DNA of 64,000 nt. Source: Takakia lepidozioides (taxonomy: Eukaryota > Plantae > Bryophyta). Shown piece after piece: positions 1 to 64,000 of this stretch (positions are counted from its first letter, which is position 1; every line of letters starts with the position of its first letter). The translations under genes were made by a program, and so were the position numbers. The notes beneath the pieces were generated by a model, which saw only the letters and a list, made by a program, of their open reading frames with translations, had not been told where the DNA came from and did not search any database. The stretch lies in NCBI GenBank assembly GCA_030704615.1, contig CM060732.1:80042001-80106000 (forward strand), read 5' to 3'.

Positions 1-1059
1 CTCACCTCGATCCATGATCACCATGACATCGTGCTCATCCGAGAGGGCATGGAAGGTCAGTCAATGTGTACCACAGGTAGTAATCGTGGAGCAACGGGTA
101 CTTCTTGCCAACAGATCGGAGCCTCTTATTGCAATTTGCAAGACACCAAAAGTAGGCCACAGGCTCCTTCTTGTGGATGCCACTCTGACCCAACCAGTGG
201 AGCACGACGATGATAGCTTTTTCTGCGCAGGCATTCTGCCTGGTACATGTTCTTGGGCTGCCTTCTGCTTTTTGACTTGAAGACCGAATGCGCGATTCTA
301 AGCGCAACGGTGCTCCATGATTTCATCCAGTATTGGCTGGTTTCGCAGATGCTTCTGCTCGACTTCGCGGTAGTGAGAGGCCCGTTTCCACACCTGCGAT
401 TGAGGAGGCATTCCTGCACACTTTGAAATGCTTTGCCGAGATAGAGAGTCCACTGGAGTGCAAAGCAAGCAGATGAAGGAAGCAGACGACATTCGGTAAT
501 GCGCGGGAACCACCTTGTCTGCCAAAGTGGACAATGGACAAGTCGCACGTAGGGAAATCATGCCTGTGCCTTTTCCAGCACATTGGTGGTGACTTGGCAT
601 TAGGGGCTGGTCTCACGGTGCATTTTCCACGCCGTATGGTCCATTCCACACTTCGTAATTATCATGCAGGAATTATGGTGTTGGTGAGATATGTAACTAG
701 TTTTATTTTATTTTATTTTTATTTTTATTTTTATTTTATTTATAAATAAATGAAACAGGGAGGCCGTGGCATGGGACTTTTTATGGGGAAAAAAATAAAA
801 CCCCCATGAACGCCATGAGAGTCACACACTGTAGTGCGACCATCTCTTTGTATTTCCGAGGCCAGATTTCGAAGTTCGTGATTTATTTCGTTTGCAGCGG
901 AGTACTAACTAAACCCATACACCACAATCAGTGGAAATAATTGTATGTTCCCATTTCACACGCGTGTGTAACATGCCATGTAAACTAAGCCAACCCCTGC
1001 CACGCTCATGGCTGTTTTCACACCGTTCTTGCGTGGGGTATGGACCACATGTGAGACAC

Positions 1060-1588
1060 CCCACAGTTAGGGCATATTTAGACCCACACCTTGGCTCAGT
1101 GTACAGACCCATGATAAAAGCCGTGGAATGTGCCAGGTGTGAGATGGCAGAGCCGTGGAAAAAGCCGGTTTCTCTTCTAGTGGTATGAGGTCAAAATACC
1201 GAAAGGACATAAATTTCTTGACTATATCGAACAGTATTGGAAGCCCAAAATAGCAATGTGGTGTACAGCAGCCTGCCATGTCCCTCATGCGAGCCAAGAC
1301 ACAAACGCAAGCATTGAGGCATACCATGGAAATCTGAAGGCAAGACTTGCCATGGGGAAATGCAAGATGAGTGGTCGTAGAGTGGACTGGCTTATATGGG
1401 AACTCACTGGCCGTGTGCTAACACACTACTAGTACGCAATCCATTTGAAGACCCATGGGTTCATAAGAAATGACAAACACGAAAAGTACATATCCAGTTC
1501 TATACTTGCGGCACGAGACATTCATGCTGAGAGTGTTACTCTTCCCTTGGGTCCTGGTGAACCAGCCTACGTTCTCAGCAGCAACCAC
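1060..1588 (+). pseudogene. MULE (Mutator-like) transposase, C-terminal part before the CACTA insertion
   Basis: Manual translation gives KFLDYIEQYWKPKIAMWCTAACHVPHASQDTNASIEAYHGNLKARL...RRVDWLIWELT, matching the W..TN..E..H..LK and RxDWL motifs of MULE transposases. In-frame stop near 1430. Joins the SWIM part at 5797 once the CACTA element is removed. The 5' limit is approximate. Confidence 0.7.
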
Positions 1589-2356
1589 CACTACAAGAGA
1601 TGAGCGTTTTTAGGACTACGGATTTGGCGGAGTCATAAAAACGGCACTAGGTATACGACTACAGAGCGCTGAAATGCGTTGCAGTCATAGTTTTATCACT
1701 TTATAGTAATGGATATCACTACATGACTCCGGAAAATTAGGGAGCATTGGTCAAACATTGTTGACCATGGTGACAAGGATGGTTTTATGACTAGTGTGAT
1801 ATGTTTGACTAGACGTGGACGACGTTTCATGGAATCTTGTGACTCCATGACTGAAGATGGTTTTACAGCTCTATTTATACGACTACATCCCTACACGTGT
1901 CATTTTGAAAGCACATACATGAATGTATTCATCCATTGGATGAGTTTATCCATCGATGACATGGCATGTAAACTTATGAGTCCCTTACTGCAAATTGTTT
2001 CATAACTCTATATATATGACTACATCACTACACATGTCATTTAAAAGGCATATACATTAATGAATTCATTCAATGGATGGGTTCATCTATCCGCCTATAC
2101 GGTGTGTCGATTTGATATCTGTTCAATAAATTGGACCTGGATGGACGTGGCTTAACAAGGATCGCAAGATATATGAGATTAAAATACGTGATTGTACAAG
2201 GTTAGATCATGTGATGGAAATTATTTTGAATCATTAGATTTTACAGGATCTAACGGTCTAGATTGTTTAAGATCTAACGGTTTAAGATTACACCGCCGAA
2301 CTTTACACCGGGCTGGGTCTTAGGCTTTTTTGTCTCCTGCGTTTCACCATCTATTT

Positions 2357-2455
2357 GATGTTGTGTCATGGAACGCGATGATCGTAGGATATGCAAGGGC
2401 GTGGGATGGAGGCTTTGCAGACCTTCCTACTCTTGAGCAAATGATGCAGGAAGGA
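2357..2455 (+). pseudogene. Captured PLS-type PPR motif fragment inside the CACTA element
   Basis: DVVSWNAMIVGYA...LEQMMQEG is a typical PPR motif. It is isolated, with no further repeats. Confidence 0.65.
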
Positions 2456-5081
2456 GAAGAGGAGGAGGAGAGGAGACGAGGAGAAGATCCCAACATTCTT
2501 GTGAGCTCGCCATTTTTGGGAGAGAGACGAGACGAGGAGACGCTCGCCGTTCTTGGGAGAGTCAGCTTGGTCTTAGCAGGCCGTGTTTCAATCTCTGCCT
2601 GCTCAGCTGCACCGTGGTGGTTCGATCTCACATACCAATCCAACATTACCTGACTACAGATACAAGCAGCACACACAAGGGGTCCTTTTGGGCTGATGGT
2701 CGGTCAAATCCTCTATGGGTCATGATACAAGGTAAAGGACAATGTGGTGAGGATACCTTCTTCTTTGACCTATTTCAGCCTGTTTTGCTCTGTTTGGCAG
2801 CATGAAAGTATCCAAAAACAGGTAATAGAGATGAGGAGAAGCTTTGGAATGAACACTTTTCCGACCCCAGTCAATGGCGAGACAATGGAGACAAAAAGGT
2901 GAATGCATGTTGGACTACACTAGAGAGAAGTAGATGCAATTTAGAATTAGAACTACTGTAATAATTAGGGTTGGGGTTTGCTGGAAGAACTTCACGCCGT
3001 CAGTGTCAGCTGCTAGCAGCAAGTATTCATGATTTGTACACAGACATGGGTAGCTAAAGGACCAGGGATAGAGGTCCAGGTTCATCCAAGAGGGTTTTTA
3101 AGGTTTCATCCATACTGAATGAAATTTCTGTTATAACCATAACTGGATGATTTACAGGCAGATATGCATTTCAATGCATTTTAGGTTTATGCTCCTTTGA
3201 TTTAAACCTATTGAATGCCCATTTTTCATCCTGGTCTGATACCATCCATACCGGATGGTGGATGAAATTGCGGGTGGTTTTCCTTTAAGTGTCTCTCTGC
3301 CCTAGACACAGCACGATATCGTGCGTGTTTTTTTTCTCTGGAAGAGAGCGATGGCGGACGAATGCTCGATGGCGGCTGAATGCCCGAGCAGCAAGATCCG
3401 AACGGGTGTGTTCTTGTTTTTTGAACGCGCGATGACGGCAGACACTTTCATCTCCCGCGATGGCAAATGACATACTGTTATGTTTGCCTACGTTTTTTCC
3501 TCATTGATGAAGCAGCGGCGGTTATGGAGGTGGGGAAGTGGCCTGTATTACAAGATACAACTTGTCCTCAACTCTCCTCCCGTTGCATTCTGTTGTGCTC
3601 GTTCAAATTCAGATGATGAACACTGCAGTGTCCTACTCCACAAAAGATTGAGGTTCTTTGTGGTGTCACATCTATGCTTTCTTCTGCTGGTTTTGTGATC
3701 TTTGCATGCTTTATCGCTCATACTTGACATGGATAGCAACTGTGAAATCCTGTAATTCACCTCGCGCATCCTCACTAACGCACAAAACATTTTTTGTGTT
3801 TGTTTTTGGGACGGGCGCAGGTGAGGGATTTCACTTGGCATGAACTCTTTGGCTTGCAGATGATTTGGTTACTGCAGGAGGGATAAGATATGCTGCAAGC
3901 TACCGTTGTTGCAATTTTCTGCTTCAAAGCTGCTTCAAGGGGGATATGCCTTAAACCTTTACTTTGATTTCTGGTTCTTGGTAACCAAATCTATTAAGTC
4001 AGGGAAGTAAATGGGCTGGGCCTCCTAGAAATCAGACCTTATTGTGAAGGTTCGGGCTGGTTGTGATGACAAGGGTTTGGTGATGCAAGTGTGACATTGG
4101 ATGCATTTTTCCAGACCTGTTTTCTGGCATTTTGGAGAGTCAGACAGTGCTGTTTATGCCTCACTAGTTTAGAATGTATTAAGTAAGGCATTGGGTAAGC
4201 CTTTTTAAGAACACATACATTCTTTCAGGCTCCCCCATGGAGATTATAGCCTGATTACAGACTGGTATTTGAGGATCTCTCTAAAACTTGGCAGAGTGAC
4301 TGGATAAGGCCCTGGGATACATACCATAGCCCTGCATCTACTTATGGAAGTACAATCAGTTCAGCTTGTGCTTTTAGGAACATACAAGTCCTTTAAAGCT
4401 GTAATAGGGAATTGTTTTCATCAAAGCTTTCACTCTTAGGCCTGCTGGAATGGTTTTCTCAAAGACCTGTTGAGCTTACAACATACTTGTTTAAGCTATT
4501 TGAACCCAAGAATTACCAAGCCAGTATTTTTAAAGGGCTTTTTTTTTATTACGAACTGTATTCTTAAGCTCCCCCCAGAAATTGGGAATGTGACATGGTA
4601 ATGACTCTCTCTCTCTCTCCTCCTCTGATACATGATACATATATACATGATTTGTGCAGAGGCATGGATATCTGAAGGAGCAGGGATAGAGTGCATGGGT
4701 CCAGATTCATCCAAGAGGGCCGGATTTCAATCTCCAGATTACATATGATTCCCTGTGGAAGGATAGCTACAAGAAACCTGCATGATAGATGATCAATTGG
4801 TTGGTCTTGAGCTGAAGAGCACGACCCCTGCAGGGATGTCTCTCCATCTGTAGATCTTTTAGGAAGTGGAAGGCTAGGCCTAGGGCCCAGTTTTCTTATG
4901 ACATTGTTAGCTGATTTTCAGTTCTTCTCCTTAGCTCGGTGCTTTTCTGTTTCCAAGTTATGGCAGTAGTTTCTGGCTGCAGTCTCTTTTCCTGCTAGAC
5001 TCTTTAGCTCTATGCAGACCCCCTTCTTTGCTTGCCTTCCTTCTTACTACTCTTTCTTGTCTTGGTACGCGAAGCTGTGTC

Positions 5082-5174
5082 TTCCTCTTTCAGCCTCTAT
5101 GGCACTCTATCCAGAGGCTATTTTTCCTCTTTCAGCCTCTATGGCACTCTATCCAGAGGCTATTTTTCCTCTTT
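5082..5174. repeat. 42-bp tandem duplication
   Basis: TTCCTCTTTCAGCCTCTATGGCACTCTATCCAGAGGCTATTT occurs twice, plus a partial third copy. Confidence 0.9.
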
Positions 5175-5796
5175 GTATCAAGGACATTTTATGTCCATTA
5201 CCTATAAAGTTCTAGAGGCCACTGTCCCCCACTGTCCCTCTTTGTTAACAAAAATAAAAATAATAAAAAAAGACAACAATGGCTTCCATTCTATTTTCCT
5301 AGATACCTAATGAGAATTTAAATCAATTAGTAATCTAAATATTATGTATGATCTAATTTATTAAATTAAAATATTATTAAAAAACCTCTTTAGTCATGAA
5401 GTTATATACTCATGACTACATCATGGCAACGTGGCATTATATGATACGATATTCTTTCCCACGTGTGGGTCATATATGTTGTCCATGTGGACACGTGTCA
5501 CATCCGGAGTGCTACATATGTCTCTCTGACGCCTCTCCAATGGAGTTATACTTTGTAGACATGTAGTCATATAGTTAGTCATATATAAATCATATAGTTG
5601 TGACTACATCCTTTCTACAGCATGACTCCAGGTGCCACGCATGCAGTCACGGCTATGACTTGCAAAACGCAGTCCTAAAGACTAGTCGCTATGACAGGGT
5701 TTTTTTCACTGCAGAGTGATATAGTCATGAACGCATATAAGACTGAAAAAATAGTCATATGTGCAGTCATAAAAACGCTCATCTGTTGTAGTGCAC

Positions 5797-6453
5797 CCCG
5801 GCACAACATACATTGTTTACAATCCTGATTGCGATTGGGCTTGTTGCACGTGCCCATGGGCAATGAAGGGAAACTTATACAAGCATCAGGTCCGTGTCCT
5901 GAAGATGCTTCACCCTGACCTGCAGGATGGCTTCCTTGTGTGCGCTTGTGGCACGGCGCTGGGAACCATTCATGGAGGATTACCTAACTTGCTCTTGGGC
6001 AATGGTGCCGGCGGCAACGAAGAATCCAATCAGTTCATGGAAAGACATCCTCCGGACGACTTCCCCTACGACGAGGCACCTCTGGAGGTCTCAGCCTCAA
6101 TGGAACAAGAATTCGCGGACATACTTCGCATTGTAGGTGATGACAAATACCTGGAGGCACATGCCCGATCTGCTCTTCGTATATGCAGAGGGCAGCACGT
6201 TGATATCCTGGCGAAAAGTGTGGCTGGAATGTTGCACCCTGCGGTAGAGAAGGCTTTCCGTCCTCTGAACGACAATAATAACATGTCTCTGAAAAAGAGA
6301 CGAGATTTTGTGGAGGTCTGGAAAACCCGGCCTAGGGTTTTGCGGAGAACCAGCAAGAGGGTGTCTGCACCTGCACCTGCACCTGCACCACATATATACT
6401 CGAAAATTTGCAAGGTTTCAGGTCGTGTAGGTGTCACGAAGAAGACAATATAA
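5797..6453 (+). pseudogene. MULE transposase SWIM zinc finger and C-terminal tail (continuation after the CACTA insertion)
   Basis: PGTTYIVYNPDCDWACCTCPWAMKGNLYKHQ is a SWIM CxC-xn-CxH motif with the third Cys replaced by Tyr. It is contiguous with AYVLSSNH at ~1565-1588 across the TSD. Confidence 0.8.
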
Positions 6454-6504
6454 GTCTGCAATTCCTCTGGTAGCATTGTCCCTTTCTGAAATACAAGTCC
6501 GCAA

Positions 6505-6730
6505 TGGACTCATGCACAGTCTCCCAACGGACTCCTCCAGTCTCCACAATCCCAGCACACTCCGGCACAAACTCCCATCAGACGGCTGCAGAGTCCCACA
6601 ATGGACTCCTTCACAGTCTCCCAACGGACTCCTCCAGTCTCCTAACTGACTCCCACACAGTCTCCCAAGCATATTCTCCCAACGGACTCACGCACAGTCT
6701 CCCAACAGAGTCACAGTCAACAGACTCCGA
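6505..6730. repeat. Degenerate tandem repeats built on CACAGTCTCCCAACGGACTC, between the convergent MULE genes
   Basis: The unit is seen at ~6515, ~6612, ~6656 and ~6693. Confidence 0.75.
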
Positions 6731-7205
6731 ACGCCAGTAAGCCAGTCTGCTGGTCAGTCTGCTGCCCACTCCAAAAGTCTGCTCACCACACTTCCACCTC
6801 ATCCCTGCAACTCTTCCAGCAGACTGCTGGACAGACTAAGTCTCAAGCAGACTCATCCACAACAGCAGACTCAAAATGGACAGGCTCCAGTGGACTACCT
6901 CCCTAACGACTCATGCCAATCCAGCGTCCCAGCGGACTCATGGACATGGTGCCTACCAGACTAGGTACCAGACCCACCAGTCCTAGCCTCGGCAGCGTAC
7001 TGCTCGCACATTCAAGCTCAGCAGACTCGGGTGCACAGTGCATGGAAAAATTGACACCATTGTGTCCATTGAGTTTAATGACAACATTACAAAACATGCC
7101 AGCACCCACAGTACACAAAAATGCTTATCACCACTGGAATAGTAAGCGAAAAAACTTGCATTTTTTATTTCGGTACGTAGACTTCACATGACAAGTACAT
7201 CATAC

Positions 7206-10200
7206 TCATGAGAGCAGTTTCTCTACATTATCCAACCCCCGCACGATATACTGGGCACACTGCATTCGCTGCCCAAGTGCAAACTTGAAAGTAAACCAGT
7301 CCTTCGTGAAAGGTGTTCCTCTCTCTGGCTTTGCAGTCTTGGAGACATTTCCTCTGACTTTTACCCACTCATAAAACACTTGAATGAATGACATGACGTA
7401 AAAGCCACACTCCCAGCTGAATGGTTGCTGGGGCACATCAGGCGCGTGGAACTGAAATGCTTGGACAATCTCATGCCACTCCGGTGAGTCCATCGAGTAC
7501 CCTAAGCACTCAGCATGAAGCTTCTGAATCCACCCTAGAACAAAGGGACAACCATGCGAGTCCCTGATAGAGTTCAGGTGAGTGTAACAGCCCTTGCGGA
7601 GGTCGATGATACAAACACTCCAGTGCCCCCTGCAATGGTATCAAACAACATGGCGTCATTGCACAATCATGATGGGCAGACTCAGCAGACTGACACTCAG
7701 CAGACTCAATCTTCAAACCCAGTCCACTGTACAAATACAGAGGTCAACTTAATCGCTCAGAGTCAAGACGACACTGCGAAACCAGACTATGACTCAGGAG
7801 ACAGTCTCAGCAGACTCGGAAGAGTTCTTACTCGTCCTCAATTGGCACCAAAATGAAATCGCACTCTTTCAAGTCCTTGCCCAGTCGTTCAGTGCTGAGG
7901 CAACCTTTCAAGACCTCTAGAAGGTTTTCACGTTGCCCCACCCCCAATGACTTCAACACCGTCCACGTCGACGTTGGAAGAACATCAATAGTATTGGTGA
8001 ACGCAGCCTCAACCGACTTCTCATAGAATCGACACCACAGCTCCAGGAGTCTATCTGTGCACTCCGACTCAACCTTCTGGAGCGCCTTTATGTCATCCGG
8101 CGACAGTCCGCATTCAAACCGTGGGTCCCCTTCAAAAAACATCAACATGGAATTACCCGCCTTGACGTGCAAAACATGTGCTTTGCCAAACCGAGTACCC
8201 ATCCTACACAGAGCAGACCATCCTTTGGGAAGCCTCATGTACTGAACAGACTGATGGCAACATGGTGCCAAACACTCTATAGGCTGAACAGTTCATCAGA
8301 CTGACAAGACTAACCACAACAGACAATGATGAAACCAGCAGCAGACTGACCAGCGAGCAGAGTGACCACAACAGAGCGCAAAGCACTTAACGACAAAGAC
8401 AAACAAAGAGACTGAGCACAGTCTCACCTGTGCTGCTCTAGGAAACGACCCACATCTTTGTCCATGTCCAAGGCCAGCTTGCGGTTCTTGTTCATAAAGA
8501 CGCCAGACTTTTTCTTCGCCGGTCTCTTGGTACTCGGACCCTCCTCAACCTCCTCAACATGGTCCACGACAGTCCGCTTCTTGGCTTTGCCTCTCCCCTG
8601 AGAAGCAGGGACAGCTGTAGGCGGGCTGGATAGAGTAGACAAACGCAGCGCTGCCGCCCTACTTCGCAACAGAGGCTGGTCAGCAGGTTTGTTTACACTT
8701 GCTGGACCTGTCTTTGTAGCTTCGTGGGTCGCATGCGTAGAACTGACCCGCGCATCGGGGGGCGTGCTCACCCCCACACCTTTCTTGGTTGTCGATCCCA
8801 CGTTTGCAGCATGGGCAGAAGATGTCATGTCCTCAGAAGTAGACAGTCTGCCAACGGAGGGACGAACATCCTGTGAGGATACCGTGCAAAATGGCGAATA
8901 GCCCAATTTCACAATGTGCTAAAATATAAACAACAGTGCTGAAAGAGGAAATGGCACAACCTGCCCAAGGGGTGAGGGAGCAGACTCCATGTAATCCAGC
9001 GCTATACCAGATGGTATCTGCGCCACATGTGGTTCCTTGTCAGTGTGCCTGCTAGCATGTTCAGTTTGTTGCTCAATGTGGGCAGTCTACTCGGCCGCCG
9101 GTTCTTCATCAGTCCTTTCGTCTGTGAACTGTGCAGTCTGCTGGCAACTCTGCGGTTCAGTCTCTTCCTCAATGTGGGCAGTGTGCTCGGTGGCAGGTTG
9201 GTCGTCAGTCCTTCCCTCTGTGAAGTGTACAGTGTGCTGGTCAAGCCATGCAGTCTGAACTGTGCAGTCTACCGCTTCGAGCCATCCTGGTCAGTCCTTC
9301 CATCTGTGACCTGTGCAGTCTGCTGGTTAGTCTGCAGTTCAGTCTGCTCATCAATGAAGACAGTATGCTGCCCCGCCACAGGTTGCTCGGCAGTCCTTCC
9401 ATGTGTCGACTGTTCAGTATGCTGGTCAGTCTGGTGGACAGCCGGCTGGGTGTTCGGATCTCCATGGACTTGGGAAACATCAAGAACATGTATGGAAGAC
9501 CCACCGGCAATTGCTTCCTCAGACTCTTCTGTAAGATCTATGATACGGTTTTGCATTCCCAGATTGAGTTCGGTCATCACGTAAGACTCATCTATGGCTT
9601 TTGCCACTGAGCGCACGAAAACAAGACTAAGCTGGAAGGTCATAGAAGGCAAGCCACGGGGAGCTGGATAAGAATGCTTTACCGGTGACCTAATGACGTC
9701 GTCGGTGAATGTGCCTGGGGGAAAAGTGGACTCGGTCAAAACACTCATACTGGGCAGATCCAAAAACATGTTGTTGGGAACTCAGCAGAAATTCGTCCAC
9801 AGGGTCCCGGTGAGGCCAGTGCATCCGAGTCTGTTGCACAATCCAAGGAACAGACTGGCTGTTAGTCTCCTGGATAGTCTGCTCGGCCATCTGCTGAGTG
9901 GGTCCGCCAGTGTGCTGGACAGTCTGCTGAGGGGCAATCTGCTGGCTGGATTCGTCGGTCTGCTGCACGATCTGCTGCACAGTCTGCTGAGGGGCAGTCT
10001 GGTGGCCATGTTCAGTGGTCTGCTACACAGTCGGCTGAGGGGTAGTCTGTTGGCCGGTCTGTTCTCCTGTCTGTTGCAAAGTCTACAAAGTTCGCTGCCC
10101 GCTCAGTACTGTTTGCACATACTGAGTATGTGTGTGCGGGGCAGTCTGCTGGGAGTGATCCGGCCTATTACCCGGGATAGTCTGGTGCACATGCTCGGTC

Positions 10201-12890
10201 TTCAGCACTTGGGCAGTCTGCCCACATGTGTCGTGGGGAATATGTTGTTGGACATTCTTGTGGCCAGTCTCCCGAACTCCTTGTAAAGCCAGGACAAGGT
10301 CTCTTGCACCTCTGGCAAAAGAGTCAAAAGCAGCCTGCACTTGTTTGTCTCCCATATCAACTGGCCCTGCAACACATGTTTATGCAAATGTGAACTTCTA
10401 AAAAAGTTGGCAAAAGAAATTAAGCTGAAACACGAAAGTTGCCCATAATATTTTCCTTCCAAGAGATTTCCGTCGAGGCCAATGTCCTTGATTTGCCGGC
10501 ACAGGCATGCTCCATCGAGATGAACAATGGTGCCGATGCGGTCTTTAGTTGGGATCCCACACCATAGGACTTTGAAGACATTGGGATTCTGCAAAACAAT
10601 GTCGAATACTGCTCGCTCCATTACCAATGCAAACCAGTGCAATGCGTCATCCACCACAAACTTATGTGAATGGTCTGTTCCATGGAGTAAGTCCATCCTC
10701 AAACTATGCAGATCCTTCATCAACTTGTTGTATGAGCGGAAATTGCCAAATTGCATCCATCTGTGTTGTAGGAAGGAAGCTGCCATGCGCTCAAAGTCCT
10801 CCTCAGTCAATCCGAACAAGTGCTTTCTTCGCACCCCAAAGGTTGGATATGCCATAGGCATATGTCTGAGGTCTTCAGGCCGTGGGTCATCCATGAGAAT
10901 CAGCTGTACAAGTAGAGGCGGCGCATTTTGGACGCTTGTGGCTTCAATGGCAACAGCAGAGGCGGCTTCCACAACATGGTTGGCTTCCTCAATAGAAAAC
11001 TCCATGGAATAATGAAAGGGTACAAATGACCACCGGCGGTCCACAACAATCCGGTGGAGCTCATTATGCCAATCCAAATGGGGATTAATTTCTCCCATCC
11101 TAAGCCGGGGAAGTGTGAGGTCTTCAGCTCCGGGTCGAATTACCGGTGATGGCGATCGCCAAACTGCAAAAAGCGCCGTGCTATGTGAGAGAAAGACACT
11201 CTGCTGGTCAGTCTGCTGGTCCGCAGTATGTTGGATGACAGGACTTCCCATTGGCATGGGCTGCATGATGGGCTCCTGGAGAGGAGTCTGCAGGATGACA
11301 GGCTGCTCGTTGGGAGTCTGCTCCGTTGGAGTCTGCTGGATGACAGGCTGCTGAACGGGAGTCTGCTGGATGACGGCCTGCTGGATGGCAGACTCGGCTG
11401 TCCCAGACGCATTCCCCCCCCGACGCGTCTTGAATATGTAATGCCGCTATAGCAGCAGATGACCCAGGATACTTCAATAATATGTACTCTTGCACGCGGT
11501 CCACTTCCGCACGCACTGCAGTCGCTTGTAAAGGAGCATCATTGCTAGGTATCTGCCAAGCCCGAATGGCCCTACGAATAGAAACACGTTCATCCTGGTA
11601 CACGGCAGAGAACTTGGACGTCGGGAACATGGACGTGGATTCTATATTCACCTTAGCGGATTGGACTCACAGACCAGCAGACTGACAGACGTAACGTGCG
11701 TACGTAGGGTGGAGGCAACTAGTAGACTGTACCAGTGGATTGGACCAGCGGACTGACAAACGGACAAAGTAAGTAATGCAGCGATATAAAACAGACTAAC
11801 TGACGAGCGGAGTGAGCCAGCGGACTGAGGAGAGAACGCAACGGACTGACCAGACTGAATAGGCAACGTGACCCCGATGATGGACTCAAACAGTACAGAG
11901 AACAGACTGGGCGGTCAGATTGACCATTACCTCCTCTACTTCATCATCGTCATCTTCATCTTCAAAGTTGTTCAACCAGTTTTGTTCCGCCTATCGGATG
12001 AATGTGCGTAGCAGACCTGACTGGGCAACTCTGTAGAAATAACGGACGAAGTCTGGATCCCCAATTGGTGGGCACTCTGGTGGGAAAAGCCCAAAGTCAA
12101 CGAGGCGCAATGTGCCAGGGCAGACTGGCCCTTCAGTGCTCTGTTGAGTTTTTGGTTTTGACCCTAAGCCTCTGGCATGGGTCACGATATTTGTGTGAGT
12201 CTGCTACCGAGTCTGATCAGGCAAGTCAATGTCCACTGGACTTGTCACCCTTTCCAGGCCCTGAGTAGATTCACTTTCAGTATCAGTACTGATGGTGTGG
12301 GTGTGCCGCCCAGGATGGGGTTCAGTCTGTTGCGTGGATTTTGCCATTGCCTCGCGAGCAGACCTTGCAGCCTTCTCCTTTTTTTGCCTCTCCTTTTTTT
12401 GGGCCCCATCACTCAGTTTACGTTTCCTGGCAGCGTCCGGCGTTCCCTGCACTTGCAAATCCTCCATTGACGGACCACCAGAATGGACGCCATACCGTGC
12501 GCGCACTTTGTCTAATTCCAAAGTGCGGGGGTCAAGCACTGATCCGCACAAGCGCATTGTGGCCTCTTTGACAATCGACATTTCTTTCAGTATCGGCCAA
12601 TGCTTGAAATCCCGTGGAATCATTGCAACAGTCTCCTTGCAACCCGTGTCAACACAATGCCGATTTAGTTGGATTTTGTCCTTGATAACCTCTTCACAGA
12701 AGAGACAGAAGAGCTTGTCCTTCTGCCAATTCGAGTTTTTGGGCTTCCGGGCGCGGAGGTCTACAAATGCTTCCACTATTTTATGATCAAACTCGTCTGT
12801 TGAGTACCAGTACCTTCGCTCCTTCTTCAGTCTGGTTTGGTGCACAAAATCCACCCAGTCCGCTCCACCCTTTTCACAAGCATCCTCCAT
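7206..12890 (-). CDS. Spliced MULE accessory gene(s): N-terminal Cys/His motif, uncharacterised domain, Gln/Thr-rich linker, C-terminal Ulp1-family (C48) cysteine protease
   Basis: The exon ending FILVPIEDE|GTAAG (~7831) splices to AG|GHWSVCIIDLRKGCYTHLNSI...VPQQPFSWECGFYVMSFI, which carries the Ulp1 H-W, oxyanion Q and catalytic C. Upstream minus-strand ORFs 8424-8912, 9269-9769, 10202-11651 and 12204-12890 are colinear. There is at least one frameshift (C7 run near 11414). This may be more than one gene. Confidence 0.7.
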
Positions 12891-14973
12891 CGTTGCAGAA
12901 TGAAACGAGGGTGCAAGGACAATGAGCGACAGAAAAGACTCACCCTAAGCAATAAGAGGACACAGAACGGATGGAAACACCGTAGCAAGTGAGAACCTCA
13001 CCGAGCCGATGAACTTCGAGTTGTTACGAAGGCGAGCGTGTTTGCGACGCTTCGCGGCTCACCGCGACTCTCCACACCTAGGGAAGAACGGCCGTCTTTC
13101 GTTACAGTGATGGAAACGCAAAGAGGAAAACAAAACAATGCGAAGAAACAGGCGCGAAGAGAATGGAGTCGATCGCACAGGGAACATGAGAAGAAAGTAG
13201 AAGTAGATGGGGGAAAACGGACATGGCACTGCCAACGTGGCGCGATTTCACAGGCGCCAACTATCCACCGTCATCGCATTGAATACGTCCACCGAACGAA
13301 CGCATCGTACTAAATTCATCCACGGTCCTCGCACGTGCAGCAGACTCATTTCCCATCGGGCCGAGAGTCCACTGGACCGCCAGTCCAACGGACTTGCTGA
13401 GGCGAAGCGGCTTCATATTGGAGGCACTTCCTTGCCAGCGGAATGAAGACAAAAGAGAGTAAGGGGAGAACAGGAAAGTCGAACACACCCATTGCAAACA
13501 GACTCGCGGCACAACAGACTGATGCATGCACAGTCCAACAGACTGATATCCATAGAGGAGAACTGTCCAGCAGACAGACGTTTCGCCAGACTGGCGGGAG
13601 AACAAGCCAAAAGATTGACTGGAGGGAAAATAAGAAGCCAAACAGACTTAGTGCAACAGACTTCCGACACAACAGACTGACAAATTCACAAGTGCGACAG
13701 ACTGATATCCCAACAGATGGACTTCCAGCAGACCGCCTCCAAACTGACTGTTATGCACGCGATAAGGGGAATATCCGGAGCACTGGCGGGCCAGCGGACC
13801 CACTGTGAACAGACTCGCGACACAACGGACCTCAAACATCCACGCGCATTTGAAGATGCAATTGTCTCAGCCTGGTCCGTCTCCTGGCAAATGCGACAAT
13901 GTACCGATTCTGCACCTACTCCCGTCGTGGCTCAAACATCTGCATTCAGCAGGTGCGTGTGGATGTTTGAGGACCTTAGGACTGGATGGTGTTCCGTGAC
14001 GACTCAAATTGCTTTTTTGTGCTGCCATCCTTTATATAATACCATGTGGATCCATCACAAAGCTGGGTTTCTTCAGATTCTCCACCCTTTTGCACAATCT
14101 ATGCACGACGGATGCAAGCCGCTATACTTGGTCACATAAACAGTCCCATCGTCCGATACGAAATCTGCAATACACGCCCCCATGTGCATACGCTTCCGCC
14201 ATTTTCACGCCCATGTTACCCATGGGTTCCTTTAACGAACTAAACTTGTGAAGGCTCTCATGAGGGATGCAGTACGGAGGGGCTAAACGTATCATGACGG
14301 ATCACAAGTAGAGGACGTTATCGACGATAGATGTCCGCATTTTCCATATTTATGACATAGAACCAAACCATAAAACGAAGGTTCCCGAAAGCACAACAAG
14401 AAGGCAAAAATAGTGGAAGCATATGCACGATGGTGGCTGTAGTGCCGAGACAGTCCTCTCATGTTCAAGCACACGCTTCATCATCATCATGAACATCGCG
14501 TGCAAAAAAAGAACAGTCGCGTGTATGGAAACGCCTACCGCAACATCGGACAACAAACAGCCGTCAAAAGAGAGCGGTCGGGATTTGGTGGCAAGATCAT
14601 TGCCATTTTCGCAGCCCTAAAAATGGAGGGCTCTGTCGTGCGCATACATATCGCTACACAACTACATCGCTGTCCAAACCACACCACACATATATGCACA
14701 ATAAAGTAGTCTACCACAATCCCCTAGCTGGTGGATAGGTCCCTCTACCTCCAGATAGCTACAAGACGTAATAGCCATAGCCGTACTAAGTCCTCTATCA
14801 CTGTCCCTATCGTACTCAAACTCTATAGACCAAGAGGCCGGGTACAAGAGTAGCCCCATCGTTAGTCGCCGTCTTGCAATCTGTGAACTTGAGCCAGGAC
14901 TTCGTGTATTCAAGGTATCCTGTAGTTGGGCCTTGCGTTGCTTGTTAGCCTTCCATGGTTGTATCCACTCCCA

Positions 14974-15091
14974 CTATCCAATGCATTGTGGACATAACCA
15001 ATCCCCATCCGGAACCATCTCAAAAGGTGGAGTCAAGCATCCCATATGCCAACCTCTAGAGCATCGATCACACACCAGCATGGTGGCTGCC
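14974..15091 (-). pseudogene. C-terminal half of the PHD finger of the DNMT-bearing retroelement polyprotein
   Basis: Reads AATMLVCDRCSRGWHMGCLTPPFEMVPDGDWLCPQCIG* (TAG at 14974-14976). It is in frame with LRCMLCGSAKG at ~22064-22100 after removing the chromovirus and one TSD copy. Confidence 0.92.
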
Positions 15092-15815
15092 TGTCGCACA
15101 CCTCACTTCGGTAAACTCCCCTTCAAGTCATAGTTACTCGCTTTGATGCGCGCGCCTGACTCCCAACCTGGCCGCCAGGCCAACTTGGAGTTTCGGCTGC
15201 TCACCGGGACATAACGGTCCCCTTCCGCTTCCCTCTAAACCCTCCACCTATTTGGGACTAGGAGAATTCCCTTTGGTAGATGGCAGTCCGGAACAGCTCC
15301 CCACTCTTTGGTCGCTTTCCGGCTCGCTCGCTTACTCACTAGTTTTTGGTCACCAACGGGCTTGCACCGTTCTCGGGGTTACTACTCCCTATATATACTT
15401 CTGTAGCTGTCCGCGGGGGTTTCATAACCAGCCATGCCATTTTATGGCGAACCACCACGAAAACCCTCGACTCCCGGTGGTGAGTCGCGGTGAGTCTTGG
15501 CCCACTCACCGCGGCCCCAATGGACCGTGATGAGTCCCAAGACTCCCCACGACTCCCACCTCGAGGTCTCCACCCCATGGTGAGTCCTATGCCACCCCCA
15601 CTAAGTCCCACTAAGCTACCACCACCCCTTGTGGAGCCACCTCCACCGCAACCCGGTGTGCGGGGCTCCACCTAGTGAGCGCCTCCGCCTCCTTGAGTGC
15701 CTTGGGCACTCAAGGGTGCTTCAGCCCCCCATACCTATCGCCGCCGCTGCCCCCACCACAGGGGCAGCCCCTCATGTGTCCCGACCCCCTGCCCTCAAGG
15801 CAAAGGGCCGCGACA
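15092..15815 (-). repeat. 3' LTR of the chromovirus
   Basis: TGTCGCACAC...GGGCCGCGACA. Near-identical to 21340-22063 (two mismatches seen by eye). Confidence 0.97.
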
Positions 15816-15829
15816 CACACCCCTACCAA
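15816..15829 (-). promoter_or_regulatory. Putative polypurine tract
   Basis: The minus strand reads TTGGTAGGGGTGTG immediately before the 3' LTR. Confidence 0.55.
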
Positions 15830-16721
15830 CAGGGAGTCGATGTCCTCATCGACTTGTCCATTTTGTAGAAACGAACATCCAAGTTGTGGCGTCCCACATC
15901 AAGGAGTTTGTTTCCGTACCATGGCGTCCCATGGCAAAGAACCAAACCCCACACTTGACTCCACTCTCCACTAGCTAGTTCGGCCGACTTCCTCCAAGTC
16001 CCGGCCAAGGGTGGAGCCTCTCCAGCTCCTCCCAGTGCACTCTTCTTGGCCTACTTCAAGGCCAAGGAACGATCCTCCCCGAGGATCGAATCGCCTTACT
16101 GCAACAACATTGCTTGCGATCGCTCATGATGCCGCTTTTGGCATCACCTTGAGCAAGGGTTCACCTGAAACCCTCTTTGACTAGGAAGATAACCTTGAAC
16201 CAACCGTGCGCCCCAATCACTACAATTGGGTCCGCCTTGGAATGCTGGCCTGAGGTACGGGAACACGCCGAAGCCGCACTACGACTTCGTCCCGAGGCTA
16301 CACGATTATAGTACGTGAACGGAAGCACGTAGCTTCCGCGTTAGCCCGCACTACAAGGCAACCCCCTCGGTAGCGCAGTTATAGTACGCGCACGCGCCAG
16401 GTGCGCACTAGCACTTGAACTCCCAAATAAGGCGCAAGTTTCCTTGCCCCTTGGATGGGAGTCACCCGATTTCGGCACTGCGCAAACACACGATTAACCC
16501 AATTTACCTCTCCCACTTTTGTAAGCTAGCATGCATTCTACACACCAGCCAACCACACCATGCATCACCATTCCAAACACAATAGGACGCACAATATTTG
16601 GAACCCATTTCCTTTATCACAAATTTTTGTACAATACAAGTTTTTGCAATCGGATTCCTGAGCTAGCTAAACCGGGCTAAGCATGCATTTCCTCCCCCAC
16701 GCTCCAAGGTTGATGTCCCCA

Positions 16722-19700
16722 TCAACGCTTCTTCCGCTTTTGAGGTCGCCCTTCGAACGCTGCAACTGCCTCGGATGCGTTTCCCATTTCTGAGGCACGC
16801 ACCCAAGATGCCTCCACAAGATGATAGCCCTTCCATTTGACGAGATACTCCGTTTCTCGGTTCTTGAACCTCCTCGACTTAAGTATTGCCTCCACCTCGT
16901 ACTCGGGTTCATTTTCATGATCCAACAGCATAGGTGGCGGACGCAACACTTGCTGCCGATTCGGACGTGCTTCATCTTTGAAGTAAGGCTTCAAAAGGGA
17001 GACATGGAATACTGGGTGCACCTTGCTGTTTGCTGGCAGCTCCAATTCATACACATCCTCATTCATAACCCTCCGAATGCGAAAGGGACCCGCATACGGA
17101 GGTACGAACTTCGGACTCATTTCCGGAGGTAGTCGAAAATTCTTGATGTTCAACCAGACCTCTGTGCCTGCCTCAAACTTCACTTCCCTCCGCTTCCGAT
17201 TCGCCTGCCTTTCATACCGTTTCCTAGCTTTGGCAATGTTGTACTTTGCGAGCTTCAACAAACGCTCGCGTTCTTCCAGTACCGCCGCTACTGCCGGTTC
17301 CTCAACGTCCTGGGCGGCCCAACTTGTCGGCACCAGAGGTGCTTTTCCATAGACCAACACAAAAGGGGAAACTCCCGTCGCGGAGTGTTCTGTGTTATTA
17401 TAACAGAACTCTGCCGCGTCTAAGTGTTCCATCCAGTCTGATTGGTCTGCCGACACGTAATTCCGCAAGAATTGCTTCACTACGGAATTCACTCTTTCCG
17501 TTTGGCCGTCCGTCGTAGGTCGGAAGGCGGTGCTCATCTTCAGCCTCGTCCCCATCTTCTTCCAAAGTGCTCTCCAGAATTTACTCGTAAACTTTGGGTC
17601 GCGGTCCGAGACAATATCCTTCGGGACTCCATGATGCTTTAAGACGTGGGCGAAGTAAAGTCGCCCTGTCTCCTGCGCAGTTGCCGTCTCCTTGGTGGGG
17701 ATGAAATGGGCCATTTTACTGAACCTATCTACCACCACCATGATTGCATCGAATCCTTTTGACAGCGGCATAGCAGTCATGAAATCCATCGAGACGCTTT
17801 CCCAAGTCCCCTCTGGAATCGGCAAGGGTTGTAACAGCCCCGCTTGCTTTTTATACTCGCTCCGGTTTTGTTGGCATGTGGTGCATGTCTTTACATACTC
17901 CTCTGCCTCCTCCCTCAGTTTGGGCCAGAAATACTCTTTCTTCAAGAGTGCCGCAGTGCGCTTGGCTCCACCGTGGCCCGCAAGCGGGCTATCATGGCAT
18001 TCTCTCAAGAGACTATCCCTGATCCCTCCCTTTGGCACATAGAGACGTTTTTGCTTATACCGGAGCAGTCCGTTTTGCAAGTGGAACTGCGATTTAACCC
18101 CCATTCTCAAGTTCTGCATCACGCACTTTGCCAGCTCATCCTTCCGGCAAGCCTTCCGGATCTTCCTTTGGAGCGCCGTCTCGCCCTTGTACACCAACAA
18201 GAGCTGCTGCTTTCTACTTAAAGCATCGGCCACCACATTGTCCCGTCCCGGTTTGTACTGGATATCCACGTCGAACACTGCCAAAGTATCTTGCCACCTA
18301 AGTTGTTTTGGGGACAACTTGGGCTGCGTGGCAAAATACTTCACCGTGACATTGTCCGTGAACACCTTCACTGGGTTGGAACCAACATAGTGGCGCCAGA
18401 GTTCAAGGCAATGTACCACCGCCTTCATCTCTTTTTCGTGCGTCGGCCACCGTCGCTCCACTTCATTCAGTTTCTTACTTTCGTAAGCCACTGGACGTCC
18501 ATCTTGCATAAGTACACCCCCAATTGCGAAGTCCGATGCATCTGTATGAATCTCAAACGGACGATCGAACTCCGGGATTTTTAAGACTGGAGCTTCCGTC
18601 ATCCGCTGCTTCAATTCAGCAAAAGCTTGGCCACAAAATGTGTTCCATACCCAGACTTTGGATTTACACAGAAGGTCCGACAGCGGCCCCGCGATCTTGG
18701 CGAAATTTCTCACATACTTCCGGTAATAGGAGGCGAGTCCTAGGAAGGATCGCACTCCCGGGACCGAAGTCGGAGGCTCCCAGTCCAAGATCGCCCTCAC
18801 CTTTCTGTCATCCATTTTGATCCCATCCTGTGTAATCACGTGCCCCAAGAACTCCACTTTTGTGACCCCGAATTCGCACTTTGAAGCTTTGGCATACAGC
18901 TTCCCTTCTCGCAATTTTTGGAACACCCTTTTGAGGTGCTCCAGGTGCTCCTCCTTTGTTTTCGAGTACACCAAGATGTCGTCGATGTACACGATCACAA
19001 AGTCATCCAACCACTCCTGGAAAAGGCTGTTCATCAGCGTGCTAAATGTCGCTGGTGCATTGGTGAGCCCAAAAGGCATCACCAAGAACTCATATGAACC
19101 ATACCTTGTCCTGCACGCGGTCTTCTCCTCATCTCCTTCCGCCACCCGAATTTGGTGATAGCCGGAGCGCAAGTCGATCCGGCTGAAATACTTCGCTCCT
19201 GCCAACCGATCGAAGAGGTCGTCGATCCTTGGCAAAGGGTACCGGTTTTTGATAGTCACCTTATTCAGAGCCCTGTAATCGACACACATCCGCAGCGTCC
19301 CATCCTTCTTGTCTGCAAATAGCACCGGGGCTCCGTAAGGTGACTTACTCGGCCGGATGTACCCCTTTGACATTAGATCTTTGAGCTGAGTCTTCAGCTC
19401 GACCAACTCTTTGTGGCTCAACCGGTAGGGCGCCTTGGCAGGCGGTTCCGATCCCGGTATCACCTCAATTTTGTGGTCAACTCCTCTTCGCGGTGGCAAG
19501 CCGCTTGGTAAATCCTCCGGCATCACATCCTGGTATTTCTCCAAAATCCCCTTGATCCAATCTGGGCTCGGCTCCCCATCGCCTTCTCCTTTCACTTCTC
19601 TAATGTAAAGCAAAAACTGGGACTCGTGTGTCTCCTCCACGGCCCACTCCTTTGCTGATAGAAGGTTTATTCGCCCTCCCACGGATTTGGGCGTTTCCGA

Positions 19701-21284
19701 CACTCGTAAAACCTCGCCACCATTCCCACATGGCAGCGTGACTACTCTCTTGCGGCCATCTATGACCGCTCCGGATTTGCTCAAAAAGGTCATTCCCAAA
19801 ATGAGATCCACTCCATCGATCTCGCAGATAGTGAAGTTCTCACGTCCCTCCCAACTCCCCAGTTGAAGAGGAACATCAAACGCCAACCTTGTCGCCAACT
19901 GAGGTTCTCCTTTGGCAGAGCGCACCTCAATAGAGGCCCCCACGTCACTTGTCGGGAGTCCCAACTTTCGCGCCGCCGCCGGCGTCATGAAGGAGTGCGA
20001 CGCTCCTGTGTCCACCAACAACGACACATTAGTTCCGGATATTATCCCATCCACGAACAATAACTGACTCCCTTTTCGTAAGGCGCCAGTTTCCTGATAC
20101 AACTCACAAGAAAATTTGCCTACCTTGCAAGTCCTGGCGACCACCGCTTCCACCAAGCGACTGATGGTATCTTCCGACAGCTCCGTGGTCGCCCGAGTCA
20201 TGTTCAATTGCCGGGGCTTCGTGCACTTCTTGGCCATGTGCCCGGGCTCCCCGCAATTGAAACACACTCCATCAAAGGTCGCCTTCTGTCCGCCATAAGT
20301 CGCTCCACCCGCTTTTCCTTTCGAAGCACCGGGTGCCGCCTTGACGTGTGAAGGACCTCCCTTCGATTTCCACGTGCCATTTTCGCCGCGTGGCCTATCC
20401 CACTTCTTTTCCGGTCGGGAGGAGTCACCTTCCCGCCGGGTCTTCTTGTGGTTCAGCTCCGTACGGCCTTGTCTCTCACCCCTAGGGACATCCGAGAAAC
20501 ATTCAGCTCTCTCAATTGCCTCGTTCAAAGTCTTGGGTGGCTTCTCCTCCAACTTCCGCCTAGCCCATGGGGCCAGTCCCGCCACAAAGTTGAAGACCAT
20601 TTCTGGTTCTGCCATGTCCGCGACTTCGAGCAACAGCACATTGAAAGCCTGGACATACCCCCGAATGTCATCTGTTTGCTTCAAATTCCTCATCTTGTCC
20701 CGGGCAAGCCAGGATGCGTTGAGGGGCACAAACTGTCTCTTCATCAATTCCTTGAACTCACTCCAGTTCAAGGTTTCCGGGCTTGGGCCTCGGTCGTGAA
20801 GGCGTTTCTGCCACCATTGTTGAGCATAGCCCCTCAAATAGGTGGGAGCCACTTCCACCCGATCCTCGTCACTCAACTTGGCCGCCCGGAAGTACTGCTC
20901 TAGCTCCAGGAGCCAGGTGTTGAGTGCCTTCCGGTTTCGAACGCCCTCGAAGGTGCCGGGTTCCTTAGGCTTCACCTTAAACTTTGCCTTGGTGGAAGTG
21001 GCATTAGCCGCCTTCAACACGTCTTTCAACGTCCCGCCAAACTGCGCCAACAACCCTTCCCAAAAGGCTGCCGGCATGGGAGGCATCTCTTGGTTTGTCG
21101 GAGCTCTCAAAGATTCCTCGGGCTCCGACTCCTCGGATTCCTCCCGCTCCTGAGCGGCCTCGTTTTCGGAAACATTAATCGCTTCCTCAAACGGCCGCCT
21201 CGGTGACACGTCGCCCCCATCGGGCTCACCGGGATCATCATCTTTTGGGCCGTTCCGCTTTCGCTTCGGCTTGCCCGACCCCAT
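16722..21284 (-). CDS. Gag-Pol polyprotein (capsid, CCHC knuckle, protease, RT, RNase H, integrase, chromodomain)
   Basis: [14 protein letters not shown]; [11 protein letters not shown]; MPFGLTNAP and YIDD; TDASD; H-H-C-C and D,D(35)E integrase; YEVEAIL...YLVKWKGY...SW chromodomain. The likely start is MGSGKP at ~21284, because the listed ORF start (21347) overlaps the LTR/PBS. Confidence 0.96.
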
Positions 21285-21325
21285 GATGAGGCCAATCCCA
21301 AGGACGATCGCGTACTGAACTCTAA

Positions 21326-21337
21326 GCTCTGATACCA
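21326..21337 (-). promoter_or_regulatory. Primer binding site (tRNA-iMet)
   Basis: Minus strand TGGTATCAGAGC, 2 nt after the 5' LTR. Confidence 0.93.
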
Positions 21338-21339
21338 AG

Positions 21340-22063
21340 TGTCGCACACCTCACTTCGGTAAACTCCCCTTCAAGTCATAGTTACTCGCTTTGATGCGCG
21401 CGCCTGACTCCCAACCTGGCCGCCGGGCCAACTTGGAGTTTCGGCTGCTCACCGGGACATAACGGTCCCCTTCCGCTTCCCTCTAAACCCTCCACCTATT
21501 TGGGACTAGGAGAATTCCCTTTGGTAGATGGCAGTCCGGAACAGCTCCCCACTCTTTGGTCGCTTTCCGGCTCGCTCGCTTACTCACTAGTTTTTGGTCA
21601 CCAACGGGCTTGCACCGTTCTCGGGGTTACTACTCCCTATATATACTTCTGTAGCTGTCCGCGGGGGTTTCATAACCAGCCATGCCATTTTATGGCGAAC
21701 CACCACGAAAACCCTCGACTCCCGGTGGTGAGTCGCGGTGAGTCTTGGCCCACTCACCGCGGCCCCAATGGACCGTGATGAGTCCCAAGACTCCCCACGA
21801 CTCCCACCTCGAGGTCTCCACCCCATGGTGAGTCCTATGCCACCCCCACTAAGTCCCACTAAGCTACCACCACCCCTTGTGGAGCCACCTCCACCGCAAC
21901 CCGGTGTGCGGGGCTCCACCTAGTGAGCGCCTCCGCCTCCTTGAGTGCCTTGGGCACTCAAGGGTGCTTCAGCCCCCCATACCTATCGCCGCCGCTGCCC
22001 CCACCACAGGGGCAGCCCCTCATGTGTCCCGACCCCCTGCCCTCAAGGCAAAGGGCCGCAACA
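21340..22063 (-). repeat. 5' LTR of the chromovirus
   Basis: TGTCGCACAC...GGGCCGCAACA, a direct repeat of 15092-15815. Confidence 0.97.
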
Positions 22064-23999
22064 CTGCCCCTTTAGCAGACCCACACAACATGCACCTCAA
22101 ACCAGCAGATACCACTGCCAGGTTTGGGTCAATCCTGCCATCGACATTCGGAAGGTGACATGGCGCACAATTACGCACATGGTCCTTCCAAGTTATGCCA
22201 TCCCGACCCTCCAAGACCAAGACGCCTGAGGGCAAGACCTCTCGAACCCTCAAAATAACACGTCCTGCAGTCACATCCAGGGTCGTAGGAGTAGTCTGCT
22301 GCAGATAGACATAGTCACCAGGGTTGAATCTCCGAACCCCAGGACGATAGCCCCCACCACGTATGGTAGCATACCTCAACGTATCACGGTGTTGTGCAAT
22401 GGCAAGGTTCTCGAAAGCCATGGGCATGACTCTCTTGAACAACTCTGCACGCTGCTCACATGCACGTGCCCACACGTCCGGATCGTCAAGGTTAAGAACT
22501 GTAGCAGCTTCTCTGCGAATGGATGTAGGCAAATCCGGCTCTCGGCCAAAGAGAAGAAAGTATGGTGAGAAGGAGGCAAGTGATGCTTGCTTGCTGAACC
22601 TGTAGCCCATGGCTAACCAGGGTAACTGAAGGTCCTAATCTCCTAGGTGTCCCTTCTGCAAGCCATACTTGCGCAAACCCCTCTTTACTGTCTGAACAAC
22701 TCTCTCTGCCAAGCCATCGGCCTCAGGATGATCCCGAGAAGTGGTGCGGTGGTCTATCAAGGCCTTGTCACACAAAGCCTGAAACTCCCCCAAGAACTCT
22801 CTCCCTTGGTCCGTGAGTACCTCAGCTGGAGCACCGAATCGGCTAAGCACACAATCCAGGAATGCATACGCAGCTCCCTCACTAGCCTTATCAGGCAATG
22901 GAACCAATTCAATCCACTTGGAGAAGTGCTCCACCATCACCAACACGTACTTGTTGTGGCGCATGGTCAGTGGCAACGGCCCTGCGAAGTCAAGACTCCA
23001 CCTGTAGCCCAATCCCATGATCGGAAGAGGGTGTAATTGTGGAGTAGGGGCGTTGAATGAAGCACGCACCCTGTCACACACCATGCACCTAGCCACAAAT
23101 TGTTGCACCTCTGTGTGCATACCACGCCACCAATACTGCCCCTGCAGTAGACTATGAGTGCGTCGCACCCCAAAATGCCCCAACTCCTCATGGGCATGCC
23201 GCACTAACCGTGCCCGCTGTGTTGGGTGAGGCACAATCCTCACTCGACCATCCTCCCACACTCGGAGCAGGTGTGTCCCCTCCCACCTGAACCTCTTGGC
23301 TCGTTGTAGGATCCGATCCCTCTCCTTGGCAGTCATAGTGGCTGCCGTGTCTCCACTGCGGAGGTAGTCCAACACAACTGAATCCTCATGTATATCTTTG
23401 GCGCCACCCTGCTCATTGCTGGCCTCAGGGTCCTCAGACACTTGATCTACAGTCATCCCTGTTGTAGGTCCAACCTGGCCTTCCGCTGCCAAGATACACA
23501 GAAATGCAGATGCATGCCATCCGGGCACCATCTCCTCGTCCGTCTCACCATGCCACCGAGCTCCAGTGTCATCCTGCTGGCTCGTGCATGGATTGCGACT
23601 CAACCCATCTGCATTTCGATTGACCAAACCCGGTCGATGCACCACCTGAAAGTCATACTCTTGAAGGATGAGTGCCCACCGTGCAAGCTTCCCCGTAAGC
23701 TTGTCTGACTCCATCAACCACTTGAGTGGTTGGTGATCCGTGACAAGGGTGAAGAGATTGCCGTATAGATAGCACCTGAAGTGTGCCACGGCCCACACTG
23801 CAGCTAAGCATTCTCCCTCATATGAGCTATACTTAGACTCTGCAGCATTGTTCGAGCGGCTAGCATAAGCCACTACGAACTCTCTTCCCTCATCATCCAC
23901 CTGTGTGAGCACCGCTCCAAGCCCCAGCATGCTCCAATCTGTATGCAGCTGAAAAGGACGCCCCCTGATAGGTCGTCTCAAGATGGGCGCCGAGGTCAA
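22064..23999 (-). pseudogene. RNase H + integrase + start of the PHD finger (DNMT retroelement pol)
   Basis: FQLHTDWS...YASR...ECLAAVWA...TDHQPL...NADGLSR (RNase H). HAHEELGHFG...CMVC, SLDFAGP, LTDQGREF, GLAERVV (integrase). A TAG at 22635-22637 replaces the W of DWD, and the next ORF continues in the same frame. Confidence 0.93.
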
Positions 24000-24990
24000 C
24001 CTCGCCTTGAGCTCTTGAAAGCTTGTTCTTGCTCATCTTCCCACTGCCACTCCTGGTCCACCTTGGTCAGCTTGGTTAGAGCCTTTGCAATGGCACTAAA
24101 TCCCTTAACAAACCGTCTGTAATAGTTTGCTAACCCCATGAAAGCTCGAACTCGGCTCACATCCGTGGGGCGTGGAACCTGTGCAATGGACTCTACCTTA
24201 GTCTGCTGTACCCCAATCCTCCAGGATATATCATGTGACCCAGATACTCAATCTGGTTGTGGAAAAACTTGCACTTGCCCGGATGTAACTTCAATCCGTG
24301 CGTCCTCAAGCGCTCAAATACCCCCTGAAGGTGTCTCTCATGCTCCTCCACCGTAGCACTAAAGATGATGATGTCATCTATGTAGCACCGAGCAAACTCC
24401 ACCCCTGCTAGAATCCTGTCCATGACTCTTTGAAACTCAGCGGGAGCGTTTTTAAGCCCAAATGGTAAGAACCGCCACTGGTATAGGCAATCCTTCCCGT
24501 GCTCATTGATCCCCCAGAATGCCGTCTTTTGCTTATCCGCCTCCTTGATCGGCAACTGGTGATATCCGGATCGTAAATCCAACGTGCTAAAGACCTTGGA
24601 ATGCCCAATGGCATCAAAGATCTCCTCTGGTGTCGGCATGGCATACCTATCGGACTTGGTCTGACGATTTACAGGCCGGTAATCACCGCACATACGTCTC
24701 TCCGTCCAATTGCCATAGACATCCTTCTTAGCTGGCATCACTGTGGCTGAAGCATACTCTCCACCAGAGAGCTCCACCAAACCTGCCTCCCAGAGATCTT
24801 GAGTCCTCATCTGAATCAAAGACCTCTCCATGTCACTGTATCTATAGGGTCTCCGAAAGATTGGCGTGTCAGTGGCCAACTCAATACGGATCTCTTGACC
24901 CTTCAGTGCTCCCAAGTCCTTCAAACTGAAGGCAAAGCAATTCCTGTAAGCCCTCAGGAACCGCCGTATACGTCGTCTCTCTCCTCCGGT
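24000..24990 (-). pseudogene. Reverse transcriptase (DNMT retroelement pol)
   Basis: [54 protein letters not shown]. Frameshifts near 24200 and 24020. Confidence 0.95.
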
Positions 24991-25379
24991 GACAATGGGT
25001 CCAATGTCAGGCTCCCAATTGTCCTCCGTAACTGCAACCTTAAGTCCAGTGGGCTTAGAGGTAGAGGACGCGTCCCGTGGTTGCTATGCTGCAACCTCTT
25101 GAGCAGTACTCCCTTCCTGCTCAGTCAATGACAAGGCCTCATCCTGCCCCATCATCTCATCATTGAGAACCTCCTCATCCCGAGAAGAATCCCCAACCTC
25201 ATCCATCACAGCTGCCTTGGCTGCCAACTCCCTCTGAACCTCGAGCACCTCCCACGTGTGCCATGGATGTCTACACCCCGTGGTCCTCACCGGCTCGCCC
25301 CCACTCGCTGCCTGTACCGTCTCGGTAGGCAGAGAGACCATCAAGGGAAGTGCACTCCGCACTCTACGTTGCTCAGCCA

Positions 25380-26330
25380 TAGCCAAGCTGACAATCCAGG
25401 TCAAGCAATTGAGATCCATTGCTTGCCCCAACACCTGACGACGTGATGCTTCAGAAAGAGAAGGCACCGCCGTGGTCCCAGTGGAAAACCCCATAGCCCG
25501 CTCTCTCGCTCGTCGGCATTAGGCTCCACTAACTGCTGCAACTGAGCATCCCACAGGAGGCCAGGTCCACCATCCCGAAAAGCATGGGATCCTGGGAAGC
25601 TGAGCAGTGTAGGTAATGCTGCTCGTGGGTGACCCACCCTGTTGACCACTGCCAACGGCGAACGGTCATATGTCTCACATGTTGAGACTGCCTCACTGTG
25701 TCCAAATGCCATCCACGGTGAGGTGTGTGGCGCTGCACCCCATCAAATGCACGCTTGAGCAGTGCGGGTGGCATCAAGTTAGTCCACCAAAGCCGTGGAC
25801 GATGAGCCCGTGACCCCACTGCAGCTGCATCCAGCAACACTGCTGACCCAAGCCACGACCGGACTTGATGCACACTGGCCATCACCCTGGCCCGAGAATC
25901 ACCCATCAGTGGCACATTCTCCAAGATGTATGCGGAGATACAGCTTGATGAAGCTGCAAGTGGCGCAAAATCCGCACCATCTCCCAAAACAGACCCGTCC
26001 TCGAGTCTCGCAATCCATTGCCATGCCCGGCTGATGAATGCCCTTGGCAGGGCCAACCTGCCACTACCAGATCAATGGAGCCAACCCGCTCCAAATCCTG
26101 CGCCCCCAGCAACGCAATGTCTGCTGGCAAGGCCTGCTGATATCCACGAACTGCAGACACCGGCAACAACTCAGGTACTGCTGCACCATCTGAGCAACAT
26201 GGCGCAGTGAGACGCGTCGTGCAGTCTCATCCCTCTCCACATACAGGTAACGTCGAACTCGTACACCTGCCTGCAGCACTGCAGCCAATCCAGTGCTGAT
26301 CCCGCCAAACAAGTCCAGAAGGCATATGCC
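25380..26330 (-). pseudogene. DNMT3-like DNA (cytosine-5)-methyltransferase domain embedded between protease and RT
   Basis: Motifs appear in canonical order across frameshifts. I: LLDLFGGISTG. II: YVERD. IV: DLVVAGWPCQG (catalytic PC, ~26041-26070). V: GLFWEMVRIL. VI: YILENV (~25913-25930). VIII: DAAAVGSRAHRPRLWWTNL. IX: EPNADERE..MGF. X: RRQVLGQAMDL. Confidence 0.92.
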
Positions 26331-26722
26331 TTCATCCGGCCGCTGCCACACAAGAGGTGTGGTATCCAATGGCGACAACTGAGGTGGTCCTGGTGCAATA
26401 CCCGCACTCTCCTCCTCTCCTGACGGAACAAAACCTCTGAAAGCCACCTGACTTTCCTGAACCGCTTGCTGCCTCTACCCTTGTTGTACCCGTCAATCAG
26501 CAACCTGCTGCAAATCCTTGCTCGTACCCCACAATGGAGTGTGAGCAACCATGGCAGGCAACTCCGCCATACCATGCATGTCATCCTGCTCTGCTGGAGG
26601 TGGCACATCCTCTGCATGGGCATTGCCTTCCAGCAACTCTCCAGGCCAACTAACTGCAGCTGTAAAGGCGGCTAGTGTTGGCATCTTGCCCCGCTGGGCA
26701 GCCGCTATACCCCCAATGAATG

Positions 26723-27200
26723 TCACAGGGAGCTGTGCACGGCGACCATCCCTGACTGCCATCCAGGCCTGTAGGATGCTGACTCCTCCCAAAAGTCCAG
26801 GGTGAAGCCCATGGGGTATAACACTGCCCCACCAACGAGGACATCGTAAGAGACCGCGTCTGTCACAATGGCCTTGGCTCGCATCACTGAGCCATCTATA
26901 GGATGATCCGGCTGCAGTCTAATGGCCAACTGATGCCGTGTCATGCCCCGAGCCTGCTCTGATCCTCCCAGAGATGTCTGTATCTGGAAAGGACAAGGCT
27001 CCATATCCGCCTCCATGAGGCCCAAACCTGCAATAGCAGCTCTGCCCAACATCAGTGGCTGAGCTCCCGAGTCCAACAAGACCCGCAGTGGCCGGTACTT
27101 CTTGCCTGCCGGTCCACTCAAAGAGAAAATGCCATCCTGGTTGTCTAACAAGACAACTCCAGGTGTCACCATGGCGCGCTCAAAGGCTGGCCTAGCTGGC
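26723..27200 (-). pseudogene. Retropepsin-like aspartic protease
   Basis: RVLLDSGAQPLMLG ... YDVLVGGAVL. Confidence 0.85.
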
Positions 27201-27853
27201 AGCTCCGTCAACCTGGCAGCTGCAGCTTGCCATGGCGCAGCCGTGGCAGTCTTGACCCTCAAATCCGAGGATCCCTCTGCCACTACACCTTCCACTAACT
27301 CCGCAGAAGATGAAGTGACCTCCCCACTCTCACAGAGTGTTGCTGCTAGTCTGAACACTGCAGCTGGTCTCACCCCGGCGTCGCAATCATTGTTGCCGAG
27401 AACAGTGGGGCTTGACACACAGAGGTGGCTGCCCCCAATAACACACCGGCCGCACTAGCCTTGGCAGCAGGAGTCAGTGCTGCACGTGTAGCTCTCCCCA
27501 ATGGCATAGTAACCTCCGCCTCGGTAACAGTCGGGCGAGAACTAGGTGCCATGGATGGCGTCGACACAGTCTCTCGCCAATGTGAATGACTGAGGAAGCC
27601 TCGCCTGACGGCTTGCCTCCCCACGCTGTGGATCCAATTCCACCTCTGCACCTCGTGGCTCAGGAACTCGTGCTGCTCCTCGAGTCACGGCTGCAGCAGA
27701 CTCCACCTGCTCTAGTGGTAGTGCTGCTGCTCCGCACATGAATCCCATGCCTCCCATATCTCCTCCCTCAGTACAGGAGTGTGACCATCCCGCCTGGGAG
27801 CCGGTCCCACCCACCCCACGCCTGAGCTATAGCCATGGCAGCGAGCCGCTGCT

Positions 27854-29305
27854 CTAGCTGCTGAAGCCGATTGGCCATGCCTTGGTCAACACCCTGACCT
27901 CCGCGTCCTTGGCCATGTGGAGCTTGCCTTGGCCTGCACCTCGTGCCCGACCACCTCGTCCTCTTTGGGCTGGTCCACCTCGCCCCCGGCCACCATTGTT
28001 CCCTTGGAACTGGCCTGGGCGCAACTCAGGATGCAAGTCATAACACTGGGCATCTCCATGCCCATACTTGCCACAATGCCCACATTGCAAGTGTGCAGGC
28101 TGTGCTTGTGCCGGCCTTTTGCTACTCTCTGGGCAATCTCTCTTGACATGGGGTCCTCCACATGTCCAACATATCACCCCTGGTTTTGTTGGCCTGCAAA
28201 AGATGCCACGGGCCTCTGCACCTGAGGTCCCCTGTAAGCTCCATGGAACTTGGGCTGGGCAACCTTGCCCCCCTGACCACGCTGTTGGGCAGTCCCTTGT
28301 GCCTGTGGACTGACAGCTGGCGCCCCGTGCAGGCATGTCCTTACCAAATCCAATTGTAACAACTCGCTCCTCCACCATGTTGAGCTCAATCCGCTCAGTC
28401 AGCAGAAACACATCTGCTAATGTGGGTTGGGCTGCTTGTAACAGGGTTGCATCTCGCACCCTTCTCTTGAGCTCCTTGTCCAGAATTCCATACCAAACTG
28501 GATTGCCTGAGCTTCAGTAACCCCTTGGGTCACACTTATCAAGCGCCTCATACGAGTGTACGCCTCTCGCAGGCTCTCACTGGGTTTGCGCTGGAAGTCT
28601 TGCAAACTTCGCAGCTTCTCTGTCCGTACACCTTGGTAGTTCCTCCTCCGCAACTCCTGGAAGAACTCCACCACCGGGTTGAATCTAGGCACATGTGTTG
28701 TAGTCGTGGCAGGAGGAGTAGTAGCACTTTTGAACTGGTACCACCTACAGAAGTACCACACTACTTGCTCCACTACTAGTGCTGGCAGTGGGAGCTATTG
28801 GTACTGATGCAGCTACTGGTCGCGTCGTGCCTCGAGTAATGGAGACGTAGTCAGGTGACCAATACATCCTCCACTCCTCAATCTCTGCTTCATGTCCTCG
28901 CCTGAACTCGTGGCAATCGTCCATAGGCGGGCCTTCCAAATGCTGGAACAGTCCCTTCCACGCCATGAATGGGGTGAATAGCTGTGGATTGCGCATCTGC
29001 TGCAAATCACACCAGCTGTCGAACTCCTGGATAAAGTCATCCAACTCGATTGTGCCCACAGCTCCAGAGTACCTACGAGGCCCCTTGGTAGCTCCATACA
29101 TCTCCTCCATGTCGTCCCACAACAATGGCGAATGAAAGTGCACACCTGTTGATGAAGCCTCCGAGTCTGTGTCTGACTCTACAGTAATTGAGGGTGGCGG
29201 TGAAGGTGGTCTGAACCGAATACCTCGTCTTGTGAACCCACTCTCACTGTTACTGCCGTAGTAGCCGTACCCCCTCAAAACCCTTGGGTAACTCCGTAAT
29301 GACAC
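27854..29305 (-). pseudogene. Gag (capsid plus two zinc knuckles), frameshifted
   Basis: RYSG...LDDFIQEF; FQRKPSESLREAYTRMRRL (major homology region-like); CWTCGGPHVKRDC and CGHCGKYGHGDAQC; RGG-rich tail. Confidence 0.85.
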
Positions 29306-29846
29306 TCACAATGTGCACCTCCTCCACGTGACACTATAAGGCTCTAGTACTAATTCTAATAGTGACACGGGTGGGCACCTGTTGCAGTTTAAGGGTCATA
29401 TCCCAATGGCTCAGGGCACCTGCACCTGCATCCACCGCAAGAACTCCTATGGTTGGCTGGTCATCAACCCAGCCTCACCATAGAAGAAACACTAGTGGTC
29501 TTGCTGGTCATCACTCCAGCCTCACCACCGACAGCATACTCTAGGATTGACCGGTGATCAAATCCGGCCTAATCCCTATGAAAGCAAGCGCCCACACAAA
29601 ACCAACATGGCGCACAGTCAAGCATGCAGGTGTTGGGGGGGATCCAAACACAAGAAATGAAAACATCAACACCCCCACACCAAAATCCAGCTGCAATGCT
29701 GATCCTGCAGAATATCCCAGCCCAAAACCCCGGACTGACTGGCCTCCACCAAGAGAGGCTTTGGCAACTACGAGTACAAGGTAATGAAAATAGTACAGAG
29801 ATGAAGGGAAGAATAGAAGCCCGACCAAGCAAGATCTAATCCTGAT

Positions 29847-30596
29847 CTATGCTATCAACTGCCAGACTTCTCTCAAAGTGCCTCGCTCTGCATGATGGTA
29901 AGGTGTAGGAGGTATATCTATGTCCAGAAACCTGCCACTAACCTTGTCCCAAGCTACAGTAGCTCGCTCTAACCAACCCTCCTCCTCTTTCTGCCAGGTA
30001 GAGACAAAGCAATACTCCCCTATCTCCCGCTCACTGAACACTAAAGAAAACAAAGGTAGGGTCTGATAGTCTCTCAACTCGAAAGCTTTGAGACGGTTGC
30101 GGGTGTCCTCATTGCGAATGACTGCATCTCCTTCAAGCACAACAAACATGTCATTGCTGATGAACCCCCGCTCGTGGTTGCCCTGTGCAGAGCGTATCCG
30201 GCTGCAACCATGTCTGATTGCACAAACTTGTGTAGCTCCTGCTCCTCTGCTCCAGTACACCACGGCCTTGTGGCTGAACACCTTGGTCCCCGGGGCTGTC
30301 TTTGGCTGTGTTCCAAGCCTAGCTTTCACCCACTTTGGTATTTCACCTACAGCTGCAGAACTGCTGGCTCCAACAGAGTTCTGACTGTCCAAGGCGATAT
30401 TGAGGCCCTCAATGCCAACTACAACAGTCTGTTGTCTACTGCTAATGCCTGACTCCCAGTATGCAATCAACTCGTCCAACTGTTCTCCACTCAAATCAGT
30501 CTGAGTTCCTTGGGAAACATAAATCCTGTCCCCTTGTGTGCACAGACTAAGAGAAGAGACCTGCCCTTCAATTACGTCCTCATTTCCCCCAGCCAT
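29847..30596 (-). CDS. Unknown 249-aa protein upstream of gag, same strand
   Basis: ATG-started uninterrupted ORF with globular-protein composition. No family was recognised with confidence. Confidence 0.5.
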   Translation of the reverse strand: MAGGNEDVIEGQVSSLSLCTQGDRIYVSQGTQTDLSGEQLDELIAYWESGISSRQQTVVVGIEGLNIALDSQNSVGASSSAAVGEIPKWVKARLGTQPKTAPGTKVFSHKAVVYWSRGAGATQVCAIRHGCSRIRSAQGNHERGFISNDMFVVLEGDAVIRNEDTRNRLKAFELRDYQTLPLFSLVFSEREIGEYCFVSTWQKEEEGWLERATVAWDKVSGRFLDIDIPPTPYHHAERGTLREVWQLIA

Positions 30597-31188
30597 GCAA
30601 GGAGTACATCCACCAATTTGTCTCTCATATAGACCAGCACAGGTTCTAGAGACAGGATTGTGGATCTTTCATAGCACACTCACACTCTAAAAATTCCATA
30701 GATTTTTAGCAGAGTCCCAAAAACAAAAACCAGATAGGTAGATAGGTAGATATCCCCTTTCTGCAGCTATCCCCTCAAAAACTGAGTCAAACGGAGCTCA
30801 TTTGACAAAGATATGACCAACCAGGCTCTTTAAACATTTAAATTAGATCAAAAGGCCCCTTTTTTTTTTTCTTTTTAATTTTTTTTTTTAATACTTGTCT
30901 AGGTTCCCTGTTCCCTGGTTATCTACGGGTTCCCGAGGCCGTTCCCCGACTATGCTGACTCCGGGTCTTTGCTCTCACGGGGCTTCATGTTCGCCATCGC
31001 CCAGGGAGAGATAGAGGCAAGGCGGACGCAGACGAGGGCAGCGATGGCCAAGCCTGCGCGAGCAAGCAGGAACAAGGAGGTGGTGTGGGGTTTTGGCCGA
31101 TTCGGCCGATCAAAGACCTGATCAAAGGGTTGCGCATGAGCAGCTTTGCATGCTCGTCAATCTTCAAAGCCATGCAGCAGAGATGCCT

Positions 31189-31268
31189 GCTCCTGGTTCT
31201 GCTCCGTCAGCTCCTACCAGCTCCTGGTTCTGCTCAGTCAGCTCCTACCAGCTCCTGGTTCTGCTCAG
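31189..31268. repeat. 31-bp tandem repeat, about 2.6 copies
   Basis: GCTCCTGGTTCTGCTC(C/A)GTCAGCTCCTACCA. Confidence 0.9.
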
Positions 31269-31809
31269 CCCTTCCCAGCCCTTGCTCTCAAAGGTTGTCC
31301 ACTCAACCTCTCTCAAGCTGACCCCAAGTCTACCTGCATCACTCCCATGATTTACAGGCGACTTCCCTCCCCTTCATTTCTTGTCACGGCAAATGACGGC
31401 ATCAATATGGAATCCTTATGGATAACTGCAAATGACATTGATATCTTCATGGCGAAAAATCCAATTGACAACAGCCCAATCCCTACTTTCCGCACTAAGA
31501 TTGACAATTTCGAGCACGACTCGCACATCTGTCTCTTCACCCTCATGCTGGGATCACATGGGGGGCTTTCATTGAAGACTGTCTTCCTCTACCAGGTTGT
31601 TCGATGGGAGACAAATGTCGGGGCGACCCTGCCTGTGGGTTCTGGTGGCCTTCGTGGCATGGATGGGGAGCACCTGCGCTGAGATCGACTCCACCTACCC
31701 TGACGAGCCTGTCAATACTGATTTCGACAACTGTTGAGCTACATTGCGGAGACATCTGACCAAGACGACGTTCCTACTTCGGAGAGCAATGCACTAGCGT
31801 TGTCTGCTG

Positions 31810-32035
31810 GATTTTCAAGCGCAGTTCAAGCGGTCATTTGCCCGGCAATATCTATCACATTCAGGGGGGATGGTATGTTCAACACCATCATTTCTTGGAA
31901 CGACACTGCAGGTGTTTTTGATGACCAAGACGTGCTTCTGAAGACCTTCGGTTCACTGACTGCACAGAAGAAGAACGAATCTCGCATGGACACTGGTTTT
32001 TCTTTCGTGGATTGCTCTGTTTTTGGAACTGGCCT
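31810..32035 (+). pseudogene. Internally deleted pectin methylesterase fragments
   Basis: ITFRGDGMFNTIISWNDTA and GSLTAQKKNESRMDTGFSFVDCSVFGTG are PME signature segments that normally lie much further apart. Confidence 0.75.
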
Positions 32036-32059
32036 GGAGCACTTGTTTTGAAGAACCCA

Positions 32060-32500
32060 TGCACTCCACCAGCCTGCGTAATGCCTCACGATGTGCGCTC
32101 ATATCTTTGCTACCAAATCCTTCACCTTCTTCTCCCCTTCTGAAGGCCTCTTGTGCCTCTTGAAACAACGTCTTGACGTTGCTGGCAGCTTCACTTGTCT
32201 TCTCCTGACTGGTTTGCGCAGCGTCTGATATGGTGGAACGGAAATCCTTGCTAGCACCCTTCGGTGGAGTTTTTGGCCTTACCAACGTTACTCTCAGTAC
32301 CCTTCTTGGCATCGGATGTGGAGCCAAGGACAGCTTCTTTCAGATTCTTAGCCTGCTGTCGGATAGTCGAGCCAAGATTCTCTGCCTGGTCGGTACCATC
32401 CTCCAGATTTCTCTTGCTGGTGCAGGCAGCAGAATCAGCTCGATTCTTCAGATCAGCTAACGCCTTCCCTGCCTACGGCGGTGCACGGCTCTCATCCAGC
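32060..32500 (-). pseudogene. LEA-like hydrophilic protein fragment (frameshifted)
   Basis: A/K/E/T/S-rich helical sequence: LADLKNRADSAA...QQAKNLKEAVLG / SDAAQTSQEKTSEAASNVK. Frameshift near 32255. Confidence 0.4.
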
Positions 32501-32915
32501 CAAGCAGTCAGCAGCGCAGCCTACACACCCCACTCTTAGATATATCCACAGGTTGACAGAAAATCGCAACAACATCTCAAGCCTCCTGTTCTGATCCCTG
32601 TGACCAAGCTATATTATCATAGTGCTTAAAAAACAAAAACATAATATCTAGCTTAGCACTGGAAAACTAGATAGAGTGATCTCTCTCGAGTGATAAACAA
32701 ACCAACGAACACACTTGGAAAACCAAACCATCATCACTCTTTGAAATAGTAGTCGAGCCAGGGGCACCCCAAGCTATGGGGACTCCACCCCACAACAACC
32801 TACACTCCCATCATAAGCACACTCATATCTGAAGCGATGAAGGAGCTCGGTCACACAGGCTCAACTCGAGAGAGATGAGCCGCGCGACTGCCGCTCTCGT
32901 GAAGATAAGACGGAC

Positions 32916-32987
32916 CAGGTGTCAAACTAAACTTGACACCTGATTTAACACTTGCCCTAAATCCAAGTGTTAAATACAAAAAACTAG
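32916..32987 (+). mobile_element. Double hairpin plus CTAG: putative Helitron 3' terminus
   Basis: CAGGTGTCAA-7nt-TTGACACCTG (32916-32942) and ATTTAACACTTG-9nt-CAAGTGTTAAAT (32943-32975), then 8 nt and CTAG|T. Confidence 0.5.
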
Positions 32988-33064
32988 TTTTATGCTAGCT
33001 GTTTTCATACTGTGCTTATTTAACTTGACAGCTCGGATGGGTTATGGGAATGGACGGTGGCGAT

Positions 33065-33250
33065 CCTGCGCCGTCAGCGGACTGGATGGCAGGGGACTGG
33101 CCAGCGGACTGGCGGACTGGCAGACTGCTGGGCAGCGGACTGTCCAGCACCGGACTGGCGGATTGGCAGACTGCTGGGCAGCGGGCAGACTGGCGGACTG
33201 GCAGACTGGCAGACTGGAGGGCAGCGGACTCATGGGCGGGGGACTGGCCG
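33065..33250. repeat. GC-rich array of C(A/G)GACTG motifs
   Basis: More than ten copies of CGGACTGG/CAGACTG in under 200 bp. Confidence 0.8.
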
Positions 33251-34151
33251 CGCGGCGGACGGGGGCGCGGGCGCGGTTGTTGCAGCCGCACCCACAGCTA
33301 GGCAACCGCGCGTAGCGCGGGTGGGGCGCTGGGGAGCCGGGCGTCCGTGCGCGGGGCCCACCGGCCACATCGCACGTGCCCATTGAAGACCCTATTATCT
33401 TAAAATGAGAGGCCCCAAAAATCAGGGGTTTGGGACACTCCAGCAGGGTTGACTTGACCACATGGCAGGCAGATGGGGCTGGGTCTCGGCATTTGCTGGC
33501 GACGGGTATCAGCGGGGCTCCACAAAAAGCGAGCAGACACAAAATAGCCCCCATGAGTTCATGGGTTTTCATGACGTGGCCCCTTTTTTTTGCCGGAATT
33601 ATCTACCGGCTCAGGCAATACTTCGCCTGAGCTGGGATTCAAGTAGGAGTTAAAATCTCCGCCTGCATTTTGGTTAGAAATCAGAAATTATTTTTTGGAG
33701 GTAGTAGGAAATCATTCAAGGAACAATTCCACCGTTGGAATTGTGGTTCCAATGCCAATTTGGACCCCTATGGCTGAATTACAGGTCAATTGAGGTAAAT
33801 GGTGCTTTTTGACCCCAATGTTTTCCCATACAAAGCAACCCTATGCAGATTTTGGAATTGTGCTTTGCAAATTTGGGGCAAGATGCTTTAGGTGCTTGTG
33901 AACTGGAATGTGGTTGGGGTCTAAAATACTTTTTCGGACCAAGAGCCTGGTCAAACAATATTTCCCTCTAAAATTGGAGTACACTACAGATTTAGGGCTT
34001 ACCATTTTGTTATAATCTTCCTAATGACACGGTAAAATGAGCTGGAATTTTTACAGCGGGTGCATGAGGTAGGTAGCCTTCATTTCATACGGTTCATCCC
34101 TGTGGATGTTTGTTAGCTGGGAGATATACCCTTATCCGTGAGGGTATGTGC

Positions 34152-34991
34152 CAGTGTTGGGCGGTTACCCACCAGGACCCAGGTTAACCGCCGGTTCAGG
34201 TTCAGGTTAACCGGAACCGGGCCCATTCCTACAGAACCTGACCCGGAACTGGAACCTGCCAATGGGGATCGGCGCAGAACCGAACCGGCGGTTCCTGCTG
34301 GGTGTGAGAACCGGGGCGCACGGGGATAAAAACAAGTTCAGGATTTTGAACCCTTAGTGGGCCTTGGCATAACATGGCATAACACTAGAGAGCTGGTGGG
34401 CCAAAACTTCTTTAATGCTCTCAAGCTCCTGAGATTGAGATCCTGGGTTCAATGCTTGAAGGCCATGAGATTCTATGTTCAATGCTTCAGCGCCATGAGA
34501 TCTTGGGTTCAATCTCCAGCTCCATGATATCCTGGCTAAGTTCATTAATAAAATGTTTGAAGATGCCAATACTTGCCAGGTAGCTGAATAGTACTTTCAA
34601 CCCATAAAATTTTACCCATTTTCTTCTACCAGTTTATTTAGAGTATTTTTGTTTGTTTTTTTGTGTTAGTGAAAACTAACAAAATCGTTGGATTTTAGTT
34701 CAAATATGTGAATACACTGCTATTTAATCTACGGGACTGATAAAATATTTTAAATCTAATTAAATTAAACAATTAAAAAAAAATAGAACCGGAACTTAAC
34801 CAGAACCGTTGGTTTTTATCAGCAACTAACCGGTAACTGGAACCGCCCCCATGTTTAAAAGTTGGATCCGGAACCTGACCGGAACCGGCTCAATAAAAAC
34901 AAACCGGAACCGGATCCGGAACCGTCTCTTGAAATAATTGTGGAACCTGAACCGAAGGTTCCTCCACAAATGCAAGAACCGCCCAACACTG
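34152..34991. mobile_element. Non-autonomous hAT element (MITE-like)
   Basis: Perfect 15-bp TIRs CAGTGTTGGGCGGTT / AACCGCCCAACACTG. 8-bp TSD GTATGTGC at 34144-34151 and 34992-34999. Subterminal AACCGG arrays. Confidence 0.95.
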
Positions 34992-36763
34992 GTATGTGCT
35001 GTTTTGGAGTGGGCCCACCAAAAACAGCCTCGTCCATTAGGGGTTAAAGAAAGTTGGACGATATTGTTTCTGAAGTGCAAGTAGAGTCACCTTGGAAACA
35101 TGATTATGACAAGATTTGAGCGTGTAAATTCGAGGAAGAACTAAATCCGATTTGACAGGATGGATTTCTCGACTCAGTTCCAGGGTTTCTTAGATGATAC
35201 AGCCCTACACGGGTATCACTGGTTAGTGGGTAGTGAGTTGTATCAAAGGGGACAGGGCAGCTATGGGAAACCCAATGCACTTGCCGCATGTAAGTAGTCT
35301 GTCAAGTCTTCTCTAATCACCGTCTGTAGGATGAGGATCCCGGGCAGAGATCTGACCCCTCAAAACCCTTCGGATTCCATCTAACTGAAATTCTCTCACC
35401 TACTCACCGTTGGGCTCCATGGATTTAGCCTGTAGCAGAATTGTACCGGCTGTCCTTCCTTGACTCACCTTGAGCAACCCCTACTAATGGTAGTACAAAG
35501 GAAACAAAGTTCTGAAAACGGGAGGGTGGGTTGTGGGTTGATCTTCTGAAGATCTCTCCGATATCGGTACTGATATCAACCTCGTGCCTAAAAAACTGTT
35601 AGCGTCTTTTATTGTCCTGCACTACATCCTTGTAATCTCCCATGTATTTCTCTGAATTTTGTGAGGTGGTAGGGGGCCAAACTAGTTTTATCCAGCTCAC
35701 TAGTTTTATCCAGGTCAATACAGGGATGTTAGCTTTGGACTAGATCAGCTTTCTTGGCAAAAGAGTGGTTGGGACATCAGGGCACATCTGATGAGGCGCT
35801 GGGTTTGAGAAAATGTCCAGACTCCTGGCAGCTCCGGGTGTACAAATGTCACAAGAAACCGATGCAGGTGCAAATGAGAGTGAATGCACTTGCAGTAAAT
35901 GCACGCAGCAAACTCATCGGTACAACTACTATTTTTGCAAGCTGGCTAGTGCATTTCACACTTGATAATAAGGACGACCGCTACCTCACAACGTGTCGTG
36001 TGGAGTAGCGAGTTGCACACACAAAACCTGAGGTACAGTTGAGAGAAGCAGAAAAAATTGAAGTGCCCTCCCACTGTTATGATGTAGTTTTGAGACACTC
36101 TGGAATTAATAGACCCAGTACAGATCCAGTGCACTTTTGGAAAAAGAAGCCGGTCAGTTGCCTCCATACTTTGGTCAGTTTCATACATCTTTCACCAGTA
36201 GATCTGGGTCTCAATACATCCTTGATCATTGGAGGCAGAAAGCTTGCTCAAAGCTAAGGTCTTTCAGGCCTCTTAACACTGCAGTGACGCGTTCGAAGGG
36301 AATTTACTAATGGGGAATCGCATTCAGCTTTCGTCCTTCAGCAAGCAGAGGATGAAGGATTCCCTACTCTAGTGGAATTCAGATGCTGTGACCACCGCCA
36401 TTCACCAACTACAATTTTCGCTTGGTCAACTAGATCTCAGATTGAATAATCTTAAACGATCGAACTTAGGATCCCTCTATCAATATAATATGTACATTTG
36501 GACCTCTATCGTGCAGTTCATATCAAGTAGCTACAGAATTGGTTCTTAGATGTGTACATGTATCACAGCACTTGGTATGAGCAAATTATTGGAAGAAGGT
36601 TCCAACATCGGTGCCAGCAGCTCTTGGGAACTACCTCACCTAATCTCTAGAAGGATAGAGGGCTTATTAAATTGTGCGTCGGTCAGCAATAAATCTCTTC
36701 AATACGCAATCAAGTGCAAGATTTCCATGGAATGAATCAGGGGTGGATAGGGCAAGCATGACC

Positions 36764-38938
36764 TCAGTTGTTTCTCCTCCCCAATTTGAAACGGAGTACA
36801 ACGTAGCAGAGGATCCGGTAGAGAAGTGCAAAGCCTGCCATGATGCCTGCGTTAACCCACTTCATGCTTGCCTCGTGGAATCCTCCTTGAACCAGCACGT
36901 CCTTGCCAGTCAATGAGCAAAGGCCGCCACCAAAGAGCACCGGCCCAAAGCACTTTTCGCTGACATGAGTATACTCGTTGATCAGCAAAGCCTCCAGTGG
37001 ATACTTGTAGAGAGAGACGTAATGCATAAAAACCCAATACTTCGGAAGGTCGTCTTTGGATATGAAAAAGCCAGAGAAGAGGAAAAATGAGCCCATCAAT
37101 CCCATGATGATAGAGTACCCCAACTGATAATTAGGCACCAGAGCACTGAAAAAGGCAACAAAGGTGTAGGCAGTAACAAGGAGCAGCCAAATAACCAGAC
37201 AGAAGAAGAGGAAGGCACTAATCTCAGGCGCTAATCCCACCAACCAATACACAGGTCCCGAAAACAGTAGAGCAGTCAAAAACAAGAATGGGAGAAACAC
37301 TATGGTATTTGAAAGTACATAAGATGACATGCGATAAGACCCTCTTGATGTTTCACGGGTCAGGACTTGGCACTCTTCGAGGAAATTCGGGAGGACTTCA
37401 ATAGAGGATGAGAGCAGGAGGGTGACACTGAAAGCCAGAAACCCATAGCGTTCCGAATATCCACGCGTTCCGTAACCCATGTGGAAATAGATGCTGCCTA
37501 ATCCAATGCCTGCCCCCAGTGCATGCAGTGTTCTTGCTCTGAAGAGCTGTTTCGTCCGCAAGATATTCCTGCAAAATCGATGAGCTAGGACAAGAATCTC
37601 CTGTGAGCTTGAATTGGCGAAGGTGACTTGATCGACTTTCTGTAGCCGTCTTGCAGCGTCGTAGCCCAGTGGGAGCGGCGATGCACTCTCCACATCAAAC
37701 ATGTATTGCAGTGACTTGACTGGAACACTTGGGTCAGCCTTCCCAGGGAACATCTGGCAACTACAATCCGCTTCCAGATAATCGATGACATCAATGGCGT
37801 ATTCCAGCACATTGACCTGTTCCGGGATGAAGTGACCTGAAGCAGATAGTCGATTTGAGAGAGTCTCAAGAGATCCATAGTGAACAACGGTTCCTTGTGC
37901 CAGTAACAGAATGGAGTGGAGGAGTTCCAGTATCCGAAATCCAGGCTGATGAATACTGAGGATGATTGTGCGCCCATGTGAGACGGCCATATTCCGGAGC
38001 ATGGCCACCACATGCATTGCTGATGCACTGTCGAGGCCCGAGGTTGGTTCATCCAGGATCAAAACTGCAGGATCATGTATGACATCGACACCGATGGATA
38101 CCCGTCGTCGCTCTCCGCCGGACAACCCACGCAGAGTTTGGTTCCCTACCCGGGAGTTGGCCACATGCAGCAAGCCGAGCTCCTCCATGAGAGCCTGCAC
38201 TCGAGCTACTTTCTCTGCCATCGGCACAGATGCTGGAAGTCGCAACCGGGCACTGTACATCAACGTTTCCTCTACTGTAAGCATGGGGAAGAGCACATCG
38301 TGCTGCATGACATACCCCGATATTCTCAAAAACTGCTGTGTCTCCATCTGTTGCCGGTTAACTAAAATGCTGCTGGGCGGGCTGCTAGGCCTGAGGCGAC
38401 CGGCCAGCACCTCAAGGAGAGTGGACTTACCTGCACCACTGGGTCCAGCAACCGCCAATATCTCCCCGGGACGAGCTGTGCAGCTCACATGTTTCAACAC
38501 ATAGTGGGTTGTTGGTTTGCACCTGCCAAACACAGCGTCTACATTGATCCCCAGTACTGGAAAGTTCGAAGTATCCCTCCGCTTGACGATCTTGTATGAC
38601 AAGTCCTTGAGCTCAATCTCGTAAGTGTTGATACGCGACGGCGATGGTGGCAACGGGTTTGGCAGCACTGCCACCGGCGAGTACACAACATGAGGCAGCT
38701 TCGTATTGGCAGGTCCCTCCCGGGCCACCTTGATCCCCCCCACTGCGCAGGGACCTGGTTGAAGACAACAGCACACCTTCACACTGCAGGGCTTCCCCCG
38801 AGATGACCCCCTCGTGCTCTCAAGCTTCCCCGAGTCAGAGCCCATACTGAAACTCGCTTGCAGCCCACAGTTCACAGCAACAAGGAAACCACACAATGCG
38901 GTGCTCACTGCAGCATTGGAGGCATGCAGAGAGTCCAC
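36764..38938 (-). CDS. ABC transporter G family half-transporter (NBD-TMD, intronless ABCG5/10/23-like type)
   Basis: Walker A GPSGAGKST, signature LSGGE, Walker B ILDEPTSGLD, H-loop SIHQP, and a C-terminal ABC2 membrane domain. The start may be the downstream Met (~38845). Confidence 0.95.
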   Translation of the reverse strand: MDSLHASNAAVSTALCGFLVAVNCGLQASFSMGSDSGKLESTRGSSRGKPCSVKVCCCLQPGPCAVGGIKVAREGPANTKLPHVVYSPVAVLPNPLPPSPSRINTYEIELKDLSYKIVKRRDTSNFPVLGINVDAVFGRCKPTTHYVLKHVSCTARPGEILAVAGPSGAGKSTLLEVLAGRLRPSSPPSSILVNRQQMETQQFLRISGYVMQHDVLFPMLTVEETLMYSARLRLPASVPMAEKVARVQALMEELGLLHVANSRVGNQTLRGLSGGERRRVSIGVDVIHDPAVLILDEPTSGLDSASAMHVVAMLRNMAVSHGRTIILSIHQPGFRILELLHSILLLAQGTVVHYGSLETLSNRLSASGHFIPEQVNVLEYAIDVIDYLEADCSCQMFPGKADPSVPVKSLQYMFDVESASPLPLGYDAARRLQKVDQVTFANSSSQEILVLAHRFCRNILRTKQLFRARTLHALGAGIGLGSIYFHMGYGTRGYSERYGFLAFSVTLLLSSSIEVLPNFLEECQVLTRETSRGSYRMSSYVLSNTIVFLPFLFLTALLFSGPVYWLVGLAPEISAFLFFCLVIWLLLVTAYTFVAFFSALVPNYQLGYSIIMGLMGSFFLFSGFFISKDDLPKYWVFMHYVSLYKYPLEALLINEYTHVSEKCFGPVLFGGGLCSLTGKDVLVQGGFHEASMKWVNAGIMAGFALLYRILCYVVLRFKLGRRNN

Positions 38939-41164
38939 AGACGGAGCATGTCTACCTACCGATCCACCGACATGGAGTGGAAGAGAAGAGATGAGTGTAA
39001 CACTCTGCAGCTACAGATCTATCTCCACTCCACAGTCAACAGTACTCCCTCCGTAGTACTACTCCCCCACTGTGGTTGCCGCCTGTCCCCAAAAAGCATG
39101 GGAACAACGGGAACTCTCTGGCTCTCTCCTTGTGAACAATCCCCCACAAGTTGATGGTCCCTCTCACCAGATAATAATTCCCCCCTTAACCTGGGTGTCT
39201 CCTCCAAAAGCCCAAAACAAACTTGCAAATCTCGCATTCAATGCGATGCACACTAGTGACAAATGGCTACAGTGGCGAGTGCCTGGCGTGTGCCAGTGCA
39301 ACATGACCTGTTGCAGCGAGAGTGAAGGAGAATTTGGGAACGCGTTTCAAGTTTTCAACATCCCCTGGTGGGTAGCTCCGACTTTCCTTGCATAGTAGGT
39401 AGATGTAGAAAATGGGTGAGCGCCCTCCCTCAGAAGTCTCCAGAGTGCAAAAGACTCTGAGAGCATGTCATCAAATAATGCCCTCTGTAAGTAATGCAAT
39501 AACTTGTGTTTAATATACCTTCATTCGTGATGAATGCAAGCAGGTACACCTTACTCATTTTAGAGCCTACAGTTACGATAGAAAATTGTTACTTGGGTTC
39601 TGTTCAATGCCCCAATTGTTTCTGCTGGTTTTTGAGTTGAGGTAGAGTAAAGGGGCTTTGTTTGTTCTCCAAAAAGCTGTATACTCTCATGTTAATGGCA
39701 ACACAAAAAGCTTGAGGAGGTCTATTTTAGGGGATGTGAAATAATGAAGTGAAATGCATACTGTGGGGAGGCATTGACTCATGTGGGTATAAACGTATAA
39801 ACAGTGGGAGATCATAACTCGCAACCGTCGAATATCACGGAATTGTCGGACTGGACAGGTTGGGTTGTTGGGCACCATTAATCTGCTTATGACTGGGCAT
39901 ATACTTGTTCTGAGGCAGATCCTTGTTTTTAGCTGTCAGCTCAAAAGTTGCCTAATTTAGCAGATAAATGCAGTCTGAATGCACGGTTATCTCATGAAAT
40001 GGATTGAGTATGTTGCATGGTCGCTGCATGGATAGAACTTGTCAATAATGCACCGCTTGTTTGCTGCAGTAACCAGTTGTGGGTTTTGGAAGGAAAAGGG
40101 CTGCCTCCCGAATGCAAGGCTTACTGATCGCCTGACAACATTGATGTTTGCACTAGGCTGCAGGTTTGCATGGCTGGCACATATTCAAGGATAGAAGAGA
40201 TGCTGTCAATGCACTGACCTCTGCACTTAATGTCACACACTTACCAACCACACAGCCTTCACTAGACATTGTAACACTCACTCATTGGATTTTTCGTCAA
40301 TTGTCTTGGGGTAGGTAGGGCCACTGTCTTGGTTGTCCAGCGCCGTCCCTGTGCAAGATGATCAACTGTGTCAGGAAATTGTAGAACAGGGAGGCAATCT
40401 CCCCTTTCCCTTGGGCGGTGTCTGTTGAGAGAGGTATGCAGCATGGGAAGAGGCTCTTTATTCAGACTAACTCCTGATGACGTCTCATGTATATATGCAT
40501 GGAAGTGTTTATGTTCTCCTCTCACTGTAATTGAGGGGCCCGATTTGTGAGCGGCAGGGGTGTACTTTATAGATTTATAAGGTAAAAAAAACACTGTAAA
40601 GCACTGTGATGATGAAACCCTGTAAAGCTTTATTTACAAACCGACATGAGGTAACTGTACGAAGGAAAGTTCCCAAGGGAAGATATAACATAAAGAAATG
40701 AAAAAGAATGCGTAGCAAGCCACTCAAACCAAATGATCATCCCATCCAACTGAAAAAGAAAGGCACACAAACTTGAGTAATTTCTTGCAGATTCATTATC
40801 CAGAATCCAGATCTCTCTATTCCCATGGATGTGGTTCTAATCAACTTCATGCCAGCATAATATCTCTGCTCAATATATGTATGTAAAACAGATATCAATT
40901 TTCGGTTTCAGATCTTGAGAGTTGGTAGAATGTGGTCATACAGCTCGGTAAATGGAATGGCATATGGTGCATTACTGGGAAGTAGACGGTCACGAAGAGA
41001 GAAGCTGGTAATGGAGTCATGCATGATATCATAAGAAATTCACATGTACTGTCTTCAGAAATCAGTAGATCGTCTTCTCATCCGTAAGTGACAGGCTCAT
41101 CTACACAGTGTTCTATAATTGGGGACTTCTCTAGGGATGGGCAAAAACCCTGCTCCTTGACTGC

Positions 41165-44100
41165 TCAATAGTTTGACTGCTCCAGCAGACTTGCTATATA
41201 GGGAAACATCTCATGGTAATCAGGGCCATAGTGGGTTCTCATGATACCATCAACAAATGTCAGATTTTTTTGGCCGCATGCCATATCAGCTGTAGCATAT
41301 GCGATGGAAGTAAGCTTTATCCTCTCATTGGCCACTGCAATGTGATCCTTGTGATACACCTGCTCAAGGATCTACCACCACTGTGAAGTCAGCCTTGCCC
41401 AACTTCATCTTACCAGAAATGGTGACTAGGATGGCAGTAAGACTTGGGACTACTGACCTAGCTCAACAAGATGCAGCATCGGAGGTAATTTTGAAGTTCT
41501 TCCCATGCATTCCTGAAACCAAATATATCTATGTAGATGTCTCGCCACACTTGCATGCAAGATCAGGAAATAATACCTGTATAGCAGCCTCACAGTGTGT
41601 CACAGCATCTTGATATTGACCAATGGCACACAACAACCGTGCCACCAAATCCTCTCCCTGCACTCTCACTACGCCATTAGAATTTTACATGATCATGTAC
41701 GTCACATTGTCCAAATGACTATCTCTAATGTACAGTCCATTAGCACAGAGTCAATGCTGTGGCTTACGGACTTAGTGCCTTCAGGATTAGGAGAGAGGGA
41801 GAGACAGAGAAAGACAGAAAGTAACGTACAGTGTAGGAGAGAGGAAAAAGGACTTCCAGTATCAAGCCCTACCTTCGCGAGTTGCTTGCTGGATGCATGC
41901 AGAACACTCCTGCAACAGCTCAAAGCTTCTAATGCTGCACGTCTCAAGTCCTCTGGATCCTTGGGTGCAGATGGTGAATGGAACTTAGACTCAAGCCTGG
42001 TGAGCAACAACATTTAGTTCTTCAATGCACTGCTGCAGCCATCATGTGGCCATATTACACCATGATGCAAAGAGTACTACACTATGAAACTTCCAATCTT
42101 ACAGGTTACAGTTCGCACCTACAGAGACCCTCTGCATTAGCATCATACCTTTGTAATTGCTCTAGGCTGGCTTTGGCTGTCTTGGATGCCCTCTGAATGT
42201 CCACCACTGCTCCGCAGGTGAGACATTGCCCTCCATTCTGCAAGCGTCCCTGTATGCATGCAGGAATCATCATCCCCAGTGGAACTTCCAGTCATGAATA
42301 AATGCCAGAATACACTTGCTATGTTTTGCATGAGTACAAACAGTTGATAGTCTGCACAGCCCCTCTCCCTTCCATTGCACGTGACACTCATTCCTTGTAG
42401 GTGTTAGAGTCAGTACCTTAGAGCCCTCGAACCAAGAGCTCCCCTTCGAAGATGTGCCCATGAGTGACAAACTACCTTGCTTTGTGTAACCTGATGATTT
42501 GACAAGCTCACCCTGCAAGCTCGGAATATTGTGGCCATCCACTGCAGATTTGTACTCAAAGGTGCCTGCAATGTCTGGTTCTACTGAGTCTGGGCCTAAG
42601 ACTACACCACTACAGCCTGCCTTTCCACATTGGAAAGCCAGCAGCAGAAGATCAGACTGATTCGGTTGCATGCAGGCTGGACATGTGCAGGTAAAGAAGT
42701 AGCGCTCCCAGAGCCATGTCTGCCTCTCTGCACGTGTCATTTCTCCAACCTATACACGAGCATCATGCAATTGGAACATGTGTCAAAACTCTACACAATG
42801 CTCTCCTTTGGCTTCTATCCCTCCAGGAAGGACCATTCATCCAACCTGACCTGTGCATCATCTACTGCAACCACCTGATAACTGAAGCTGAAAATATGTG
42901 GGGAATTGGTAAGATTTGTCTCCTCCCTCAATGCAGCAATCACAAATCTTACTAAGAAACTCTTAACACTCCCCTGTCCAGAGCCATCATACTCATCTTC
43001 TTTCCCTTCAGTTCCAGTATAAGAGGCTCAGAGAGAGCACCTGAGGTCCGTAACACAACTCAAGTGGGGTACCCGCCACAATTGGTTTGATTGTCCGTAT
43101 GATAAGGTCACGTGACCTGAATGATGCATGTACATTGGGCTCACACGCATGGTTCAACCTACTTCCTGTCGCATACACAGCTTGAGCCACCTTAACCTGC
43201 ATATGATTTCACCTTGTTCAAAGCCAATGTCCATCTTGTTCTTTCTAGGGTTCATGGCAAACGCAAGAGTGGGAGATTGTTCAGATATACTGGGATGCAA
43301 ATTTTCATTGAAGTACAGGTGGCCAACACGGATGTCTTACCTGCTCAACAGTGCACAATGCGGAGGTGGTGGGGCCAGCGTTAGCAGCTGTAGTGCTGGG
43401 TGCCATGCCGCTGGGAGAAGAGATAGTGACAATAGCCATAGCATTAGACCTCACCTGAGCTATCAGCAGCACCAGCTGCACAGAGAAGCACAGTAGAGCT
43501 CAGGTGAGTTATGCTCTCAGTTCAGCTTGTGCCTGGCTCAGCAGACGTACAGTCTCCAGGAAATACCTTACAGTATACACCAAAACACCTCACAATTAGC
43601 CAGAAGGACTGCACATGCATGTACATGAGTTGCACTGGAGAAGGTGGCATAAAATAGAAAAGGCCAAGAACAACTGCCTCACCTTGGCAGCCAGGCTGTC
43701 TGTTGTATATGTGCCACCTGCAAATTGAGGGGAAAGAGAGGATTGCAAACAGTGAGCCACCACCACCGCTAGCACGTGCAAGTCCACCTTGTCTCTGGCA
43801 CTCAGCTCCTCGTAGTGATGGCATAAGTCATCCAACTGCACCAACCAGCTCATCACATGAGATCTTCCTTTCCTCCTCTGTCAGCCTACTTTTGCTGTTT
43901 TAACTGGAGAAATATCAGAATTTCCAGTATTTGATGAGGTCATACTACTAGTCAGAAGAAGTGAAACAACAACCAAGCCGGCTTATGAACTGAACCTGTT
44001 TGTTTAGAAGGTGGTGAGAGCCCCTGGTTGCAATGGTCAAAGATTTAGCATACATGCGTGCAGCCAGGACTACATCAGTGGGAAGCACTGCTGACCAGCT

Positions 44101-46755
44101 GGCACCCCCACATTCGTGCCTGTGTTCACCCCACCAGCTTATCTTGCTGTCAGGCATTGCATGGCCATCCTCCATATGGCTAGTACCCTGACAACGATCT
44201 GCAGAAGCATCGTCTGCCTGAGCCACCAAAAAGGAGCCATTGAAGGAGCTTGAACTACACCCGGTTCTGAAGCTGCTTGAAGTCGGAGCCTTATGGCTGT
44301 CATCCGTACATGTCCCTATATCTGGGGAAGGATGACAACCTTTTGCATGGTCTCTGCAGCGTTCGGAGCAATACAGAGGGATGGCACATGAATCACATGC
44401 GATAGGGTCTGCTGGCAGCTGCCCAAAGCAATAGTGACAAGATGAATCACGATATGCCTTCAGGATAATCTGCAATTCATGCCACCACTCTTGCAAATGA
44501 ATCAAAACAGCAGATCACATGTATCTGTGACAAAAAGTAGGACCATCACCAACCAGCATGCACAGGTGGAGAGAGACCAAAAAGAAAGTGCCACCGAGCC
44601 AATCCCCTTGCAGAATGTGACTACATTTGGACACATTTGGTCATTTACCCATTCAACCACATGACTACATGAAGGTGTGGCAAATAAAGAGGATATGGCA
44701 AAGGGCGAGGCTGGCTCTTTTCGCCACCAGCAGGAGCTCAGGAGACTTACTGCTGCACATGGCTCTTCCCAGAGGACCAAAGAGCCAGGTTGAACATTTT
44801 GATTCGAGTGCAAACCCCACTGTTTCTCTGATGTCCAATGGGAGGACACTTCCTCTTCTGAAGCCCTAATCTGCTTCCTGGAAAAATAAACTGATTACTT
44901 GTGCCTATAGAGCACAGCAACACAACCATATAATGCCACGACCAAGTTCACCAACCCCAGCTTTTGGAATCATGCAATTACAATTTACTTAACACAAACA
45001 AGGGAACCATACAAGAGCAATCTTCCATTCAGAATGACAAGTGACCAAACTCAAGAGTGCAAGGTGGAGCAAGAAAACAGTGTTTCAGCAACAAAGGCAC
45101 AGGGAAAAATACCTCAACAGCAATTTTGGTGGAGAGGATCTATTCTTTAAGCCTCCCATATCAGATAAAGCCCCTCTCAGTGTGGCCACTGTCAGCATCA
45201 CTTGCCTCCGACCACCAACTGAGTCCTCAAGGGCCAAAGCTTCCTCCATATCCTCAATAGCCCTCCCATAGCTTCTCAAATCAGCTCTTATTTTCCCTCT
45301 TCTATACCATGCCTGCAACAGAGCCTCAGTAAGTATTCCATGGCACTGGAAACATTTCAAAGTAGGAAGACAATGTGGAGGTGATCCAAGAAGGGATATT
45401 GGAGATGCCTGATGAGAAAAATAACCTTGGAATTACGTGGCTGGAGGCCAATGGCGCGAGTGCTATCCCTTGCAGCTGCATCCAGCAGCCTGAGTTTCTG
45501 TAATGAATAGGACGGACCCCGTTCAGTTGCAGGTCCATGATACCTGCATCATCATTTGAATAGCTGGACTGATGGTAGCTCATGACATGCCAATCCTGCC
45601 TATCTCTTACAAACAGTGCCTAGCTTGCTGTGGTTCAAGCCTTCAGCACATTGGGCCATACATTCCTAATGAATGGCCTCAGCACCCTGGCTCTCCAAAA
45701 CACAATTGCTTTCCAGATGACAAGTTGCTGGTGGCTATGCTGAGATTGAGCAAGTAAATTCAGTGGGAATTGGTTCGATGAGGTGATTAGGTTAGGTGAG
45801 TTGATCACATGCAGAGTAGAAGCCCGATTGACCAGAATTGTGGCCATAATTGAGGAGTCAGAGTTTAACGGAGCATATCGCAGTGCCTGCAGACCCAACA
45901 AACCAATTCTTTGATCAGAAAAGCATACTCCCCCTAGCAAACTGTCAGTTGTTCTTGCACTCCATGAGAAAACACAAGGGAGTGGCACCTTGGTGTAGCA
46001 ACCCAGGGCCTGCTGAAAGGCGTCAGTGCCAAAAGCAGCATTGCCTTCACACTTGAACTCCAATGCCACAGCAGCGTCTTTGGCACAGCTGGTCATTCCT
46101 GGGTCCATCAGTTGTTGTAGTAGCTGCATTGACAAGCACAAAATATCAGAACTAAAATGCCTTTTCTCCACTCCCCTGTCATGCAGACACTCCAGGGAGA
46201 AATAGATCACTGCAAGTGGTAGATAGGGCCTGGGATTCCAAGAAGGTGTGAGCTTGAGATATCTGAAGCCTATGCTTAGTCACACTCAAGGCATTGAAGA
46301 TATAAGATTCCCTGGAAACTTAGGGTCTGAATTACAAATGGATTCAACCGCCAGAATAAGAATATTATTACTGGGGACCCCAATGCAATTGCTACACCAT
46401 TCGGTGCTCACCATTAGGTGATTGGCTGCTGCAGAATCACGTAGGCTGCCATCACCTTCAAGATAATGGCACCATGTTGACTTACAAACTAGTCTTATAA
46501 ATTTCAAGACTTTAATGACCCAAATTCTACCCTAGCCCTACAAATCTTCAGTAAGACTGCCAAACGACTCGCACAATGCAGGACTCAAAGTAAACAGCCA
46601 GTAAAGAAGATAAAAAAGGGGCCAACCTGAGAGCACACATCATTGCTGCAGAAGTGAGAGACAAGGGCCGAACAAGAGGAACCCAAAGTGGACAACACAC
46701 TGCCTTCAATCTGTTGCAGCAATGCCTCCGGCAAAGTAGCTTTCACAGATTCCAT
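41165..46755 (-). CDS. Multi-exon TPR + SET + MYND domain protein (SMYD4-like lysine methyltransferase family)
   Basis: First exon MESVKATLPEALLQQ. TPR: KCEGNAAF..ALGCYT, NRA, AWYRRG. MYND: CHYC..CDSC..YCSERC..HRHEC. SET: LNHACEPN and ELCYGPQ. Post-SET: YFFTCTCPAC. GT-AG introns. Confidence 0.88.
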
Positions 46756-49153
46756 TTCTGATGTCCTGTGTCCTCTCCGACACGTAGAGACCTATTTCTT
46801 TGTAGAAATGCTTGAGAGGCGGAAGTTGATAGGCTAAAAGGTAGGCCCGACACAGAAAGTTGCTCGGACCTCAACTTCTCGCGCCCGAAGTTCCAAGGAC
46901 ACCATATCATATCCTTCAACCAGGTTTAGCGTTGAGCACGCAATGCTGCAAAGGAAGAGACCAACACCCACAAGCCAGTTTTAGTTCTAATCCGTTGTCT
47001 GAGTATTCAGCATCCATCTCCCTGCGCAGGCCGGCTCGAAGAGCACGAAAGGCAGGGGCCCGCACCCGCCAAGTGTGCGTGTGTGTGTGAGCAACAACAC
47101 CTCCTTTCATCCCTCATTTTCCTATTCACAAGGGTCAATTCTATAACTACTTTGGCTTGTATTTTGCGCTGTGACTGATTCATTATCTCTACAACCTGAT
47201 CTAAACTTAACCCGAGAGAAATGAACACTACCATGATTATGCGGACATTCCATATACAAGCAGAGCTCCGTATAAATTCAATATATCTTACAGTTTGTGT
47301 CCAGAGGTATCACTGCAGTAAAACTGTTGTTTGCGTAGTGGAGATAGGTAGATGGCTCAGTGACCATTAGCAGAATGGAGTTGTCCAGTCTGCTCCAAGG
47401 TCGCCGTTGGTACTACGCATCCTTTTTTTCGAAGGGCCGTAACTTCCTGAATCCGGATCCGATCGAAGAGCTGCCAACAACAAGATTGTAGTCCCGATTG
47501 AGAGCTTTCCAACGCCAAAAGGGCAAGTCCAAATTTCATGATATGGCATCAGAATAGCGAGAGATCCAGTGCCCGCTGCCTGAAAGTGGCGGCGCTTGCT
47601 CAATCGAGTGGATTTCATGAAAATATTAGTCCCAAGCTCCCACTGATCAAGCAACCTTTTCATGAGAACATTGTTTTCACAGTCTTTGTATGAAGAGGGT
47701 GACTACATGCCCACAATCTCTTCGCCCTTATAGATCACTACAAAGGTGGTACCCCAAAACTCTGAAATTTTTGGGCTAGGTGGACAACATGATGAGGCAG
47801 CCAGGTTCTTTGTCAATTTCATATGGTTTGGATTTGCTATTTACGAAATTCGTTTGAGGTTGTGAAATATTGAGGTCTGGCCGAAGTTTGCAGGGAATAC
47901 TCACTTCTGTTCCTGATGAGAGAGACGGCCAAAATAACCACTAATAAACGAACCCTCCTTGTCATGGGGGGGGCACCACAATAATAACTGTGGTAGTGGC
48001 CCTTTACTGTTGTGCAATCCAGACTGCATACATTTCCTTTCATATACTTCCATTCAACACAATCAGCCTGTTTGAAAGATAGACAAGAGCCGATTTAGAT
48101 TGAGGACATTGCTGAAGAGCAATTCAGTTGATAGTTTTCCCTCTACTCGGGCTATGAGCTTCTCAAGGCACAATCATTGAGTTTCAGACACACTCCAGCA
48201 TTGCACAGTGAAGTTTCTAGTCTAGCAGGAGGTAACACAATTCTGAACTGAAGGTGTATAGTTCACATACTCTAGGCTGCTTTAGAGACACAACACTACA
48301 CAACATTTGAAGTGAAACAAGGAGCTGAAGAGGGAAGGGAGAAAGAAAAAGATCAGATCAAGAATCACTGCTTTATTAAATTGTGACAACCCAAACCTGG
48401 AAGCCAACACTTCACAACATAAATTCACATAATCTCCCTCTGAATTGTGGTTATACTCTGCTTCTCAAGCCAGCAACTGGTTGAAAAAAGGCCAGACATG
48501 CATGCGAGAAAGTTACTTGGAAGTCATCATACATTTGGACATTATTCCTTGACTACACGGATTTCAGACTTGCCGTCAATGTTGGAAACAAACTCCATCA
48601 TAGCAGGCTATGGCAGGCAATCCTTGCAGCCACATAGGTGCTCTTTCATCTAGAGGAAATCCAATCTAGAATTCATCATCGCTAGTATGAGCGCAACAAT
48701 TTCCCACCTCTCAGATTCTCTCTCCAAAATATATCTGACTTCGTGCCATTACTCCAGGAACCTACTCTCGGAACCATTTATCGCAGACAATAGTTGCATG
48801 ACAAATGAAAAAATCTCTAGTCTTTCTTAAATGTGGGACACAGTCCACGGCAACAAGGCTTTGCCCCATGGCCACTCTCACCATTGAATCTCTAACACTC
48901 CCTTGATTAGTGAGTCTCTGTACATTTCATTATAACGTAGCGTGCAATTAAGCGACACTGAATCTAGTTTACTATTGATAAAGAATGGGGGGCCATTATG
49001 TCATATAGCACATGGGGGGCCATAGTTCAGTTCTCTGCAGTCTGCTACAAAAAATTCAAGTCTAACCGAGTAAAAACTAGTGACTAGATAATCAGGTACT
49101 TTTTTACTCCGTTAGGGTTGAATTTTAATTAGAGGAGTGGAAAGAATATCAGT

Positions 49154-52100
49154 TTACCGCTGTGAGACGGTAACCTTCACACCATGGGCTAGATACAGAA
49201 TGACCATCATACTGTAGTCCAATGAGTGCCCCACGTCCATCTCAAACTTGAAGAATTGAAGCAGCAACACTGTTGTCATTTTCATTTGCAAATATGCTGA
49301 GTCCTTACCTAAACACATTCGTGGCCCCGCCTGCAGTTGAGACAGTGAATTAGAACATATCCACAAGCTTTTCCCTTAAGAACCACTATCAGGAGGAGAG
49401 AATACTACAGCCCAGTAGTAGTTGGGAGAGCGATAAGGGTAGAGAGTCTAACAATAAGAGAGTACACTGCCATCTATAAGCCTTTGCTTGCAAGGGTCAA
49501 CAAATAGAGCCAAATCTCTTCAATGCAGAGTTGAGGGAGAATATATACATCCTATATATATATAAAATACACATGGACACAAACAAAACAAAACAACAAA
49601 CCAGTAAGCTGAGAATAGCAATATAGACTTGGTAACTGTCTTCCACTAATTCATGGACCAAGAAGAACAACATGTATGGTAGTGACAAGCCAGCATTGCA
49701 AGCCCACCACCTCCATCAGCTCCCAACAGGGGAATAGAGAGAGAAACACAAAGACGGGGGTGCTATTCTGAGAGTGGAAGATTACCTGGAAAGCGGTAAG
49801 TTTGAATGGAGACTGGGGCTGGAAGACACCATCCTTCAACCAACGCTCTGGCTTGAATTCCAGAGCATCAGGCCCCCACAGACTCTCTAGCCTCCCCATG
49901 GAATATGGCACATAGCTCACGAAGTTGCCTGCTTTAATTGGTGTCCCATCTGGCAGGGTGTCATTGTTTACTGCAACTTTAGTTTCCTGTCCAGACCAAA
50001 GTACGAGTTTGCAAGGTTAGTCTCAAATCTCTTCCCAGACAAGATGGCCTGTGATCTCATAGCAATGCCAAAACCAGTGATAGTGTGTGGTTGGATAAAC
50101 TATCAGCCAATGACAGTATTGGAATTTGTACATATACTTAATTCCAGAGTTTGACAGAAGCTGGCTGCTGGGGCACTGGTTTTCAAAATTTGCTTGCAGC
50201 CCACACCTTGTGGAGGCTAATTTTCCAGCCCATCCCATGTTGCACCCATTCTGAAACTCTACAGAACCTTCAAGCTCTGCTCAATGCAAGAAATTAATCT
50301 TAGTAAGGTCATCTCCCCTATCTTTTGAGTAAACACTCCGTAAAATTGTGCAATCTACATTTGCTATACAGATAGTGTCGCCCTTGCATCTGTTGTGGTC
50401 GTTTAACTTTTTCCCTCACAGACACATGGACTCATACATGGTGAAAGTCTACTCGAGAGTGCATACCAATGGAACGGCAGGGTAGAGTCGAAGAGTCTCT
50501 GTCAACGCAGCCTGTAGATAGTGCATCCTGCTAAGACTTTGATAAGTCAGTAGCTGGGAAAACTCCAGTATTCGGTTACCAAATCCCTGGTGATCCTTCA
50601 TGTTGGGCTGATTCCTGGTGCCTCTGTTAGAACAATCATCCAATTCCTGAACCCCTCTTTCAGTTTCTCCGAGAACTTTAGACACTTCCGCCAAAATGTT
50701 TTCGACAACTTTTGGATGTTTACAAAGCTCTGCAAAAAGCCATGACAAGGTGATGGCTGTTGTGTCTCGCCCCGCAATTATGAAGTTGACACAAACATCT
50801 CGTAGCCGCTGATCATTATAGGCATCCTTCACAGCATCCTCTTCCATGCACATAAATCTGGAGAGTATATCTGCCCTTGCCTGCAATCCAGTGAAACAGC
50901 ATTAGCATCCTCCAACTCTTCGATTTCCTCCATCTTAAAATCTGGCCATTTTCTCTAAGAGAAAAGATAAACCAAGTTTCCTGTTACATACCACGGTTCC
51001 ATAGCTCAGGATACACATGCCATGAATGAGCCATTTCATGCAGAAGTGCAAAGTAAGAAGTGCAAGAGCCCTTCTATTACCTCGCCCTGGTCAAGTGCAT
51101 GGGCAGCTTGCATCTCCGCGCGCCTTGTCTCAATGACCTTATATATGAACGAATCCACAACCTGGACACACTGGCGTAACTGGGCTTCAGCCCCTATGTT
51201 CAATTTCCGCTTGACTCTCCAAAACATGTCGATGTAACGCCTGATGATGAGCCTGTTTGCCTCATCAAAAGCTTTGGCAAATGGCACAGATGGCAACAAG
51301 GGAGAGAGACTGCCAATATCGACGCCAAATCCAATTTTGCAAATTGAGTCGAGCGTCAAGCGCATGAATAGATCCTGCAGTTTATTAGCAGTGTATTGGA
51401 TTAAAACTGACGCCCTTCGAAGTTGCGTTTTGAATTTTCTTTCTCATGGCTTGCCCTTTTCATCCCTACTGCCAAAAGTCCAGAAGGGCTGGAAATTCTT
51501 CCAAATATGACTGCAACAAGCTTATTAGGTGAGAGTTGATGAGACCTCAGCAGACCTGGAAACCACAGAATCTTCCAACAAACTGCAGTTCTACCACTAC
51601 ATTTTCTTAGTCCTGGGGGATGCTAGTCGGTTCCAGCTCTTATGCACACAGGCATTCAAAGATTCAGAGTGGGGATAGCCTGTGCAAAACAATAAACAAT
51701 CTTGAACGTTTCGTTACCAATGTTTCTTCACTGCCCGCTGCAGGGTCGATACTATAGTCTATTCTGAGGCAGACAATCCCTTGCTGGGGTCTGTCACTAC
51801 CAGGACCAGAAGTGCTTGGCAGTAAGGCTTTCCACCTTAGAGAGCCTCTTGATATTGACCAGTTGTACTTGGGCTGCTTGTTGGGAGTGCCCCACATTCT
51901 TTCCTGTATCCTTCTTTCTTAACCCATAACCTATTTGAACTTTCCGCGGAAGATATAAACTTCGCATTCTTCACTTTTTATTTTAGACTCAGTTTTGGGA
52001 TGTGTAGATTTTCTTCTGTATCTCAGTAGTTGGATCGTTTCTTTTCCATCTCAACTTGATAACGAGACTACAGAAGCAATTATCACTGAAAGTGTGCAAA

Positions 52101-53030
52101 TACCTGGAGGTCTACTGTTTGCCTCGTTTTAGCAGCAATCGCGAGCACTTGCACGAGCTTCAACCCCTCGGCTCTGAAAGCATGGACACTGTATTCGCGA
52201 AGCTTGGAAGAAGCGAACTCCAATGTGGCCACCTTGCGTTGTTGTCGCCATAGTTCTCCATCAACATTAAAGATACCATGGCCTAGGACGTCCATGAACC
52301 TCTCGCGGATCAAATCCCCCTACAAAGCATGCCACACGAGACTCAACTTACGTGCGTCTTACTATTAATTTACTAGCCCAATGATGGTACAATGGCTACC
52401 AAGGGACTGGAGATCCCAGCTTCACGTTTGGAAGTGTGCCCAGACAAAGCTACACTACCAAAAAAGGCTGCTAGTTCCACCTCAGTGGTCATGTTCACGT
52501 CCCAGAATTGCTCGAGCAGGGACAGAGGGCTGGAGAGACCATGCCGAAGAGAATCTACCGTGAATGTAATTCTAACACTGGTGCTGCGGCTTTCATGCCA
52601 GCAGATGTGAACCTTCCAGTTGATTCAGAATCAAAACGCCAACGCCCCCGGCACGATATTTTATCTGCGATGTGCCTCGCTAAACATGGCCAGGACCATG
52701 AGATCAAAACTGCAGCGAAAGGGAATGCACGAAACGAAAAGGGAGAAGTCCACCCACCTTTGGATAGTTGGCGAAATTCGCTTTGAGGACATGCTCCACA
52801 TTGACAGGGTCTGCTGTAAAGGTGTTGCAGATGGAAATCATAGGTACAGCATACGTGAGCGTCTGACGGAAATAGTGGAGCAGCCAGTCATGAAGCACAT
52901 CAAAATTACAAGCTTGCTCCACAATGCACCCAATCAGCGGCCATGTTTTCGGTCCCCTATGAAGTCGTTGCTTGTGTCGATGTAGAAACACCCACCATGC
53001 TAATGCGAAAGCTAAAAGAGCTACCCACAT
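49154..53030 (-). CDS. CYP704B: Cytochrome P450, CYP704B-like fatty acid omega-hydroxylase (CYP86 clan), about 6 exons
   Basis: GPKTWPLIG, ADPVNVEHVLKANFANYPK, AGRDTT, ETLRLYP, FKPERW, and the heme motif AFQ|AGPRMCLGKDSAYLQMKM split by an intron. Confidence 0.9.
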
Positions 53031-55082
53031 TGCTAACGACGTCTGCCCAGCTGCGTGGGCGGCTGCCCCTAGAATTAGCTAAAGCGAGCACGACAAAGAA
53101 ATCATGGGTAAGCAGGTGGCCCCTGAGGGAGAAGATAAACAGCTAGAGCGGAAGAGTCCCGCCACGGTTTGTAGGATGCTAGCTGCACAAGCGAGCTGGA
53201 TAAGCAAGTGAATAGGAGTCTCCCATTGAGATACACACACACACACACACAGAGCACGCCCCTCAGCCTCTCTAAAGAGGATCCAGCTCTTGGATGTCTG
53301 GAGTCTAGTAAGAAGATTAAATGAGCTGTGTATGTGTACTAGCGCACCAGGGAGAAACGATAAAAGTTTACCACTGTTCAGAGGGAGATAGAGACACTGC
53401 AGAGGAAGGGAAACAATGCAGCTAGGACAGAAAACAAGAGTGATCACGACAGAGGAGTGGAGTGGAAGACAGACAGAGAGCGATCTAGAGGAGCTGGAGC
53501 GGGTACTCCTCCTTCAAGGACTTGCTAACGCTCCCGAATACACCCAAAAGCCAACACAGTGCGGAGAGGGAGAAAGAAGAGGGACGGGGACAGCGCCAAC
53601 CTGTACATCAATTAATGCCATAATAAATGGGTACAGAGATTGCTAATAACAAACTGCTCTATATAATAGGACTGCTGACCTCTCACCTTTGCTCTTGCAT
53701 GACCTTTCCAACTTCAATTTTCCTCTTATGGGAGTGTGTACCAAAGCCTCGATAATTGTGAGCTAGCCTATTGTTTACTGCAGTTCAATTGTCGCTGGGT
53801 TAGGTGGCTGTTTTATTGGGGCTTTCAATATCACATGGCTCGGTTAAGTCTCCTCTGTGAACAACCTCTATATTTCTCTTTGATCAACCAGGCTCCGAGA
53901 ATAGTAGGTTTCATTCATGAACAGTATTTATCTGTCCAAGGGGATTGTCGAAATCCCACAACACTAGCTTGTCTCTAAGTACTAACATAGTGAGCCTGGT
54001 GATATTTTATGACAACCCAGTCGGAATTCAAACGGTACCGCTCACTAACTTCTTAGTACCTAACATCGGTCCATGCATGGGACTCAAAAACTCGGAGTAT
54101 CATAAGGACCAGTCAGGCTGAAGAGAAACCACTCCACCTAACCGAATTTAGTGACACATGCCAGTGCAGTGATCACTCTGCTCTCTCTGGCCCATACCTA
54201 CTACAAGTGAACTTGGAGCCCTGAATGCGGAGGAAGATTAGGGTGGCACCTAGTGTCCAGAACGTCCTGGCTGTCTGTTTTCAACGCACAGATATGACTA
54301 GCCTCGGAGGTGGGTGGAGGCCAGCAGAGCTGTGAAAGTGGATATACCTGCATTGCAAGTCAGTAATACAACATCATTCAGAGCTCAGATAGCCTATTCA
54401 TACTGCTGCTCCCTGCTGCAGGAATGTTTGCATCGGAATAACTTATACATGCACGCTGAGTGGCTGTAAGCACCAAGGAGGGCCCGCAGCGCAGCAGGCA
54501 TTCATGACTTCGTGGGCTGCTGTAGCATGCAACAGCGCCACTCAAGGCTCCCTTTTGCCTTGAACCACCCTGCTGCTCTTTCTACTGCTCTTTCGACCCT
54601 TGCCCAGCCTCATTATGGCCAACACTCCATCAATTCCAAATTCTTGTACGTGTAACTCCACTCTCAATCCCTGCCATAAGCCCTAACTGCCTCTGCCATA
54701 TTATTGTTCTGAAAAAGCACTAATGCTCATCTACTTCTTAGCTATTTCCACATCAACCACACTTCTCAGTAAATGTCCTTCTCTGTAAGTATTTACTTAG
54801 TACCTACACAGTTTTATTATTTCCTTAAAAGGGCAATTTGGTAGCAATTATTTTATTCTCACTGGTGACTTCCGATCCTCTATTGTATAGTATATTGCTG
54901 ACTGCTGTGTACATTATTCACTTCCAGGATGCTGGCTCGTTCACTTTCCAAACGGCCATAACTAGGATAATGCGGTTGCCGAACAAATGAACGAACGTCC
55001 TAACATACCGACACACATTAGGTGACCGGTTGATTTGGTGACCACCCCTTTTCTAATATAGTGGGTGATCTAACATATTGAC

Positions 55083-55429
55083 CAGTGTTGGGAGGTTTCT
55101 TCCTTACAAACCCCCGGAGGTAACCAAGAAGGTTATATAAATATATAACCGGAGTTCTCAAAAAAACAAAGAACCCGCAAAAGCTCATAACCGCCGGTTA
55201 CATAGTTTTGAAATGACCAGCCTGAAAACCGTCAAAGATCCGCCAAAGACCCGTTGGTTATTCGGTGAAAATCGTCAGTTCCTTGAGGTTCTTATACTTA
55301 ACAGGAACCGTTGGTTCTTTCCATAAAAAATATCTGGAAAAACCAGAAGTGGAGGTTCTTTGATTCTAAGACTTTGTAAGAACCGGAACCAGAGGTTAAT
55401 GAAAGAAATCAAATAACCATTGAACACTG
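55083..55429. mobile_element. Older, shorter hAT MITE related to 34152-34991
   Basis: Ends CAGTGTTGGGAGGTT ... AACCATTGAACACTG. Flanks ATATTGAC / ATATACAC (6/8 match, a degenerate TSD). Internal AACCG(G) motifs. Confidence 0.65.
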
Positions 55430-56908
55430 ATATACACTTATGTGGCTTTGAGCCCATGATCACTTGTAAGCTAAGTATACCACATTAGCATAATTGCATT
55501 CTTCGACTAAACGTCATAAACATTAGTGTGCATTATTGATAACTGATTGTATAATTTTAGCAAAGAACACATCAGCAGTCAGTTTGCGTTGACACGGCAT
55601 AACAAAGAGCTAACTAATAATAGTCACTCCAGCAAACAATACTCTCTCTCTCTCTCTCTCGGTGTAAAGCTTAATGTCAGGTGTCTGTGACATGTGTCTT
55701 TCTCTCTACCTTTCTAAACGAAATCTGACAATCTAACAGAACTCTCTTTTCCTTTTTGAAGTAAAGGAACCCAAGTATGAAATCCTCTGTTAGTAGACAG
55801 AAATAGTTTCGAGACTTACGTTTGGAGTTTGGAAGTTCCAAGGCCGCATCGGCAGATGAATGTACGAGTAGTGGGTGAAGAATCTGGATGGGCGAGGATA
55901 GAACTCATCCACGCAATCACCGTGAGGACCGCGACGCGTTGTCATTACGGCCTCCCTGAATCTGTGGAGTCAGAGCGTCTGAGCAGGGAACTTGGCCGTG
56001 ATTTATAGGCCGGGGCTCGCATGGCTGCATGCAAACATTATGGGATAATTAGTTTGCTCAAAATTGTAGGGTTTAGAAGGACAATGGTCCTCGAATCAAT
56101 AAGTATTGGACGATAAAGGGGCAGTAGGTGGTTTTAATGGTTCGCATACATTGTCAACCTGCCATGATGCTGCCTGCCACCGGTTCCGTTTGTTGACGGA
56201 AACCAAAGCTGCATTTTCTGTCACTCACTTACGTTCGTTGGTCTGCCAACGTGTTGTAGTTCTGACGTTCTGACGTTGTGTGGTCATCGGTCGTCGAGTT
56301 GTTTCGTTGGACGTTCCGTTTGTGCAGAGATGGTGGGGGATTTCTTAGGGCCCGTTTCTATGCAGCAATCTCTGCTTGGTGCCTGCCTTGGTGTTGTCTC
56401 TCTACCCGTCTCTCGTGGGGCTCTGTTTCTTGTAAGGCTCACATAAATCTTTTTTGTAAATCATTTTTCTTGACTGGTGTAGGAGATAGTAGGATGTTTC
56501 GTGTCTGTGTGGAAAGGAACCGGTTTGCAATCTGCGAGAGAACAGGGGACGGTCATGAAGATGTCTACTTAGTAGATTTTGGTGATCGGATTTGCAGCCA
56601 GTTAACTGACCACCTCCCGCTTTCTCTCTCCACAAATTTCAAGGCTCGGTAGATGGACCAGACTTTCACGCCTGGAAGCTCATTAAAGTTAAATTAATAC
56701 ACATTTTCTTCCCTTCCTGTCTTAATTCTTGCAATCCTGAGGCCGGGTGCCCAGATTTGTAGAACAGCCTGTGATATAATTGTATCTTTGAAGAAGAATT
56801 TTGATTTTTGCAATGAAAATACTCGCAAGCATGGTGAAAGAGTGTGTGGGATACGCCAAAGGATAAAGAAGCGCGCTGGGCTTGCGGTTGCAGAGGGCGT
56901 ATGGTACG

Positions 56909-59900
56909 ATGAGTGCGACAGTCCCCAAATGGAGCCCTACCTTTGTTCCCATCAATCCCACTCATGATGCTGCCGTCTCTACGCCCAGTTGTGAGTTCCA
57001 TCATGAGTGAAGCATTCTTTCTTTTTCTCTGTCTTTCGTGCCACTTCTCTACCCTTTATGCTCTGTTCAGAAAGATAGCAGAGTTTTTAGGCACAACCCT
57101 TCGCCAAAGCTGGCTACTGCGTACATCCTGTCCCTGTGTATACCTGCGCACCATTGGCTCGGGAAAAATGATCATGTGAAGCTTATGATTGCAGAGTAAG
57201 ACAAGCGCCCTTTTCCAGGGAATGATCCATGATTCTCTCTCTTCTTCTCTTCTCCAAAGTCCAAGCATGGTTTAGAATATACCTTTGTTGCTTTTCCCCT
57301 CCAGCAATGAACCGACCTCTGAATTGAGGGTTTAGGGTTTAAGCCCTAATGAAGTTTATTCTCTGTGTTTTCTCTTCTCCGAAATCCAAGCATGGTTTAT
57401 TATGGCGCCTCAGAAGACATGCTTTTGCTTCCTCAAATTTGAACTGAGCAGAAGGCAACCCTGATCTCTTAACGGTGACATGGGTGGGGATTGTGTGCCT
57501 GGGGCCCAGCTCCAGCACTAATACGAGTAGTGTCATACAACATTCTTGCCCAGTGTTATGTGAAGAGTGCAGCATTTCCTCATTCTCCATCGTCCTGCCT
57601 GAGGTAATAAGAGCAGTATATCAACACCTTGTCATCACGACACATGTTGTAGCATTTGTGCTGTGTAGTGTGCAGGATTCAACGCCTCCCAATCGGGTGA
57701 AATGGGTGGCACCTATCTGGGAGGGAAAATTCATGATAGTACTAGGAGCAGAGTCATAGCTTCCTGGATAACAAGTGGGACATGGTGAATTAGTTTGTGC
57801 CCATATATTGCCAGATAAACTTGAACATGGAAGCTTATGAATCTGTGCTTTTGTGTCCAATGACAATTCCCAAGACCTTAGGCAGCATAGCTGGCTGGTG
57901 GCAGATTAAAGGCAAGGTCGCAGGCTGTCTTGGCTCGATTGCTCTCCTTCAATGCTGATTTCCTATGTCTCCAGGTTTTCTCTCTCTTTCCCTCCCTCTC
58001 ATTTCAGATAGGCTCACACACCATGCAATCCTTGCTAAGAGTCGTCCTTTGATTTCTGCCCTTGGACCTCTTGCAGATGTAACTATCTTTCTTTCTTTCT
58101 TTCTTTCTCTCTATAATCAAACTGACTCTTTGGATGTCAGGCTACAGTAAAGTACTTCAGTCCCTGCAGTTCTTCTATGCGAGGAGTACTTGATGACATT
58201 CACTTCACTGAAAGAGAGTGGTTTATCATGCAGGAACTGGATTTGTTTGAGAGCTTCTACAAGGACCTACTGGACAAGAAAGGCTACAGTAGTGTCTATG
58301 CTCAACGAAGTGGTGGAAAGCATGATGGCTGTGGCATTTTCTTCAGGCGAGCACGGTATGTGTTCTTCATCGTCGTTCCTCATCTTTCTAGCAGGCTACA
58401 TGTCATCTATTGAGACCTTAAGCTAAAGCCTGCCATGATATTTTTTGGTTAGTGCAGGTTCAAATTGGTGGCAGAGAAAGTCATCGATTACAACGATCTT
58501 GTGCCTTGTTCAGCTGAATCAGACCCGGCTGAAGCATTGTCCAAGAGCGAGGTTCCAGCTGGCTCAAGTCCAACTGCTGATGTACAGAGAGGCTTAAATC
58601 CTAGGAAAGCGCGGAGCAATCGCTCTTTGTCTCCAGTAAGGGGTAATGGTTCTTTGAAGGGGAAACTCCATTTCAACCGGTTCCTGTGACTGGGTTGCAT
58701 ATTTACATGTCCCCCTTTCAATAATTTGTTCTACCCCCTTTCCTCCAATCTTCATCCTCCCTCCCTTCACTTGAGCTGTGGCCTGGTAATGCTCTGTTCG
58801 AGAATGTTGTCTGCAGTTTCAAGGGAAAATGTTCTCCTATCATTCATGGGAGTTACTTTTAGGTGCACAGGCTCTGAGGCGAGAGGGGATCCCAACGACC
58901 CTTGTGTGCGGCTAAAGCGAGACTGTGTTGGCATCATGGCTGCCTTCTGCATTTTGGATGCACCCAAAAACATTGTCCTCCTGGGCAACACCCATCTATA
59001 CTGGTGTGTTATCCTTGTTAATGAAGTCCAGTCTATCAAATATGGAGCTGATATCATTCTTGACACGAGGAGGTTGTTAAGAATGCAAAGGAATGTTAAA
59101 TTACAAAATGCAATCAATTAGTACCTACCATATGTAAACAAGTGGGGGTTATGTTTTGTTTCTGTATGGACATACAGGGATCCAGCATGGGCAGATGTGA
59201 AGCTGGCTCAAGCACGGTATCTCCTCTCATGTCTGCTTGAATTCCATCAAAGGCTTTCCAGCAAGTTTGATAATTCTGCCCCTATGGTGATTGTCACTGG
59301 TGACTACAATTCTGTACCGGGAGATCAGGTAATGTGCCATCACTTAGCCTTGAGGGTAGTAACTTGATCTGGACGGAATTATTGGTTCAGCTTCACTCTA
59401 GCATGTAGATACATGTGCAAGACTTAGGCACAAGATGTGGAAGTTACATCCAATCAGCAGGCACCAACTTCAACTAAAAATTCTAGTACTATGGTTGTCT
59501 GATCTCTACACTGGAGTTCATTCACCCTTTGTTGTGCTGACCGCCAGTTGTTCTGGAGCAGGTCTACAGGTATCTCACATCTGGCCTCGAAGAAAATTGC
59601 CCGTCACAGCAATATAATGGATCAGAAGAGCATGAGAATGAGCAATCCTTTGAAGACACGTTTTCAAATTTAGGTGACACCAGAGTCTCCTCTCAAGACA
59701 ATAGCATCGCAGATCCTCCCAGTACAAATGGTAGGGAAGACTGGGCAGAAAGGGCCTCACTTCCATTGGTTAGTCTTTATGCACAAGTACAAGGAGAACC
59801 TCCTTTTACTAATGTGACGCCTGGGTTTACTGGCACACTAGACTACATTTTCTTCCAACCCTCTGCTTGTTTGCAACCCCACAGCTTGCTGGTACTGCCC

Positions 59901-59993
59901 ACTCCTGGTTCCCCTGACATTGAAGGTGGTCTGCCCAATCACAACCATCCAAGTGACCACTTACCTATCGGAGCTGATTTCGCACTCTACTGA
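56909..59993 (+). CDS. CCR4-like endonuclease/exonuclease/phosphatase (deadenylase/2'-PDE family, plant CCR4 homolog 4 type), multi-exon
   Basis: VVSYNILAQCYVKS (~57525), ADFLCLQ|ELD, KHDGCGIFF, NTHLYW|DP, GDYNSVPG, TLDYIF, PSDHLPI. An additional upstream exon near 56330-56430 is possible. Confidence 0.9.
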
Positions 59994-60719
59994 TCCAACT
60001 TCTGCGTCGTCACGGCATTGTCGAATAGACTCTGTAATTCTCTAAGGAGTCTTGGGCTCAAATTGTTGTCCAAGATGGATTGAGTGACTGTCTTGCAATC
60101 GGTCATCATGTTGAAATACTGACCTTCAGGTCCAAATCGTTATGTCACCACTGAGGATAAACCTTTCATTCATTCATTCATTCATTTGCATTCGAAGAAA
60201 GCTGCAGCTTGGAGTTGCTGGGGCTGAGGGTGAGGCTTCAGTATAAGTAGAGTAAAGAAAAATTGGAAGGGAAGGCTAAAGCTTCAACTCCCTCTAAGGA
60301 TGCCACTCTCTCACACCAAAACTTCGTAACAAATGGGCGCTGTTTGCATGACCTCCACACAGTCCTCATACAGACATGAGGTCTGTTTGTTACAACACAA
60401 GGTAGAGATACGGAAGTTTGGTTGATCCTTTCGATGTGGTACTCTTTCTCTTTCTCTGATGCGTACATGAACGCTGCCAATTCTGAGCGCTACAGCGATC
60501 ATGCATTTGAGAGGTGGACAGGGACGTCACTGTTAGAAGTACCGTCGGATCTCTGCAAGATCAGGTTGGATTTCCAAGTACATCGGGAAGGATCCAGTAA
60601 GAGGGAGGGATTCTGCACAACACACTGAGATTTGGAGCTCCTTCGTCTACAGTCAGTAAGTTCCTGTCTGGGTTCGGAAATGCTCTTGCACGTTCATAAG
60701 CTTTTAGGTCTTTTCGGTG

Positions 60720-62359
60720 ATGGCATGCACAGCGATGGCAACAACGACGGCAACAACGACACCAATGGAAAAGGAGCTCTGGTATGGGAACAGGAAGACG
60801 AGCGACGTGGTTCTCTTCTTGGTTCGACCGAAAGGGTCTACCGAAGAGGGAGATCGTGTCCGTCCGCCCCCTGTCAAAAAGCAAAAGAGACTACTGAGAA
60901 GCGAGGTTGTTGAAGACCGATCGTAATGGACATGGAAGAGGTGTTGCTACAGGACATGTATATGGTCGTAACGCAGTTCCATATGGTCGTGACGCAACTG
61001 TTCCAGCTGAAGTGGAACAAGTTGAAGAGCATCGAGATGTAGATTCTTCGGTTGCTAGTGACGGAAGAAACACAGTTGGAGGAGTTGGGGATGCAGGTGA
61101 CGAAGCTGATAATGTTGGTCTTGGGACGGAAAGGCGAGTCATGACATTGCATTTACACTCGAAAGTGTTATGCCGCCACAGCAAGTACTTTGACTCATGC
61201 TTGAGCGAAAGATGGAGGAGCGACTGCAATCAGCCGGTTAAACTTACTCTGAACACACAGATCACAGCATACACAGACTGCATCAAATCCTTTTACTCAC
61301 CATTCTCCTCCGCTCTTTTTCAAATCCGTGATACATACCCTTGAAATTTTTCGAGTAGCTTCGGAGATCATGTATCAAGACTGTGTGGATGCCTGCATGC
61401 GCTACCTGACACTTGTCCCATGGACATCACAGGAGGAGGAGAGGATTCGCACATATTTTTCAGCTCCCCATTTTCAGGTTTTTATATCTGAAAAACTCGC
61501 TTCGCGCATTGCAACGTTGAGACCCAACACAGACACGTCTAAGATGCTGATGGCGAAGCTATTGACAGATTGTCTCCATAAGGGCGTAGATCAAACGTCT
61601 GTAACGAAGGATTATTGCGGCAATGTCGGGAGCCGGGAAATATTCAAGAAAGTTCTAATGGAAAATGTTCATGGTCCTTCATCGTCACTAGGTCTGGCCA
61701 AGCATAGCATGGCAATTGTAAACTGCGAGTGTAAGAAGTTCATTCAATCTGTGAAGGATGGCTTCCGGGAGGGCCATGAGGATGGTCGTGATTGGTTAGG
61801 CGATTTTGATGGACTTCAGTGGATTGTTTGTCTTCTGTTGGATCTTTCTGTGGCCGAAGAGGTCGTGGAGCTGATTGCCCTGGAGGAAACCTGGGCAAGC
61901 ATCGTAAAACAAGCATATTACGACGAATACTGGGACAGACACTCTCAGGAAGTGGACACAGTCATTATCTACTGGGCTGTTAGTTTGTCCACTGTGCTGC
62001 AGAAGATCTTTGAACATATTCGGGATGGAAAATTGCTTCTCGAAACGTCAGTGAAGGCAGCAATGATCAACAACTGGTCGATCATGGTGCTCGTGTCTTC
62101 TTCTGAGGACTGCTCTGAGAGTAGACCTAAACTTGAGAAGACAAATGCGATGTTGAATGACTTGGTAAGTACTTTCCCTCCAGATGAACAAACCCGTTTT
62201 TTTGAGAATTGGTTGACAGCGGTCGATGACCTTCACACCACCCATGGCGAGTTGAGCATCATGGAGAAGTGCATGAATAATTACAGGCCATGGCCTGATC
62301 TAACAGCTGCACAAAATGCTTGGCTAAGCCAAGTGCGACAGTCTCTCTCTGATGTCTAG
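60720..62359 (+). pseudogene. BTB/POZ domain protein, intronless, with two apparent frameshifts
   Basis: YGNRKTSDVVLFL / LHLHSKVLCRHSKYFDSCLSERW / ASEIMYQDCVDACMRYLTLVPWTSQEEERIR lie in three successive ORFs, with frame changes near 60915 and 61320. Confidence 0.75.
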
Positions 62360-64000
62360 TCTTAAGAAGGAGGAACCTGCCTCAGCTGAGACTCAGACGA
62401 GATGGCAACAAGGTTAGGCACAGAACCCCTGATAGCACCAAAAGATTGGATCAAAGTGTTTCTTCCGGATGCAAAAGAAATAGAAAAGGGACCAGATTCA
62501 AGCATGCTGTTGATTTAGACTTGGGGCCTTGGAGAGAATGACAGAAAAAAGGGAGACGAAAGAAGTGCACACCAGATCCAGTCCTGGATATCCAGTACCC
62601 CAACTTTGTATGCTAATTTTGGAGGGCATTTTCATTTTCCCATGGGACCAGAGGAGGAGGTGGCTTTTGCTCATCATACTCTTCTATCCCGCCCCACAAT
62701 ATCTGTAATACAATCATTTTTGGGTTGCCTTACAACATACACCCTCATTATCCCTATTGCAAAGTGTAACCCAAACTTGTTAAGTATGAGCATTTGCTGC
62801 ACCATGATCTACTAAATGCAAGGGTTGTGCAAGAACATACATTTTGACAATCTCCCTTTTCTTGTCTTTGCCACTGAGACGTATGTGCAAGCTATGTTGT
62901 CCAATTCACAGGGATTCAAGCATGCCTTCCTGTTTTGGAATTCCCGTGTTAGTTTTTAGTGTCCCTCTTTGCTCAACGTTCCAGCTTTGGTTTTTCCCTG
63001 TGGCTCAATACCTCGCATGTCACCCCCAAGAAGTTCTGAGTGGATACCTGTAGGGCGTCATATCAGAATGTTCAGAAACAGCACGACTCATCCAGTCTTC
63101 ACAAACTTTTAGAGCTAACAGTTTCATGAAGTTGCAGTTGATCCCACTATGCATTGTTAAGTAGGTTCCTGCTTTGCATTTTTTTCTATTCTGTTCAAGC
63201 TTTGGTCATCCTTTGAAGTTCCTGGTCCTTGTCTTTGTATGGTTCATCTTAGTCCTCATTTTATCCCTCAGAAAGTACTCTCATTTGATTGCTAGAGCTT
63301 TTCTACCCCCCCACCGGAGGAAAGACGATTGCAACTGTTCCAAAAAAATTCACACCAGGAAACTTGACTTCCACAGCCCCCATGGGCAGCCCAAGGGCCA
63401 TAGGAGACATAAGAATGACACCGAACAACAAGATGATCTCGAAGAATGATTCAAATCCCCAATGTTGCACAGCAGATAATTAAAACTACTTTACAAGAGA
63501 AATAAAATGAAATGGCACTCCAGAGCTGAGGGCCCTCGACAAGCAGCCCAAAACACAAGCAGCCCAAAAAAAGGAGACTAAAAGATACTACAGTTCAACT
63601 CACCATTAAAAAGTGAATGGTCACTATAGTAGAAAGTGGAAGTAACTAAATAGATCGTAGAGATCTAAACACTAGGACCTTAATGTCTAATCTTGGGGGT
63701 GAAGCCAGTAGTCGACATCAAGAACATCACATCAAGAACATCAAGAGTACGATAGTGGTTTCTATGATTGGATTGGAGAGCTTAAACTTTAGCTATCAAT
63801 TCTAACATGGTCTTAGGGCCATTCTTCTCTAGGTGAGAGTTTGTGGTTGAGTTGAGAGAATTTAATCATGGCTGAAGTATCATCTTCTGGCAATCCTGCT
63901 CAAATGTCTGTTACCACTACATTAGACGTGAGAATAGAAAATCAGTTCAATGGAACTAACAATCAAACCTATAATTTTGGAATAGAGATGGTCCTTCTAG

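Follow-up and report, generated by a model that had tools for sequence, protein, structure and literature searches.

The closest described system is KnitGypsy-Dnmt3 of the alga Klebsormidium nitens, which combines Gypsy domains, a Dnmt3 domain in Pol and DIRS-like repeats in the order A-coding-B-A-B; in the accessible part of that report it is treated as having been acquired within the K. nitens lineage, in a survey that covered Physcomitrella and Selaginella (PMC5890265). The same part describes two dinoflagellate retrotransposon Dnmt3 domains that methylated CG de novo in yeast, and a Klebsormidium domain that gave no methylation there, a result its authors deem inconclusive (PMC5890265). 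According to the accessible part of PMC6338049, land plants such as tracheophytes lack Dnmt retrotransposons, and our literature search, which covered few subscription papers, returned no bryophyte DNMT retrotransposon, only those of algae and dinoflagellates. Methylation is the main host weapon against retrotransposons, and the difficulty of working with the known hosts has left the question of why some of them carry the enzyme unsettled from 2018 on.

We describe here an element of this kind in Takakia lepidozioides, from a 64,000-nt stretch of DNA (the window; GCA_030704615.1, CM060732.1, 80,042,001-80,106,000, forward strand), whose own positions are used below. Compared by description rather than by sequence, it shares with KnitGypsy-Dnmt3 the Gypsy domain set and an intronless, unpermuted Dnmt3-like domain, and differs in host (a land plant rather than an alga) and in layout: KnitGypsy-Dnmt3 has its DNMT in the Pol ORF, whereas the bryophyte family has it in frame with RT but separated from it by a conserved stop; the PHD finger, target-site duplications (TSDs) and A-coding-B form of the bryophyte family go unmentioned for KnitGypsy-Dnmt3 in the accessible text (PMC5890265). 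SymbioDIRS-Dnmt3 of Symbiodinium likewise joins a Dnmt3 domain in a retrotransposon to split repeats, but it has a tyrosine recombinase and its domain methylated CG in yeast, whereas the moss element has a DDE integrase and 4-bp TSDs (PMC5890265, as far as accessible). The family is real and conserved, and in our judgement it is very probably the branch of the KnitGypsy-Dnmt3 lineage found in land plants, differing from it in how its products are laid out for expression.

The Takakia element spans 14634-33030 on the minus strand, starts with TGTC, ends with GACA and is flanked by the 4-bp TSD GAGC; its 5′ end was located from the TSD and from host contigs, which run from 14633 into repeat A. 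Repeat A (32660-33030) starts with TGTC, the TSD lying just outside, and its CA end is set by likeness to relatives. There follow, all on this one strand, gag, broken into frame pieces and bearing two zinc-knuckle-like motifs (27857-29305; PF03732 at E 7e-4, below the cut-off, and alignment to the natural protein P0009), an aspartic protease (PR) with LDSGAQ (26750-27454; weak Pfam matches at E 0.014-0.021, and alignment to P0009), the DNMT3-like C5 cytosine methyltransferase (25400-26330), reverse transcriptase (RT) with YIDD (24196-25083; PF00078, E 3e-33), RNase H (23640-24032; PF17917, E 3e-36), and integrase with its H2C2, core and C-terminal parts, followed by the first half of a PHD finger (22064-23250; PF17921, PF00665). 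The second PHD half and the end of ORF2 lie at 14977-15090 (PF00628, E 1e-10), and a purine tract and repeat B, with the GACA end, at 14634-14734 (87% identity over 39 nt to repeat B of relatives, E 2e-7). The 5′ region holds an open frame of 273 codons (29850-30668, minus strand), which has high depth in host runs, no Pfam match and no Atlas match, and is absent from the best 80 of 160 related loci. Also in the 5′ region, a low-depth stretch at about 30860-32400 closes with a poly(A) run when read in the orientation of the element and contains a 31-bp tandem repeat (31186-31278); it is possibly an unrelated retroposed insertion.

The PHD finger is split by a nested chromovirus (15092-22063, minus strand; TSD CTGCC) with an unbroken 1542-codon gag-pol-chromodomain ORF and 724-bp LTRs that differ at 2 sites, a young insertion; contigs from all four of four host runs join across the site and so give the PHD form without it. 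The chromodomain in the window belongs to this chromovirus, and the DNMT element has the PHD finger instead. A PHD finger in a Gypsy polyprotein is shared by Gypsy-7a_cRei of Chlamydomonas, whose domain list, in the accessible text, is without a methyltransferase; REM1 is another PHD-bearing Gypsy element of Chlamydomonas cited there (both PMC9940879). Phygy and Selgy of REXdb, moss and lycophyte Gypsy non-chromoviruses, are likewise without a chromodomain, and the accessible main text of that source mentions neither a methyltransferase nor a homeodomain (PMC6317226).

Methyltransferase motifs I, II, IV, V, VI, VIII, IX and X are in unpermuted order at 26321-25417 on the minus strand, the strand of gag-pol, just as the initial annotation had read them: LLDLFGG (I, 26321-26301), YVERD (II, 26243-26229), GWPCQG (IV, 26058-26041), LFWEM (V, 25992-25978), YILENV (VI, 25930-25913), HRPRLWWTNL (VIII, 25804-25775), motif IX (within 25742-25476) and RRQVLGQAM (X, 25443-25417), all on the minus strand. 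The protease motif VLLDSGAQ (27082-27059) lies upstream and YIDD (24384-24373) downstream, so the proposed position between protease and RT holds, with a conserved TAG separating DNMT from RT. In the HMM search, PF00145 recognised the piece 25909-26226 with an E of 3e-11, a score that passes the Pfam cut-off; three other pieces of the DNMT region, scanned singly, gave no Pfam match, and the piece 25532-26071, searched alone against PDB, found no methyltransferase.

Frameshift-aware reconstruction was made against P0009, a natural unbroken Gag-PR-DNMT protein of 1329 aa, which aligns collinearly in five frame segments, that is, with four frameshifts, near 26175, 25933, 25670 and 25490 in the DNMT. 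The segment has no introns, because it is collinear with this unbroken protein, and the copy is dead, frameshifted and inactive as had been proposed. Against the relative P0001, 302 of 320 codons of the Takakia DNMT align, 230 of them identical, with zero stops, and all 11 motif residues checked, the catalytic ones included, are kept. The earlier assignment to DNMT3 rather than DRM is upheld through P0001, whose best sequence match is human DNMT3A (E 6e-12), DRM2 scoring far lower, and whose predicted fold (pLDDT 93.8, from 60 sequences) has DNMT3A as its best Foldseek match (E 2e-18); this modelled fold is that of a complete DNMT3 catalytic domain. The element domain thus has the fold and motif order of the host DNMT3 of mosses and animals, but is without PWWP/ADD or any other host companion domain and without introns; DRM, unlike it, is circularly permuted. 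From residues and fold, the domain of the family is predicted to be an active enzyme.

Scanning metagenomes with P0001 gave 205 stretches, 160 of which were confirmed as relatives, and the best 80 of these 160 were analysed; they form 64 clusters at 97%, are drawn from few metagenomes and are up to 92% identical to a Sphagnum protein. Among these best 80 of 160, the protease lies upstream of the DNMT in 47/57 loci with room for it (missing in 10), RT downstream in 52/61 (missing in 9), and the PHD finger after the integrase tail in 24/25; all eight parts are present in 11/80. No locus of the best 80 of 160 has the protease adjoining RT without a DNMT, a count from loci sampled by their DNMT that does not take in DNMT-less copies. 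Marchantia polymorpha supplies 15/53 of the matches among relatives, and Sphagnum, Calypogeia, Closterium, Scenedesmus and Cymbomonas are the other named sources; a search of viral contigs for relatives gave no match. Two variant proteins were seen, P0147 with a Tudor-like domain after the PHD finger and P0078 with a G-patch. In L054 (715-2060) the DNMT is followed almost directly by repeat B, RT to integrase being absent; this is possibly a non-autonomous form that keeps the methyltransferase.

Selection on the domain is purifying and like that on RT. Between Takakia and the main subfamily, the DNMT has pS 0.70, pN 0.20 and pN/pS 0.29 (dN/dS 0.11; 70 pairs) and RT pS 0.71, pN 0.18 and pN/pS 0.26 (dN/dS 0.10; 49 pairs), the dN/dS ratios being rough, since dS (about 2) approaches saturation and alignment ends that matched poorly were trimmed; integrase has pN/pS 0.17 (30 pairs). 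The dN/dS of the DNMT is 0.18 between subfamilies, and within the decaying main subfamily it rises to 0.61, with RT at 0.42. The 0.11 and 0.18 lie below the Ka/Ks of 0.2 used as the mark of purifying selection for KnitGypsy-Dnmt3 (PMC5890265, accessible part). Among the best 80 of 160 loci, the catalytic Cys is kept in 68/71 and the motif VI Glu in 74/77, and the two motif VIII arginines are less well kept (37/75 and 49/75), their losses presumably being mostly of the kind expected from decay of methylated-CG codons. Summed depth in host run X1 is 17,500-20,200 in DNMT bins and 16,900-19,700 in gag-PR bins, and far lower over 31077-32378; this pattern indicates a repeated family in the host, although depth is no copy number.

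These data bear on whether the Takakia copy took up, by one-off capture or insertion, a host DNMT3 gene. Mosses do have unpermuted DNMT3 genes (PMC6453930, seen in part), and the trees described below have no host DNMT3 placed in them; yet dozens of loci, as well as proteins of Marchantia and Sphagnum, have the domain at this same place, and it is without introns and under purifying selection, with congruent trees and a read depth like that of gag-PR. The probability of a one-off capture is virtually nil; it is refuted by the conserved DNMT position across lineages, and the DNMT is a conserved domain of the family.

Two layouts occur among the relatives: the DNMT lies before RT in bryophytes and Closterium, and between RNase H and integrase in Scenedesmus and others. 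Relatives with the second layout, which are of algal type and include P0131, P0169, P0092 and P0333, form their own clade (SH-aLRT 97 in both the RT and the DNMT tree), and therefore the domain changed its place in the polyprotein a single time. In quick trees the bryophyte-type rows group together as one clade, both for RT (11 rows, SH-aLRT 100) and for DNMT (17 rows, 99); the deep nodes of these trees are weak, and the trees are without K. nitens, Phygy or host DNMT3 sequences. The RT and DNMT trees agree, the two distance sets giving a Mantel r of 0.84 (34 rows; 0/2000 permutations). The initial annotation had left persistence from streptophyte algae and independent origin side by side; persistence is now favoured over independent origin, because the RT and DNMT trees agree and the ends of the relatives match KnitGypsy-Dnmt3. 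The DNMT was likely acquired once, early in green plants. As to origin only, the bryophyte elements might instead have arrived or spread by horizontal transfer, which we consider doubtful. DNMT identity is 73-75% between Marchantia and Sphagnum-like copies (P0296 vs P0002 and L014) and 69% between Takakia and Marchantia, whereas one host ABCG gene is only 52-54% identical between the liverwort and peat mosses, and the Takakia element falls outside the pair formed by the Marchantia and Sphagnum-like copies, all of which would suit transfer; yet synonymous sites between the Takakia and Sphagnum-like copies are saturated, several deep subfamilies coexist and would also yield such trees, and the comparison has a single host gene and weakly supported deep nodes.

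The initial annotation had the methyltransferase simply processed from Pol, and this does not hold for land plants, in which the DNMT ends a Gag-PR-DNMT ORF1 at a conserved stop before RT. In Takakia this stop is an in-frame TAG (25086-25084, minus strand) followed by CAA CCA, about 110 codons past motif X and about 20 before the RT similarity. In the alignment of related loci (from the best 80 of 160) a stop occupies the same codon in 46/50, as TAG in 33 and TAA in 13; one locus of the 50 has GAG and three, all of the second subfamily, are unaligned there. With near-identical loci merged the count is 41/44, and other codon columns, taken as a control, hold stops at fractions of at most 0.25 in the DNMT and 0.33 in RT (again best 80 of 160). 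Twenty natural proteins of the Gag-PR-DNMT type, one of them from Marchantia, end 88-157 residues past motif X, which together with the conserved stop argues that ORF1 of the bryophyte branch encodes Gag-PR-DNMT. DNMT and RT share one ORF in Closterium P0079 and in P0130, P0168 and P0329, and four Marchantia gene models also take in RT.

How RT, RNase H and integrase (RT-RH-INT) are made is read from these alignments. Readthrough of the stop is likely, because the frame is kept, the stop context is like the UAG-CAR-YYA readthrough signal, which we take TAG CAA CCA to resemble, and the first Met of the Takakia RT frame is residue 85, within the region similar to the RT of relatives. Counted against readthrough are the 13 of 46 stops that are TAA (best 80 of 160); a search for RNA structure behind the stop found none above shuffles (z -0.5 and -1.5). 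Reinitiation or a separate RNA for RT is possible, because an in-frame ATG lies three codons past the stop in Sphagnum-like copies. The conserved stop suggests that the enzyme is needed in large amounts.

The ends of the element are likewise unusual. No long repeat common to both ends was found in the Takakia copy, which has split A and B repeats instead of full LTRs; no tRNA primer site was found after repeat A (no TGG), and repeat A of relatives aligned to the Takakia 5′ region no better than shuffles. Relatives with a B end (20 from the best 80 of 160) have B-A-B in 7, B alone in 11 and a contig-end cut in 2, and the A-coding-B-A-B arrangement of KnitGypsy-Dnmt3 is thus matched by relatives, the Takakia copy itself being A-coding-B (PMC5890265, accessible part); B-only forms could also arise by recombination or assembly collapse. 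A 4-bp TSD flanks 6/6 loci that could be matched at both ends (representing 5 distinct insertions; best 80 of 160) and the Takakia copy; L019, with both ends present and its A start decayed, was left out of this count. The six distinct TSDs (GAGC, TACA, TGTG, TCTC, CATA and TGTT) include no NCGN, whereas Phygy prefers NCGN targets (PMC6317226, accessible part). The internal B|A junction is CA-NN-TG, commonest as the palindrome GACA-GC-TGTC, and the same junction occurs in host contigs. Such split ends hint that the element integrates by a route unusual for a DDE integrase.

We propose, with a probability of roughly 0.55, that a particle-borne DNMT, made with Gag, methylates the new DNA of the element before or at integration. 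Ribosomes would mostly stop after the DNMT, occasional readthrough giving RT-RH-INT-PHD; the DNMT would be packaged in the particle at near-Gag amounts, freed there by the protease, and would methylate the cDNA, probably at CG, so that the new copy arrives marked like host heterochromatin. The PHD finger may read histone H3 tails and steer integration. The integrase attachment site would be the palindromic B|A junction GACA-NN-TGTC, a one-repeat circle yielding A-coding-B and a two-repeat circle A-coding-B-A-B.

The enzyme might instead be active chiefly after integration, in the nucleus, or else in trans, methylating genomic copies of the element itself or of competing elements and so braking them, either as self-limitation or in competition. 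The ORF1 position, which predicts high DNMT abundance, would suit this; moss host DNMT3b methylates heterochromatin de novo at CG and CHH (PMC6453930), and a brake role has been raised before (PMC5890265), both sources being accessible in part. We nonetheless hold it to be unlikely, given that a domain scan recognised no targeting module for the DNMT in ORF1, that fusion to Gag-PR fits particle packaging better, and that the host already has de novo enzymes.

The CG values are 0.52 for the element, a barely depleted 0.90 for the nested chromovirus, 0.64-0.67 for host ORFs and 0.58 for the flanking transposon region, and CG depletion is not specific to the DNMT element. This fits a domain kept for DNA binding, for protection of cDNA ends or of the junction, or for methylation of RNA or of a single site such as B|A, as do the negative yeast result for the Klebsormidium domain (PMC5890265, accessible part) and the conservation of the unusual palindromic junction together with the domain; but the SAM-binding and catalytic residues are conserved and the predicted fold is a complete DNMT3 catalytic one, and we find such a role quite improbable.

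With methylation of incoming copies as the preferred reading, a wider one can be put forward tentatively, at somewhat less than even odds: an undescribed, green-plant-wide Gypsy lineage would have retained a DNMT3 from chlorophytes through to bryophytes, shifted it between two sites in the polyprotein, raised it to structural level through a readthrough stop in land plants, integrated circles opened at a palindromic junction and so delivered pre-methylated copies. If this is true, the model liverwort Marchantia harbours a retrotransposon that lays down the very mark by which it is silenced. Family members, such as Mp_4g09160 with an intact DNMT domain, are annotated as 'hypothetical' genes in Marchantia polymorpha, which makes the question of why elements carry the enzyme testable in a genetic model, and counts of DNMTs in bryophyte genomes include transposon domains.

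The flanking genes had been taken to be those of a land plant, and a single one of them, the ABCG gene (36767-38845), puts the host with the mosses: its best matches are in mosses, and in its tree, for which no named hornwort was sampled, it is sister to the sampled Sphagnum plus Bryopsida (100/99). Grouping it with lycophytes, ferns or liverworts was rejected (p-AU 0.003-0.007). An early-branching moss is the likeliest host, as opposed to a vascular plant. Host genes within 36767-62359 comprise this intronless ABCG transporter, a cytochrome P450 in exons and a BTB-like ORF, together with exons that, by eye, presumably belong to a SET/TPR protein and a CCR4-like nuclease. On the other side of the element, 5773-14600 is a transposon-like region, probably Mutator-like, with an Ulp1 protease (PF02902) and a SWIM-like Cys motif that has no Pfam match; the insertion of the DNMT element lies either within this region or at its edge.
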